Position numbers and translations under genes: made by a program. DNA of 62,779 nt, counting the filler, from a bacterium (GTDB lineage: Bacteria > UBA9089 > CG2-30-40-21 > SBAY01), in NCBI GenBank assembly GCA_040757115.1. It is 5 parts of 4 records of this genome, joined end to end, with 100 filler letters (N's around TTAATTAATTAA, not from the genome) between each part and the next. Parts side by side here need not be neighbours in the genome. Positions count along the whole stretch, not along the records: positions 21,330 to 35,150 come from JBFLYA010000100.1; 4 more parts are not named here. One strand, 5' to 3'. Position 1 is the first letter of the stretch; every line of letters begins with the position of its first letter. Below the pieces are notes generated by a model. The model ran no database searches and was not told the origin of the DNA. It saw nothing but the letters and a program-made list of their open reading frames with translations. This document shows, in pieces, positions 1 to 62,779 of this stretch.

Positions 1-2
1 GG

Positions 3-3000
3 TGCAGATTGTGGAATAACCGCAAAGAGGTTAGCTAATATAGTAACACTACCTATATCACTAATGACATTGGTATCCTCATGGGCAATAAGTGTTGTTG
101 TGCCATAAGGCTGGGTATCTATTGTCCAGGTAGTAGTGAAACTACCTTCGGCATAGGTTGAAACAATATGAATAGTCCGTGTTGTGCCAAATTCCAGGCG
201 AATAGTGCTTGATGCAGGATAACCATTACCTCTAACCGTAATTACCTTGCCTACCGAACCTTGCGTTGGGGTAATCAGGATAATCTTCGGCGTAATAAAT
301 ACAGTCAGATTATCTGCGAAGTCATCTGTTCTAACAACCACACCTTTAACCGTAGTTGTAGCATAAGGCTGCGTATCAATAGTAAAGGTAGTTTCAAAGA
401 ATCCATCTATATCTACCGTCACTGTAGTTATAGTTCTGGTCGTTCCAAATTCTATCCTCACCAATTCATTCTGTAAATAACCATCACCCTTTAATGAGAC
501 GACTGTCCCTACTGAACCAATAGTTGGAGTTACCGCAGTTAGATGTGGAATTATTCGGAAGCGATATGTAAGGACGCTTTGACCTGTATTTACTCCCCTC
601 ACAATAATAGTCGTTGTCCCTAATGTTTGCCTATCTACGGTAAAGGTAAATGTAAATGAACCTACTGGTTGCGTTGTCTCAATACTACGAGTAGGTGCAG
701 TTCCAAAGACAAGTTCTACTATTTCCTGTGCTCCATAACCATTACCTCTGATGGTAACCGTTGTTCCGATAGTGCCTTTTTCTGGCTGAATCAGAATTAT
801 TTCTGGTTTAATAGTCACACTACTGGTTGCCGCTATCACATTGTCATCATCATGGGCTGTAACCGTAGTCCTACCGTAGGGTTGAGTATCAACAGTAAAT
901 GTCGTTGAAAAACTCCCTTCCGCATAGGTAGAGGTCAATTGAATTGTCTGAGTCGTTCCAAATTCTATCCTGATAGTCTTTGATGCCCCAAATCCATTAC
1001 CCGCCACAGTAATTACCGTTCCCACTGTAGCCGCATCTGGAGTTACAAGTATAATATTTGGCAGAATAGTAAATGTTCCTGATGCCTCTTCACTACCATA
1101 AGCCTTAATTGTGGTAATGCCATAAGGTTGTGTATTAATGGTAAATGTCGTAGTCCAACTGCCATGAGCATAAGTCGATGTTGTTTGAATAGTCGTTGTT
1201 ATACCAAAATCAAGTTTAATGGTATGAGAGGCAACAAATCCATTACCAGCAACCGTAATTATCGTTCCTACTGTCCCCTCTTTTGGACTTATCAAGATAA
1301 TATTAGATTCAATAGCAAATGTCCCATACGCCTTAAGCCGTGGGGTAGTATCCTGATGAGCAATAATCGTCGTTACACCATAAGGTTGGGTATTAATAGT
1401 GAATGTTGTTTCAAACATACCTGCCGCATAGGTCGATGCCATAACAATGGTGGGTGTCGTGCCAAATTCTATTCGGATAGCTCGAGTGGCACTATAACCA
1501 TTACCTTTGACAGTAATCACCAGTCCTACTGTCCCTGAATTTGGCGAAATAAGGATGATATTAGGTAAGATACGCAGTGTTGCGGTCGCCTTAATTGAGA
1601 TATCATCTTGATGTGCAAATATAGTTGTTGTTCCATACGGCTGGGTATCAATCGTAAATGTTGTCGTGAAACTTCCTTCTATATCACTAATAACATTTCT
1701 TATATTATTAGTAGTGCCAAATTCTATCCTCAAGGTCTTAGTTATACCATAACCATTTCCACGAATAGTGATTATTGTCCCTACTGTTCCTTCCGTAGGT
1801 GTAACTGAAACAATGTTAGGTTGAATACTTAATGTGCCATAAGCCTCAATAGAAATATCATCTTCATGGGCAACAATGGTTGTCTTGCCATAAGGTTGGG
1901 TGTCAAGGGTAAAGGTAGTTGTCCAGCTACCCTCTGCATAAGTAGAAGTCAACTGTATAGTTGGGGTAGTCCCAAATTCTATCCGAATTGTCTTTGAGGC
2001 ACCATAACCATTACCTCTAACGGTTATCAAGGTACCAACTGTAGCCTGAGCTGGTGTAACTAAAACTACATTTGGTAAGATAAAGAAGGTTAAATTATCC
2101 GCTTTTTCTCCACTGACTATACCTGTTGCTTTAATAGTAGTTGCTCCATAAGGCTGAGTATCAATAATAAATCTGGTGGTGAAACTACCTCTACTATCTG
2201 TTGTTGGCTGTGGTGATGGTACTATATCCAGAAATGTCCCGAAATCAATCTGAACAAATTCTGTTGGGTTATAACCATTTCCTTTCACCGTAATTTGAGT
2301 TCCTACGGTTCCTGTATTCGGTGTTACCAGATATAGATTAGGTATTATTCTAAATTGTCTGGTATCAGAAACTCCCGATGTTTGTCCTTCAACAATTACA
2401 TTCTTTGTTCCAATATACTGGGTATCAACTGTAAAGTAGATAGTCCATGTCCCATCTATACTTGTTGGTCCTTGATTTATTAGAAGAGGTGCCGATATAC
2501 CAAAATCAATTCTCAAATTCTCTTGAGAACCATAGCCATTACCACTTAAGGTTACCTGTGTCCCTACTGTCCCAATTGTCGGTGAGACAGATATAATTCT
2601 TTGGATAACCGTGAAGGTAATAGTTCCTCTTTGTTCACTCATCAGCCCGATAGCAACAATTGTCTTTACTCCATAATGTTGTGAATCAATAGTAAATGTC
2701 GTGCCAAAGGTGCCATTAACATTAGTCGATACCGTAACAATAGTCACTGTATTACCAAAGTCAATCTGAATCAATTCATTGTCATCAAAACCATCTCCAT
2801 AAATAGTAACTATTGTGCCAACAGAACCCGTATTCGGAGTAACCTGAGTTATATTGCCAGTAATAAAGAATGTATCATAAGCAGGTGCTCCACCATTTAA
2901 GCCAGTGGCAGTAATCGTTGTTCTACCTGTTGGTTGGGTATCGATGGTAAAGGTAACGGTAAATGAACCTTTATCATCCGTCACGGTAACTGTAATTGTT

Positions 3001-6000
3001 TGCGTTGAACCAAAGTCGATTCTAATTCCCTCTATTTGTTGATACCCACCACCTTGAATGGTAACTATTGTCCCAACAGACCCACTACGCGGTGCAACAC
3101 CGGTAATAACTGCCTTGATAGTGAATGTTCCATCAGCCTTTGGTGCATTACCATCACCGATAGCAACTATTGTTGTTACACCTGCTGGTTGAGTATCAAC
3201 ATTAAAGAAGGCAGTAAATGTCCCATCAGGTGAAGTGTGTATGACTGAAGGCTCAGTTGAAATTGGAGCAGTCTGACCAAATCTAACCTCTATCTCTTCG
3301 TTTGCATCATAACCTGTCCCGCGTATCTCTACTTGAGCCCCCACCGTTCCTTCAGTTGGTGAAACAAGAATAATATCGGCAAGAATATTAAAGGTAGATG
3401 TGCCTATTTGTTGTGAACTATGTCCGCTGGCAACTATAGATTTTGCACCATAAACTTGCGTATCCACCGTAAAGGTAATAGTAAATGTCCCCACCTCATT
3501 AGTGGTTACAGTAGTTATAGTTGTATATTTGCCAAAATCAATTTGGATAAGTTCTGTAGCACTAAATCCATCTCCATTTACCTCTACTATCGTTCCCACT
3601 GTCCCAGAAACAGGGGTAATTGACCAGATACGGGATTTTAGTTTGAAGGTAACTTCATCCTTTAAGTGATAAATAGTTCCTTCTGCGGTAATCGTCTTGG
3701 TGCTATAGGTCTGAGTATCAACTGTAAAGGTAACATTCAACTGGCCATCTGAAGCTGCCTCTTTAGTAGTAATTGATTGTGTCGTCCCAAAATCTATTCG
3801 GACTAATTCATTTGCTCCATAGCCTGTTCCGTCTAGTGTAACCATTGTTCCAATAGTTCCTTCAAGAGGTGCATACTGCCAGATATGAGGTATGATGTAG
3901 AATATGTCTATGGCTGATTGTAATTCCCCAGAAAGTCCCACTGCTTTTATAGTAGTAGTGGCTATTGGCTGAATAGTAATAGCAAAGATAGTAGTAAATG
4001 TCCCATCACTTGAAGTCGGATTACCAGAGGTATGAACTAAAGTCTCTCTCTGATAAATACCAATATATTCAGTCGCATCATAACCATTCCCATCTACGGT
4101 CACCGAAATTCCTACTGTGCCAATAGTAGGTGTAATAATAATCTTTGGCGTAATACAGAATATAACCGTATCCCTTGTCGGGGTAGTCCGTCCACTGGCA
4201 GATACTGTCTTATTGCAATAAACCTGTGTATCAACGGTAAAGGTAGTTGTGAATGAACCGTATGCATCTGTTGTCGTGAACATAATACTGCTTGTTTTTC
4301 CAAAGTCAATCTGAATTCCTTCTGTAGCACCATAACCATTACCTGCCACAGTAATTATACTTCCCACAGTTCCTGAAACAGGGGTTATGAGAATTATCTC
4401 TTCAGTAATTCGGAAGCTACTTTGAGCTCTTTCACCAGAAGAAATACCTGCCGCCACTATGGTAGTTATGCCATAAGGTTGGGTATCAATTGTAAATTTA
4501 ATCGAGAATGTTCCCGCAGTTGAACTACTAACAAAGATAATCGTTGGCGTAGTCCCAAAGTTAATCTCTATCCGCTCCCTATTGCCATATCCATCACCCT
4601 TAACCGTCACAAAACTACCGACAGTCCCTGATGTAGGCGTAACTTGAATAATATTAGCAATGATAACAAAGGTAGATGTAGCTTTCTCAGCGGTATTCAG
4701 ACCTTTTGCCTCAATTGTCTTAGAACCGTTTATCTGAGTAATGATAGTAATGGTGCCTACAAAACTACCATCTATCAGAGTATTAGTCTGACTTAATGGT
4801 ATACCTTCTTGCTTGAACGAAATCGTTTCAGATGACCCATAACCATTACCTTTTACCACGACATTACTACCTATAGTCCCAATTGAAGGACTAACTGAAA
4901 TAATATTTCCTCTTATCTTGAAGATAAATTTATCTGATAAACCAGATAAAACTCCGGTTGCTAAAATAGTTGTTGACCCATAAGGTTGAGTATCAACGGT
5001 AAATGTCCCCACAAAAACGCCCTTATCATTAGTCGTAGCATAAGTAATCGTTCCATTTGTCCCAAATTGAATACCTATCTGTTCTGTTGCCTGATAACCT
5101 CTACCTTCTACCAATACCTCTGTCCCTACAGTTCCAAAGGTAGGTGAAACAATAGCAATACCGGCTTTAATCGTAAATGTCCCGGTATCAACCTGTTGAG
5201 TAGTTATACCCGTAGCTTTAATAGTCGTAATGCCACAAGGTTGAGTATCAACAGTAAAGGTAACATTAAATGTCCCACTGTTATTAGATACCGTTGAAGT
5301 TATAGTGTAGGTTGTGCCAAAATCAATTTGAATTACCTCACTTGCCCCATAACCATTACCTTTAACAGTTACTTCTGCCCCTATCACACCATCTAACGGA
5401 TAAATATAAACTATCCTGCCGGTAATAAAGTAATAGGCATAAGCCTGTTTTGGACCATCTGATTCTGTTGCTCTAATAGTCGTAGTCCCTGCTGGCTGTG
5501 TATTTATGGTAAAGGTGCCGGTAAATCTCCCACCTGCATCCGTCTTGTAAGAAGCTATATTATCTTTAGTTCCAAACTTAATATATATATCATCTGTGGC
5601 ATCAAATCCATTACCGATAATTGTTACTATTGTCCCTACAGAACCTTGTGTAGGCGTAATTGATTCAATTACCTCCGTAATCAAGAAATTCATTGTATTT
5701 GACAACTTAGTCTCCTCACCCTTAACGACAATAGTTGTCAAACCATAAGGTTGAGTATTGATAGTAAATGTCGTGGTAAATGTTCCCCATCTATTTGTTT
5801 CGGCGGTAACAATAGTAGGTGTTGTGCCAAAGTGAACAGTGATTGGTTCAGTAATACCATAACCTGTCCCTTCCAGGGTAACAATTGTGCCTACGGTTCC
5901 TTGAGTAGGTGTAAATATGATAATATCTGAAATGATATTAAATAGACTTAAATCCATTCTATCAATGGTTGTGCCGGTAAGTGTAATAGTGGTAGTGCCT

Positions 6001-6524
6001 GCTGGTTGAGTATCAATAGTAAAGGTAACCGAGAAAGACCCTTCGGTATTAGCATTGGTCGTATGAATAGTAATATTTTCACCAAAGGTAATTCTAACGA
6101 GTTCTGAATCGCCATATCCTGTTGCCTCTAATGTAACAATCGTTCCTACCGTGCCAATCGTTGGAGTAGAAAGGATAATATCCGGGATAATATCAAATTT
6201 ATTAATGGCAAAATTACCTTTGGCATCTGTTGCTTTTATGGTAGTAGAGCCATTGGGTTGAGTATTAATCGTAAATGTTATCGAGAATGTTCCAACGCCA
6301 GTAGTAGTAACAGTAGTAATAGTATTGCGTCTGCCAAAGTCAACTTGAATCTTTGAAGTTGGGCTATAGCCATCACCAAAGATAGTAATAATTGTGCCCA
6401 CCGTCCCAATATTTGGTGTAACTGTATGGATTTGTGGAATAATCGTAAATGTTCGTGTGAAAATTAAGTTAGAAGTCATACCTGTAGATTTAATCGTAGT
6501 TACTCCCACAATCTGAGTATTGAT
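3..6524 (-). CDS. Giant Thr/Gly-rich repeat surface protein, partial (open at both ends), tandem ~89-aa IPT/TIG-like Ig repeats
   Basis: Absent from the ORF track. Manual translation from 6524 gives INTQIVGVTTIKSTG...VTPNIGTVGTIITIFGDGY...FTINTQPNGSTTIKA, and the same frame reads ...DIGSVTILANLFAVIPQSA at the window start. Both ends were checked by hand; the interior was not translated codon by codon. It has the same repeat motif (TP..GTVG..VTV.G.G...FG...FT.DTQPYGTTTI) as the ORF on the next contig. About 2170 aa. Confidence 0.9.
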   Translation of the reverse strand, partial: MNTQIVGVTTIKSTGMTSNLIFTRTFTIIPQIHTVTPNIGTVGTIITIFGDGYSPTSKIQVDFGRRNTITTVTTTGVGTFSITFTINTQPNGSTTIKATDAKGNFAINKFDIIPDIILSTPTIGTVGTIVTLEATGYGDSELVRITFGENITIHTTNANTEGSFSVTFTIDTQPAGTTTITLTGTTIDRMDLSLFNIISDIIIFTPTQGTVGTIVTLEGTGYGITEPITVHFGTTPTIVTAETNRWGTFTTTFTINTQPYGLTTIVVKGEETKLSNTMNFLITEVIESITPTQGSVGTIVTIIGNGFDATDDIYIKFGTKDNIASYKTDAGGRFTGTFTINTQPAGTTTIRATESDGPKQAYAYYFITGRIVYIYPLDGVIGAEVTVKGNGYGASEVIQIDFGTTYTITSTVSNNSGTFNVTFTVDTQPCGITTIKATGITTQQVDTGTFTIKAGIAIVSPTFGTVGTEVLVEGRGYQATEQIGIQFGTNGTITYATTNDKGVFVGTFTVDTQPYGSTTILATGVLSGLSDKFIFKIRGNIISVSPSIGTIGSNVVVKGNGYGSSETISFKQEGIPLSQTNTLIDGSFVGTITIITQINGSKTIEAKGLNTAEKATSTFVIIANIIQVTPTSGTVGSFVTVKGDGYGNRERIEINFGTTPTIIFVSSSTAGTFSIKFTIDTQPYGITTIVAAGISSGERAQSSFRITEEIILITPVSGTVGSIITVAGNGYGATEGIQIDFGKTSSIMFTTTDAYGSFTTTFTVDTQVYCNKTVSASGRTTPTRDTVIFCITPKIIITPTIGTVGISVTVDGNGYDATEYIGIYQRETLVHTSGNPTSSDGTFTTIFAITIQPIATTTIKAVGLSGELQSAIDIFYIIPHIWQYAPLEGTIGTMVTLDGTGYGANELVRIDFGTTQSITTKEAASDGQLNVTFTVDTQTYSTKTITAEGTIYHLKDEVTFKLKSRIWSITPVSGTVGTIVEVNGDGFSATELIQIDFGKYTTITTVTTNEVGTFTITFTVDTQVYGAKSIVASGHSSQQIGTSTFNILADIILVSPTEGTVGAQVEIRGTGYDANEEIEVRFGQTAPISTEPSVIHTSPDGTFTAFFNVDTQPAGVTTIVAIGDGNAPKADGTFTIKAVITGVAPRSGSVGTIVTIQGGGYQQIEGIRIDFGSTQTITVTVTDDKGSFTVTFTIDTQPTGRTTITATGLNGGAPAYDTFFITGNITQVTPNTGSVGTIVTIYGDGFDDNELIQIDFGNTVTIVTVSTNVNGTFGTTFTIDSQHYGVKTIVAIGLMSEQRGTITFTVIQRIISVSPTIGTVGTQVTLSGNGYGSQENLRIDFGISAPLLINQGPTSIDGTWTIYFTVDTQYIGTKNVIVEGQTSGVSDTRQFRIIPNLYLVTPNTGTVGTQITVKGNGYNPTEFVQIDFGTFLDIVPSPQPTTDSRGSFTTRFIIDTQPYGATTIKATGIVSGEKADNLTFFILPNVVLVTPAQATVGTLITVRGNGYGASKTIRIEFGTTPTIQLTSTYAEGSWTTTFTLDTQPYGKTTIVAHEDDISIEAYGTLSIQPNIVSVTPTEGTVGTIITIRGNGYGITKTLRIEFGTTNNIRNVISDIEGSFTTTFTIDTQPYGTTTIFAHQDDISIKATATLRILPNIILISPNSGTVGLVITVKGNGYSATRAIRIEFGTTPTIVMASTYAAGMFETTFTINTQPYGVTTIIAHQDTTPRLKAYGTFAIESNIILISPKEGTVGTIITVAGNGFVASHTIKLDFGITTTIQTTSTYAHGSWTTTFTINTQPYGITTIKAYGSEEASGTFTILPNIILVTPDAATVGTVITVAGNGFGASKTIRIEFGTTQTIQLTSTYAEGSFSTTFTVDTQPYGRTTVTAHDDDNVIAATSSVTIKPEIILIQPEKGTIGTTVTIRGNGYGAQEIVELVFGTAPTRSIETTQPVGSFTFTFTVDRQTLGTTTIIVRGVNTGQSVLTYRFRIIPHLTAVTPTIGSVGTVVSLKGDGYLQNELVRIEFGTTRTITTVTVDIDGFFETTFTIDTQPYATTTVKGVVVRTDDFADNLTVFITPKIILITPTQGSVGKVITVRGNGYPASSTIRLEFGTTRTIHIVSTYAEGSFTTTWTIDTQPYGTTTLIAHEDTNVISDIGSVTILANLFAVIPQSA

Positions 6525-6525
6525 A

Positions 6526-6625
6526 NNNNNNNNNNNNNNNNNNNNNNNNNNNNNNNNNNNNNNNNNNNNTTAATTAATTAANNNNNNNNNNNNNNNNNNN
6601 NNNNNNNNNNNNNNNNNNNNNNNNN
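6526..6625. other. Artificial contig linker
   Basis: 44 N + TTAATTAATTAA (stops in all six frames) + 44 N. Confidence 0.98.
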
Positions 6626-9600
6626 GTGTAATAAAGTATGTATTCGTTGCCTGCTCATTATATCTACTACCTCTCGCCACAATAGTTGTCGTTGCATACG
6701 GTTGACTATCAACCGTAAATCTCACCGTCCATGACCCATCCACACTTGCACTTGTCAAAACTATATTTGCTATTGTCCCAAAGTTAACATTTATACTCAC
6801 AGAGGTATCATATCCATTCCCATATATAGTCACATAGCTACCTACGGTCCCGCTTGTAGGCGTAACTAAAAAGATATTCGGCTGGATACGGAAGGTAGTT
6901 GTTGCGGCTGTTTCACCAAAAATCTCACCAGTTGCCCTGATAGTTGTTGTGCTAAACGGCTGAGTATCTACGGTAAATGTCAAGGTAAATGAACCATTCA
7001 CCGTCGCAGAGCCTGTAGTAAATATTCCTGTAGTGCCAAACTTAAAGAGAATAGTTTCTGATAAACCATACCCATTACCAGATACTGTAACTACACTACC
7101 TACGGTTGCCGCAGTCGGTGTAACAAAGATAATATTTGGCTGAATACTAAATATAATACTACTCGTTGCCTGCACGCTACTTCTAAGACTCTGCACGATA
7201 ATAGTTGTCGTTCCATAAGGCTGGGTATTTACCGTAAAGGTAAAGGTGAAGGAACCGGTATCTGTAGTTGAACCTCTCTCTTCTATCAATATTCCTGGTG
7301 CCTGACCAAATATCAATTTGACCGTATCTGAGGCATCATACCCATTACCCGCAACAGTAACTATGCTACCTACTGTGCCTTTAGTTGGAGTAACCGTAAT
7401 AATATTGGGAATAACAGTAAATGTCCCTTCATTCGTAGGTAACTCGGATACTAAACCATAAGCCCAAATAGTCTTCGTCCCATACGGTTGGGTATCCACA
7501 GTAAATTTTGTTGTAAATGTCCCACCAGATACCTGACTGGCTGGGACGATAGTAATAGTTGTCTTATCGCCAAAAGTTATCCGCACAGACTCATTACTCT
7601 TAAACCCATCTGCCGAAACAGTAACATAACTTCCTACACTACCTCTTGTTGGAGTAATTTGATAAATCCTTGCCTGAACCTGGAATGTAGTGGTTGCCGC
7701 CCAAATTCCATTAACATCATCATAGGCGGTAATCGTACAGGTGCCTGCCGCCTGCGTATCTACGGTAAAGGTAATCGTAAATGACCCATATTTAGTACTG
7801 CTAATGGTATTAATCGTAGGAGTCATCCCAAATCTTATCCTTATAGTCTGTGATAACCCAAATCCATTACCACTTACCGTAAGCACTGTTCCCACAGGTC
7901 CTGCTGGTTGATTCAAATAAATAATATTGGGTAATATCCTACAGGTATTAGTTGCCTGAGATTTATAGGTATTTCCTCTACCTATAATAGTTGTTATTCC
8001 ATAAGGTTGTGTATCAATAGTAAAGGTAACATTAAATGACCCTACTCCCTCAGCTACAGCAATCGTTATACTCTGTCTCGAACCAAAATCTATTCTTGTT
8101 TGCTCATTGTTGCCATAACCCCTACCCCAAATAGTTATAATTGTTCCCACAATACCCTCTGGTGGCTCAACCTTCCAGATATCAGGTAAAATAAAGAAAC
8201 TTGAGTAAGCAGTAGGAGTTCCTTCACTTATTGAGTCCTTGTTATGAACTGTAATGGTCGTAGTCCCATACGGCTGAGATTTATCAATCACAAAGGTAAA
8301 ATAACCAGGTGTATCGGCTTTATCAACACTCCCATCATTATTTATCCTCAGCCACACATATTTATCTATCTCATTACCAAAGTCTAAAACTGCGTTCTCA
8401 TATGTGCCAGAGTGATAATAATAACCATCACCCCACACTGTTACCGTTATGCCTACTGAACCCTGAGTTGGCGAGACCAAATAAATTCTTGGAAGTATCT
8501 TGAATGTTCGAGTGCCTATCTGTTGAGTGAGCGTCCCTTTCATTTCTACAGTCTTTGTCCCATACATTCGTCTATCTATGGTAAATGTAGTGCTAAATGA
8601 CCCAAAAAGAGTAGTAGATATAGTTCCTCGTATACTGTCGGCAATTCCACCTCCACTAATTGTAATCGAAATCTCCTCACTTGCCCCATAACCATTACCT
8701 GCCACTGTAACTACTGTGGTTACAGAGCCAATGGTCGGAGTAAACAAAATTATATTTGAGTAAATCTTGAAGAAATAGTCTGATACCGTCCCATACTGTT
8801 GACTACCAAGTCCTGTAACCTTAAGTGTTGTCGTGCCATAAGGCTGGGTATTAACAGTAAATGTAGTGGAGAATGACCCTTCTGCATAGGTTGAAGTAGT
8901 TAATAAAGTAACATTAGTTCCAAAATCTATCTGGATAAGTTCTGTGGCACCAAATCCATTCCCGGCTATGGTAACTATTGTTCCTACTGTTCCGCTTTGT
9001 GGTGAGAATAGGAATAGATTAGAGGTAATTCCTACACTACCAATAGATTCAAAATACTCTCCATAAGTAGAACTTACTTTAACCGTATGCGTCCCAAAAT
9101 GTTGGGTAGTAATAGTAAATTTAGTTGAGAAAGAACCATAAGCCGTAGAGTTAAATTCCGGAAGCGCATCTGTCCCAAAATTTATGGATATTTGTGTTGC
9201 ACTACCAAATCCATTACCAGCAATAGTCACAAAACTACCCACTGTGCCAGTTCTTGGTGACAAATAAATAATGATATTAACAATCTTGAAATAGCCGGTT
9301 GAAGTCCCTGATGCAGAAACACCCACAGCATTAATTGTCGTTGTCCCATAAGGTTGCGTATCCGTAGTAAATGAAGTAGTAAATGTCCCACAGGCATTGG
9401 CTTGACTTACGGTTATACTCCGTTTTGTCCCAAAATCTATCCGAATAGTCTCAGAGGCACTAAAACCTTCTCCATTTATGGTTACTACTGTCCCCACTGT
9501 TCCAAAAGAAGGTGTAACAAATGTTAAATTTGAAGTTATGGTAAGTGAAAAAGTCCCAGGAGCCTTTTGAGTGGTATCACTACCATAAGCCGTGATAGTT

Positions 9601-12600
9601 TTAAGACCATATCCCTGTGTATCAACCGTAAAGGTAGTTGTCCATGACCCAAAGGCTTGCGTTGAGGTCTGGGTTATGGTAGCACTTGTCCCAAAATGAA
9701 TCACAATTACCTCACTTGCCCCAAATCCATTACCCTGCACAGTAACTATTGTTCCCACTGAACCGGAAACAGGACTGACAAAAAAGATGTTAGGTAAGAT
9801 GACTAACGAGGTATTTGCCTGAGTTCCTGGGCCCTTACCAGTAATTGTTGTCGTCCCATATTTTTGAGTATTAACCGTAAAATATATGACAAACCTTCCC
9901 TGCCCAAATGCACCACCACTATTACCGGTAGTTATCGTCCTGGTTGTCCCAAAATGTATAGAAATACTTTCTGCACCACCAAATCCTGTTCCTTCTACCG
10001 TTACTACCAATCCAACCGTTCCGGAAGTAGCCGTAACCCAAATATTAGGATTAATCGTAAATGATTCTGTCCCTATTCTCTTAGAATTAACCCCTGTAGC
10101 TGTTATAACTTTATCCCCTAAAGACTGTGTATTTACAGTAAAAGTCTGCGAAAATGTTCCTACATTATTCGTCGTCGCAGTAGCAATCCCTTCAGTTATT
10201 TCAAATTTAATCGGCACAGACTCCGTTGCCCCAAATCCTTCACCCTTTATGGTCACAATTGAACCTACCGTGCCTGCTCGGGGTGTAATCTCGCAAATCT
10301 TGCCTAAGACATGGAATAAGGTGGTAGCAGAAGTGCCTGTTTGTAGTCCCGTTGCCTTTACGGTTACTGTTGCCGGCTGGGTAAGGATAGTAAAGGTATA
10401 ACTAAATACACCATCAATATTAGTATTGGTAGTTCCCGGGTCTGTATTCAATAAACCAAAATCTACATCCACTACCTCACTCGACCCATAGCCATTACCC
10501 TTTATCTCCACCGAAATCCCTATTGTCCCTGAAGTCGGAGTAATGGAATAAATATTAGGTCTAATGGTAATTGAACCAATTTTTTCTTCTGTTGATACAT
10601 TTGTTCCTTTAACTAATATGGTTGTAGTACCAAAAGGTTGAGTATCTATGGTAAAACTGGCAGTAAAAGTCCCATAATCAGAAATACTTGGTATCGTCAA
10701 AATCGGAGGAAAAGAAGGAGGAATTTTGGTACCAAATATTATTTGTATAGTCTCATTTCTACCATAACCATCACAAACTACAGTCACCCATGCCCCAACA
10801 GTTCCTGCATCAGGAGAGATGGAAACTATTCTTGCTCTTATCTTAAAATAATTAATTGCCTCTCGAGCAATCTTAAAACCAGTAGTAGTAATAGTCGTTG
10901 AACCATAAGGTTGGGTATTAACTTCAAAATTACAAGTTGATAGTAACACACCCTGTGAATTCGATAGACCCGTAGCAATAGATACTACCTCCCCAAATCC
11001 TATCTTAACATTTTCACCTGCATCATAACCATTACCAGATATAGTAACCCTTTGCCCAATAGTTCCTTCAGATGGAGTAACATCGGTTATCTTTGGGATA
11101 ATAATAAATGTTCCCTCGGTTCTTATACCAGAAGTATCTGTCCCATAAACTGTCTTTGTTCCACCTGGTTGACCAGAAGAAATAATCAGTTCCACTGTTA
11201 AAGAACCCGATGTAGCCGCCTTTTTAGTATTATCAATCTGCAAACCAATAGCCAGTTGTATCACTCCAGGAGTAGGTGTAAATCCATTTCCAATAATAGT
11301 TACAACAGAACCAATAGTCCCTTGAGAGGGTGTAACTAAAATCATCTTTGGGGTTATCTTAAAGGTAGTATTCGTGGCATAAGCCCCCGCAGCTCCTGTT
11401 GCAGAGATTGTGGTCGTCCCATAAGGCTGAACATCTGTAGTAAAAACTAAACTAATGCTACCTAAATAATTGGCGGTAGTAGTGGTAATTGTCGGTGTTG
11501 ACCCAAATCCAATAGCCACTAACTCTGACGAACCATATCCATTACCAGAAACTGTAACTTGTAACCCGACTGTTCCTGATGTCGGTGTTACATCTACTAT
11601 TTTTGCCAAAATAACGAAACTATTAGTTCCCCTGGTATAAATATCATTAGCTGTAATGGTATGACTCCCATAAGGTTGAACATTTACAGTCAAAGTAATA
11701 CTAAAAGAACCAAATTGAGTAGAACTGCCATAGACGGTCAATGTTGCATAGTTGCCAAAATTAATGGTTATATCCTGTGATACCCCAAATCCATTTCCAA
11801 AAAGGGTTATAGAACTACCTACGGTTCCAGATGTAGGTTCTACCTTAAAGATATTTCCACTTATGGTAAATAAACAAACATTTTCTGATGAGGGGCTACT
11901 AAGAGATACCGTAGTAGTCCCATAAGGTTGAGTATCAACGGTAAATGACTTAACAAATCCACCAGCCGCATCTGTTGAGGTAGAAGATATTGTTTTTGTC
12001 GTCCCAAAATCTATATAAACATCTACCGTTGAGGCAAAACCACTCCCCGTTACCGTAAGTATAGTTCCAACAGAACCTACAGTTGGTGAAATACTAATCT
12101 GACCCCTTATAGTATATGTCCCTTCACCATAATGTCCTGAAGTAAGCCCATAAGCAGTAATAGTTTTGACGCCTGCATTTTGTCCTGGCACGGTCGCGGT
12201 AACACTAAATGAACCATTTGCACTACTGTATTTTGTTGTCCAGGTGGTTGTATCACCGAAGGTTAATTTTATCAGCTCACTACTTCCAAAACCATCACCG
12301 CTCACCGTCACCTCACTCCCAACAGTCCCTATTTGAGGAGTTATCAGCCAGATTCTACCTGTAACTATAAAAGTAGTAGTTCCTATTATACCTGATGCAC
12401 CTGTTGCTTTAACTGTAGTAGTAGCCGCTTGAACATCAGCGGTAAAAGTAATAGTAAAAGTTCCATAGTTATTCATTTGTGATACCGGAATATTTGCTCG
12501 TTGTATGCTTGTGCCAAAATCAATGCTTATAGATTCGTTGTCATCGAACTTCCCAAATCCTTCGCCATCCAAACTAATAGTTGTTCCCACCGTCCCGGAA

Positions 12601-15600
12601 GTAGGTGTAATAATAATTTTTGGCAGTATCTTAAAAGTAGTAGATGCAGTCGCTACATTTCCTTCTACTCTTACCTCCGTCGTAGGTGTTCCTGGTTGAG
12701 TGACAGTTGTGAAGGTAGTAGCGAAAGTCCCCTTACCACTTGTAGTAACACTTCCTACCCAAATCCCACCAAACTTAACATTTACTACCTCTGTGGCACC
12801 AAAACCATTCCCCGAAATTGCAACCTGAATACCTATTGTTCCGGTACCAGGTTCAATAGAAAGTATATTTCCTCTAATAGTAAATGTAGAAGTAGCTATG
12901 TGTCCATCCGGAGGAGAGTTCATCCCTCGAATCTTAATTATTCTCATTCCAAATGGATATGTCAGAATTTGTTGCGTGTATCCAAATGACCCATCTGCAA
13001 GTGTATCGTATTGCCCAACTTCACTCTCCTCTTCAAACTGACTAAAATAATACTCCAAAGATTTAAGACCATTCCCGTAAACATTTACTGTAATTCCCAC
13101 AGTCCCATAATTGGGTGAGACTTTATATATATTGGCAATGATATTAAATTCCTTATTTATTGATGACACCATTGACATATTTCCAATGGCAGTAATCGTA
13201 GTTCCCTGCATTCGATTAGATGCCTGGGTATTAACCGTAAATGATAGACAAAAAGTTCCTCCCTCACCAGTGGTAACAAAAGTAATGCTTGTATGGTTAC
13301 CAAATTCTATCCGCACACTTTCTAAACCCTGAAAACCATTACCATATACAGTTACCCAACTTCCAACTGTTCCTCTTGTTGGAGTAACTAAATAAATACC
13401 GCCAATGAGACAAAAAGCTGTATTAGTATATGCATAGGCACCCGTAGGTCCTGTAATTTTAATCGTAGTTGTCCCATAAGGTTGAGTATCTACTGTAAAT
13501 ACTGCTGTGATACTTCCAGAATTAGCAGACTGGAATGTTAACCCCATCGAATGGTCTAATTGCCCAAATTTAATTTCTATATTTGTTCTACTTGCTTCAA
13601 ACCCTGTTGCCTGAACTGTGACCAGAGAACCTATAGTTCCTCTCGAAGGAGTAACATAAGTAATATATGGTGAAATTCTGTAAGTAGTAGTAGCCGCAGT
13701 AATCCCTGAATAATCCACTACTGTAGCTGTTATAGTTGTTGTCCCATAAGGATGACTTAGATTTGTTTCTGCATTACTAAATACAATACTAAATGTTCCT
13801 GCTGAATTGGCGGATTGAGTAGCATAGGAAAGAATCGCTGTCCCAAAGGTAATTACAATCTCTCTACCAGCAATAAACCCTTCACCTTCTACGGTTAGTA
13901 CACTACCTACTATACCCGAAGCAGGATTAACATAAATAATCCGTTGATTAACCAGGAATGTCTTTTCAGGTTGAGTACCAGACTGCATCCCTCTGGCTTT
14001 AACCGTAGTAGTGGCTGGCTGTTGAACTACTGTAAAGGTGACAGTGAATGAACCGTTAACATTTGTGGTCGTGCAGGTAATCGTCTTTACCTCACCAAAA
14101 TCTATTTCTACTGATTCACTTACCTTAAAACCATTACCATAAACAGTTATTACCTCTCCAACATAAGCACTGGTAGGAATAATCTGCCAAATATTACCTG
14201 TTATCTTAAATCGCGTGGTGTCTGTAGCACTTGCATCTTTATCCCGAGCTACCACTGTCACACTACCATAAGGTTGGGTATCCACAGTAAAGGTTTTGGA
14301 AAATGTCCCATAAGCAGAGGTAGTAAATGTCGCTCTCACCGATAATAAACCACCAAAGGTGATTGTTCCCATAGTCCCTGTCCCAAAACCACTACCTGTT
14401 ACACTTACCACACTCCCTACTGTTCCTTCTGCAGGTGTAATTACAACTAACGCCGATATAACACTAAATGTCCCCGATGACTCTCTGCTGGAAGTCATAC
14501 CTCTTGCCACTATTGTTCTTAATCCATAAGGTTGGTCTTGCGTGGTAAAGATAAGACTAAATGTTCCTGAGACATTACTTGTTCCAGTTTTTATATTACT
14601 TATGTTACCAAAATTTACTTGAATTTGTTCACTTATCCCATATCCTTGCCCCAATATAGTAACAAGAGTCCCAATTGTTCCAGAAGTTGGTGTAACTTGA
14701 TAAATCGATGTTTGAACATAAAATCCTATCGTGTTTGTAGCCCCCGAGGTCATACCCCGAGCGGTAATAGTAGTCGTTGCTGGCTGCTGTAAGACAGTCA
14801 GTATAATTGAAAATGTTCCCGCACCATTTGTATTAGTAGTCCAAACATCTATGAACGAACCAAAATCTATCTTAATTTGTTCATTGGCTTTATAACCATC
14901 ACCATATAAAGTTACAAGAGCACCTACTGTTCCCGTAGTTGGTGTTACATTTATATTACTAATAATAGCAAATGCAGTGCTGGTAGCTCGTGCCCCTGAT
15001 TGCCCTACAATGACAATGGTAGTTGTTCCCATTGGTTGTCTATCAACTGTAAAGGTATGTGTAAAAGTCCCGTTTATAGATGTTGTCTTACTACCTCGCC
15101 AATTTGTTGTTGGTGTCCCAAAATAAATATCAACTGTCTCACTACCTCCATAACCATTACCTGAAACAGTTATCACTGAAGTTACAGTACCAATAGTAGG
15201 TGTAACCTCAATTATATTAGCTAAAATAGTAATACTACCTGTTACTATTTGACCAGAACTCCCTTGCCCCTCAATTGAAACTGTTGTCGTTCCATAAGGT
15301 TGAGTATCTACTGTAAATGTCATACTAAATGTCCCATTATTAGATGCTATAGTGTTATTCCTTGGTTGCACAGTTGTGCCCAACTTAATAACTACAGTTT
15401 CATTATCCCCACTATATCCATCCCCTTCTACAGTAACAGTAGAACCAACTGTCCCTGATTTAGGAGTTAGTAATGTAATCTGAGCAGTAATCTTAAATTC
15501 TGTCAGCTTCTCCTGGAAGGAATTTGATATGCCTTTGACTCTAACCGTCTTACTCCCATACGGCTCTAAGGGGATAGTGAAGGTGATGGTGAATGAACCC

Positions 15601-18600
15601 GCGTCATTACTCGTGACTACCGTAGTTAATGTGCCAGTCGTCCCAAAGACTATATTTATCTGCTCATTGGCATCATATCCTGTTCCGTTTATCGTTACCA
15701 GTGTCCCGACAGAGCCTTGTGCCGGGCTAACAGGGGTGATACTGGATTGAATAGCAAATGTAGTGGTAGCAGATTGCCCTGTAGCTACACTGGTTGCGGT
15801 TATTGTATGTGTCCCAAATCGCTGGGTATCTATCGTAAAGGTAGTCGAGAATGTCCCGCCTGCAGTAGTTGTAACCAATTGAATCGTCTTTGTTTCGCCA
15901 AAATCTATTCTCACTTGCTCGGTAGGAGCATAATGGTCTCCCGTTACCGTTACCACTAAACCAACTGACCCAGTTGTTGGAGTAACAGTAATTGCCCTTA
16001 CTGTCTGGAAGGTAACTGTGGCTACATACTGCGTAGTTGCAGTTAAAACCTGATAGAATATCTTTGAGGTATTGGTGATATATCCTGTTTTACTAACCCT
16101 CAGGGTCAATGTCCCGGTATCATCTAAACTTGGGTCAATGGCTATCGTAGCAGTTCCACCAACGGTAGTTGATTTTGTAGTACTACCATAAACATCTGCC
16201 AGTGATGTTGTCGCGGTCATCACTTCTACCTTTGCATCATCTACTGCATTACCAAATTCATCCGTAACCACTACCTTCAAGACAAACTTTAACCCATTCC
16301 CTTCACTGGCTAAGAAAGTAGGTAGTGTTTGTGTGCCACCAGTAGAAGTGCCAACCTGACTCCTGGTCGTGGTGACATAACCTTTCTTGGCGTATTGTGC
16401 CTGGAAACCAGTCCCTGTACCAACCGCTATGTACCAGGAAGAGGTTGATGTCCCCCATCTTGGTCCTGCAATATAAGGTAATTGTGTGGTTGACCCTGGG
16501 ATGAGTAATTTCACCGACTCGGTGCCAGTTGAAGGACCTTGTAAGGTCAAAATCGCCCCTAACTCATCCTGCACTGTATCTATTTTCACCGCATACTTCA
16601 AAGCACCATCCGGTCCCATAAATTTAGGTCGCATCTGTAAAGTCTTGCTCGCCGAAACCGAAGCAGTTGACATGGTCACAACATACCCATCCTTCCAATA
16701 TTGTGCCCAAACTTCCGTCCCGGTAGCGGCAATATACCAATTCCCACTACTGAATGTTTGTGTCCCACCATCGAGATAAGTAACCTCTTGTGTTCCCGCT
16801 GATGTCCCAAACAACCTCACCGTATCCGTAGCCACAGGGGTTAAAGTGACATCCAATTCATCCTTAACATCACCTGTGGAAATCTTGAAAGCAAATTGGA
16901 GTTGTCCTCCTTTGTAGTCTATATCAGGAAACTTAGTAGAATTTCCTTTATAAGCAATTTTCGGTTGATAAAAATCATCTAGTGGGAATATCTCAGTTAT
17001 TGTTCCTACATATCCATATTTATCTATCCTCAATTCAGACTGTGTCGTTACCGTAGCTGCAATATAACCAATTCCAGTACTGGTAATAGTAGCATCAAGA
17101 ATAGCAAATCCAGTAGAAGAAAAGGAAGTATTAGTTCCAGAAAGAGTCAGTGTCCCATCTAACTCATTTAAAGCACCAAGAACTTTTATCGCAAACTCCA
17201 TACCTTTAATAGAAGTAGTCCCTACTTGAGAAATATAGGTAGTAGTTGCAGGATAGTTACCTAATTCAATTATTCTCTGCCCATCAGAAGAGGTAGTAAT
17301 ACTCCCTATACCAGTATTAGTCTCTGTTGCATTTACCCAACCTTTTCGGCAAATAGACAATCCTCCACCTGGACCTGCAGTATCATCCCAGTAAAAAACA
17401 TTAGTTGTGGAAGTAGAAGGATTAATACCTCTAAAGGTAATTGTGCCATTTCCTCCACCTGTTTCAAGATTATCCCAGTTAAATCCTGCACTCTGCCCTA
17501 ACTCATCACAAACGATTACCTTTAACCCATAAGGTAATCCTGGGGCATCATATTTTGCCCCCAAATCTATAGCACCTGAATCATAATCCACAGTAGCCTG
17601 TGTACCTGCAGAAAGGGTAAGAGTTGCTCCTGTAGTCACAAATCCTGTTACTGTAAGATTTAATGTCCCATAAACAGTCGTTGTTGCCGCTATATATCCT
17701 ATTCCACCTTGAATTGTCCATGTCCCAATTACAAATCCTCCCGGAACAGCGGTATATCTAGCCAAATTAGCAGTATTATACGTTTGCATAATTGTACTTG
17801 TCCCACCTAATTCATCAGTGATACCTATGACCTTGATATTAAATTCCATACCTTTAATGGTATAGGTGGTGGATGTTGGGATAGGATTAGTAGATAGAAT
17901 AGTAGTGGTAGATGTCATATTGATCCAGACTTGATTAGATGTGCCGGTAGTAATAGTCCCAAGATTAAAATGAGTTGCCGTAGCATTAACATATCCTGCC
18001 TTCTGGAGGGTAAATGTGCCTGCCCCTCCAGTATCTGCCCAGTATAAGGTAGTTCCAGTATAAGTAGCTGGGGGATTACCTCTAAATTTGGCTAATCCAA
18101 GGTTAGGATAATCAAACCCTGTTGTCCAACCAAGTTCATTCCTAACTGTAACCTTCAATCCAAACTTCATTCGTGGTCCAATCTGATTAGCGGTAAGAAA
18201 TTCTGTTGCTGTCCCAAAAACAACCGTCGTCTGGGTACTACCTGTAGGGGCAAAGGATACACTCGTATCTATGTACCCTGGTCTTTTTACTGTCAATGTT
18301 CCCCAGGTAGTAGGACTCCCAGCAATATACCAGATATTATTTTGTAGAGTTATAGTAGCTATTCTAAAACCACCTTCTTGAGTATCAAACGAAATTCCCG
18401 TAGAGGTCATTGTCCTACCTAATTCATCTGTTACTCCTAAAACTTTGATATTAAATTCCAAACCTTTGATAGTATAAGTAGCTTTATCCTGCCCTGGAGA
18501 TTGATAGATATTATTAGTTTGAATAGTAGTTGTATTACCAAAGTTAATGATGATTTGGGTTTCAGACCCTGTTTCAATATATTGCAATCCTGAATGTGTA

Positions 18601-21227
18601 GTGGTAGCATTTACATAGCCTGTCTTTTGAATCTGTAATTCCTTTAGTGTTCCCATCTCTGGATCTGCCCAATATAATATATTCGTGCCTGTGGATGCAT
18701 CCATGGCTCTTCCATTAAACTTAGCCAGCAATAAAGTTGAACTCGCAAGTGGATTACCTAATTCATCTGCTACTATTACCTTCAAGCAAAATTTCAACGG
18801 AGGACCTAGAGAGTCCACCCCCTCCCATAATGGACTATAAGCTACCTTACATATCCCTCCTAGAGCACCATAACCATCCTCTGGTGACATACTATCCGTT
18901 GTTGTTGCGCGTACATAACCAGGCATAATAATGCTTAAGTAACCTGGAGTATAACTTCCTGCTATATAACCTATTCCATCTTTCACCGTTTGGGCAATAA
19001 TCCCAAAGCCTGAAGAATTAAAGATAGTATCTGTTGTCATCGTCATTGTCGCCAACAATTCATTCTTTATCCCAATTACATTTATATTAAATTGCATCCC
19101 TTTAATAGAATGTGTTCCTGTAGTAGAGATTGACCCTGCTTTAGCACTAAAACTACCAAACTCAATAATTGTTTGTGCATTAGCAGATGTAGAAATTGTC
19201 CCTAAAGCATCATTTGTTTTCTCGGCTCGTATATATCCTATTTTTTGAATATTCAATACCCCAGATGTTGTAGTTTGAGTATCTAACCAATATAATATAT
19301 TCCCTGAAGTAATTGTTGGAGTTCCCCCTCTAAAGGTAGCAGTTCCTAACTCAAGATAACTAAATCCAGTAGTACTTCCGAACTCATCTGCGACTATCAC
19401 CTTTAATCGGAATTTTAATGGGTCAAATGTTATTATATTTGGCGAGTCCAAACTTAAACTAATTGCACCAGTAGCACTTTTTACATATCCTGGAACAGTA
19501 ATAGTTAGAGTTCCTGTAGTCGTAGGACTTCCTGCAATATAACCTATACCATTTCTTACTGTTTGAGTAGCAATATCAAATCCTGAATCTGTCGCTGTCC
19601 CAAACAAAATACCTCCATCTACTAAAGTTACAGTTCCATTTAATTCGTTCTTGACCAATTCTACCTTCATTGAGTATTTCAAACCACTGGTTAGTGCCGA
19701 ACTACCAGCAGGAATCTCAGTTCCACCAAGAGTTTGTGTACCTTTCATAGTAACAACTGTTTGTGTTGCATTAGATAATTTCACAAGATTTAACGGCCCA
19801 CCTGAAACTTGCACATACCCTGTCTTTGTCGCCCCCAATCCAACAGAGGTAACCGCCAGAACAAAATAATACTCATTTCTATTTATTCCTGCATTTGAAT
19901 AAGTTGGATCATACCAATTAGCTCCCGATTTCCTCCGAACAGTTACTTCTGTCAATGGATTTTCTATCTCATCGTATGTAAGTACCTTCAATATACACTC
20001 TAACCCTTTAATCGCATAAGTCCCAGGTGTAGAGATGGAGGCTGTTTGAATCGTCTTGGTCGCATTATCACCACCTAAATCTATCACAATCTGCCCTGAT
20101 GATGTGCCGGTAATCCCACCGGCGGTAGTAATGTCTAATCCTGAATGTGTCTTGTTTGCATATACATAACCACTCTTTAAAATAGATAATGTTGCTGGTG
20201 TCCCCATCGTATCCGCCCAGTATAATGTGGTTGTACCAGCAGTAACTGTATAAGTACTCGGTTCCACTCCTCTAAATGTCTTTGGACTCAAATCAGTAGC
20301 TAACAATCCATTCCCCAACTCATCCCGGACTATCACTTTCAAAGCAAACTTTATGCTCCCTAAATTTACCTCTTTCTGCACCGTATTATCATAGCCAAGC
20401 TCTACTGATGTCGTCTTGACATACCCATTTACTACTAAGGTAATCGTTCCAGAAGTCCCTGTAGCGGCAATGTATGCAAAACCATCACTATAAGTAGCAG
20501 GAGCAATCCATGTAAGATTAGTCAAGGTAAGTCTAGTAGTATTAGTCGCTGTCAAAGTTATCGTCCTCTCTAACTCATCCTTCGCACTTACCTTGAATCC
20601 AAACTTTATGCCATAAAAAGTGACATCAGTTCCCGCAGATACTGTCCCAGTAGTTGTTCCTACATAGCCTGCTACTGTTAAAGTAATCTGCCCTGTCCCT
20701 GTCGCCGCTACATACGCATAACCACTATCATAAGTATCTGGCTCGGTCCGATTAAGTCCTGCACCTAAAGTAATAGTAGTAGTTGCCTCTCTTAGGTATA
20801 TCCAATTACCTAATTCATCATAGGCAGATATCTTAAATCCACGACATATACCCACAAAATTTACTGGTGTCTGAGTAGTAGATGCATAATTTAATGATTC
20901 AGAAGTCGTTCCGCGATAGCCGCTTACTACCAGAGTCATCGTTCCTGCAGTTCCTGTAGCGGCAACATACGCATAACCTGCACTATAAGTAGCTCCATCT
21001 ATCCAATTAAGATTAGTCAAGCTAATAGTCGAAGTAGCCGCAGTTAAAGTAAGAGTATTACCCAACACATCCTTCGCACTGACCTTAAACCCATACTTTA
21101 TCCCCACTAATGTCTTCTCTACCTGACTTAATGACCCATAGGTAAAGGTCGTCCCGGTAGCTATATACCCGGTCACCGTTACTGTCCCTTTATCTTCACC
21201 TGTCCCCGCAAAATATAATGCCCCTTC
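6626..21227 (-). CDS. Giant Thr/Gly-rich repeat surface protein, partial (whole contig is one frame, >4860 aa)
   Basis: The ORF track gives 4868 aa. The frame stays open upstream of the called GTG (EGALYFAGTGEDKGTVTVTGY) to the contig edge, and the called stop lies in the linker. The first ~1725 aa hold ~17 units with K(V/I)...(D/N)E(L/F)G and K.GY motifs; the rest holds ~35 IPT/TIG-like repeats with DTQPYGTTTI. Confidence 0.93.
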
Positions 21228-21229
21228 AC

Positions 21230-21329
21230 NNNNNNNNNNNNNNNNNNNNNNNNNNNNNNNNNNNNNNNNNNNNTTAATTAATTAANNNNNNNNNNNNNNN
21301 NNNNNNNNNNNNNNNNNNNNNNNNNNNNN
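21230..21329. other. Artificial contig linker
   Basis: 44 N + TTAATTAATTAA + 44 N. Confidence 0.98.
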
Positions 21330-21444
21330 TTGTCCCTATGGGACATTATTTGTATGATATTTATTTCTACCAATATGTTGTCCCTATGGGACATTATTTG
21401 TATGATATTTATTTCTACCAATATGTTGTCCCTATGGGACATTA
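21330..21444. repeat. 48-bp tandem repeat with TGTCCC-TAT-GGGACA palindrome (REP-like), at least 2.4 copies, runs off the contig end
   Basis: Unit TTGTCCCTATGGGACATTATTTGTATGATATTTATTTCTACCAATATG starts at 21330, 21378 and (partial) 21426. Confidence 0.9.
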
Positions 21445-21643
21445 AATGAAGCAAAGCCCAAAACTACAACTAAAAATTTCTCCATCAGTCGCAATAAATC
21501 TCAATGAATCTATTAGTTTTAAGGTTTTGAGATGAGGTTTTGAGTTTTGACATTTGGGTTTTGAGTTGATATTGTCCCATCTGAGAGACACGGCTGAACG
21601 CTTACGTTTTATTTATGGGATGCGTGTAAAATTTATGGGTAAA

Positions 21644-22141
21644 GTAACTATTCAGCCACTGATTGACACGGATTAGCACGGATAAATACAGAGGGCAGAA
21701 GGCAGAGGGCAGATGAGAAAGGGAGAAACGGGGAAACGGAGAAAGGGAGAAATCTGTCTAATCTGCGTAATCTGCGGATATTTTCAGGAGAAGTTTCACG
21801 CCAAGCACGCAAAGAACGCAAAGGAAAATAAGGAAAAAATTATCTTTGCGACCTTTGCGTGAAAAAACTATTTTCAGGAGAATGCTCATGAACCGTTGGT
21901 TCACAACAGAAGAATGAAAATAGGAAAAAACAGGTGGAGGAAAGATTTTCTCTCTACTCTCTACTCTCTACTTTCTACTCTCTACTTCCTATTTTCAGGA
22001 GAAGTTTCACGCCAAGCACGCAAAGAACGCAAAGGAAAATAAGGGTAAAAATTATCTTTGCGTCCTTTGCGTGAAAAAACTATTTTTCAGGTCACGAATT
22101 TTCAGTGTTTCATCCGTGTTTATCTATGGTTGAATAATTAC
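21644..22141. mobile_element. Composite GTAA-terminus miniature element with nested short-repeat modules
   Basis: Starts GTAACTATTCAGCCACTGATTGACACGG and ends ...GGTTGAATAATTAC; the ends are homologous to 35744-35905 and 55869-55960. It contains a ~95-bp direct repeat (about 21780-21876 and 21990-22090) and heptamer arrays. No target duplication is visible. Confidence 0.6.
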
Positions 22142-22142
22142 A

Positions 22143-25100
22143 TTACTTTATTATCCCAAACTTCCCTACCTTCCTTCCACCCCCACCACCGGTTACGGTG
22201 TAGATATAGATGCCTGAAGCAAGGTTTTTGTTCAAAACATCCCATTTCTGTGTGCAGTCGGTTACTTCTATCTCATCTATCAGCTCGCCTGCAATACTGT
22301 AAATTCTGATGACTGAGCCCTGACGGACATTGCCAAAAGAGATATACCTTCCTCCCATCTTTGCATCATTTTTTCTCCAGGGGTTTGGATAGGCAAAGGC
22401 ATCATTGTTTGTTGGCGCAAAGGTTGGTGTTCCTCCTATGGCAAATGGAGAGAAATGAGGCACATAAGCAAAACAATAGTTTTCTATATAATTATGATAG
22501 GTAACTAAAGGCGTCCATATCCCATCTTCATAGTGGTAGATTAAAAGGTTTTCTTCCCTTATATTTGTCCCAGCAACAAAACCATTACTCTCTTGATATG
22601 GGAAACGAATGGTGACTGAACCTGGTAAGGATTGTGTTCCAAAAGGATTATCCTGTTCATCCCTGACTTCTATATCATAGACAATCCCGGCAAACGCAAT
22701 CCCGGAAGGAGGCGTTGGTGCTGTAGTTGAGGTGGAAACAGATACTATCACATTTGCTGTTCCCAGTGAACCTGAACCAAACTCTATCATTGGTCCTGTT
22801 ATTGTTCCATAAGTTATTGTTCCTTGCTGGGTATTCATATAAACCCAAATTGTGTTAAATCCTGTTATTGTTCCATATTTTGCTATAATTGTATCTGTCC
22901 CTCCGTTCGGTGAGGATTTAATGGTTGCAATGGTTGTTCCTGAACCAGAGATTATGGTGATTGTAGATGGAGAAATAGAGTTTGTAGTGTCGGTTAAAGT
23001 AGCTATGCCTGAGGTTGTTGCTATATTTCCATAGTTGTCGTAGAGAAGGACACTTAGAGTAAATGTGGCATTAATTGTAGTTGGTGCTGGTAAGAGGAGG
23101 GTTAAGGTAAAGGTAGCTGGTGGCAATGTTTGTGTTCCTTGAAACTCATAAGCACCCATATCTACAATGCGAACTTTCCTCGGATTGCCGTCTTTGTCAG
23201 TAGTAAGCCACGCTGGGACATAAGTGTTTGAACCAGCATCTATGCAAGGAGAAAGGGTACCAAGATGGAAATTGCCTCCTTCGATAAATTGAGGATTGAA
23301 TGAGATATCGTTTGGCCCAGCAGAGCAGCCAGAATAATTTTGGATCCCAGTTATTCCATTATTCCAGACGTCGTTGTACTCGATGACGGTAGGGCTTGAA
23401 AAATTGCAGTAGATACCATAGGCAGTATTACTTGTTGTACCATTCTTTGTAATGATGTTATTGGTGATGGCTGGGGAATTATTCTGGCAGACGATGCCAT
23501 AATATCTATTCCCTGATATTGTGTTGTTTATGATGGATGCAGAGGAAAAGTACTCGCAGATGATGCCAATATTGTCATTCCCTGAGATTGTATTATTTGT
23601 GATGCTTGGGGAGGAATAATCGTAGCAGTGGATACCGTCACCATTCTCTGATATTGTGTTATTAGTAATGGTCGGAGAGGAAGAGTGGCAGTAGACACCA
23701 GTATCATTCCCTGATATTGTGTTGTTAGTAATGGCTGAGGAGGACTTGTAGCAACAGATACCACAGTTATTCCCCAATATTGTGTTATCTATAACGGTTG
23801 GGCTTGCATTTGTGCAAAATATTCCATAATATCCTCCTGGTGCCCCGGTTATTCTAAATCCTGTAATTGTGCCATTTGCATTACTGCCATTAAAGGTTAC
23901 GGTATTTGTATTACTAATACCTTGTGCTGTAATTGTGCAAATATTTGCACCTGCTCCAATTAAGGCAATATTTTTGTTGATGTAGATTGCCTCGTTATAG
24001 GTTCCCGCAGAAACAAAAACTGTGCCCCCAATAGAGCAAACATTTATCCCTTTTTGAATAGTCCGATATGGTTTTGCCTGGCTGCCATCACCGGTTATAT
24101 CATCTCCTATTGTACTGACATAGACAGTACTTATTTGTGTAATTTGCTTAAAGTTTGCCGTGATGTTTTTGTTGCTATTCATTGTAATTTTAATGGGATT
24201 TGTATTTCCAGAAACATCCCCACTCCAAAAATCAAACTGATAGCCTGAATATGGATTAGCGGTAAGGGTTACCTCCTGACCTTGATTATAGACACCACCT
24301 GCTGGGTTAAGACTTACCCAACCACCATTTGTGGGATTGCAATTTACATTAAGGGTGTATTGGTTTGGAGGAGGGGTTATTCCATTTCCTGATGCAGTAA
24401 AATCAACCGTTGATTCATCTGGATCGTTAGAGTTTATTCTAAATGTGGCATTCTTTGCTCCAGTTGAGCCAGGAGAGAATCTTATGGTGGCTGAATCAGA
24501 AGAATTTGCTGAAATACTTGAGGGATAAGAAATAACTGAGAATTCAGAACTTCCAGAAATTCTTGTTAGGTTGGTTATATTGAGAGGAGCATTCCCTATG
24601 TTTTGGATGGTAAGGTTTAAATCTTTGCTTGTTCCTATTACTACATCGCCAAATGAAAGGCTATTTGAAGGAAGATTGATATCAGGAGTAGAGGATTCTA
24701 TCACATTGGGTCCTATTAAATACTGATCTGCATTAGAAGGTAACCTCGCCGAACCGCCTTTACCATCAGTGAACTCAAAATGATACTTATGGTTACCTGC
24801 TGATAATGTTATAGGGTTGGATTTATAAATCCCATTAGCAGAAGAACCACTGAACAACTGCATGACATAGACTGTAGCTTGAGGTGTACCACCATCTATG
24901 ATTAACCACTTTTTTTCGGGACTATCTCCATCTTGGTCGTAGTATTGTACATAATAGTAGAAGTTTGTATTTGTATCACCAGATAATGGATCAACAGAAG
25001 GATTGGAAAGCGTGGGATTATGGTTTTGGGGACTGGTTACTGTAACTTGAATTGGACCAAAATCTTCTGGTGAATTTCCAGTCTGTGAATTTTGTTCATC

Positions 25101-26288
25101 ATTCCACTGACCTTTGGTATCAACCACATGCAAGCCATAGTAATAAGTACCTGTTGAAGTTGGAGTATCGTAGAATGAACCAGAATAGTTTGTTTGTCCT
25201 GAAAGGGTTGTTGTTTGAATAGGATTGGGTGGTTGTGGCCAATTAGGATAATTATTCGTTCGCCAAAGTTCTGTCTCTTTTAAACCAATGTCATCCGAGA
25301 CAGTATAGGAAATAGTAAATGAATTGCCTAAAGTTACTGATCTTGGTTGAACATCAAAGGCATTGACGGTGGGAGGGTTGTCTTTAGTCCAGCAAGCACC
25401 ATATTCGTCCCAACTTGCCTGATTCATTATATGATAGGCGTAAAGGCTGACTCCTTCATATCCATAACCTTGGACAGTGTCACAGAATCTTTTAATCTCG
25501 CCATTATAAATTTCCCTTCCTATCTCCAGTTTTCCACCCTGCCCCACTGGCACTATAGGCTTAACAGAATCGCTGTAACCTCCTTGCTTCCAGACACTAT
25601 GCCAATAATCAAAATCATTCTTCATTCGTTGAAGTTCTTCTTCCGGAGTTAAAGGCCGTGCTGCCCAATATGCCTGCGGCATATTCCTATTACTATACTT
25701 GCCAAACTCAAGCCATGGAAACCATTCATGGCCTGTAACCCTTGCAAAGGAAGAATAAGCAATAAAACTTGTTGGATGTTTCTGTCTAATGCCTTTCATA
25801 TATTGTTCAGCTATAGTTCCTTTTCCCTGACCTTCGTATGCTGACTCTGCATTGATAACAAGCCCATCTATTCCAGAAATATCTAAAATCATGTTGGAAA
25901 CATCTAATTCAGAAACATTTGGTATTCCATATTGATCGGAACTGTAAACAAAATGCCACCCAAAAACTTTAATTCCAGAATTGTGAAATTGTTTTATTAC
26001 CTCACTGAACCCGCCGTATTGTGATGCCCAATTGTATAGATAGTCACCTGGATCAAGCCAGTAGCCATCGCTATCACCACATTTTATTATGACCCAATTA
26101 ACACCTGCAGATTTCAGTCTATTTAAAACTTTACTTAAGTCTCCATTTTCACATTCCCATATTCTCCATATCCAAAGTCCTTTACCCGTGGAAGCTAACA
26201 CTGGATAAGCAGAAAGGCAATTTATGATCAACATAATGCCAAAAATGGCTAGAATGATAATAGATTTGTATTTATTCCTTCCTATCAT
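22143..26288 (-). CDS. Large secreted multidomain protein: glycoside-hydrolase-like N-domain, Ig-like domains, right-handed beta-helix, C-terminal T9SS-A/FlgD-like sorting domain
   Basis: 1381 aa with a signal peptide. Recognisable segments: GKGLWIW...KCGD...DGLVINAESAYE; LSFGDV..GTSKDLNLTIQNIGNAPL (choice-of-anchor D-like); YTLNVN...GGVYNQGQEVTLTANP..GYQF..WSGD; VYVS..GDD..GDGSQAKPYRTIQ; ITNNTISGN repeats; HL...SPCIDAG...DMGAYE; YPNPW...IYSIAGELI...WD...LASGIYIY...GKFGIIK. Confidence 0.88.
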   Translation of the reverse strand: MIGRNKYKSIIILAIFGIMLIINCLSAYPVLASTGKGLWIWRIWECENGDLSKVLNRLKSAGVNWVIIKCGDSDGYWLDPGDYLYNWASQYGGFSEVIKQFHNSGIKVFGWHFVYSSDQYGIPNVSELDVSNMILDISGIDGLVINAESAYEGQGKGTIAEQYMKGIRQKHPTSFIAYSSFARVTGHEWFPWLEFGKYSNRNMPQAYWAARPLTPEEELQRMKNDFDYWHSVWKQGGYSDSVKPIVPVGQGGKLEIGREIYNGEIKRFCDTVQGYGYEGVSLYAYHIMNQASWDEYGACWTKDNPPTVNAFDVQPRSVTLGNSFTISYTVSDDIGLKETELWRTNNYPNWPQPPNPIQTTTLSGQTNYSGSFYDTPTSTGTYYYGLHVVDTKGQWNDEQNSQTGNSPEDFGPIQVTVTSPQNHNPTLSNPSVDPLSGDTNTNFYYYVQYYDQDGDSPEKKWLIIDGGTPQATVYVMQLFSGSSANGIYKSNPITLSAGNHKYHFEFTDGKGGSARLPSNADQYLIGPNVIESSTPDINLPSNSLSFGDVVIGTSKDLNLTIQNIGNAPLNITNLTRISGSSEFSVISYPSSISANSSDSATIRFSPGSTGAKNATFRINSNDPDESTVDFTASGNGITPPPNQYTLNVNCNPTNGGWVSLNPAGGVYNQGQEVTLTANPYSGYQFDFWSGDVSGNTNPIKITMNSNKNITANFKQITQISTVYVSTIGDDITGDGSQAKPYRTIQKGINVCSIGGTVFVSAGTYNEAIYINKNIALIGAGANICTITAQGISNTNTVTFNGSNANGTITGFRITGAPGGYYGIFCTNASPTVIDNTILGNNCGICCYKSSSAITNNTISGNDTGVYCHSSSPTITNNTISENGDGIHCYDYSSPSITNNTISGNDNIGIICEYFSSASIINNTISGNRYYGIVCQNNSPAITNNIITKNGTTSNTAYGIYCNFSSPTVIEYNDVWNNGITGIQNYSGCSAGPNDISFNPQFIEGGNFHLGTLSPCIDAGSNTYVPAWLTTDKDGNPRKVRIVDMGAYEFQGTQTLPPATFTLTLLLPAPTTINATFTLSVLLYDNYGNIATTSGIATLTDTTNSISPSTITIISGSGTTIATIKSSPNGGTDTIIAKYGTITGFNTIWVYMNTQQGTITYGTITGPMIEFGSGSLGTANVIVSVSTSTTAPTPPSGIAFAGIVYDIEVRDEQDNPFGTQSLPGSVTIRFPYQESNGFVAGTNIREENLLIYHYEDGIWTPLVTYHNYIENYCFAYVPHFSPFAIGGTPTFAPTNNDAFAYPNPWRKNDAKMGGRYISFGNVRQGSVIRIYSIAGELIDEIEVTDCTQKWDVLNKNLASGIYIYTVTGGGGGRKVGKFGIIK

Positions 26289-26310
26289 TTCTGTTTTTTT
26301 CCCTCATTTA

Positions 26311-26946
26311 TCATTTGCCTAGGGTAAAAGTAGAAAGTATTCCATTAAACATTTTGACATGATTGTTTTTGTCATTTAGCATTTCTCTAAGAGCTTTATC
26401 AACCATTTCTTTATGTGTAATCTTCCTTTTCTCTTCTCCACGAATTCTTGATTCAGGTATCATTCCAGGAATTCCCGACATAAAATTATAATCCAGCGAT
26501 ACAATGTAATATTTTCCTTTGTATTCTGTGTAACAATTGATTACGGTATCCCAACCACCTGCTCCTCCGTATACAATCCAGTAGTCTTTTTTAAAGGGGA
26601 TACCGTTCAAGATTACTTTTTCAGTAAAAACGCGATTGGACAACATTGGGTCACTAGAGTTTTCTCTAAAGTAATAACGCCCCCCAAAAGTTCCACTAAG
26701 AGAAACAAAAGGTTTTTTATCAACAAAGATGTGTATAACAGCTCTTTCTTCTCCTGGAAGACGGATGCTAAGTGCAGATTCATTAAAGCATTTTATGGGT
26801 TCGCCTAAATACTTTACTTTAAATCCATATCTCTGGTTTTTATAAATTTTCCACTGCGAAAAACTAGTTTTTCCTTGTTGTCCTCTCGCAGAAGAAATGC
26901 AAATCAACATCCCTATACTTATTATTAAAACCAAAACCTTTTTCAT
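26311..26946 (-). CDS. Secreted hypothetical protein, possibly PsbP-like fold
   Basis: 211 aa, AGGAGG SD, signal peptide, WKIYKNQRYGFKVKY and FNGILSTF motifs. Lies 22 bp upstream of the 1381-aa gene. Confidence 0.75.
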   Translation of the reverse strand: MKKVLVLIISIGMLICISSARGQQGKTSFSQWKIYKNQRYGFKVKYLGEPIKCFNESALSIRLPGEERAVIHIFVDKKPFVSLSGTFGGRYYFRENSSDPMLSNRVFTEKVILNGIPFKKDYWIVYGGAGGWDTVINCYTEYKGKYYIVSLDYNFMSGIPGMIPESRIRGEEKRKITHKEMVDKALREMLNDKNNHVKMFNGILSTFTLGK

Positions 26947-27070
26947 GTTACCTCCTCCTTCTCCCCCAACCCAAAACCAAGCTAATTATAACCCCTTTTA
27001 TTTTCATCCTATCTCCAATCTCCCTTCTCTAAACTTAAGCAAAAGATTAAAGTTTGAGAGAGAGTCCACA

Positions 27071-27106
27071 TCAAGCCAAAACCAGCAACCTCAAAACTTT
27101 TTTCAT
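27071..27106 (-). pseudogene. Degraded signal-peptide stub (MKKVLRLLVLA*)
   Basis: GAGG SD and ATG 10 nt after the hicA stop. Resembles the MKKILALVVLGLIW stub starts but is frameshifted. Confidence 0.4.
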
Positions 27107-27116
27107 TTTCCTCTTT

Positions 27117-27356
27117 TTATTCTAATAGGGCATTAATCTCATCATCCGTAAACCCAAATTGCCGAAAAATACGCAACACATAAGCGGGTGAAAGTTCTCC
27201 TGCTCCCATATCAATCGGAACAATTCTCTTTTTGCCTTCCATATAGCGAATATACAATTGGTGATCACCCCTTCCTTTTCTATAAAAGGCACAATCACCT
27301 CTTTGCAAAACACGGATTAACTCTTTCGGTTTAAGAGAAGGAATATTTTTACGCAT
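27117..27356 (-). CDS. hicA: HicA-family toxin (mRNA interferase)
   Basis: 79 aa: KPKELIRVL...KGRGDH...VPID...EL....LRIFRQFG. Overlaps the hicB stop. Confidence 0.85.
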   Translation of the reverse strand: MRKNIPSLKPKELIRVLQRGDCAFYRKGRGDHQLYIRYMEGKKRIVPIDMGAGELSPAYVLRIFRQFGFTDDEINALLE

Positions 27357-27615
27357 ATACAGCCTTTAATTCATATGATTCCAAAGCGGAATTTTTTACC
27401 TCTAGTGTCAAGAATTCATGTAGTTCTTTTATCGATATAGGCATACTGTATATGTCGCTTTCTTCCTTGCGAACATCCTCGAAGGAAAAAACAGCCTCCA
27501 TAAGTTTCTTAATTGCCTCTTCTTTAGTTATCCCTTGCCCTACCAATCCATTCTCTAAACACAAAGCTACCCAAAATTCTTTGCTTTTTCTAACTACGGC
27601 TGTATAGAAATTCAC
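27349..27615 (-). CDS. hicB: HicB-family antitoxin (short form)
   Basis: 88 aa: YTAVVRKSKEFWVALCLENGLVGQGITKEEAIKKL.EA. GGAGGT SD before a GTG start. Confidence 0.85.
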   Translation of the reverse strand: MNFYTAVVRKSKEFWVALCLENGLVGQGITKEEAIKKLMEAVFSFEDVRKEESDIYSMPISIKELHEFLTLEVKNSALESYELKAVYA

Positions 27616-27644
27616 CGCCTTTCACCTCCTATATTGCTCTTTTT

Positions 27645-27673
27645 ATTTTACAGCTTATTCCTGTTTTAAGCAA
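27645..27673 (-). promoter_or_regulatory. sigma70-type promoter of hicBA
   Basis: TTGCTT-17 bp-TAAAAT. Confidence 0.6.
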
Positions 27674-27704
27674 GGGTTAATAAGCCTTTATTTCCTTATT
27701 TTTT

Positions 27705-27938
27705 CTAAACTGCCTCATTGTAGGTTCCTGCCGCAACAATTATCCTATCGCCACTGGTTGCTGCATTTGCATTTATTGCCGCCTGGATGGTGGTATAACT
27801 TCCTGGCACATACAAATCCGCTGCCATTGTCTCATAGCCCCAAATTAGCCCTAAAACTACTAAAGCACAAACCTTTTTCAAAACTGATAGGAAATTGCTT
27901 TTTTGAGTGTTTTGGATATTATATCCATTTGTGCCCAT
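27705..27938 (-). pseudogene. N-terminal stub of a secreted beta-helix protein (signal peptide + cap), ends at AGTYNEAV*
   Basis: (L)KKVCALVVLGLIWGYETMAADLYVPGSYTTIQAAINA...GDRIIVAAGTYNEAV; the real start may be the TTG at 27881. Homologous to VSAGTYNEAIY of the 1381-aa protein. Confidence 0.8.
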
Positions 27939-27947
27939 TGTGAGGAT

Positions 27948-27976
27948 ATGTTACCACAAATTTTATCCTTTGTCAA
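27948..27976 (-). promoter_or_regulatory. sigma70-type promoter upstream of the stub
   Basis: TTGACA-17 bp-TAACAT with a TG extension. Confidence 0.6.
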
Positions 27977-28009
27977 CAAAAATCGGCTCTTTTGAAAATT
28001 AGTATCAAA

Positions 28010-28375
28010 GAGAGCGTTGCGTAGAACTTAAGGCTATATTTACGGTCCCTGCCATTGTGTTACCTCATTTCTTGCCATCTTTTTGTATTTCTTGACATTT
28101 TGGAGTCCCAAAAGACAACCCAGAGGGGCATTAACCAGTCGATAATTGGTTATTTGGATGCATTGTTCCCCTCCTAATTTAAAACTTACTTCTGTTGTCT
28201 TTATCGACTTAATCAATCATAACCTTTAACCACTTTAGAATTTACAACTATATAACACCTCCTCATCTTGATGTCAACTAAGCAGATTATCTCTTTTTTA
28301 TAGCTTTGGCATCTTTTATCACCCAAAACTCATCCCAAACCCGCACCATAACTAAAAACTATTTGCAACGCTCTC
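28010..28375. mobile_element. Non-autonomous IS remnant/MITE, 366 bp
   Basis: Terminal inverted repeat GAGAGCGTTGC / GCAACGCTCTC, flanked by 8-bp direct repeats GTATCAAA (28002-28009 and 28376-28383). Confidence 0.8.
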
Positions 28376-28471
28376 GTATCAAAAACCTGTTTGACTAAGA
28401 CAAATTCACAAAAAATCACCATTAACAATGATGAGTTAGAACACAATTATCCTCTGGGGGAAGTCGGGTCG

Positions 28472-28519
28472 GGGGACACAATACTAAATTTTGAGGGAAA
28501 AATAAAGTATTGTGTCTCC
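28472..28519. repeat. REP-like inverted repeat GGACACAATACT...AGTATTGTGTCTCC
   Basis: A related copy lies at about 58138-58190 (GGGACACAATACTTAATT...AATTAGTATTGTGACC). Confidence 0.55.
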
Positions 28520-28640
28520 GTAATTGCCCTTTGTGCTTTGTGTGCGGGATAGTTCAATCGATAGTTGCAAAAATCTACAACCCTAAATCCCATCTCAACC
28601 CACAACGACCGTATGCCGCAAAGCGTAAAATTCTATCATC

Positions 28641-29126
28641 CTAAATCTCCCCTGCCTGCTTTAATATCTCCAGATATAACTCATTACTCACCCTGAAGTC
28701 TTTGGCAATCAATTCATCAACATATGGCTTCACTTCTGAAATAAGTCCACCAGACTTAGCCGCCACCAATATACCAAGTGTCCCAGTCTTGCTGATTCCT
28801 ATTCTATCCGCCGTTATTCTCGCAGGTTTCTCATCTAACAAGACTAAATCTCCATTTAATTCTGATGCCAACACCAGGGTTTCACTTTCACCAGCACTTA
28901 GAGTTGCCCGAAGAATACTTACCGAAAGTCGATTTTGCACCTTTTCTCGCTTTATCCATTCCGCCTTTTCTACTTCTTGTGCTCCCAACCTTTCTTTTCC
29001 TTTTAGGGCAATTTCTTCATAAACTGCTTCAGGAATATAGAGCGTAGCATACATCGACTTTAATAGATGGAGCTTATTAATCTTAGCCAGCGAGATAAGC
29101 GGGGTGGCATTTGAGACGACAATCAT
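28641..29126 (-). CDS. DUF3368-type PIN-domain toxin
   Basis: 161 aa: VVSNATPLISLAKI...IPEAVYEEI...LSAGESETLVLA...LLDEKPAR...GTLGIL. ATGA overlap with the upstream gene. Confidence 0.88.
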   Translation of the reverse strand: MIVVSNATPLISLAKINKLHLLKSMYATLYIPEAVYEEIALKGKERLGAQEVEKAEWIKREKVQNRLSVSILRATLSAGESETLVLASELNGDLVLLDEKPARITADRIGISKTGTLGILVAAKSGGLISEVKPYVDELIAKDFRVSNELYLEILKQAGEI

Positions 29127-29398
29127 TTTTGCATCATCTCCTTTGCCACAGCAATATCTTCAGCTAACTCATCAGGTGTCTGTCTGAAGAACGGTATATT
29201 ATTCTTTGCTAGCACCTCGATAAACTCCATCCTGCTTATTTCCACCAATTCAGATGCCTTGCCTGAAGATATTTTGCCTTCCTGAAACAATTTTAAAGCA
29301 GCCAGCTCCTTTAATTTTTGAGAAAACTGCTGCTTTGTAGTACCCAGAATAGCAAGAACCTCATCTGGCATCTCTACTTGAGCTACACTCATACCCAT
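29123..29398 (-). CDS. UPF0175-family antitoxin
   Basis: ALKLFQEGKISSGKASELVEISRMEFIEVL....IP. GGAGGT SD favours the ATG at 29398 (track start 29407). Confidence 0.87.
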   Translation of the reverse strand: MGMSVAQVEMPDEVLAILGTTKQQFSQKLKELAALKLFQEGKISSGKASELVEISRMEFIEVLAKNNIPFFRQTPDELAEDIAVAKEMMQK

Positions 29399-29889
29399 TA
29401 AAGTCACCTCCTATCTTTTTATGAACGCTCTCGGATAAAATTTAGCGTTGATTTTATTAGCCGTTCCGGCTAATTATTTTTTCCTTCTCCCCCAATATTT
29501 TTGAGCGAAATTCTTACTTCCTTTCTTTACTTAGTTCCAATTTCCTTCTATATCTCCAGGTCCGCACATGGACAGGGATAAATTCTATCCCTACCGATAT
29601 ATGCACTTAGAAAAAATCCCACCTCCTTAATTCCCTGCCCGCGAAGGAGAAGGGAAAGTAGTTCCTTTAACCTTAATGCGGGGAGGTTTCTCTTCTAACC
29701 GCATAGATCGAATAATTGTGCTGAATAGTTACTTTTCCCCCTTATAATTTCCCTAAATCTTCCTTTGCAGTCTTTGCGTCCTGGCGTGAAACTTACTTTT
29801 TTTTCACGCAAAGGTTACTCTGAAAAATGAATTTATACCACGAATACCACGCATGGCACGAAGCTTCACTAAGACTATCACTTGTATTT

Positions 29890-30016
29890 GTAACTATTTC
29901 TCCAAATGAAATGCAAGGTGATTGGGTAATCAGGTGATTCAGATAAAGCGTTAAACCGGTCACTGATAACCGATAACTGATTACCCGGATTCCACTTCAG
30001 ATGGCTAAAGTATTAC
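29890..30016. mobile_element. Degenerate GTAA-terminus miniature element with heptamer arms
   Basis: GTAACTATTTCT...CACTTCAGATGGCTAAAGTATTAC; ends resemble 55638-55739. No clear target duplication. Confidence 0.4.
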
Positions 30017-30065
30017 TAATTTCAGGGTTATCTTCCTTAGTGTTCTTAGTGCCTTATTGTTTTTT

Positions 30066-30263
30066 TTATTGTCTCGCTAACCTTACCACCTTATTTATCT
30101 CTTCCTTTGAAAGTCCGGTTATCTTAGCAATCACATCAATATTAAATCCCTCTGAATACATAGCCTTAGCATCCTCTACTGCTTTCCTATATTCACCTTG
30201 TTGTATCCCTTGTTGTAATCCTTGTTGCATTCCTTGTTCTATCAATTTCATAGCGGTAGTCAT
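30066..30263 (-). CDS. Predicted internal in-frame small protein (RpnS-type antitoxin), 65 aa
   Basis: GAAAGGGGGTGA (30271-30282) sits 7 nt before an in-frame ATG (MTTAMKLIEQG...). The same unit survives alone at 33764-33949. Confidence 0.7.
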   Translation of the reverse strand: MTTAMKLIEQGMQQGLQQGIQQGEYRKAVEDAKAMYSEGFNIDVIAKITGLSKEEINKVVRLARQ

Positions 30264-31004
30264 TGTTGCTTCACCCCCTTTCTCGGAAATCTTCTTCACT
30301 ACCTCTACTACATCTTCTACTCCTATCTCGGTGCTACTGTAAATATACCGAATAACACCTTCCAAAAATTTTAGCCCTTTCTCCTCCTCGTAACACATCT
30401 GCCCTATCTCTAAAAAATCCCCGATATGCTCCCGCAATTTCCCCTCATCATATATGCTCTTCATCACTAATAAGGCTATCCTAAGAGTTACATCCAAAAG
30501 AACCTGCCCCTTTATCTCCTCATCACTATACCTCGATAAATCTGTCAATAAATAATCAAATTCAGGAATATATCTCTTTAATCCCTCATCTATCCCTTTA
30601 AAATATTCAGATAACCCTTTCACTACCCATCGTTCTTTACCGTGATAAAAAATAATAGGTATAACAGGTCTTAAACCCTCTTTCTGTTTGATATTTGTCT
30701 CCCATATCTTAAGGATATACCGTAGAAGCTGTAAATGCGGGTATTTGACTGCCTTGCTCTTATGTTCAAATAAAAGCGAAACCTTTACCTTGCTCTTAGC
30801 CTTGTAAAGACAATTATAAACTATGTCTGAAAAGTTCTCTTTTAGTTCCTCATCAATGTAAGAGTTATTATCCAATTCCAGGGTTGATAAATCAAGGTTT
30901 TTCTTCAGAGCATCGGGTAAAATGCTGTTGATAAAATTAGAGGCATTCTCTTTGTTTGAAAATATCTCTTTGAAGAAACTGTCATGTGGATTTGATATCT
31001 CCAT
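30066..31004 (-). CDS. rpn: Rpn (YhgA-like) PD-(D/E)XK recombination-promoting nuclease / putative transposase family protein
   Basis: 312 aa: NPHDSFFKEIFS, FSDIVY, LLFEHKS, LQLLRY, PVIPIIFYHG, C-terminal QQG repeats and IAKITGLS. Confidence 0.93.
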   Translation of the reverse strand: MEISNPHDSFFKEIFSNKENASNFINSILPDALKKNLDLSTLELDNNSYIDEELKENFSDIVYNCLYKAKSKVKVSLLFEHKSKAVKYPHLQLLRYILKIWETNIKQKEGLRPVIPIIFYHGKERWVVKGLSEYFKGIDEGLKRYIPEFDYLLTDLSRYSDEEIKGQVLLDVTLRIALLVMKSIYDEGKLREHIGDFLEIGQMCYEEEKGLKFLEGVIRYIYSSTEIGVEDVVEVVKKISEKGGEATMTTAMKLIEQGMQQGLQQGIQQGEYRKAVEDAKAMYSEGFNIDVIAKITGLSKEEINKVVRLARQ

Positions 31005-31029
31005 CTTATCTCCTTACCCCAGTTTTGTT

Positions 31030-31287
31030 CTAACTGGTATGATAACACATAACATAGAAGAAGTCAAGTTGTTTGTTTTTTTCCGCACAAATTAAGGCAA
31101 TGTTCTTGTTGATATAGATTGCCTCATTATAACTTCCAGGAGCAACAAAAATGGTATCGCCCGGATTTGCGGCATTTATTGCGGATTGAATGGTGGGATA
31201 AGACCCTGGCATATAACGGTCTGCTCCAAAGGCTGCATTTAAACCCAAAACTCCCAAAATTCCCAATAGTAATAACATCCTTTTCAT
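31030..31287 (-). pseudogene. N-terminal stub of a secreted beta-helix protein
   Basis: MKRMLLLLGILGVLGLNAAFGADRYMPGSYPTIQSAINAANPGDTIFVAPGSYNEAIYINKNIALICA, then reads into the rpn promoter. 38/42 nt identical to the YNEAIYINKNIALI segment of the 1381-aa gene. Confidence 0.85.
31039..31067 (-). promoter_or_regulatory. sigma70-type promoter of rpn
   Basis: TTGACT-17 bp-TATCAT with a TG extension; duplicated at 34723-34751. Confidence 0.7.
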
Positions 31288-31468
31288 CTTTATTCGACAT
31301 CCTTGATATTACTCACCTTTCTTAAGAAGGTTAAAACTGAGGTTGAAGTAGGAATATATTGCCTGATTATTTCTCTCTTTCCTCAAAGGAAAAATCTTCC
31401 TCTTTAACGATAACCTTGATTTTATCCACCTTGAACACACTTATTGAACCTACCCATAATGTCCAATC

Positions 31469-31963
31469 TCATAATCTTTCTAATACCAGATCACAGAGAC
31501 TTTCCTTGATCCAAATATCTTTTCGTCGCTTGATTTGTTGAATTAACAAAATTCCTTCATCTCTGATAAGAACATTTCTTTTTACTGCTTCCAGGAGAAC
31601 ACTTAATGTTCCTTTTGGTTTCAAACCATATCTTATGGCGACCTCTCTGGCAGTAGCATCGTCAATTAATACAAAATCTGCTTTTATCACAAGAGCCAAC
31701 TCAAGCGTTGTTTTTTCTCCTTCCTCTATCTCTGTTACACATTGAAGTTTATCTAACAGAACTTTTCTCATTTTAAATATCCCTCTGGAAAAGTAGTCAC
31801 GGATTAGGTAAGCATCTGATACTCCCTGACTTATCCCTGAAACAACTGTTTCCTCATAAACCTCTTCTGCCACAAAAACAGAACCATAGAGTTTCTGTAA
31901 TATATCAAGCCGTCCAAGTTTGCCAAACGCTATCAATGGTCCAGCATTACTGACAATTTTCAT
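31469..31963 (-). CDS. DUF3368-type PIN-domain toxin
   Basis: 164 aa: IVSNAGPLIAFGKL...EEVYEE...EEGE...VLIDDATAR...GTLSVL. Confidence 0.87.
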   Translation of the reverse strand: MKIVSNAGPLIAFGKLGRLDILQKLYGSVFVAEEVYEETVVSGISQGVSDAYLIRDYFSRGIFKMRKVLLDKLQCVTEIEEGEKTTLELALVIKADFVLIDDATAREVAIRYGLKPKGTLSVLLEAVKRNVLIRDEGILLIQQIKRRKDIWIKESLCDLVLERL

Positions 31964-32211
31964 CCCTTAATCTCCTCTATCATTTCATTCGTCACACGAG
32001 GTTCAATACCTCTTCTGCGTGCTTCTTCAATCATTTCTCTCAATGACAAATTGGCAATTTTAGCCGCTTTCCAGACTGATATACCGCCTTTGCGAAGCAT
32101 AATAAGAGCTTTTTCTATACGCATCTCACGCATACCAATCAAAAAGAACTGTTCAATCTCTTCTTCAGACAACCCTTTTGCTTCCTCTGGTAATTCTATA
32201 GTTATTTGCAT
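31960..32211 (-). CDS. UPF0175-family antitoxin
   Basis: 83 aa: IEKALIMLRKGGISVWKAAKIANLSLREMIEEARRRGI. GGAGGT SD; ATGA overlap with the toxin. Confidence 0.85.
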   Translation of the reverse strand: MQITIELPEEAKGLSEEEIEQFFLIGMREMRIEKALIMLRKGGISVWKAAKIANLSLREMIEEARRRGIEPRVTNEMIEEIKG

Positions 32212-32252
32212 AACTTACACCTCCAATTATTAGTTCCGTGAAAACAATGTTT

Positions 32253-32281
32253 AATATATCACCTTTGATTGCAAATGTCAA
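32253..32281 (-). promoter_or_regulatory. sigma70-type promoter of the UPF0175/PIN pair
   Basis: TTGACA-17 bp-TATATT. Confidence 0.65.
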
Positions 32282-32379
32282 AAGAAAATTGACTCACCAC
32301 AGCAATTCTCAGTGAAGGAGAAGACAGAGAAGTTTATCACAAAATTTCCTCATCATCCCCTTACTGATTATTAGCTTCC

Positions 32380-32571
32380 TCAAAGAAGGTGGGATAAAAT
32401 TTCCACCCTACGACTGTATGTGTCAGCAGAGATATAGATAGTATCCCCATTATTTGCGGCATTTATTGCGGATTGGATTGATTGACCTGGATTAACAAAC
32501 AAATCCGCCGCCATTACCTCCCTGGATAGGAAAACTACTCCTAAAATTACTAACCTAACAATCTTCCACAT
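32380..32571 (-). pseudogene. N-terminal stub of a secreted beta-helix protein
   Basis: MWKIVRLVILGVVFLSREVMAADLFVNPGQSIQSAINAANNGDTIYISADTY, then unrelated sequence. Starts 20 nt after the vapC stop with a GAGGGG SD. Confidence 0.8.
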
Positions 32572-32591
32572 TTTTTCCCCTCTTCCTTATT

Positions 32592-33011
32592 TTATTCAGG
32601 TCTTTTGGCAAATCCAAACTGAACAAAATGAGAATCATTAGTAAAAGCCTCAGTAAGTCTTTGCCATTTCATCACTGCAAAGGTCGGGCAGTCAGCAAAT
32701 GAAAAGGTTTTATCCTCATATTTCTTAAATATTTTCCATGCCTCTTTTTCAATCTCAGAGGTAATATGCACTATCTGAATCAACCCTGCACTTTTAGAAA
32801 TCTCTATTCCCTCTCCAAATTCAACTGCTATTTTATGAATTGCATTATTTCTTATCAATGTATAGGTTTCACATAGGATAAAGTTAGTAGTGACATACCT
32901 ATACCCTTCTTCTATCAAATCTTTGTCTATTTGTGCGGCTATTTTGTGAAAGGTATCTTTCTTATTGGTTAAAGCACACCATGCCCAGGTATCTACAAGA
33001 ATCCTTTTCAT
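32592..33011 (-). CDS. vapC: VapC-type PIN-domain toxin
   Basis: 139 aa with the acidic tetrad retained: ILVDT, ILCETY, SFADC, FTNDSHF. Confidence 0.88.
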   Translation of the reverse strand: MKRILVDTWAWCALTNKKDTFHKIAAQIDKDLIEEGYRYVTTNFILCETYTLIRNNAIHKIAVEFGEGIEISKSAGLIQIVHITSEIEKEAWKIFKKYEDKTFSFADCPTFAVMKWQRLTEAFTNDSHFVQFGFAKRPE

Positions 33012-33255
33012 TATGATTTCACTCCATACAAATACTTGTTATGGTTTTCTGCTAAATCCTCTGGCCCTTCAAAAAAACCTTCTCTTAATCTACACATAAA
33101 ACTTTTTGCCTGCTTAAGGTTCTGATTGTGCTGAAGCCAATCTAAAATGATGGTAGATGTCCATTCTGCCACAGTTTTTTTTCATCTTCAGCCATTTTCC
33201 TTAAAATTCTGAATTCCTTTTTAGGAATTGAAACCTGTAAAGCCACTCTTTCCAT
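33011..33255 (-). pseudogene. VapB/RHH-type antitoxin frameshifted in an A8 tract
   Basis: AGGAGG SD; MERVALQVSIPKKEFRILRKMAEDEKK / TVAEWTSTIILDWL...GPEDLAENHNKYLYGVKS*. Adding one A at 33175-33182 restores the frame, and the stop then overlaps the vapC start (TAATG). Confidence 0.8.
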
Positions 33256-33260
33256 CTTTA

Positions 33261-33488
33261 TCACCTCCTAAAACTTTTTTGATACTCTCTATCAACCATG
33301 GCAATACTTTTGTCGATATAGACTACCTCGTTATAGCTTCCAGCGACAACATAAACAGTATCCCCAGGATTTACTGTATTTACAGCAGACTGAATGGTTG
33401 AATATTGCGAAGGCACATACAAATCCGCTGCATTTGCCTCATAGCCCCAAATTAGCCCCAATACTACTAACGCTAAAATTTTTTTCAT
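33261..33488 (-). pseudogene. N-terminal stub of a secreted beta-helix protein
   Basis: MKKILALVVLGLIWGYEANAADLYVPSQYSTIQSAVNTVNPGDTVYVVAGSYNEVVYIDKSIAMV, then runs into the antitoxin SD. The signal region is nearly identical in DNA to the 27705 stub. Confidence 0.85.
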
Positions 33489-33578
33489 TTTATCAACACA
33501 TCCTATTTAATTTTAATATAGACTAAAGACCAAATAAAGTACCACAAGCATCCTGCTTGTCCTCTTCATTTCTTAACA

Positions 33579-33727
33579 TAGTGCTTTGTCGCTACTCGAT
33601 TGTTGTCCCCCGCTGGCGGGGGATTAAGAGGGTGGAATATGAAATCTGAAATAGAAGAATCCACCCCCCTACCCCCGCCAGCCGGGGACAACGGCCAATC
33701 AACCACTTGAATGGCGACAGAGCAATA
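33579..33727. mobile_element. Miniature inverted-repeat element with a GC-rich REP-like internal palindrome
   Basis: Ends TAGTGCTTTGTCGC / GCGACAGAGCAATA; interior TGTCCCCCGCTGGCGGGGG...CCCCCGCCAGCCGGGGACA. Confidence 0.6.
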
Positions 33728-33763
33728 GTGTTCCGCTGTGGTTTTAGTGCCTTAGTGGTTTTT

Positions 33764-33949
33764 TTATTGTCTCGCTAACCTTACCACCTTATTTATCTCT
33801 TCCTTTGAAAGTCCGGTTATCTTAGCAATCACATCAATATTAAATCCCTCTGAATACATAGCTTTAGCAGCCTCTACTGCTTTCCTATATTCACCTTGCT
33901 GTAATCCTTGTTGCATTCCTTGTTCTATCAATTTCATAGCAGTAGTCAT
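33764..33949 (-). CDS. Stand-alone RpnS-like small protein (C-terminus of the decayed second rpn copy), 61 aa
   Basis: Nearly identical to the last 65 aa of Rpn (one QQGI unit fewer, D to A). The internal SD GAAAGGGGGTGA is retained. Confidence 0.72.
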   Translation of the reverse strand: MTTAMKLIEQGMQQGLQQGEYRKAVEAAKAMYSEGFNIDVIAKITGLSKEEINKVVRLARQ

Positions 33950-33974
33950 TGTTGCTTCACCCCCTTTCTTGGAA

Positions 33975-34167
33975 GAGCTCTCTCAACAATTCAGAACTTA
34001 GATTTAACCGAAGTTTGCGTCTAAATATTTTACTATCTTCCCCCCATTTTTTACCCATAATTTCACAATCTGGAGGCATTGTTCCTTCTATCGAAACAAT
34101 ACGCAAGTATAACACTATGAATAGTTTTTTCACTACGATACATTCTATTGATTTGTTGAGAAAGCTC
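33975..34167. mobile_element. MITE/IS remnant, 193 bp, inserted in the rpn pseudogene
   Basis: Inverted ends GAGCTCTCTCAACAATTCA / TGATTTGTTGAGAAAGCTC (17/19). GGAA target duplication confirmed against the intact rpn copy. Confidence 0.85.
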
Positions 34168-34228
34168 GGAAATCTTCTTCACTACCTCTACTACCTTTTC
34201 TACTCCTATCTCGGTGCTACTGTAAATA

Positions 34229-34530
34229 GTAATGGGTCAGCTATCGGTGGTAAAAAATATTCCTCTCGCAAAGGCGCAAAGGAGGCAAAGAAATTTCAAA
34301 TCACAAATTCCAAAGGACAAATAAATCCCAATGACCAAAATTCAAATTTCCAAATTAATCCGTTCCTCGTTATTCGTTGAACGAATAACGAGGAGTCTTA
34401 AACACTGAACTCTAAACGAATAGAATTTGGTGTTTGGAATTTGGAATTTATTTGTAATTTGGTGCTTGAAATTTGGAATTTCTGACTACTTTACGTTCTT
34501 TGCGCCTCCCACTAATAACTGATGGATTAC
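34229..34530. mobile_element. IS66-like (GTAA-terminus) miniature element inserted in the rpn pseudogene
   Basis: GTAATGGGTCAG...CTGATGGATTAC; 8-bp duplication TGTAAATA confirmed against the intact rpn. Has AAATTCC/TTGGAAT heptamer arms and a 15-bp perfect inverted repeat at 34364-34394. Confidence 0.88.
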
Positions 34531-34767
34531 TGTAAATATACCGAATAACCCCTTCCAAATTCCAGGGTTGATAAATCAAGGTTTTTCTTCAGAGCATCGG
34601 GTAAAATGCTGTTGATAAAATTAGAGGCATTCTCTTTGTTTGAAAATATCTCTTTGAAGAAACTGTCATGTGGATTTAATCTCTCCATCTTATCTCCTTA
34701 GCCCAGCTTTGTTCTAACTGGTATGATAACGCATAACATAAAAGAAGTCAAATTGTTTGTTTTTTTC

Positions 34768-34797
34768 CGCACCAATTAAGGCAATATTTTTGGTAAT
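34768..34797 (-). pseudogene. Residual beta-helix stub end (ITKNIALIGA)
   Basis: 34772-34792 is identical over 21 nt to 23956-23976 of the 1381-aa gene. Same junction to the rpn promoter as at about 31083. Confidence 0.7.
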
Positions 34798-34800
34798 TAT

Positions 34801-34959
34801 TCAACCACAGATGGACTTATGAATATCTCTTATAATTTCTTCCGGACTACGATTGTCTTCCCAACTTCCACATAAAGAAAGCAATTTCCTCTTTCGTTCA
34901 TCTAAGTCTTTTCGATGGAAAGGTTCCAGGAATGTCACCGCCACATAATATGTTTTTTT
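34801..34959 (-). pseudogene. C-terminal fragment of an antitoxin-like small protein, cut by a repeat element
   Basis: KKTYYVAVTFLEP...LLSLCGSWEDNRSPEEIIRDI; the start given in the track lies inside the inserted element. Confidence 0.5.
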
Positions 34960-35052
34960 GTAAGCGTTCAGGTGGTGTAACAAAAGGAGATGTGGAGATT
35001 AAGGAGATAGGGAGATATTATTAAAAAAAATTGAAATTAATAGAAACTAATA
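34960..35052. mobile_element. Truncated copy of the 237-bp GTAA-terminus element
   Basis: GTAAGCGTTCAGGTGGTGTAACAAAAGGAGATGTGGAG... matches 43411 onward, then switches abruptly to unrelated sequence (possible IS end) running to the contig edge. Confidence 0.8.
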
Positions 35053-35150
35053 CTCGATGTTCAAGTTTTTTAGTTTTAGGGGCATAAAGTCCTTATTTTT
35101 ATTTTAGCTCAAGTGAGACAATATGCTGTTCTCCATTTCAAGAAAGGGGT

Positions 35151-35250
35151 NNNNNNNNNNNNNNNNNNNNNNNNNNNNNNNNNNNNNNNNNNNNTTAATT
35201 AATTAANNNNNNNNNNNNNNNNNNNNNNNNNNNNNNNNNNNNNNNNNNNN
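35151..35250. other. Artificial contig linker
   Basis: 44 N + TTAATTAATTAA + 44 N. Confidence 0.98.
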
Positions 35251-35288
35251 AATCCCTTTGCCTCTAATTTTCCTTCATAAACCTTCAT
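35251..35288 (-). CDS. ribH: 6,7-dimethyl-8-ribityllumazine synthase, 5' end only
   Basis: GGAGG SD, then MKVYEGKLEAKG at the contig edge, typical of the RibH N-terminus. Only 12 codons are visible. Confidence 0.6.
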
Positions 35289-35318
35289 TTTCTCCAACCT
35301 CCTTAAGTTTGGTAATTG

Positions 35319-35519
35319 GTAATGGGTCAGTGAAATAGGGGATTCTCCTGAAAGTAGGAAGTAGGAGAGTAGGAAAGGGGGAGACATTGCCCCCAGAAGA
35401 GGAATACCGTGCACATCCTTTATCCCTTTCCTACTTACCTACTACCTACTTGCCTACTATTTTCATTGCTCTGTCCTCCGCAGGTTAATGTTCATTCCTC
35501 CAAATAACTGACGTATTAC
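35319..35519. mobile_element. IS66-like miniature element, 201 bp
   Basis: GTAATGGGTCAG...CTGACGTATTAC flanked by GGTAATTG (inside a GGTAATT array, so this duplication is weaker evidence). Inverted homologue of 46571-46777. Confidence 0.8.
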
Positions 35520-35706
35520 GGTAATTGGTAATTGGTAACTGGTGAATGATAAGTTTTCTACTGCCTATTTTTAAGTATACCATACTTCTTCAAAAAGTCA
35601 AGAAGAAAGTGAGCAAAAACTCATACTTTTTATATCGGCTGTTTCCTTATATTACTTTCAGTTCATCCCCCAAATAACTAACCTATTACATAATTAGAAA
35701 TTTTTC

Positions 35707-35735
35707 TTGACAAATAAGTAAATTTTGAGTATTAT
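35707..35735 (+). promoter_or_regulatory. sigma70-type promoter, probably for the response regulator
   Basis: TTGACA-17 bp-TATTAT. Confidence 0.55.
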
Positions 35736-35743
35736 TTATTAAG

Positions 35744-35905
35744 GGAACTATTCAGCCACTGATTAACACGGATTAGCACGGATAAATACAGAGGTCAGAG
35801 GACAACAGGAGGAAAAACCTTCAGCCTAATTACGGACACGGAAAACGGATACGATTCACGAATTTTCCGTGTTTCATCCGTGTTCATCTGTGGCTGAACA
35901 GTTAC
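35744..35905. mobile_element. GTAA-family miniature element (CACGGAT-repeat subtype)
   Basis: GGAACTATTCAGCCACTGATTAACACGGATTAGCACGGAT...ATCTGTGGCTGAACAGTTAC; homologous to 21644 and 55869-55960. No target duplication. Confidence 0.65.
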
Positions 35906-35944
35906 AGATAATTTTACATTTTGATATGTAATTTTTATATTTGC

Positions 35945-36010
35945 TTTTTGCATTTTGCTCTTTGGAGAAAATTGATAAAAATAGAGGTTTTTGGTTTTGC
36001 AGAACTCTAA
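35945..36010. repeat. Dispersed repeat end (TAGAGTTCTGCAAAAC terminus)
   Basis: Reverse-complement homologue at about 62633-62725. Confidence 0.6.
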
Positions 36011-36040
36011 CAATTACCAAAGAAAGGAGGGTAATGAATT

Positions 36041-36418
36041 ATGATGGCAAAAAAAAGAATTTTAGTAATTGATGATGACCCTGTTATTCTTCGAGTTATC
36101 AACTTGAAATTAAGCCGGGGCGGTTTTGAGGTCAGGACGGCAAATAATGGAACAGAAGGACTACAGAAGGCATTTGAGGAAACACCAGATTTAGTTATTA
36201 CGGATATTATGATGCCTAAGATAAATGGTTTGGTCGTATATCAGGAATTAAAGAAAAATCCAAAAACAGAAAAAGTGCCAGTAATCTTTCTAACCGCATT
36301 AGGTGAAGAAAACGAGGAATTAAAAGAACTTGGTCCATTCACTGTAATTACTAAACCCTTTAGCCCAAAACAAATGTTAAATACCGTTAATTCAATGTTG
36401 AGTTTACCTTTGCTTTAA
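36041..36418 (+). CDS. Single-domain response regulator (CheY-like receiver)
   Basis: ILVIDDD...PDLVITDIMMP.ING...PVIFLTA...KPF; AGGAGG SD. Confidence 0.93.
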   Translation: MMAKKRILVIDDDPVILRVINLKLSRGGFEVRTANNGTEGLQKAFEETPDLVITDIMMPKINGLVVYQELKKNPKTEKVPVIFLTALGEENEELKELGPFTVITKPFSPKQMLNTVNSMLSLPLL

Positions 36419-37312
36419 TTCCTTGATAAATTCACTTATGTCTTCTGGAAGGCGAGAGGAGAACTCTAAATATATATTGGTAATTGGGTGGTAAAATCCA
36501 AGTAGAAAAGAATGGAGTGCTTGCCTTTTGAGTGAGACTTCTCTTCTCTTGCCATATCTTTTATCCCCGACAACCTGATATCCAAGGTAACTCAAGTGAA
36601 CTCGAATTTGATGTGTTCTACCTGTGCCTAATTTCACCTCTAAAAGTGTATAACCTGCAGAAAATCGCTCTTTTACCTTAAAATAAGTAATGGCATTTTT
36701 GGCTAATCTCCCTTTTACCTTCATTCCCACACCACCATCCCATTCCCTTCCAATGGGAAGATTTATCTCGTCTTCATCCTGCTTTACAATTCCATACACA
36801 AGGGCGAAATAAGACCGATTAATCGTATGAGCGCTGAATTGTCGGGCTAATGACCAATAGGCTTTATCACTTTTGGCAATAACTATTATTCCCGATGTGT
36901 CTTTATCCAGACGGTGAACTATCCCTGGCCGAAAAGGAGCACCAATTGAAGAAAGTCTACCTTTAGTATGAAATAGTAAGGTATTGATTAATGTGCCGGA
37001 TTTTATTTTATGGGTAGGATGAACTATAATGCCGGCAGGTTTGTTGATGACGATAATGTCATCATCCTCATATAAAATCTCTAAAGGAATATTTTCTGCC
37101 GGGATATTGAAATCTTCAGGTTGAGGTAAATTAATTATTATTTTGTCTCCTGGTTTTATTTTATAATGTGGTTTTACGCCGATTTTATCATTTAAAGTTA
37201 CCTGGTTAGATTTAATCAAATCCTGGATTCTTACCCGGGATAAACCTGATTTTTTAGTCAAATAAACATCTAATCTCTGATTCTCCTCATCTTTAATTAC
37301 ACTTAATTCCAT
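36404..37312 (-). CDS. rluD: RluA-family pseudouridine synthase with S4 domain (RluD-like)
   Basis: RLDVYL, INKPAG.IVHP, GIVHRLDKDTSG, TGRTHQIRVH, RQALH. Confidence 0.92.
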   Translation of the reverse strand: MELSVIKDEENQRLDVYLTKKSGLSRVRIQDLIKSNQVTLNDKIGVKPHYKIKPGDKIIINLPQPEDFNIPAENIPLEILYEDDDIIVINKPAGIIVHPTHKIKSGTLINTLLFHTKGRLSSIGAPFRPGIVHRLDKDTSGIIVIAKSDKAYWSLARQFSAHTINRSYFALVYGIVKQDEDEINLPIGREWDGGVGMKVKGRLAKNAITYFKVKERFSAGYTLLEVKLGTGRTHQIRVHLSYLGYQVVGDKRYGKRREVSLKRQALHSFLLGFYHPITNIYLEFSSRLPEDISEFIKELKQR

Positions 37313-37319
37313 AAGTTAC

Positions 37320-37348
37320 ATATTACATTGAGATGGACAATAAGTCAA
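37320..37348 (-). promoter_or_regulatory. Promoter of rluD, likely leaderless
   Basis: TTGACT-17 bp-TAATAT, 7 nt before the ATG; no SD. Confidence 0.55.
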
Positions 37349-37360
37349 GAAAAAAACATC

Positions 37361-37390
37361 TTGACTTTTAATCATATTTTGTGTTACTAT
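37361..37390 (+). promoter_or_regulatory. Promoter of the GT-C gene pair
   Basis: TTGACT-18 bp-TACTAT with a TG extension. Confidence 0.5.
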
Positions 37391-37399
37391 TATAAAGTT

Positions 37400-37636
37400 G
37401 TAACCGTTCAGGCTATATATCAAAAGTGTAAGAAAGGGGATAAGGAGATAAGAGTGATATGGAGATAAGATAATAGAAATAGATTGAAATTTATAGAAAT
37501 AGGTAGAAATTGATTGTGGAAAACAACAAATTTCCATAAATTTCTATTAGTTTCTATTAATTTCAATTTTTTTAATAATATCTCCCTATCTCCTTAATCT
37601 CCACATCTCCTTTTGTTACACCACCTGAACGCTTAC
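37400..37636. mobile_element. IS66-like MITE, 237 bp
   Basis: GTAACCGTTCAG...CTGAACGCTTAC; duplication ATAAAGTT. Near-identical copies at 42031 and 43411. Confidence 0.92.
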
Positions 37637-37655
37637 ATAAAGTTGAGGAAAATAT

Positions 37656-39782
37656 ATGGCTAAAATAAAAAAGAAGGGAAAAGGTCTTCAAGAAAAACTC
37701 ACCCATAAAAAAGGGGTATCATTAGCGATAAAATCTAAATATAATTACATTCTTATCAGCATTATCACGGCAATAACGATTTTATATGTCACCTCTACCT
37801 TTTATTATACAGGTGGGCATTTTTTCCTGCCAACAGATGATTCATTTTTATCCTTTCATTATGCCAAACAATTATCACAAGGACAGCCGTTTCAATATAA
37901 CTCAGGCGAATCTCCGACCACCGGGGCAAGAAGTCTTTTGTGGACAATCCTTTTATCTCCGGGATTTTTCATTGGATTAGATGGTAATGGGATAATTGGT
38001 TATTCATTTTTACTGGGAATTTTATTTCTCTTTTTATCAAGTTGGTTAATCTTCAGGATTGGCGAGATACTTTTTAACCAGATGCTGGGGATAATTGCCA
38101 GCCTCCTTTTTTTGCTTAACGGACCGATTAGCTGGGGATATTTAAGTGGGACTGAAATTGGTCTTTTTAGCACCTTAATTTTAGCTACCCTTTATTTTTT
38201 AGGACAAGAACAAGACAATGGTTACAAAAAGATAATTTTCGGTTCGTTATTGGCAATTGCACATCCAGAGGGAATTATACTTGCATTTTTGTTGACATTA
38301 GTCCTGGTATTGAACTTAATCTTCAAAGGAGAGCGACCAAAACTAAAGACTCTATATCTTATTATTCCTGCTATTGTTGGACTTAGTTGTATATGCTTAA
38401 ACCTAATTCTAACAGGTAATGTTTATTCTACCTTTTTACAGGCGAAATCTCAATTATTTTCCCCAAATATGCCATTACCGGAAGTTTTAGCAAAATCAAT
38501 TAAATTTTATGCCTATCTTCTAAAGGAGATATTTGGAGGTTTTAATGGGGCATATACTGAGATGATAGATGCAAATGTTGGACAGACGGCAACATATTTT
38601 GCACCCTTTGCCTTCTTATTCTTTTTATTAGGTTTGTTACCTTTAGCGGTTAAAGAGATTTATTCCCAAAAATTAGGTTTTAATTTCCTGACTATGAGTT
38701 GGTTCTTTCTGGGAATTGGGCTTACCGCAATTACATTTCCAACAGATTACTCCTGGAATATAACCATTATTCCCTATTATCCATTATTTCTTATCGGGGT
38801 GGTCATAGGAATTTATCAGGTGAGTCAGATGATAAGCGCGCAGGTGACTACATTGCCTTTAAAGGACATCTTTTACAGCATTTCTTCTTTTTTCCTTCTT
38901 TTTTCTTTATTTAGCACCTCTTTTTTTGTCGTGGTTTATGGCAAGAGTTGTAAGGATAATTATCATCAGAAGATTGGATTAGTCAAATGGGTAAAAGAAA
39001 ATCTTCCGGCTAATATAACCGTGGCGATGAGTGGGATAAATACATTAAGGTATTATGAAAATAGAAACTTTATAGATTTAACTGGCGTTGGCACGAAAGG
39101 ATTGGCTAAACCATATCAAAATGGTGTAGGAAGTGTATTTGAGTGGCTTGAAGATAAAAAAACATATCCGGATTGTTTTATCCTTGATAAATTAGATTTT
39201 ACTCGTTCTGGTTTACTTCAGAATCAGTTATATTCGGCAAAGGTCGTGGGGGTGCGGGCAATTGAGCCCATAAATGTTTATCAGGCAAATTGGAATTTAG
39301 CCAATAGTGGAGAGCAACCAGTTACCTCATTTGATGGCTATAAATTGGTTGATAAAATTGATGTTGCTAATTTAACCGATGAAGGAAAACACAATTATAG
39401 ATTTTGGGGTGCAGAACCGGGGTTAAATGCTCCGACCTATGTTTATGAACTTTCGTGTTTAAACAGTGAGCGAAAGGTTATTGATGGAGGTCGCATCCTC
39501 TCTGGCGGGGAAAGTATGGTTGTCAAAACTCAACCGGGCCGTGAGATGAAAATAATGATGCGCACTACTGGGGCTTTAAAACTAAATGTGATAATAAATG
39601 AAAAATATCGCAAAACATGGGTTGATGAAAGAAATTATGGAAATCTCTGGGTAGAATCGATACTCACTATTCCTGGAAAATGGATTACCTCGGACAAGAC
39701 AAAGATACATATTGAGATAAAGAATTTACAACAAGATACTTACTCAGTTACCCACTATTGGTTCTTTCAAGTGGAGGATTAA
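37656..39782 (+). CDS. GT-C-fold polytopic membrane glycosyltransferase (GT39/PMT-like)
   Basis: 708 aa, many TM segments, PTDDSFLSFHYA first-loop DD motif, YNSGE..TGA.SLLW, SGTE, HPEG, IDLTGV. Confidence 0.8.
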   Translation: MAKIKKKGKGLQEKLTHKKGVSLAIKSKYNYILISIITAITILYVTSTFYYTGGHFFLPTDDSFLSFHYAKQLSQGQPFQYNSGESPTTGARSLLWTILLSPGFFIGLDGNGIIGYSFLLGILFLFLSSWLIFRIGEILFNQMLGIIASLLFLLNGPISWGYLSGTEIGLFSTLILATLYFLGQEQDNGYKKIIFGSLLAIAHPEGIILAFLLTLVLVLNLIFKGERPKLKTLYLIIPAIVGLSCICLNLILTGNVYSTFLQAKSQLFSPNMPLPEVLAKSIKFYAYLLKEIFGGFNGAYTEMIDANVGQTATYFAPFAFLFFLLGLLPLAVKEIYSQKLGFNFLTMSWFFLGIGLTAITFPTDYSWNITIIPYYPLFLIGVVIGIYQVSQMISAQVTTLPLKDIFYSISSFFLLFSLFSTSFFVVVYGKSCKDNYHQKIGLVKWVKENLPANITVAMSGINTLRYYENRNFIDLTGVGTKGLAKPYQNGVGSVFEWLEDKKTYPDCFILDKLDFTRSGLLQNQLYSAKVVGVRAIEPINVYQANWNLANSGEQPVTSFDGYKLVDKIDVANLTDEGKHNYRFWGAEPGLNAPTYVYELSCLNSERKVIDGGRILSGGESMVVKTQPGREMKIMMRTTGALKLNVIINEKYRKTWVDERNYGNLWVESILTIPGKWITSDKTKIHIEIKNLQQDTYSVTHYWFFQVED

Positions 39783-39789
39783 ATTTTAA

Positions 39790-41880
39790 GTGTTCAAAGA
39801 TAAAGAAATTATAGGGATTTTAATTATTACACTTATCATTGCATTTTTTTATTTAGGCACTATGTTTTATTACACGATGGGGCAATTATCTGCCCCACTG
39901 GATGATACCTTCATCTTCCTTCAATATACCTGGCAATTAATTCATGGACATCCACTGCAATATAACACTGGTGACCCACCTACTACTGGGGCAACCAGTA
40001 TGATTTATCCTTTATTTTTAATCCCGGGATTTTTAATCGGGCTTGATAAGACAAACATACTTTATTATACCTTTAGTCTGGGTGTTGTTTTTTTGACTAT
40101 CTCTGGTTGGTTGGTGTTCAAGATTGGAAGGCGGTTAATTAATGATAAGATTGGGGTTTTGATGTGTTTGCTATTCCTTTTTAATGGACCTATTTTATGG
40201 GTTTATTTAAGTGGTATGGATGCTGGATTATTTAGTCTGTCGATTCTATCAACAATGTATTCCTTGCTTTTAGAATTAGAGGACAAAGAACAGCGATATA
40301 CTCGAACTATTTGGGCAGGCTCATTGATGACCTTAACCCGACCTGAAGGTTTTATCCTTTCAGTGATTATCTTTAGTTATATCTTTTGGTCAAAGGGGAT
40401 AAAGAGTTATTATTTTCTCATTCCCATTGCTCTGGGGATGGCACAGATAGGAGTAAATTATTTATTTAACGGCACATTAAGTGCTAATACGATGACAGCA
40501 AAGTCTGTCTTAACGAAACCAAATGTGAATTTATTAGATATGATGGCGACTTCAGGTAAGTACTGTGTGTATATTTTAAAGGACATTTTTAGTGGATTTA
40601 ATGGTGAGTTTTCTGCGTTGATGGAGACTAATGAGGGAAGGCAGGTAAGTGTATATTTTGCGCCGTTTTCTTTAATCTTTTTCTTAATTGGCATCCTTTT
40701 TATAATCCTTAAAGAAAGGTCAAAATTTGGCATTGTTATTTCCAGTTGTTTTTTTATTGGGATATTGGCGGTTGCGACCGCACTTCCTTTTAAATGGCAC
40801 TGGCACCGCTATCTTATTCCCTACTATCCAATTTTTCTCATATTTACACTTTTAGGGATTTATTATTTTAGTGAGTTAATGGGGAAGACAATTTCTTCAC
40901 TTAACCCCAAATATGTATTTTATGGATTGGTATCTTTTTGCTTATGCTTTGGGTTTTTAAGCACGGTGTATTTTGGGGTAGCGTATGGAAAAAATTGTAA
41001 GGATATTTATTTTCAGCAAATAACACTCGGTAAATGGATAGATAAGAGTCTTCCTCGTGAGGCAATAATTGCCGTAAATGACCTTGGTGCATTAAAATAT
41101 TTTGGAAACAGATATGTTATTGACCTGCTTGGATTAGGGACCAAAGGAGTAGCCAGGATATGGGTAAATGGGGCTGGAAGTGTTTATGAATATCTTGAGA
41201 ATTTAGAGCCAAAATATTATCCTCAATATTTTATCATTTATCCTAATTGGTTTGTCTTTGATAGGCTTGGGATGTTGGAGGAAGAAATAGCTCAATTTAA
41301 ACTACTTCAACCAACAATTGCTGGTAGTGGAGCCCCAATGGTAGTTTATAAGATTGATTGGGGGTTTGCACATTCCGGAGATAAAATTCAATCTCCGGAT
41401 ATTTTAACTCAGTTAGAGGGATATAAATTAGTTGATAGAGTTGATGTTGCGGATATTGAGAATGAATTAAAACACAGGTATAAGTTCTGGGAATCAGAAC
41501 CAGGGATGTATTATGGGATGAATTATCAGGACCAGGTATTAAAACTTCCCTGTCTTGAGGCACCAGATAAAATTGTGATTGATGCCGGGAGAATGATTAC
41601 GGCTGGGGAGAGTATGGTTGTTGAAACTGAGGTGGGCAAGGATTTGAAGATAATTAAGAGAACCAATACCTTTACCCCGTTAGAGGTTTTTGTTAATGAT
41701 AAATTAATTGGCTTATGGACACATCACAATGTCGAGGAGCAGTGGAGTGAGACGGTTTATGAAATTTCAGGCAGACATATAACCTCAAATAAAACTAAGA
41801 TTCGGTTTGAGATTCATCGAGAATTGAGGCATCATTACACCTGTTTTTCGGCACATTATTGGTTTTATCAGAAAGCTTAA
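39790..41880 (+). CDS. GT-C-fold polytopic membrane glycosyltransferase (paralogue)
   Basis: 696 aa, PLDDTFIFLQY, YNTGD..TGATS, SGMD, RPEG, HRYLIP, DLGALKY, IDLLGL. Collinear with the upstream gene. Confidence 0.82.
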   Translation: MFKDKEIIGILIITLIIAFFYLGTMFYYTMGQLSAPLDDTFIFLQYTWQLIHGHPLQYNTGDPPTTGATSMIYPLFLIPGFLIGLDKTNILYYTFSLGVVFLTISGWLVFKIGRRLINDKIGVLMCLLFLFNGPILWVYLSGMDAGLFSLSILSTMYSLLLELEDKEQRYTRTIWAGSLMTLTRPEGFILSVIIFSYIFWSKGIKSYYFLIPIALGMAQIGVNYLFNGTLSANTMTAKSVLTKPNVNLLDMMATSGKYCVYILKDIFSGFNGEFSALMETNEGRQVSVYFAPFSLIFFLIGILFIILKERSKFGIVISSCFFIGILAVATALPFKWHWHRYLIPYYPIFLIFTLLGIYYFSELMGKTISSLNPKYVFYGLVSFCLCFGFLSTVYFGVAYGKNCKDIYFQQITLGKWIDKSLPREAIIAVNDLGALKYFGNRYVIDLLGLGTKGVARIWVNGAGSVYEYLENLEPKYYPQYFIIYPNWFVFDRLGMLEEEIAQFKLLQPTIAGSGAPMVVYKIDWGFAHSGDKIQSPDILTQLEGYKLVDRVDVADIENELKHRYKFWESEPGMYYGMNYQDQVLKLPCLEAPDKIVIDAGRMITAGESMVVETEVGKDLKIIKRTNTFTPLEVFVNDKLIGLWTHHNVEEQWSETVYEISGRHITSNKTKIRFEIHRELRHHYTCFSAHYWFYQKA

Positions 41881-41992
41881 ACTACGAATTACACGAATTT
41901 ATAGTTTCGTGATTTTGGACGCAGATTTTCGCAGATTAGCAGGATTATTTAAATTTGTATAATTCGTGAAATTAGTGGTATATTTTTGGGAA

Positions 41993-42008
41993 TGTTTCAC
42001 ATGAAACA
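41993..42008. promoter_or_regulatory. parS: parS centromere site (1 mismatch)
   Basis: TGTTTCACATGAAACA upstream of parB. Confidence 0.8.
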
Positions 42009-42030
42009 TTAATCGAAAATCTAAAATTAT

Positions 42031-42267
42031 GTAACCGTTCAGGCTATATATCAAAAGTGTAAGAAAAGGGGATAAGGAGATAAGAGTGATATGGAGATAA
42101 GATAATAGAAATAGATTGAAATTTATAGAAATAGGTAGAAATTGATTGTGGAAAACAACAAATTTCCATAAATTTCTATTAGTTTCTATTAATTTCAATT
42201 TTTTAATAATATCTCCCTATCTCCTTAATCTCCACATCTCCTTTTGTTACACCACCTGAACGCTTAC
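42031..42267. mobile_element. IS66-like MITE, 237 bp
   Basis: GTAACCGTTCAG...CTGAACGCTTAC; duplication AAAATTAT. Confidence 0.92.
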
Positions 42268-42295
42268 AAAATTATACTTTGAGGAGGGATTTAAA

Positions 42296-43171
42296 ATGCA
42301 ACGAATAGCTTTAGGTAAAGGATTAGATGCCTTACTTCCGGAGGTAAAGTCTGAAGGGGAGAATATTCGGGAGATAAAGATTTCAGAGATTATGTCAAGT
42401 CGTTATCAACCAAGGCGGTATTTTGATGTGGAGAAACAGAAGGAATTAGCAGATTCAATCAGAGAAAAGGGAATAATTCAACCTGTTTTGGTGCGGACAT
42501 CTAAGGATGGTTATGAATTAATAGCAGGTGAACGAAGGCTTCAAGCGGCGAAGTCCATTGGATTAGAGCGAATCCCGGCGATAGTGAAGGATGTAGTTGA
42601 TAGCGAGGCATTAGAAATTGCCTTGATTGAAAACATTCAACGCCAGGATTTGAATCCAATGGAAGAGGCGGATGCTTATCAAAGATTAATCCGTGAATTT
42701 AATCTCACACAAGAAGATTTAGCCAAAGAGGTCGGAAAGGATAGAACCACTGTGACGAACACCCTCCGATTATTAAAATTACCTCCTGAAATTCAAGACC
42801 ATGTTTCTACGGGTATTATTTCGATGGGGCATGCACGGGCAATATTGAGTCTGGAAGTCGAGGCGCAACAATTAGAAGCATCCGAGAAAATTATTAAAAA
42901 GGGCTTATCCGTTCGGGAAACTGAAGGATTGGTTAAACGAATGAAAAAAACGAGTGTTTCACGTGAAACATCTCAACCCCCAGAACCAGATGCCACAATT
43001 CTTGCCTGTGAAGAGGATTTAATGCGAGCATTAGGGACTAAAGTGAGGATTAAGCAAGAATCAAAAGAGAAAGGAAAAATAGAAATAGAGTTCTATTCTT
43101 ACTCAGACCTTGAAAGAATAATGGATAGAATTATCCCAAAAGCAGATTTGGTAAATATACCTACTCTGTAA
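42296..43171 (+). CDS. parB: Chromosome partitioning protein ParB/Spo0J
   Basis: ALGKGLDALL, YQPRRYF, GIIQPVLVR, LIAGERRLQA, ALIENIQRQDLNPMEEA, GHARAIL. Confidence 0.96.
   Translation: MQRIALGKGLDALLPEVKSEGENIREIKISEIMSSRYQPRRYFDVEKQKELADSIREKGIIQPVLVRTSKDGYELIAGERRLQAAKSIGLERIPAIVKDVVDSEALEIALIENIQRQDLNPMEEADAYQRLIREFNLTQEDLAKEVGKDRTTVTNTLRLLKLPPEIQDHVSTGIISMGHARAILSLEVEAQQLEASEKIIKKGLSVRETEGLVKRMKKTSVSRETSQPPEPDATILACEEDLMRALGTKVRIKQESKEKGKIEIEFYSYSDLERIMDRIIPKADLVNIPTL
42955..42970. promoter_or_regulatory. parS: parS centromere site inside parB
   Basis: Perfect palindrome TGTTTCACGTGAAACA (encodes VSRET). Confidence 0.92.
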
Positions 43172-43184
43172 GAGGATAAAAAGT

Positions 43185-43763
43185 GTAAGCGTTCAGGGTG
43201 TCCGTAAGGGAAAATGGAAAAGTAGGGAAAAAAGGGGAAAAATATTAAAGAATTTCATTTCAAATTTTTGGAGTTCTCAATTCCTGAAGCTGTCAGGAAC
43301 AGGTTTATTGAGGATTGTGTGCTTTGTCAGTATCACAGAATCGAAGAGCAAACGAAGCATCTAAATCTGGGACTCCGTTAAAAAAAAAGGAACTTATTTT
43401 TGCAAAAACTGTAAGCATTCAGGTGGTGTAACAAAAGGAGATGTAGAGATTAAGGAGATAGGGAGATATTATTATAAAAAAATTGAAATTAGTAGAAACT
43501 AATAGAAATTTATGGAAATTTGTTGTTTCCCACAATCAATTTCTACCTATTTCTATAAATTTCAATCTATTTCTATTATCTTATCTCCATATCACTCTTA
43601 TCTCCTTATCCCCTTTCTTACACTTTTGATATATAGCCTGAACGGTTACCAAAAACTATAATGCGGGAACGAGCAGAACAACTTTCAAATTCCTATACAT
43701 AAAAATAAATTTCCCATTTTCCCATTATTTCCCCTTTTCCCTTCATTACACCTGAACGGTTAC
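43185..43763. mobile_element. IS66-like miniature element with degenerate cargo and a nested 239-bp MITE
   Basis: GTAAGCGTTCAG...CTGAACGGTTAC; duplication TAAAAAGT/CAAAAAGT; GGGAAAA/TTTCCC arms. Confidence 0.85.
43411..43649. mobile_element. IS66-like MITE, 239 bp, inverted relative to the 37400 copy
   Basis: GTAAGCATTCAG...CTGAACGGTTAC; duplication CAAAAACT. Confidence 0.92.
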
Positions 43764-43809
43764 CAAAAAGTAATACTTAATTGGCTGAATGATGAACAGC
43801 AGATTACCT

Positions 43810-44715
43810 TCAGAATCCTCGTGATAAACCTGATTCTTTAGCTATTCTTATCGCCGACTGGTATTCCTGCCGTGTAATACTCCTTGAAAGCATTGGATAA
43901 TCATAAGCTTGATACATCGGCCGATATTGTGCCATTATATTAACATAGGTATTTTTCGATATTTTGTTAGCAATAAATTCCATTATTTGTTGAGTGCCAG
44001 CCAGATTATAAGGCAGGACTAAATGTCGAACTAATAAACCTCTGGTAGCAATGCCTTCATCATTTATTTGCAAATCTCCTACCTGACAATACATCTCAAC
44101 TAATACCTTTTTTATTATCTCCGGGTAATTCTTTGCCTTTGAATATTTTTCTGAGACTTCTGAGTCTGCGTATTTAGCATCCGGCATATAAATATCTACA
44201 ATCCCATCTAATAATTTTATCGTTTCAATATTCTCATAGCCACCACAATTATAGACAATAGGGATATTCAATCCTTTTGCAATTGCTATGGCTAATGCCT
44301 CTACCCAGAGAGGAACAAAATGGGTTGGTGTAACAAGATTAATATTATGACAGCCGAGTTTTTGTAAATAAAGCATCTGGTTGACCAGCTCTTCTTTAGT
44401 TATCTCTTCCCCATATCCTAAATGACTAATATCATAATTCTGGCAAAAAATACACCCCAAATTACAATGGGTAAAGAATATGGTTCCAGAACCATATTTT
44501 CCTACTAATTCTGGTTCTTCACCAAAATGAGGATGAGCGCTTGAGACTTTTAAGGTAGCCGTAGATTTGCAAAATCCCAGTTCGCCCTGAACCCGATTAA
44601 CCTTACATTCTCGTGGGCACAGGGTGCATTTCTGGAGTTTTTGAGTAAGTAAGTTAATCCTTTTTTGTAATTCGCCAGTTTCGTATAACTTGATATAAGA
44701 AGGTATAAAGATCAT
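43810..44715 (-). CDS. Radical SAM protein, PflX-like (putative PFL-activating enzyme family)
   Basis: CTLCPRECKVNR, HFGEEPEL, GSGTIFFTHCNLGCIFCQNYDIS, VRHLVLP, NIMAQYRP. Confidence 0.9.
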   Translation of the reverse strand: MIFIPSYIKLYETGELQKRINLLTQKLQKCTLCPRECKVNRVQGELGFCKSTATLKVSSAHPHFGEEPELVGKYGSGTIFFTHCNLGCIFCQNYDISHLGYGEEITKEELVNQMLYLQKLGCHNINLVTPTHFVPLWVEALAIAIAKGLNIPIVYNCGGYENIETIKLLDGIVDIYMPDAKYADSEVSEKYSKAKNYPEIIKKVLVEMYCQVGDLQINDEGIATRGLLVRHLVLPYNLAGTQQIMEFIANKISKNTYVNIMAQYRPMYQAYDYPMLSRSITRQEYQSAIRIAKESGLSRGF

Positions 44716-44728
44716 TTAACACCTTGAA

Positions 44729-45409
44729 TTATTTTAACTTGTTATAATAAAACCTTGCCTCATTTGCCCAACTTGAAGAAGAAGATACCTTTCCGTAGGC
44801 TTCTTTAGCCTTCTTCAGGTCGCCTAATTCCTGATAACATCTACCTATACTTACCCACGCATAATTAATATTGAATTCTTCAGGATATTTCTGGATAATT
44901 TGTTGATAGGTTTTAACCGCAGTCTCAAAATCCTTTTTTTCTTCATAAATTTGGGCTAATTCTTGCAAGGCAGAAGATGCCAGTAAGTGTTTTGGGTATT
45001 TTTTCAGGAATTCTTCAAACAGTTTTTTTGCCTGGTCATATTCCTCTAATTGGACCAAGCAGACAGCTTTGTAGAACATTGCCGGCCTGATCCATTTACT
45101 CCATCCATATTTATCCATCACTTTCTGATACTCGTTGAGTGCCTGTCGATAGCTTTCTTTAAATAGAGGTGTGCATTTTTCATAGGTTGTTTGTGCTTTA
45201 GCAAATTGTTGTTCAGCGCCTTTTATTGCCCCGCCAAAAGTCCAGACTAATATAAACCCAACAACGAGTGTGCCTAAGGTTACAAAGGCATAAGTTTGTA
45301 ATTTAGCTGGATTTTGACGCAAATACTCTATCAACCGTTTTATACCCATCGCTAATACATCTTCTTTGATGTCATGTCTTGTGATTTTTTTCTTTTTCTT
45401 TATCTTCAT
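44729..45409 (-). CDS. Membrane-anchored TPR protein (YfgM-like)
   Basis: Basic N-terminus, one TM helix, several TPR motifs. Confidence 0.82.
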   Translation of the reverse strand: MKIKKKKKITRHDIKEDVLAMGIKRLIEYLRQNPAKLQTYAFVTLGTLVVGFILVWTFGGAIKGAEQQFAKAQTTYEKCTPLFKESYRQALNEYQKVMDKYGWSKWIRPAMFYKAVCLVQLEEYDQAKKLFEEFLKKYPKHLLASSALQELAQIYEEKKDFETAVKTYQQIIQKYPEEFNINYAWVSIGRCYQELGDLKKAKEAYGKVSSSSSWANEARFYYNKLK

Positions 45410-45521
45410 TGATTATCTCCTTTCTTAGTTCCATTTTTAATCTTCTTTTTGAGCCCCTTAATATTATACTTTTTGAACTATCACAATTTATTTAATCTGT
45501 TTATCCATCCCTTTTTCACCC

Positions 45522-46550
45522 CTATGTGCGACATATTTTTTGTGGTTCAATAATAACCTTCATCGATTCTTTAGCTTCAGCGACCAGTTGAAAGCCAAGT
45601 TGAATCTGGTCTAATGGCAATCTATGTGTAATCATCTCTTTTACCCACACTCGACGGGTCCTGATTAGTTCAAGTGCAGTGAGATGGTCTGCTCTATTCC
45701 CGGCGTAGGAACTGGTAAGGGTAATTTCATTACGCCAGAAAATGTCCTTAAGAGATAAAGGCGTAGTAAATGGAGCAAAAAATAGTATAGTTCCACCCCG
45801 CTCAACTGATTGTAATGCCTGGGAAATAGCCTCAGTGGCACTGGTGCATATTATCACAATATCAGCCAATCGACCATTATTTATTTTTTTAACTCGTGTC
45901 GGGACATCTTCTTTAGCCGACACCGTAAAATTTGCTCCAAATCGTGTCGCTTGAGTGAGTCGATAGTCACTAATATCTGTGGCAATTATTATTCCTGCAC
46001 CACAAGATTGTGCCAGATGGATATGCAGTAATCCCGCCATCCCACTACCCATAATTAGAATACTATTGCCTGGTTGCATACCTGCTATTTTTTGTCCCCT
46101 TAAAACACATGCTAATGGCTCAATAAAGGTTGCCTCTTCAAAAGAGATTTCATCAGGTAATAAATATACTCCCCGGTCAACATTAATTGCTGGCAGACGG
46201 ACATATTCGGCAAAACCACCCGGCTCAAAATGGGTTTTTCGTAATGTCTCGCAGACCGTATGATGTCCATGCAAACAGTAATGGCAGGTGTAACACGGCA
46301 CATGATGGGAAGCAGAAATCCGGTCTCCAACTCTGTATTGTGTTACTCCCTCTCCGAGCTCAACAATTACACCACCAATTTCATGTCCTAAAACCAGAGG
46401 CACCTTATTAATTCGATACCATTCCATCACATCACTTCCGCAAATACCACTTGCCTCTACCTGAATCAATAATTCTCCTGGTCCAATTTGTGGTTTTTGC
46501 ATCTGTTCTATTCTTATATCACTATTGCTGTAATACATTGCCACTCGCAT
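45522..46550 (-). CDS. Zn-dependent medium-chain dehydrogenase (iditol/threonine dehydrogenase-like)
   Basis: GICGSD, VLGHE, CYTCHYC...C, EPLAC, GSGMAG. Start moved to MRVAMYY at 46550 because the track start lies inside a MITE. Confidence 0.9.
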   Translation of the reverse strand: MRVAMYYSNSDIRIEQMQKPQIGPGELLIQVEASGICGSDVMEWYRINKVPLVLGHEIGGVIVELGEGVTQYRVGDRISASHHVPCYTCHYCLHGHHTVCETLRKTHFEPGGFAEYVRLPAINVDRGVYLLPDEISFEEATFIEPLACVLRGQKIAGMQPGNSILIMGSGMAGLLHIHLAQSCGAGIIIATDISDYRLTQATRFGANFTVSAKEDVPTRVKKINNGRLADIVIICTSATEAISQALQSVERGGTILFFAPFTTPLSLKDIFWRNEITLTSSYAGNRADHLTALELIRTRRVWVKEMITHRLPLDQIQLGFQLVAEAKESMKVIIEPQKICRT

Positions 46551-46570
46551 CGTAATAGATATTTCCTTCC

Positions 46571-46777
46571 GTAATGGGTCAGTCATTTGGGGGAACGAAC
46601 ATTAACCTGCGGATTATAGAATAATGAAAATAGTAGGCAAGTAGGTAGTAGGTAAGTAGGAAAGGGATAAAGGATGTGCACAGTATTCTTCCCCTGGAGG
46701 CAATGTCTCCCTTTCCTACTTTCCTACTCTCCTACTTCCTACTTTCAGGAGAATCCCCCATTTCACTGACCCATTAC
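46571..46777. mobile_element. IS66-like miniature element, 207 bp
   Basis: Perfect 13-bp inverted ends GTAATGGGTCAGT; duplication TTCCTTCC/TTCCCTCC, which is the SD region of the dehydrogenase gene. Confidence 0.88.
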
Positions 46778-46785
46778 TTCCCTCC

Positions 46786-47223
46786 TTAAGGGAAAAAGAT
46801 AGTCATTTCTCTTTGGGCACTGATGGAATTTTCAGCCCGATGGACTAAATTCTGGACAGCACGATTCTCGCTATAAGCAATCTCTAATGAATCTGGACTC
46901 AGACTTCGTATTGTGCCTTTTAATGCCTTTGCCGGGTCAGTAGTTCCAACAATTTTATCCATTAGTAAAAAGAAGTCTTCTTTAATGCCATCTTTTTCTT
47001 CTAAGATAAATGCCTTAGCCGGTTTATCCTGAAGATAAGCCACTAACCACGGATAAAACCTTTTATTTTGATGTTCAAGATAAAGTTGTTCAATCTTTTT
47101 TAGTGGTAATTTATCAAATTCTTTAACCGCAACAATCTCAGCTGCAGGGTTAATCCTGGCTAAAATCTGCTCCTCTAATTTAACACCATCAGGCTTTAGC
47201 ATAAAAAATGTTCTTTGTTTCAT
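46786..47223 (-). CDS. ndk: Nucleoside diphosphate kinase family protein
   Basis: QRTFFMLKPDGV, Y.EH..K.FY..LV, GTTDPAKA.KGTIR, NLVH. Confidence 0.8.
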   Translation of the reverse strand: MKQRTFFMLKPDGVKLEEQILARINPAAEIVAVKEFDKLPLKKIEQLYLEHQNKRFYPWLVAYLQDKPAKAFILEEKDGIKEDFFLLMDKIVGTTDPAKALKGTIRSLSPDSLEIAYSENRAVQNLVHRAENSISAQREMTIFFP

Positions 47224-47377
47224 TTTAATTTATTGAATTCATCCTTTATTTAATAAGAGATTTAGTTCTCATAAAACACAAAATATAGGGATTTGTATAA
47301 ATTAAGCCCTATATATTGTGGCTGAACGGTTACAATCTCTCTTGCTTGTTGTATTTCAGAATAAGATAGATACATAG

Positions 47378-47558
47378 TATAGCGGTTATTAACCAAATTT
47401 TTACATAGAGAATTACCAACAAAATCAAAATGCAAAAATTAAAATGCAAAATGAAAAAATGCAAAGAGAATTTGTATGGGTTTAGTCTCCTGCTTTTTAC
47501 ATTTTGATATTTGATTTTTGTCTCACATTATGTCAAATTTTGACTAATAACTGCTATA
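47378..47558. mobile_element. Miniature inverted-repeat element with TATAGC ends
   Basis: TATAGCGGTTATTAACCAAATTT / AAATTTTGACTAATAACTGCTATA; interior CAAAATG/CATTTTG heptamers. Confidence 0.65.
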
Positions 47559-48506
47559 TTACCCCAGTTGATTATTTTCAAAATTAATTACCGCATATTC
47601 CCTTTCAAAATCCTGTTTATTTTCAGAGGTATGAACTGTATTTTCAATTATGGACTCTGTATATGCTATACGGACAACTCCTAATGCGGTTTTACGAATC
47701 TCCTGAATAACATTTACTCCTTCATACAATAGAGCCAGCGAGCGTTTATTGCTCATAAAATCTACTAATTCACCAAAGAAGGGTTTATGTTTATGTGGGG
47801 TATAAAAGATTTCCATATCAGAGGTAGTAGGGGTAATAATCTTTGCAGAAATGATATACATACCTGTCTTAGAAAAGGCATTGACGACATTGCCCAGTCT
47901 TGGGTCATTTGGGGTATCAAATACATTAGGCTTGACGACTACTAAACTTTGTTCAACCTGGTCTTTTATATCATCAGGATAAACAATAGTCTCTTTTAAA
48001 GGTCCTCCACATGATTTATATTTACGCCACATCACATCCAATTGGGCATCTGCTTCCTCTTTATTTGAAGGTGCAGAAGCAGGAAATTCTATAATTATGT
48101 CCGTATTTATTTTATAAAAAACGCCGTATCTTCCTAAGATAGTCGTGCCATTCCTCTGTCTTATGTCACCCATTAAATTACTAATCCGACTGATAGCATC
48201 TTCTCCCTCGATAACTAAATTAAATATCCTTTTTTTATTATATTTCCTTTTATCATAACTTTCTTCACTCATAAGCATTTGTTTGAATTTATCCTGGATA
48301 ATTTTTTCTTCTTTTGTTTCTGGCAAAGTTAATGTTTCGCAAAAATCCTCAGCAAAATCAGGGGTCAGTGTATAAACATCTGCCGCAATAATGTCTAATG
48401 GAGAATTTCCCTCAGGCATAAAGCGAATTAGACTGAGAATATCCCCTGTTAAAGACCGCTCAAGTGCGGGTAAATAGATATTAATTAAAGTTCGTTCACT
48501 TGCCAT
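47559..48506 (-). CDS. Two-domain NDK-like protein
   Basis: C-domain EQSLVVVKP...FY..HKHKPFFGELVDFMS...ENTVHTSE. The N-domain (ERTLINI...EGEDAI...GTTILGRYG) looks like a degenerate NDK fold. Confidence 0.7.
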   Translation of the reverse strand: MASERTLINIYLPALERSLTGDILSLIRFMPEGNSPLDIIAADVYTLTPDFAEDFCETLTLPETKEEKIIQDKFKQMLMSEESYDKRKYNKKRIFNLVIEGEDAISRISNLMGDIRQRNGTTILGRYGVFYKINTDIIIEFPASAPSNKEEADAQLDVMWRKYKSCGGPLKETIVYPDDIKDQVEQSLVVVKPNVFDTPNDPRLGNVVNAFSKTGMYIISAKIITPTTSDMEIFYTPHKHKPFFGELVDFMSNKRSLALLYEGVNVIQEIRKTALGVVRIAYTESIIENTVHTSENKQDFEREYAVINFENNQLG

Positions 48507-49005
48507 ATAATTTTATCTCCTCCTGAATCAAAATTAGAAATTAGGGTTTCACTCTAAAATGAACCATCTCCTTAATTCAATTCTATTTTACCATTTTTTC
48601 TCTTTGTTGTCAATATAAATTCGTAAATGAAAAAATCATCGCATTACCTAAAAATAATTGTTGGCAAGATTACTTAAATATGTTATAATTTTAAATATAA
48701 TTATTCAGCCACCAGGTTAATAAGATACGAAAAAAGGGATTCGGGATTCGTGGTTCGGGAAAGTATAGGACGCAGATAAACGCAGATTATCAGGATTTTT
48801 AAATGTACATCCTGATAATCTGCGAAAATCTGCGCCCCATAACCTATTTTCAGAAGAAACGCTCATGCCCACAGGGAATGGGCACAAAGTCTTATGGTGA
48901 AATGTCAAGTAAAAAATTAAGTTTTTTTAAAAATATTTTTCTTGACTTATATCCCTAAAAAGGCACAAAAATAGTATGTTCGGATACAAGTGAATTTTTT
49001 AAATA

Positions 49006-49105
49006 NNNNNNNNNNNNNNNNNNNNNNNNNNNNNNNNNNNNNNNNNNNNTTAATTAATTAANNNNNNNNNNNNNNNNNNNNNNNNNNNNNNNNNNNNNNN
49101 NNNNN
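49006..49105. other. Artificial contig linker
   Basis: 44 N + TTAATTAATTAA + 44 N. Confidence 0.98.
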
Positions 49106-49286
49106 AAATCCTCAAAGGCTGAATTATCTCATCAAGAGATTTATAATGCTCTGGAGTTACCTTATCAACCAGGGAAAACAGTCAAATCATTTTGTGGGGA
49201 TTCATACTGTAGTGCCAAAACTCAACCTCTCTACTCTGTAAGTTGTTGATAATACAAGACTTATTTTTTTAAGCGGCGAAGTTGGG
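49106..49286 (+). mobile_element. 3' end of an IS1634-like insertion sequence
   Basis: KSSKAELSHQEIYNALELPYQPGK (stop 49247-49249), TGTAGTGCCAAAA, terminus GCGAAGTTGGG. Sits at the contig edge and cuts the neighbouring gene. Family call is from recalled motif similarity only. Confidence 0.65.
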
Positions 49287-50388
49287 ATGTGCCTTTGGGC
49301 AGAATAGCAATTACATAACGACTGGTTATCTCTAAAAAAATGGGCTGCCACAAATGCCTATCTGCTCCATAGATGTGCACTTTTTCCGAGCTAATCCTAA
49401 TGGGATTTCCCCAGAGTCGAAACTTGTTATTTTTACGATTAAAGGTAGCAGTAATCCATTTTTCAAAGATATGTGGCGAAAGTTGGGAACTAAATTTCAT
49501 AACCACAGGTGCTCCATGCAAGATAGTAAATCGTCCTTGAGTCTGTAAGGTTGTTTTCTCCATTGAATACCAGACTGTCTCTTCAGCATCTTCAGTAGCA
49601 CTTTTATATATTTTTAGGACATAAACCAGATGTGCTCGGTGGTCCACAAAGCTGTCACTGCGATTAGTTACCTTACCATTATAATAGAAATCGTGCCCCC
49701 CTCGTGAAGTTGAAGGAAAGCGTAATTGAGAAATAGAAAAAAGAGGCGAATATATCTTTTGAAGCTCAGGTAAGCAAATCTTCATCTCTTCCAGTCTATC
49801 TACCATAGCAAATCGAGAACTTCTTCGCTCCTTAGTTAATTGACTCTTTTCTTCAAATTCCTCTGATGTAGCATTTATAATCTCCTCTTCCTCTCCCTCT
49901 TCATCATCAATCTCAAAGAAATTCTCAGATTCAAAGACCAATCGCCCATATCTTTTACCAGAGTTAAGTTCTAATACCTTTTGCCACAACTGACCAAATG
50001 TCCAACCGCTAATCCAGAGCCTATCCAAAACAGGTGTGGAATCTACTAATCTTTTAATCCACGGGTCACATTCTTTGATATCTTCCATAGTATAATAGAC
50101 TGGATGACGAGGAATAAGTTTTTCCAGAAACCCTATGTATTGATTCTTTGCTCCATCCCATACCTTGTAAAGAGTCTCATCAATAGGTTCTAACCGAACC
50201 CCAAGATTCTTGAAGATTCCTTCCATTTCTGGCTCTTGTGTTGTATTTGGAACCGTCTCAAGGAGATAGCTCTTAACCAGACCAGAGATTATCTGCCTCT
50301 TATCTATCTCTTCCTTCTTTTCTTGAACATATCCTTCCAGATAGTCCATTACCTGCTTACGGGTAGAGATGGTTTCTATGGACATCAT
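49261..50388 (-). CDS. Hypothetical protein, C-terminus truncated by the IS
   Basis: 375-aa ORF with GGAGG SD and an acidic central patch. The last residues (SQLRRLKK) are read from the IS end. Confidence 0.75.
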   Translation of the reverse strand: MMSIETISTRKQVMDYLEGYVQEKKEEIDKRQIISGLVKSYLLETVPNTTQEPEMEGIFKNLGVRLEPIDETLYKVWDGAKNQYIGFLEKLIPRHPVYYTMEDIKECDPWIKRLVDSTPVLDRLWISGWTFGQLWQKVLELNSGKRYGRLVFESENFFEIDDEEGEEEEIINATSEEFEEKSQLTKERRSSRFAMVDRLEEMKICLPELQKIYSPLFSISQLRFPSTSRGGHDFYYNGKVTNRSDSFVDHRAHLVYVLKIYKSATEDAEETVWYSMEKTTLQTQGRFTILHGAPVVMKFSSQLSPHIFEKWITATFNRKNNKFRLWGNPIRISSEKVHIYGADRHLWQPIFLEITSRYVIAILPKGTSQLRRLKK

Positions 50389-50467
50389 AGACCTCCAAAT
50401 TAATATCCTAAAAGTGTCAACGCTGGTTTAACCCTACGAGTTAATCTCTAACTTTCTAATTCGCTCT

Positions 50468-53125
50468 TTATCCATTTTTTATCTTTGCCTGGGCCGCGGC
50501 TAAGCGGGCAATAGGCACTCGATATGGTGAACAGGAGACATAGGTCATATTGACTAAATGGCAGAATTCTACGGAACTGGGTTCTCCACCATGCTCGCCA
50601 CAGATACCAACTTTAAGTCCTGGTTTTGTTTTGCGTCCTTTTTCTATCCCAATTTTCACTAATTCGCCTACTCCATCACGGTCTAAAACCTCAAATGGAT
50701 TTTGGGGTAAGACACCTTTCTCAAGGTATCTATCTAAGAATTTCCCTTCGGCATCATCTCTGGAAAAGCCAAATGTGGTTTGCGTTAAGTCATTTGTGCC
50801 AAATGAGAAAAACTCTGCCTCCTCAGCGATTTTATCTGCCGTAATCGCCGCTCTGGGTAATTCTATCATCGTTCCAACTAAGTAATCTACTGCTACTCCA
50901 TATTTTTCAAATGTCTCTTTAGCCACCTTATCTGTAATCTGGCGTTGCAGTTTTAGTTCTTTTACCGTTCCAACTAATGGAATCATTACTTCAGGTAAGA
51001 CTTTATATCCTTCTTTAGTCAATTCGCAAGCCGCTTCAAATATTGCCCGTGCCTGCATCTCAGAGACCTCTGGATAGGTAATTCCCAGGCGACAGCCTCG
51101 AAGTCCTAACATTGGATTTACCTCTCTCAAAGTTTCTACCTTGTGTAACAACGTTTCAATCTCTGCTATTTTATTTTTGTCTCCTTTAGTTGTCTTCAAA
51201 GTAGCCAGTTCTACCAGTAATTCTTCATATTTAGGTAAGAATTCATGGAGTGGTGGGTCTAAAAGTCTAATAGTCACTGGTAAACCATTCATTGCCTTGA
51301 AAATACCGGTGAAATCTTCTCTTTGCATAGGTAATAATTTATCCAGAGCCTTGCGTCTTTCTTGTTCATTATTTGCCAGAATCATTTCTTGCATAATAGG
51401 CAATCTATCCTCGGCAAAGAACATATGCTCGGTGCGACAGAGTCCAATTCCCTGGGCGCCAAATTCACGGGCTATGCCGGCTGATTTTGGGTCATCGGCA
51501 TTAGTTCTGACACCTAATCTCTTTATTTCATCTGCCCAGAGGAGTAATGTTTTTGCCTCATCACTCATTTCTGGGTCTATCGTGGGTGCCTTGCCTAAAA
51601 TTACCCGACCTGTAGAGCCATCCAGGGTGATGAAATCACCTTCTTTAATTATTTTCCCCTTTACTTCAAATTTCTTTCCATGTTCATCTACTTTAATTGC
51701 TTCACAGCCCGCAACACAACATTTTCCCATACCACGAGCGACAACTGCGGCATGTGAAGTCATTCCACCACGTGCGGTTAATATCCCTTCAGCCACCGCC
51801 ATTCCGTGAATGTCATCTGGTGAAGTCTCATTTCGGACTAAAATGACCTTTTTACCTGCCTCAACCCATTCGCAGGCATCATCCGGGGTAAGAACTACCA
51901 TCCCACACGCCGCCCCTGGCGATGCCGGTAACCCTGTAGCTAATACCTCGACGCTCGCTTTGGGGTCAATATGTCGATGAAGTAATTGGTCTAATTGTTG
52001 TGGTTGAACACGCATTATTGCTTCTTCTCTGGTAATTAACCCTTCATTAGTCATATCAACAGCAATCTTGATTTCAGATTGAGCGGTTCTTTTACCGGTT
52101 CGAGTTTGAAGCATGTATAATTTCTCATTCTCAATTGTGAATTCAATATCCTGCATATTTCGATAATGTCCCTCAAGTTTCTGGTATATATCAACTAATT
52201 GTTTGTATGCCTGGGGTAAATCTTTTTCTAATTCGGCAATCGGTTTTGGTGTCCTAATTCCAGCGACAACATCTTCACCCTGAGCATTAGTTAAATACTC
52301 GCCGTAAAACTTTTTCTCACCAGTAGAAGGATTTCGGGTAAAGGCAACACCTGTTCCTGATGTCTCCCCCATATTCCCAAACACCATCGCTTGAACATTA
52401 ACTGCTGTGCCTAAATTATCAGGTATTTTATGCAACTTGCGATAAGTTACTGCTCTTGGTGTATCCCAGGATTCAAACACGGCATTAATGGCCATCTTAA
52501 GTTGCTCCTTTGGCTCCTGAGGGAAATGAATTTGTTCTTTTTCCCGAAGCATAGCTAAATATCGGGCAAGGACATTCCGAAGCCCCTCAACCGACAGCTC
52601 AGTATCAAGTTTTACTCCCTCTTCTTCTTTGACCTCGTTTAAGATAAACTCAAAATTTTCATGTTTTACTCCTAAAACGACATTTGAAAACATCTGGATA
52701 AATCTACGATAAGAATCATAAGCCATCCTTGGATTTTGTGTCTTCTTCGCCAATCCTTCTACGGAGTGAGTATTTAATCCTAAATTCAGGATGGTGTCCA
52801 TCATCCCCGGCATAGATATTTTTGCCCCGGAGCGAACCGAAACAAGCAGTGGATTTTCTGGGTCACCAAATTTCTTACCCATTACCTCTTCTAACTTCTT
52901 CATATTCTCCTCAATCTCTCCTTCTAACCCTTCTGGATAGGCACCGTTATGTTGGTCATAATAAATACAAGCCTCTGTCGTAATGGTAAATCCCGGTGGC
53001 ACAGGTATGCCAATGTTGGTCATTTCAGCCAATCCTGCCCCTTTTCCTCCTAATAAATCTTTCATGTCTTTAGTCCCTTCTGCTTTACCCTGAGCAAAAA
53101 AATAGATGTGTTTTTTTGTTGCCAT
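50468..53125 (-). CDS. ppdK: Pyruvate, phosphate dikinase
   Basis: LLGGKGAGLAEM, SVRSGA..SMPGMMDT, GGMTSHAAVVARG, GLCRTEHMF, FSFGTNDLTQ, GICGEHGG. GGAGG SD favours the ATG at 53125. Confidence 0.98.
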   Translation of the reverse strand: MATKKHIYFFAQGKAEGTKDMKDLLGGKGAGLAEMTNIGIPVPPGFTITTEACIYYDQHNGAYPEGLEGEIEENMKKLEEVMGKKFGDPENPLLVSVRSGAKISMPGMMDTILNLGLNTHSVEGLAKKTQNPRMAYDSYRRFIQMFSNVVLGVKHENFEFILNEVKEEEGVKLDTELSVEGLRNVLARYLAMLREKEQIHFPQEPKEQLKMAINAVFESWDTPRAVTYRKLHKIPDNLGTAVNVQAMVFGNMGETSGTGVAFTRNPSTGEKKFYGEYLTNAQGEDVVAGIRTPKPIAELEKDLPQAYKQLVDIYQKLEGHYRNMQDIEFTIENEKLYMLQTRTGKRTAQSEIKIAVDMTNEGLITREEAIMRVQPQQLDQLLHRHIDPKASVEVLATGLPASPGAACGMVVLTPDDACEWVEAGKKVILVRNETSPDDIHGMAVAEGILTARGGMTSHAAVVARGMGKCCVAGCEAIKVDEHGKKFEVKGKIIKEGDFITLDGSTGRVILGKAPTIDPEMSDEAKTLLLWADEIKRLGVRTNADDPKSAGIAREFGAQGIGLCRTEHMFFAEDRLPIMQEMILANNEQERRKALDKLLPMQREDFTGIFKAMNGLPVTIRLLDPPLHEFLPKYEELLVELATLKTTKGDKNKIAEIETLLHKVETLREVNPMLGLRGCRLGITYPEVSEMQARAIFEAACELTKEGYKVLPEVMIPLVGTVKELKLQRQITDKVAKETFEKYGVAVDYLVGTMIELPRAAITADKIAEEAEFFSFGTNDLTQTTFGFSRDDAEGKFLDRYLEKGVLPQNPFEVLDRDGVGELVKIGIEKGRKTKPGLKVGICGEHGGEPSSVEFCHLVNMTYVSCSPYRVPIARLAAAQAKIKNG

Positions 53126-53173
53126 TTTAAAAACCTCCATTATTTAGTTAAATTTTAAATTTGGTAATGAAAT

Positions 53174-53202
53174 ATTATATAAAAATATATTGCTAATGTC
53201 AA
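53174..53202 (-). promoter_or_regulatory. Consensus sigma70 promoter of ppdK
   Basis: TTGACA-17 bp-TATAAT. Confidence 0.8.
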
Positions 53203-53224
53203 CCTTTTTTTAGTAAGAAAAAGT

Positions 53225-53253
53225 TTGACAATATTTAAAAAGTTTATTATAAT
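53225..53253 (+). promoter_or_regulatory. Consensus sigma70 promoter of pgsA, likely leaderless
   Basis: TTGACA-17 bp-TATAAT, 8 nt before the ATG; no SD. Confidence 0.8.
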
Positions 53254-53261
53254 AACCTTTA

Positions 53262-53852
53262 ATGAATTTAGCCAATAAATTAACCTTATTAAGAATTATT
53301 CTGGTGCCTTTTTTTGTCATATTTTTAGCCTATGACAATGTGTACTCTTATTATCTAAGTCTATTGGTATTTCTTATCTGTGCTATAACAGATATTTATG
53401 ACGGTAAGATTGCTCGAAAGTATGGATTAGAAACTACCTTTGGAAAGTTTGCCGACCCATTAGCCGATAAAATATTAGTTTCTGCGGCGTTTATTTATTT
53501 TGTAGAGATGCCAGCGTTACACATACCCGCATGGATGGTAATCTTGATTATTACACGAGAATTTGTGGTTACAGGACTGAGAATGATTGCGATGTCAAAA
53601 GGTGTAGTCATTGCCGCTTCGTTAAAAGGTAAATTAAAAACCACCTTTCAGATTACGACAATTATCATTATTTTACTTATCCTGGTTATAAAGACATATC
53701 TGCGGGATTTTCTTGGAATAGAAAATACCCTTTTCCCTTTTTCAGTGGTTTTAGAATATACACCTTTAATTTTAATGTCAATAACTACCTTTTTTACAGT
53801 GATAACCGGTATCTGGTTTACTATTTTACATAAAAAACTCGTAACTATTTAG
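53262..53852 (+). CDS. pgsA: CDP-diacylglycerol--glycerol-3-phosphate 3-phosphatidyltransferase
   Basis: NLANKLTLLRI, TDIYDGKIAR...T.FGKFADPLADK, REFVVTGLR, GKLKT. Confidence 0.95.
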   Translation: MNLANKLTLLRIILVPFFVIFLAYDNVYSYYLSLLVFLICAITDIYDGKIARKYGLETTFGKFADPLADKILVSAAFIYFVEMPALHIPAWMVILIITREFVVTGLRMIAMSKGVVIAASLKGKLKTTFQITTIIIILLILVIKTYLRDFLGIENTLFPFSVVLEYTPLILMSITTFFTVITGIWFTILHKKLVTI

Positions 53853-53872
53853 CCATCTATAGTGAGACAACA

Positions 53873-55312
53873 TTATTTATTCCATATCGGATGTAAAACA
53901 CTAATGTTGTTATCACTGATATTTCCAGTAATAACATCATTTAACCCATCGTTATTTACATCAGCAATGGCTAATCCTCCAGGTGCTTTACCGGTAGGAA
54001 AATATAAGGGAGGAAGGAGATGTCCTTTATTATCCTGAAGATAAATAGTGAAGGTTTCTCCGTGTGTGGTTACTAAGTCAGCTCGGCCGTCATTATTAAT
54101 ATCACCTATTTTTACCCCGCCAGCCCGACCGTCTTTACTTGTCGCCGTGCCAATTAGTCCAAATGAAGTCTCATCCTTTCGTCCAAAAATGGAGACAGGG
54201 CCTCCAGAGGCGGCAATTTCATTTATTCCATCACCCGTTAGGTCTCCGATAGCAACCGTAGATGGATTTCCACCCGCAGTTTGAAGTGCCCCCATTGGCA
54301 GAAGAGACTTATCTGGTTGTTGGAAATATGCATTCACGGTGTTGTTTCCATAATTAACCGTCGCAATATCTTCTCTTCCATCCCCATTTATATCTCCGAT
54401 GGCTAACCAGTATGAAATTGGACCTGAGGCATAAACAATATGGCTAAATATTTCATTTCCCTGTCGTTGCATTGTTAGACTCTCACATTTTTTAAAAGAA
54501 CCAAGTAGATAATCATAACTTTCCTTAACCTCTGGTAACCAGGTAAAAATACTAATAGAAGTTGCCCCTGAATTAGGGACAACAATATCATTTCTTCCAT
54601 CGCCATTAACATCACCTACGGCTAATCCATAAGGGCCTCGTTCAGTGCGGAATACCATTGCTTGAGTGAGTGTGCCACCTTTATTTTGAGTAAAGATATG
54701 AATAACATCAGCCGCCGCACAACCAACCACCACATCATTTAACCCATCAGCATTCATATCCCCTATGCCTACCCCAAAAGGACCTTGATTAACGGGATAG
54801 GTGGTTTGTGTGGCTAATTTTCCATCGGCTAGTTGAATAAAAACACTGATGTTGTTATCATAATAGTTAGCCGATACAACATCATTTAATCCATCGCCAT
54901 TAACATCTCCAGCCGCAATAATTCCCGGGGAGCCACCGGTTTGATATGAGGTAGGTAAGGTCATTGAAATCTCGCCACCTTTTGGGGCTCTGGCATCGTA
55001 AGAAAATTCTACCACCTGATATGGTGAAACATTTCCTTCACGGTCACTCGCCGCCAAATAAAGCCTGTGTCCCCCACTTCCACTTACCCTTAAATTCTTA
55101 ATGTAGGGATTGATTGTCCAGTTAGTATTAGGTTGCTGGTCGAGTTTATAGAAATAAGCCACTATTTCCTCACCGGCTGGTGGTTTCCAGGTGATATTAA
55201 ATGAATGTTTCCCTGCCTCTTGAGTAACCTTTATATCTATGGGTGGATTGATTGTTTTAGCCCAAACTACACTCTGGATAAAAAAGATAAATAAAAAGAT
55301 TAATATTTGCAT
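53873..55312 (-). CDS. Secreted FG-GAP/VCBS repeat (beta-propeller) protein
   Basis: Signal peptide; seven GD(V/I/M/L)NGDG..D-type repeats. Confidence 0.88.
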   Translation of the reverse strand: MQILIFLFIFFIQSVVWAKTINPPIDIKVTQEAGKHSFNITWKPPAGEEIVAYFYKLDQQPNTNWTINPYIKNLRVSGSGGHRLYLAASDREGNVSPYQVVEFSYDARAPKGGEISMTLPTSYQTGGSPGIIAAGDVNGDGLNDVVSANYYDNNISVFIQLADGKLATQTTYPVNQGPFGVGIGDMNADGLNDVVVGCAAADVIHIFTQNKGGTLTQAMVFRTERGPYGLAVGDVNGDGRNDIVVPNSGATSISIFTWLPEVKESYDYLLGSFKKCESLTMQRQGNEIFSHIVYASGPISYWLAIGDINGDGREDIATVNYGNNTVNAYFQQPDKSLLPMGALQTAGGNPSTVAIGDLTGDGINEIAASGGPVSIFGRKDETSFGLIGTATSKDGRAGGVKIGDINNDGRADLVTTHGETFTIYLQDNKGHLLPPLYFPTGKAPGGLAIADVNNDGLNDVITGNISDNNISVLHPIWNK

Positions 55313-55408
55313 TTCTAATTTCCTCCTTTGATTTGGTAATTAGTTACCAGTTCATCTAACCGATTACTTACTTTTAATTTCGTAAAGCCCTATTTTATAA
55401 AAGAATTG

Positions 55409-55630
55409 GTAACTATTCACCATTCACAATTCACCATTCACAATTTCTTCCCTAAATTTCCTTAATAATGGTGAATGGTGAATTGTCAATTGTGAATTAT
55501 CACTCTTCACGGTGTCAAGCAAACCTGGCCCAAGAGTTCGATGCACCGCTATAGCGCATCCAATGACTCTATTCGATAATTCATCAAATTTCACTTCGTG
55601 CTCTCCGTACCCTTCGTGGTGAATAGTTAC
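55409..55630. mobile_element. IS66-like miniature element carrying a GxxExxY gene fragment
   Basis: GTAACTATTCACCA...TGGTGAATAGTTAC; perfect duplication AAGAATTG. Confidence 0.88.
55424..55594 (-). pseudogene. GxxExxY-family protein, N-terminal fragment
   Basis: MKFDELSNRVIGCAIAVHRTLGPGLL, then heptamer-repeat sequence. Breaks just before the ExxY. Confidence 0.8.
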
Positions 55631-55637
55631 AAGAATT

Positions 55638-55739
55638 GTAACTATTTATCCCGGTGAAGTAAGACAGTAGGTTCACGGAGCAAGGAAGCTTATTTTCTAC
55701 CTTGCTCTTTTGTTTCACTTCGGATGGTTAAATAGGTAG
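55638..55739. mobile_element. Older degenerate GTAA-terminus element
   Basis: GTAACTATTTATCC...GGTTAAATAGGTAG; AAAGAATT at 55400-55407 and 55740-55747 once the 55409 element is removed. Confidence 0.55.
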
Positions 55740-55813
55740 AAAGAATTTTATCATATTCTGGAGTAGTATGTCAACAAAAATTTGAATTTATCCGTAGATT
55801 ATGCGAATTTACG

Positions 55814-56025
55814 GTAACTGTTCACCGCAGAGACACAGAGACGCAGAGAAAAAAATTAAAATCTATTGGTAACTATTCAGCCACAGATGGACACAGATGA
55901 AACACTGATTTTATTTTTTTATCCGTGCTAATCCGTGTTAATCAGTGGCTGAATAGTTACTTTATTTCTATGTCTTCTCTGCGAACTCTTGCGTCTCTGC
56001 GGTAAAGGACTACCTGAACGGTTAC
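55814..56025. mobile_element. IS66-like miniature element in the 3' end of bioF, with a nested element at 55869-55960
   Basis: GTAACTGTTCAC...CTGAACGGTTAC; perfect duplication AATTTACG. Nested GTAACTATTCAGCCAC...GTGGCTGAATAGTTAC. Confidence 0.88.
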
Positions 56026-57191
56026 AATTTACGCAGAAATGCCCATAGCACCTTATCGAGCTGAGATTTTGTATGGGTTGCCATCACACTCAGTCTTATA
56101 CGGGATTTTCCTTTTGGCACGGTTGGTGGTCTTATCCCTGGGGCAAAAATGCCATATTCATAAAGAAAATTTGCTACATCCATCGTTTTATTGCTATCTC
56201 CTATAAATACAGGGATAATTGGGGATTCACTCTCCATTGTATCAAGCCTTAAGTTTTGTAATCCTTGTTTTAAATATTGGATATTCTCCCATAATTTCTG
56301 TCTGTGATGAGGTTCTGTTTGAATTATTTCTAATGCCGCCAGGGCTGAAGCCACTTGAGCTGGTGGAAGTGCTGTTGAATAGATAAAACTTCGTGCCTTG
56401 TTTTTCAGGTATTCAATTAAAGCCGTAGAACCGGCAATAAATCCACCAAGACTTCCCAATGCCTTACTTAAGGTTCCCATTGAAATATCAATTTTTCCTT
56501 CTAACCCAAAATATTCAATTGTCCCTCGACCTTCTTTTCCCATTACCCCGGTGCCATGGGCATCATCGACCATAACTAATGCCTTGTATTTTTTGGCTAA
56601 ACCGACTATTTCTGGCAAAGGAGCAATATCCCCATCCATACTGAATACGCCGTCAGTAATAATCAGTCGAAGTCTTGCAGATTGAGTTTTTTTTAAAATC
56701 TTTTCAAGGGAATTCATATCTTTGTGGGGATAGATTCTCAAAATTGCCTCGCTTAATCGACAACCATCAATGATACTGGCATGATTTAATTTATCAATGA
56801 TGACGACATCACCTTTTTTAGTCAGGCTTGATATTACTCCAAGATTAGCCGCATAACCAGAAGAAAAGACAAGTGCAGACCTGGTTTTTTTAAAATCAGC
56901 CAATTGTCTTTCTAATTCACAATGCAGGAAAGTAGTTCCCGAAACTAACCTTGAGGCACCACTGCTACAACCAAATCTTTCAATAGCCTCTTTAGCCTTC
57001 TCTTTAACTTTTGGGTGCTGACTTAAACCAAGATAATCATTTGAGGCTAAAAGGATGTATTCTTTTTTGCCAATGACAATGGTAGGTCCGTTAAGGGAAT
57101 CAAGGACTTTTAACTCCCTATAAAGTCCTTGTTTCTTGAGATTATTTAGTTCCTCTTTTAAACTGACTAAATCCATAAGTGGCGGATTCAT
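56022..57191 (-). CDS. bioF: 8-amino-7-oxononanoate synthase
   Basis: SNDYLGLS, SGASRLVSG, SSGYAANLG, NHASIIDG, DGVFSMDGD, DDAHG, GTLSKALG, IRPPTVP. Confidence 0.93.
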   Translation of the reverse strand: MNPPLMDLVSLKEELNNLKKQGLYRELKVLDSLNGPTIVIGKKEYILLASNDYLGLSQHPKVKEKAKEAIERFGCSSGASRLVSGTTFLHCELERQLADFKKTRSALVFSSGYAANLGVISSLTKKGDVVIIDKLNHASIIDGCRLSEAILRIYPHKDMNSLEKILKKTQSARLRLIITDGVFSMDGDIAPLPEIVGLAKKYKALVMVDDAHGTGVMGKEGRGTIEYFGLEGKIDISMGTLSKALGSLGGFIAGSTALIEYLKNKARSFIYSTALPPAQVASALAALEIIQTEPHHRQKLWENIQYLKQGLQNLRLDTMESESPIIPVFIGDSNKTMDVANFLYEYGIFAPGIRPPTVPKGKSRIRLSVMATHTKSQLDKVLWAFLRKL

Positions 57192-57474
57192 TCTTTCTTA
57201 TCCAAAAACTTCCTGGCCATCTTTCATACCTTTTGTATGAGTTGAAAGCCAGTTCCAGTTTCTCTGGATGTTTTAAGTGCATATAACTTCCAGACCAGAG
57301 AACCTCAAAGGTGGTATTAAAACTTAAAAATGCTTGAAGTAAATATTGTTCGGTCCAAAATTTACAATCACCTAAAACCCATTTTTTAGGATATTCTGCA
57401 GGCAAGAATATATCGTGAAAATGAACAATTACTCTTTTATTGAGTCTTGGCAATATTTCAAGATATTCATACTG
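57142..57474 (-). pseudogene. C-terminal fragment of a class I SAM-dependent methyltransferase
   Basis: QYEYLEILPRL....VHFHDIFLP.EYP..W...W.EQYLLQAFL...GSFWIRK; the 5' part is replaced by a MITE at 57476. Confidence 0.75.
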
Positions 57475-57475
57475 A

Positions 57476-57646
57476 GTAACCGCTCAGGCTATATATCAAA
57501 AGTGTAAGAAAGGGGATAAGGAGATAAAGGGAGATATGGAGATTATTCATTGTAATTTGCAAAATTTTAGAATGAATTTATCTCCTTATCCCCATATCTC
57601 CTTTTCTTACACTATTTCAACCTTTATGCTAGATTAAGACACCACC
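57476..57646. mobile_element. One-ended relative of the 237-bp MITE at a deletion junction
   Basis: GTAACCGCTCAGGCTATATATCAAAAGTGTAAGAAAGGGGATAAGGAGATA matches the 37400 copy. The far end stops at ACACCACC without CTGAACNNTTAC. Confidence 0.75.
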
Positions 57647-58112
57647 AAAATTTTAGATATTGAATAACTCTTGCTTTTTCTTCAGGGAGAAGTGATTTAG
57701 ATTTTTGGCTAATTTGCCAGAATTCGTCAACAAATTGCCAAAAATCTATTGCTTCATAACTGGTTTTACAAAGTAGGTCTAAATAAAGTTCTCTATCTTT
57801 AATTATCAAAGGGATACCTGATGTCAACACGCTATAAATTAGTGTTGGAGCAACTCTATTTAAGACAGCAAAATCTACTTCTGCTTGCAAAATCTTTTCC
57901 ACATCTGCCCAGATTTGATGTTCTTTGGGATAATCTCTTTGTGTTTCTATTTCTAAATATTCTTTGGGTTTAAAATAGACAGCAATATCCCAATCAGAGA
58001 TTTTTCTTTCTAAGTTTTTACTTCTTGAACCAAATAAAAAGGCTAAAATTACTGACGGCACTTTTTCAAAATAATTAGTAAGTGTTTGAATCTTTACCTG
58101 TTTTTCTTCCAT
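57624..58112 (-). pseudogene. MntA-like minimal nucleotidyltransferase, C-terminally truncated
   Basis: LAFLFGSRS......SDWDIAVYF, VDFAVLN. Likely start MEEKQ at 58112; the tail (WWCLNLA) is read from the MITE. Confidence 0.75.
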
Positions 58113-58296
58113 TAAATTGTCTCCCGGCAGGGTTCTTGGGACACAATACTTAATTTCATCCTTCATCTTACCCAATTAGTATTGTGACCGGCGATTTCGA
58201 TTTCCCACGGCACTTTGCCCTCCTTTAATTTTTTAGGGCATAAACTTGTGTCATTATCTTCTCAAATTCCTTTTTAATGTTACGAAAAAAACTTCA

Positions 58297-59727
58297 CTAA
58301 CTTGCCGTTCTAATCCTTTTTATCATTTCCCAATCCTCTTTTGATACCCCTTTAAAAAGAAGAAGTAAAAGAATGTAGATGGCTACTCCTGCTCCTATAC
58401 ATAAAAACAGGTTAAAATTTCTTCCCAGATAAAGAAACATACCCATAATAATAGAGGCAAAGATTATTTTAAATGTCTGCGTTGAGAATAAAGTAATCCC
58501 TTCTTTCACTTTACTTAGGTATATAAATCCCCATAAGGTAATAAGAAGATCTCCCGAAAATACACTCAGACTAACACCAATATGCTTTAACTTTGGAATT
58601 AGAATGAAGTAAAGCACGACGGTGACCACTAATCCTGTTCCGGTAATATAAGTAATGTTCCTTTCCCGATTAATCGAAACAAGGGCCTGAATACAAATAC
58701 TCTGGATAAATACAAGTGGTATTGTCCATATAAGTATTTTTAGAACAGGAATTGAATTAACAAATTTCCCTCCATATATCAACAGGATTATTTTATCTGT
58801 TAAAATAGTTGTTCCCACCGCGAGTGGAATTCCTATCATCAGCATATATTGACTGCTCTTGTTGAAGATATAAATAAACCCTTTGCTTTCTGATTTATGA
58901 AGATTAACTAATACCGGAAATAACGCTGTGGCAAAATAAACCGGGAGGGTTTTAAGAAAATGAGCTAATTTAGCCGAAGCTGAATACCACCCGGTTACTG
59001 CATCTCCAGCTATTCTCGACAGCATTATGTTATCCAGATTAACAAACAGTATCGCAATCACAATTAGGGTCATAAAAGGTATACTTTTTCTTCCCAACTC
59101 CTTCCAGAAGGGAATATCTATTTCAAATTTAGGCCTGGCAAATCTCTTTATAACAAATAGAAGAGTAAAGAAAAGATATAAAATACTGACAAAGAAATGA
59201 ATTATGACGAAGCCAACCAGACCATAATCTAAGAGAAGAATTGGGAAACCAAAGATTAAAAGTGAAATATTCTGAATAATATTTAACAAGGCACTATACT
59301 CAAATTTCTGAAATGCCTGAAAGCACCATTTGAATCCATCAGATAGGGCTAAAAAAAAATATGACCCCCCCAGGATGTAGATGATTAATTTTGTCTCCGC
59401 GGGACAATTCAATATACCTATTGCCAGACAGATGATGATAAATCCAATTATAGATAATCCTACCCTCATCAAGCCAATATTCCCAAGATACTTTCCTGCT
59501 CTGGATTCATCTTCTGCTACTTCACGCACGGCTAAAGTGCCTATTCCCATATCAGTTGTCATAAAGAATATCGTCACGAATGAGACTGCAAATGCATACT
59601 TACCTAATCCTACATCACCAATTACCCTGGCCAGATAGGCAAATATTAACACCGAGAAAACTCTACATAGGACATTCCCTAAAAACAAAACACCTGTATT
59701 TTTGGCTACTCTTCTTGCTATACCCAT
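58297..59727 (-). CDS. Wzx-type polysaccharide flippase
   Basis: RVAKNT...YLARVIG...GKYAFA...DMGI...VREVA, D.IMLS......GWYS...K; about 14 TM segments. Confidence 0.92.
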   Translation of the reverse strand: MGIARRVAKNTGVLFLGNVLCRVFSVLIFAYLARVIGDVGLGKYAFAVSFVTIFFMTTDMGIGTLAVREVAEDESRAGKYLGNIGLMRVGLSIIGFIIICLAIGILNCPAETKLIIYILGGSYFFLALSDGFKWCFQAFQKFEYSALLNIIQNISLLIFGFPILLLDYGLVGFVIIHFFVSILYLFFTLLFVIKRFARPKFEIDIPFWKELGRKSIPFMTLIVIAILFVNLDNIMLSRIAGDAVTGWYSASAKLAHFLKTLPVYFATALFPVLVNLHKSESKGFIYIFNKSSQYMLMIGIPLAVGTTILTDKIILLIYGGKFVNSIPVLKILIWTIPLVFIQSICIQALVSINRERNITYITGTGLVVTVVLYFILIPKLKHIGVSLSVFSGDLLITLWGFIYLSKVKEGITLFSTQTFKIIFASIIMGMFLYLGRNFNLFLCIGAGVAIYILLLLLFKGVSKEDWEMIKRIRTAS

Positions 59728-59792
59728 TTATAACAGTTTGCCTTCCCCTACAATATCTATATTATTATTTTAACACATCTAAAGTGAAAATG

Positions 59793-61202
59793 TCAAGAGG
59801 ATTTAAGATTTTTCCTTGAAAATGATGATGGGATTTGTAATTCCTCACGATACTTTGCCACTGTTCTCGAGGCAATATTTATACCCTGTTGTTGAAGTAA
59901 AGTGGTGATTTTACTATCGCTTAACGGATTTTGTTTATTTTCCAGTGCAATTATCTGTTTTATCTTTTCTTTAATAGATAGAGTAGAAACAGTTTCTCCT
60001 TCTTTGGTCGTTAGACCTGTTTTAAAGAAGAATTTCAATGGATGGACTCCATAAGGTGTTTTAACAAATTTGTTTGCGATTGTCCGACTGACTGTGCTTA
60101 AATGAAGATTAAGTCCATTCGCAATATCTTCTAATCTCATTGGGACAATCTTTTCTGGTTTGCCATCCTGTAAAAATTGCTGTTGTAGCTCAAATATTAC
60201 CTTTGCCACATGGGTTAATGTCTTTTTTCTCTTCTCCATACAATCTAAGAAAAATAAGGCTGATTTCAATTTCTTTCGGATATATTCATTTTCTTCTGCA
60301 GAGAGATTTTTATCTTTTAACAATCTTTGATAGTAAGAACTAATTCTTAGCGAAGGTATCCATTCATCATTGAGTTCTAATTTAAGTCCTTCTTCCTCTG
60401 TATTTGAGATAATAATCTCCGGGATAATGTATGGCGGGTAGAATTTTTCATATAATCGAGCCGGTTTTGGCTCCAACAATTTAACAAGTAGTTCAACTAA
60501 TTCTTTTACCCGTTCTACTGTAATATTCATTTTAGAGGCAATCAGGTCATAATTTTTATCTTGAATTGCCTGGAGGTAATTTTGAATTAAAGGTCCTAAT
60601 GTTTCCTCCATTCCTAATTCTTTAGCCTGAATTAGCAGGCATTCTTCCAAATCCTTAGATCCCACCCCGGTGGGTTCAAATTCTTGAATCTTATTCAAGA
60701 CATCTTTAACTTCCCCCAGACTGACCTTTGCCTCTTTGGCTATCTCCTCAACCGCACTATCAAGATAGCCATCTTTATTGATGTTGTCAATAATTAATTC
60801 GCCTATTTTATATTCATCATTAGTTAATGAAGGCACCATCCGAAGTTGCTGGAGTAAATATTCTCTAAGAGAAAGTTGATGTGTAGGAATATTTTCATAA
60901 ATTGGGTTAGACTCGATAGGTGGAGAAGAATCATAGGTAAAAGACTTTTTTGAAGATTCGAAGAAATCCTCCCAATTTATCTCCTCTTGTTTATCATTTT
61001 TTTTTATCTCTGGAAAGTCAACAATTGGAAGCTCAAGGGTGGCAATATTATCCTCTTCTAAAACCGGATTTTGAAGTAACTCTTCATTTATCTTATCTAC
61101 TAATTCCAGGTTAGAGAGTTGTAATATCTTGATTTTCAATTCCTGGAGTGGGGAAAATTTCATTTGTTGGCGTTGAGTTTGGTCAAGAGTTACTTTTGGC
61201 AT
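59793..61202 (-). CDS. rpoN: RNA polymerase sigma-54 factor
   Basis: Q/L-rich region I, NPVLE, FEPTGVG..DLEECLLIQ, H.STVSR, PLSD..I, RTVAKYRE RpoN box. Confidence 0.95.
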   Translation of the reverse strand: MPKVTLDQTQRQQMKFSPLQELKIKILQLSNLELVDKINEELLQNPVLEEDNIATLELPIVDFPEIKKNDKQEEINWEDFFESSKKSFTYDSSPPIESNPIYENIPTHQLSLREYLLQQLRMVPSLTNDEYKIGELIIDNINKDGYLDSAVEEIAKEAKVSLGEVKDVLNKIQEFEPTGVGSKDLEECLLIQAKELGMEETLGPLIQNYLQAIQDKNYDLIASKMNITVERVKELVELLVKLLEPKPARLYEKFYPPYIIPEIIISNTEEEGLKLELNDEWIPSLRISSYYQRLLKDKNLSAEENEYIRKKLKSALFFLDCMEKRKKTLTHVAKVIFELQQQFLQDGKPEKIVPMRLEDIANGLNLHLSTVSRTIANKFVKTPYGVHPLKFFFKTGLTTKEGETVSTLSIKEKIKQIIALENKQNPLSDSKITTLLQQQGINIASRTVAKYREELQIPSSFSRKNLKSS

Positions 61203-61345
61203 AAGAAAACCTCGTCTTTAAATATATTGATAATGGGTAACGAAGGTAAATGGAGTATTGGAATTTATTTCTTCACCCATCCATTATTCCATCACTCTAA
61301 TACTCTATATTAGTTCCTGGATAATACTAATTTTATTGCCGCCAT

Positions 61346-62602
61346 TTATGGCGTTACGGTCATAATCTTTCGGGCTATTTCAGGGTATTTGGCAATAAAT
61401 TTCAATTCAGAGTCAACCAAAGGTTTCTGGGTATGGACATTGGCGTATCTGACTAAGTCTAATATTCTATTTGCCTCTACCTGGTCTTTAAATGCTATCT
61501 CTAATTTTTCTGCAACATTTCTAAAGCCTTTAATTCCTGAGTATTCACCGGCAACAATTTTTCTACCAGTTTCTATCACTTCTGGTTCGCCAAGGCCTAA
61601 TTCTTCGAAATCATACAATTCGTAATTTCGGGCATCTTTTAATGCTCCGTCAGCGTGGATACCGGATTCATGGGCAAAGGCATTGGCGCCAACGGCGACT
61701 TGATTTATTGGGATAGGAACACCAAAGGCTATGGAGGCATATTTAGCGATTTTCCAGGCACAGGATAATTTCACCCGCTCATCTAAAACATATTTATTCT
61801 CAAATCCGCGTGATTTTTGTAAGGCTAAGATAACTGAAACTAAGTCAGCATTTCCTGCTCGTTCACCCATACCATTCACACAGACATTAATATAGGCATC
61901 TACGCCGCCATCAATAGCCCCCTTTGCGCCAGCAACTGAGCAAGCCGTTGCCATCCCGAGATCATTATGGCAGTGCTGTTCAAGAGGCAGCCCTACCTCT
62001 TTAGCTAATAATTTCATTCGTTCATAAATGGTAAATGGATCATCATAACCTAATGTATCACAATATCTTATGCGGTTGGCACCATGCTGTTTTGCCGCCT
62101 GAGCAAATTCTATCAGAAATTCATCATCTGTTCTCGAGGCATCTTCAGCATTGACTCCCACGGTCAGAATCCCTTTTTCTTTCGCTCTATCTAAAGCATC
62201 CGTCATCATCTGGATAATATTTGGTTTAGTCGAACTTTCTTTGGGAGACCTGACGATTCTATCCCCAAATTTCCCTTTCGTCATTTGCTCTGAGGTAGAT
62301 ATAGAGATATTCAGATGTTTAACTTTTGTATTCTCTACACAGGCATCTATATCTTCAACAATCGCTCGACACCATCCAGATAGAATAATGGGTTTAAGCA
62401 CACCTATTTCGGCTAATTCAAGATTAGCATTAAGATAGTGAATTTCATGGGGAGTGGCTGGAAATCCAAATTCACTCTGGTAGATTCCCATCTCATTAAG
62501 ATAGAGATTTAGCATTGTTTTTTCTAATTTAGCCAATCCTAATTTAGCTGTTTGCACCCCATCGCGGTTAGTCACATCAATCAAGTAAATTTTGTTCATC
62601 AC
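61346..62602 (-). CDS. Homocitrate synthase/LeuA-family acyltransferase, probably Dehalococcoides-type Re-citrate synthase
   Basis: IDVTNRDGVQTA, NAEDASRT, YCDTLG, HCHNDLG, NGMGERAGNA, AHESGIHADG; no LeuA regulatory domain. Confidence 0.85.
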   Translation of the reverse strand: MMNKIYLIDVTNRDGVQTAKLGLAKLEKTMLNLYLNEMGIYQSEFGFPATPHEIHYLNANLELAEIGVLKPIILSGWCRAIVEDIDACVENTKVKHLNISISTSEQMTKGKFGDRIVRSPKESSTKPNIIQMMTDALDRAKEKGILTVGVNAEDASRTDDEFLIEFAQAAKQHGANRIRYCDTLGYDDPFTIYERMKLLAKEVGLPLEQHCHNDLGMATACSVAGAKGAIDGGVDAYINVCVNGMGERAGNADLVSVILALQKSRGFENKYVLDERVKLSCAWKIAKYASIAFGVPIPINQVAVGANAFAHESGIHADGALKDARNYELYDFEELGLGEPEVIETGRKIVAGEYSGIKGFRNVAEKLEIAFKDQVEANRILDLVRYANVHTQKPLVDSELKFIAKYPEIARKIMTVTP

Positions 62603-62728
62603 AACCCTCCTCGTAATATTACATAGTCTGAATTAGAGTTCTGCAAAACTAAGAAACTGTAGTTTTTAAGCGGGTATTTAACACCTCTATTTTTATCAAT
62701 TTCCTACAAAGAGCAAAATGCAAAACTC

Positions 62729-62779
62729 GTTTATAGTTTAGGGTTTATAGTGTATAGTTTATAGTGTATAGTGTATAGT
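62729..62779. repeat. Heptamer tandem repeat GT(T/G)TATA
   Basis: About 7 units up to the window end. Confidence 0.8.

Follow-up and report, generated by a model that had tools for sequence, protein, structure and literature searches.

What accounts for a row of bacterial genes in which toxin-antitoxin (TA) and nuclease genes alternate with truncated starts of a secreted-protein gene? The row lies on a 13.8-kb contig (positions 21330-35150) of the window, the 62,779-nucleotide stretch of DNA analysed here. The window consists of five contigs joined by linkers (N/TTAATTAATTAA), and a 4868-aa gene found in it therefore belongs to another contig. The array contig contains four stubs, each comprising a signal peptide and a beta-helix cap and all co-oriented on the minus strand, together with two shorter scars. 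In alternation with stubs and scars stand hicBA, two UPF0175/PIN pairs, vapBC with a frameshift, and two copies of rpn, one intact and the other broken. The minus-strand order and positions given in a preliminary description of this DNA were confirmed for all elements.

The preliminary description had named misassembly as something that would refute it. Logan contigs of run X1, possibly the source sample, displayed 0 differences over 30964-33659, which includes three stubs and two TA modules, and over 22096-27912, with an even depth of ~330 in both, and the key junctions were reproduced by this second assembler. In the repeat-rich gaps (27912-28345 and others), linkage is provided by the original assembly only. 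An assembly artefact is rejected as the origin of the array.

The four stubs align with one another and with residues ~723-782 of the product of a 1381-aa gene, both in alignments and in HMM matches. Stub 1 (33261-33488, 75 aa; HMM E 1.5e-40) ends directly past K-S-I-A-M-V, and stub 2 (32380-32571, 63 aa; HMM match) starts 20 nt past the vapC stop. Stub 3 (31030-31287, 85 aa; Pfam DUF1565, E 9.5e-4, under the cut-off) retains cap similarity to ~31084, the remainder of the ORF extending into the rpn leader. Stub 4 (27705-27938, 77 aa) ends past G-T-Y-N-E-A-V; its HMM alignment begins at residue 20, and its start is probably the TTG at 27881. The stub ORFs are open, with start codons and ribosome-binding sites kept. 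One scar (34770-34797), also on the minus strand, consists of ~27 nt of cap tail (K-N-I-A-L-I-G-A codons) on the left end of the broken rpn, where a direct repeat (30874-31113 and 34558-34797) is 95% identical. The other (27075-27106, minus strand), 10 nt past the hicA stop, corresponds to the initial 32 nt of a signal-peptide ORF and runs on into a cap in one contig of run X2; at this end of the array the scar remains and there is no intact gene. The sole intact cap in the window (23943-24122, minus strand) lies within the 1381-aa secreted protein (22143-26288; Pfam DUF1565, NosD and Beta_helix, C-terminal Por_Secre_tail). Its position at ~residue 727 corrects the earlier view that this gene carries the cap at its N terminus.

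Concerning the modules, all on the minus strand, a vapB-like antitoxin remnant (34812-34959) has lost both of its ends and is fused to the cap-tail scar. It shares 97% identity with G001:C193:2816-2963, a stretch belonging to an antitoxin that is complete there (81 aa) and has a PIN toxin of 132 aa behind it. The broken rpn copy (33726-34767) comprises a 5′ fragment (34527-34688, 53 aa; Pfam Transposase_31, E 1.6e-9) and a 3′ part whose RpnS-type internal ORF of 61 aa is intact (33764-33949), and its repeats D3, D7 and D10 match the intact copy. The vapB antitoxin gene (33011-33264) is split into two ORFs by a frameshift in an A run, a 1-nt deletion as judged against an 81%-identical module of G024, and lies beside vapC (32592-33011; Pfam PIN, E 1.2e-9). 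Pfam matches identified two pairs of UPF0175 antitoxin and DUF3368 (PIN-like) toxin. The best promoter-like site of the region (32281-32253, hexamer matches 11/12) lies ahead of the first pair (31469-32211), and the second (28641-29407) is 97% identical to G001:C101, which has no flanking stub. The intact rpn unit (29981-31083), whose ends were set by a stub-less copy (G001:C770) and tandem copies, has its own promoter, a 312-aa Rpn (30066-31004; Transposase_31, E 4.9e-48) and an internal RpnS start accompanied by a variable M-Q-Q-G repeat whose number differs among copies. The hicBA module (27117-27615) was assigned with Pfam, with hicA (27117-27356) at 27.3 bits against a HicA_toxin cut-off of 27 and the hicB-like antitoxin (27349-27615) giving a weak DUF7387 match.

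Dispersed repeats are also present. A MITE-type hairpin (33587-33706, no strand assigned; inverted repeat I9) lies between the rpn remnant and stub 1 and has copies in G001, and the summed depth in bin 33316-33776 is very high; its lone Rfam match, to a miRNA, was spurious and far under threshold. Two short MITE-type repeats (28010-28375, no strand assigned) have dozens of G001 copies, many at contig ends, and coincide with depth peaks in read-run contigs. A recurrent promoter-plus-leader element (27885-27982, minus strand; promoter-like site 27976-27948) is joined to the start of stub 4. The element is also found upstream of a TA pair in G001:C101, and has the same end base in C122.

The architecture is not confined to this contig. 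In 24 species genomes of the phylum, short frames (<130 aa) accounted for 25 of 105 cap matches at E<=1e-11, and the alternation of stubs and modules recurred in at least nine other species genomes, with co-oriented arrays of two to four stubs in G018, G024, G006, G013, G023 and G022. Stubs were absent among 44 cap matches from 34 loci of other phyla, and none of 10 distant Rpn loci from metagenomes bore one. We examined 43 loci and defined 40 stubs. In 26 of the 40, the closest same-strand ORF to one or both sides belonged to a TA, Rpn or restriction-modification family, a proportion that describes the stubs and not a random sample, as the fetched loci had been picked for short frames. Such neighbours were located downstream of 19 of the 29 stubs having a neighbour, and upstream of 20 of 40. 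In contrast, no TA-family match (0/10) was found among the same-strand upstream neighbours of intact G001 cap genes. The 14 stubs without a TA neighbour may be ordinary pseudogenes. Rpn-type genes were the commonest non-TA cargo (7 of 112 flanking ORFs scanned), and the cargo of relatives includes a restriction-modification system. Junctions are tight: toxin stop and stub start are separated by −10 to +33 nt in at least ten cases, and the stub stop overlaps the cargo start by 4 nt in at least four.

Breakpoints are clustered. Cap similarity is lost within ~4 codons after K-x-I-x-L-I/V in 13 of the 43 stubs and scars, ahead of ~10 different cargos in five genomes; the other 30 breakpoints fall outside this hotspot, and a second cluster is found near I-S-G-F-x-I (4 loci). 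Joins inside the hotspot are spread over ~10 nt, and there is therefore no single crossover point. Codon choice at the hotspot is unusually fixed among the phylum's intact genes (ATC in 13/15, background 0.22; GCC in 10/11, background 0.18), and comparable fixation is absent in the set from other phyla, whose residues there differ. The match between the tail of stub 3 and the intact gene (38/42 nt, all differences synonymous), already recognized in the preliminary description, was confirmed and can be attributed to this family-wide fixation. The suggestion made there that the cap is a hotspot for repeated TA capture is thus supported by the clustering directly past K-x-I-A-L-I/V, by the recurrence of the alternation and by the difference in neighbours between stubs and intact genes.

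Several loci bear on how a module comes to lie between two gene starts. In G024:C72 the order is stub, vapBC and continuing gene, the 5′ end of the gene matching the stub at 72% identity across 307 nt. In G005:C98 a truncated copy is followed by a 698-aa membrane protein gene and the continuing gene (85% over 394 nt), and G024:C50 has a similar layout. The 5′ parts of stubs have been exchanged: between the window and G001:C280, dS is 0.04 for rpn and 1.65 for the preceding stubs, and the cap tail moving with rpn is only ~27 nt. The same stub/ORF6N junction is present in G006 and G024, and the vapBC module common to the window and G024 (81%) extends exactly from start codon to stop codon. Stub pairs exhibit dN/dS values of 0.15-0.46, and their divergence therefore took place mostly under protein-level selection, in working genes. 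We found no pair of empty and filled sites; the orthologous locus is absent from G001 and from sister genomes of G024, and the neighbouring gene had no match in a metagenome scan. Excision, circle or stub-to-core joints were not seen in contigs, from which rare forms could escape.

The explanation that we favour, and regard as evenly poised between right and wrong, is that modules insert repeatedly and duplicatively into the 5′ end of the gene family and are then swapped through recombination between stubs. Each stub would be the 5′ end, displaced or duplicated, of a gene from a multi-copy family that encodes secreted beta-helix proteins. Free-standing addiction and defence modules (type II TA pairs and Rpn nucleases, joined in relatives by a restriction-modification system) would have inserted repeatedly within the first 60-120 codons, most commonly in the ~10 nt directly past the K-x-I-A-L-I/V-G codons. 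If insertion is duplicative, a module would land with a copy of the gene start on either side, the one upstream being cut short to a stub, and repeated rounds would generate a row of alternating stubs and modules, all in one orientation. The conserved stub sequence could later serve as portable homology, allowing modules to pass from one array or genome to another. Stubs as such would be by-products, although several may supply a ribosome-binding site or promoter, or be translationally coupled to the module. Of this picture, the architecture, its recurrence, the TA association, the clustered breakpoints and the swapping of stub 5′ parts are shown; duplication upon insertion, the sequence of steps and the route of recombination are inferred. 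It is plausible that the TA modules act against deletion.

We propose the name N-terminal displacement for this process, which would mirror the C-terminal displacement of Rhs and CDI systems. In CDI, orphan toxin-immunity modules likewise accumulate in arrays. For Rhs (Jackson et al. 2009, PMC2935791), as in the present arrays, modules accumulate beside a conserved gene, displaced units keep a fragment of the conserved region and so allow later homologous exchange, and the cargo consists of poison/antidote pairs. Here, however, the 5′ ends are displaced upstream, the cargo consists of free-standing cytoplasmic TA, Rpn or restriction-modification genes unfused to the conserved gene, and the conserved gene encodes a beta-helix surface protein without a known toxin role. 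Integron arrays, including TA-rich chromosomal ones, similarly contain small, co-oriented, promoter-poor cassettes with many TA pairs, and canonical integrons with TA cassettes occur in the same phylum (G005:C43). In our arrays, by contrast, the spacer is a gene fragment of ~200 nt. A crude scan detected no attC in the window array or between stub-array cassettes (2 in the G005 integron; 2 stray matches in 223 kb of stub loci), intI was absent from the array contig, and stub-rich genomes had no integrase over the cut-off. Integrons are ruled out, as attC is absent. Integrative elements such as SXT/R391 in prfC and the CIMEs of streptococci insert at the start of a gene, supply it with a new 5′ end and can accrete in tandem. 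They resemble our loci in leaving a displaced partial gene copy at one border, in forming arrays by repeated use of the target, and in that small integrase-less elements can persist between repeated sites. They differ in that neither an integrase nor a defined att core was found here, many paralogues and not one locus serve as targets, and each cargo is a single small module. Campbell-type or homology-facilitated illegitimate recombination, known from laboratory work and transformation, also places a module between two short homologous segments, one of them truncated, with join points near the end of the homology; to our knowledge, no description presents it as a recurring layout of genomes linked to a single gene family. 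Rpn (YhgA-like) is a toxin with an intragenic antitoxin, RpnS, according to PMC10400941, and the rpn of the window agrees with that account in its Transposase_31 nuclease domain, in the internal start yielding a small C-terminal protein and in a four-residue repeat varying in number among copies. The difference is that rpn is here one cargo among many.

We also considered a dedicated cassette system, in which the K-x-I-A-L-I-G segment is an attachment site within the coding sequence. A cassette, the module plus the following gene start, would be integrated and excised there by a trans-acting recombinase or nuclease, such as an Rpn-type PD-(D/E)XK enzyme or a tyrosine recombinase with its gene elsewhere, as in an integron with another site. 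The clustering ahead of unrelated cargos, the fixed synonymous sites and the frequency of Rpn-type cargo are consistent with this, as is a 2538-nt contig of G013 with three cassettes and an identical 127-nt stub sequence at each end, which must therefore be a circle or a tandem repeat. However, a de Bruijn assembler yields a terminal 127-nt repeat for any repeat, the spread of joins and the many breakpoints elsewhere do not fit a defined site, no recombinase is tied to the arrays, and PMC10400941 presents Rpn proteins as toxin/antitoxin defence genes, not conventional transposases. A role of Rpn in array building is conjecture, and we consider such a system unlikely. More doubtful is simple, non-duplicative illegitimate insertion into tandem paralogues followed by deletion of the gene bodies, with 5′ stubs persisting because they are harmless or because they drive module expression. 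Tandem paralogues do exist (G001:C79 has a pair of cap genes, and runs of three occur in other phyla), G007:C176 is a plain frameshifted gene, and selection for expression could favour the breakpoints, the G-rich G-x-G codons acting as ribosome-binding site (L048, L052). Nevertheless, this scheme needs at least ten independent deletions running precisely from module end to the next start codon. In addition, no 3′ gene remainders lie behind the modules in the window, and G006 (98% complete) has at least seven stubs but, at E<=1e-8, lacks any intact gene bearing that N-terminus.

That the stubs are working genes, encoding short secreted or leader peptides of the adjoining TA operons (translational-coupling leaders or regulators), seems highly improbable. 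Stop and start codons that overlap at either side of the stub in several arrays, the retained initiation signals and dN/dS below 1 would agree with it, but stub ends vary (profile positions 24 to 70), some copies contain frameshifts or in-frame stops, the same modules occur without stubs (G001:C101, G001:C770 and the G005 integron), and dN/dS below 1 is expected if divergence precedes truncation. Finally, the silent bank of the preliminary description, in which alternative N-termini recombine in frame with the beta-helix core while TA modules guard against deletion, is barely tenable: co-orientation, open frames with good start sites, recombination within stubs and the match of stub 3 speak for it, but the stubs encode just a signal peptide and ~40 conserved residues with almost no variable information, an in-frame swap would delete ~720 residues because the nearest intact cap is internal, G006 has stubs without a partner gene, recombinant joints are missing from contigs as noted above, and codon fixation accounts for the match.

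A full-text literature search found no prior description of such arrays. In this groundwater bacterium, selfish TA and nuclease genes stand in rows behind the chopped starts of genes for secreted surface proteins, and the rows in the bacterium and its relatives suggest a hitherto undescribed mode by which TA and nuclease genes are inserted and accumulate.

The window consists of five draft-genome contigs, joined to 62.8 kb by N runs flanking a TTAATTAATTAA linker (6526-6625, 21230-21329, 35151-35250 and 49006-49105). Because these contigs are unrelated, gene neighbourhood across the joins carries no meaning. The 4868-aa gene that adjoins the array in the window belongs to another contig, and the whole finding is confined to a single one (21330-35150). 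All elements listed in the preliminary description were found on its minus strand by ORF and sequence checks. The stubs are four ORFs of 63-85 aa (33488-33261, 32571-32380, 31287-31030 and 27938-27705), which begin like a signal peptide, continue with the cap motif and can be aligned with one another. The reported 38/42-nt synonymous match between the tail of the stub at 31287 and the intact gene was also correct. The stubs align with residues ~723-782 of the 1381-aa protein (22143-26288). According to Pfam, the cap in this protein is internal, with ~720 residues of other domains ahead of it, a point on which the preliminary description had to be corrected. The protein has a long N-terminal region without a Pfam match, followed by Ig-like (ASH/HYDIN), InlB B-repeat-like and beta-helix regions, and a sub-threshold Por-type sorting tail at the C-terminus (24.1 bits against a 27-bit cut-off).

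Contigs of sequencing run X1, made with a different assembler, showed no differences from the window over 30964-33659, holding three stubs and two toxin-antitoxin (TA) modules, and over 22096-27912, holding the fourth stub, hicBA, the scar and both downstream genes; depth was even at ~330. Since X1 may be the source sample, the agreement tests the assembler rather than the biology. Short dispersed repeats interrupt the pieces, and across these gaps the order is that of the original assembly alone. Together with the same pattern in independent genomes, the agreement rules out an assembly artefact. No excision, circle or stub-to-core joint was present in the run contigs compared with the window; the contig joints listed were at dispersed repeats or had short sides. 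Run X3 yielded no contigs matching the window. A back-joint from 29412 to 27922 was rejected as a circle, as it reproduces a promoter-leader/TA arrangement like that of G001, the nearest genome compared (24% of sampled words in common).

Several families of short dispersed MITE-type repeats are present on the contig (28010-28135, 28250-28375, 33587-33706, 34955-35072 and 21640-21704). G001 carries dozens of copies, frequently at contig ends; in X1 their summed depth is very high, and the assemblies are broken there around the array. A recurrent element of ~100 nt (27885-27982 in the window, 1317-1414 of locus L042 on G001 contig C101, and 2152-2351 of locus L067 on C122) comprises a strong promoter-like site and a leader, and always ends at the same base. 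In one genome it is joined to a TA pair, in the window to a stub and elsewhere to other repeats; it could represent a portable promoter or else encode a small RNA. The promoter scan gave 28 sites against 24±5 in shuffles, overall not above the shuffles, and promoter statements thus rest on the few best sites only. Rfam returned only a spurious miRNA match on the array contig (31 bits against a 150-bit threshold).

Pfam upheld the module identities proposed earlier (HicA, UPF0175/DUF3368 twice, PIN and Transposase_31). As in type II TA systems, small genes of toxin and antitoxin families are adjacent: HicA with a HicB-like partner (a weak match), UPF0175 with DUF3368 twice, and PIN with a vapB whose frameshift, judged against an 81%-identical module of the related genome G024, lies in an A run. 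The intact rpn encodes a Transposase_31 nuclease (Pfam E 4.9e-48). Rpn/RpnS is reported to combine a PD-(D/E)XK Transposase_31 domain with an internal start from which a small C-terminal protein is made; this protein has a 4-residue repeat of variable number, the variation being tied to RpnS specificity (PMC10400941). The window gene has these features. A second rpn is in fragments, with its 61-aa internal ORF still intact. M-Q-Q-G-type units (window 30190-30240; locus L002 on G001 contig C770, 448-1482; locus L040, 2822-3655) number 3 to 5 in the window and in G001 contigs C280 and C338, and ~11 in C770. This variation between rpn copies is consistent with that study.

Alignment showed that the stub sequence is homologous to the cap preceding the helix in intact DUF1565/NosD/Beta_helix proteins; Pfam on the window stubs themselves gave just one sub-threshold DUF1565 match, in one stub. 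A stub HMM matched intact genes of 380-1756 aa in G001, with E values down to 9e-31. About 20 G001 genes bear the cap by this profile, two of them stubs, one located directly before rpn and the other behind a hicBA pair and rpn. Among the 24 species genomes of the phylum, 25 of 105 cap matches (E<=1e-11) lay in frames of less than 130 aa. The alternation of TA modules and stubs noticed in the window recurs in these relatives, as searched with the stub profile. We examined 40 fetched loci, picked for short frames, along with the window contig and two G001 contigs. Cap ORFs counted as stubs when their stop came no more than 25 residues from where the profile match ended and no contig end interrupted them; 40 stubs resulted. 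In G018, G024, G006, G013, G023 and G022, two to four co-oriented stubs form arrays in which they alternate with small modules. On contig C31 of G013 (locus L053, 1-2538), four stubs and three TA cassettes take up the full length, and the same 127 nt are found at its two ends; the contig represents either a circle or a tandem array that collapsed in assembly. In other phyla, none of 44 cap hits (34 loci, found with a single stub as query) was a stub. Stubs were likewise absent from 10 distant metagenome Rpn loci, and a metagenome scan with the 211-aa neighbour gave 132 pattern matches and no relative.

The cargo survey covered 112 ORFs on the same strand as the stubs (50-420 aa, no more than 1.3 kb from a stub) and excluded 13 longer ones. 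The most frequent families were HicA (6), UPF0175, ParE, PIN and HicB-like (5 each), followed by PDDEXK_2, UPF0150, HEPN and DUF3368 (4 each), and Transposase_31 and ORF6N (3 each). Taking as neighbour the longest ORF (50 aa or more) on the same strand within 450 nt, we found a TA, Rpn or restriction-modification gene downstream of 19 of the 29 stubs having a neighbour there, upstream of 20 of 40, and on at least one side of 26 of 40, in loci picked for short frames. The remaining 14 adjoin housekeeping, giant surface-protein or membrane glycosyltransferase-like genes or small ORFs of no known family, and one of them is a plain frameshifted gene. Upstream of intact G001 cap genes, no TA family was found among scanned same-strand ORFs (0/10). 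Small genes of the PDDEXK_3, DUF5618 and 23S-rRNA-intervening-sequence-protein families occur there (L022 1764-2141, L023 2080-3017 and L032 2074-2316) and might represent a further class of small selfish insert. Large membrane proteins adjoin stubs or truncated cap genes at five loci (L074 4555-6651, L083 254-2050, L084 2229-3968, L066 3642-5333 and L076 555-2366). Two of them match glycosyltransferase families in Pfam (PMT_2, TMEM260-like); the others that were scanned gave no match. These proteins could act as partners of the beta-helix surface proteins or represent a further type of cargo.

In three loci a module is flanked by two copies of one gene start, one truncated and one continuing. 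On G024 contig C72, the copies around vapBC are 72% identical over 307 nt; on contig C98 of G005, those around a membrane-protein gene are 85% identical over 394 nt; the third pair, on G024 contig C50, is weaker. At the array end toward which units would be displaced, the window keeps a 32-nt scar and three relative loci have a continuing gene; most contigs break earlier. Modules are also common to different families of the phylum: a vapBC is 81% identical from start codon to stop codon, and a stub/ORF6N junction is common to G006 and G024. A stub-less rpn copy on G001 contig C770 marks the left end of the rpn unit. Between the window and G001 contig C280, rpn has a dS of 0.04 and the preceding stubs a dS of 1.65, indicating that stub sequences were exchanged. 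Stub sharing between the two is limited to ~27 nt of the cap tail, and this tail alone precedes the broken rpn copy of the window, fused to a truncated antitoxin. The dN/dS of stub pairs (0.15-0.46) is as expected if divergence happened as parts of working genes.

These observations suggest that addiction and defence modules may have been inserted duplicatively, again and again, into the 5' end of a beta-helix gene family, and that homologous exchange between stubs would have followed. We regard this as the simplest account of the arrays and give it an even chance of being right. The mechanism is inferred from anatomy, since no pair of empty and filled sites was found in G001, sister genomes of G024 or metagenome scans, and contigs rather than raw reads were compared. 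No empty site was found in the sister genomes of G024, and G001 has no orthologue of hicBA or of the 211-aa and 1381-aa genes, only paralogue-level partial matches (67-71%).

The points of truncation bear on whether a specific site is involved. The four stub ends of the window spread over ~12 codons. The preliminary description had named randomly scattered breakpoints as evidence against its proposals. In 13 of 43 stubs and scars, resemblance to the cap stops no more than about four codons past K-x-I-x-L-I/V, and these ends form a cluster; a second, smaller cluster lies near an I-S-G-F-x-I motif in the first helix turn, and the other ends are scattered from profile position 24 to 63. Ends at the hotspot precede about ten different cargos, namely vapB, rpn, two ParE-type pairs, two UPF0175/DUF3368 pairs, an MNT/HEPN pair, a restriction-modification system, a MazF-type pair and ORF6N. 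Beside the main hotspot, silent sites in the phylum's intact genes are unusually fixed, namely at profile position 58 (ATC in 13 of 15 Ile codons; background 0.22) and 63 (GCC in 10 of 11 Ala codons; background 0.18), whereas the adjoining columns are mostly at background. Paralogues are not independent and the p-values are therefore too strong; the contrast between columns is found within the same sequences. A hybrid promoter formed by a -35-like hexamer in the cap codons was rejected as a general cause, as three junctions fit by eye and the others do not.

Taking these features into account, we tentatively consider that a conserved 5' segment of the gene family, around the K-x-I-A-L-I-G codons, might have been co-opted as the attachment site of a new kind of cassette system. 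Cassettes of module plus gene start would integrate there, the target would regain a new start and the old start would be pushed upstream, giving integron-like arrays that lack attC and IntI; the catalyst might be a nuclease of the Rpn type. The hotspot and the fixed silent sites speak for a dedicated site-specific system, but the observed joins are spread over ~10 nt rather than placed at one base, and no enzyme is linked, making it rather unlikely. Simple insertion followed by deletion is less likely still, because it requires many precise deletions: in at least ten cases the distance between a toxin stop and the start of the following stub is -10 to +33 nt, and in at least four a stub stop overlaps the cargo start by 4 nt, junctions hard to obtain by insertion and independent deletions. 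This coupling would fit stubs that work as leader peptides, a very improbable reading given that stub ends vary, some copies are decayed and the same modules also exist stub-free. The suggestion in the preliminary description that stubs form a bank of N-termini recombining with the core hardly survives, as the intact cap sits internally, the stubs are low in information and G006 has at least seven of them with no intact partner.

An integron cassette array was ruled out, with no attC in the array and no integrase over the cut-off in stub-rich genomes. Our attC scan, a crude regex and folding search rather than IntegronFinder's model, recovered two of three complete attC of a G005 integron; it found none at 27-35 kb of the window, a lone window match inside the giant gene, and two isolated matches in 223 kb of stub loci. 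No tyrosine recombinase was present among the Pfam-scanned ORFs of the array contig. Integron integrase (TIGR02249) exceeded the curated cut-off in 7 of 24 phylum genomes, and in none of the stub-rich G018, G024, G006, G013 and G023, although G023 and G024 contain sub-threshold fragments. The integron of G005 (contig C43; L139 1500-5700) is canonical, with RelE-type, MazF-type and HicAB/HicA-type cassettes and clear attC. Its intI is divergent with one in-frame stop, and the attC sites between cassettes are 60-130 nt.

Duplicative insertion of this kind would mirror the C-terminal displacement model for rhs genes (PMC2935791). The toxins carried by Rhs/CDI systems are domains of the conserved gene itself, whereas the modules here are free-standing: they come from cytoplasmic TA families, use starts and promoters of their own, and carry no toxin fused to the conserved gene. 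Full-text literature searches turned up no account of gene-start stubs alternating with TA modules, and the term 'N-terminal displacement' did not occur in the papers listed by one of these searches.

For annotation of these genomes, short signal-peptide ORFs should be regarded with caution as recombination relics and not genes. How chromosomal TA and small defence modules move without a recombinase of their own is a long-standing open question, and the arrays offer a concrete, recurrent landing site with readable junctions across a phylum of uncultivated bacteria. If the cap is a true attachment site, it would represent a second cassette-array principle alongside integrons. On the conservative reading too, a conserved gene start would serve as portable homology around which selfish modules collect, the mirror of tip displacement in Rhs/CDI.
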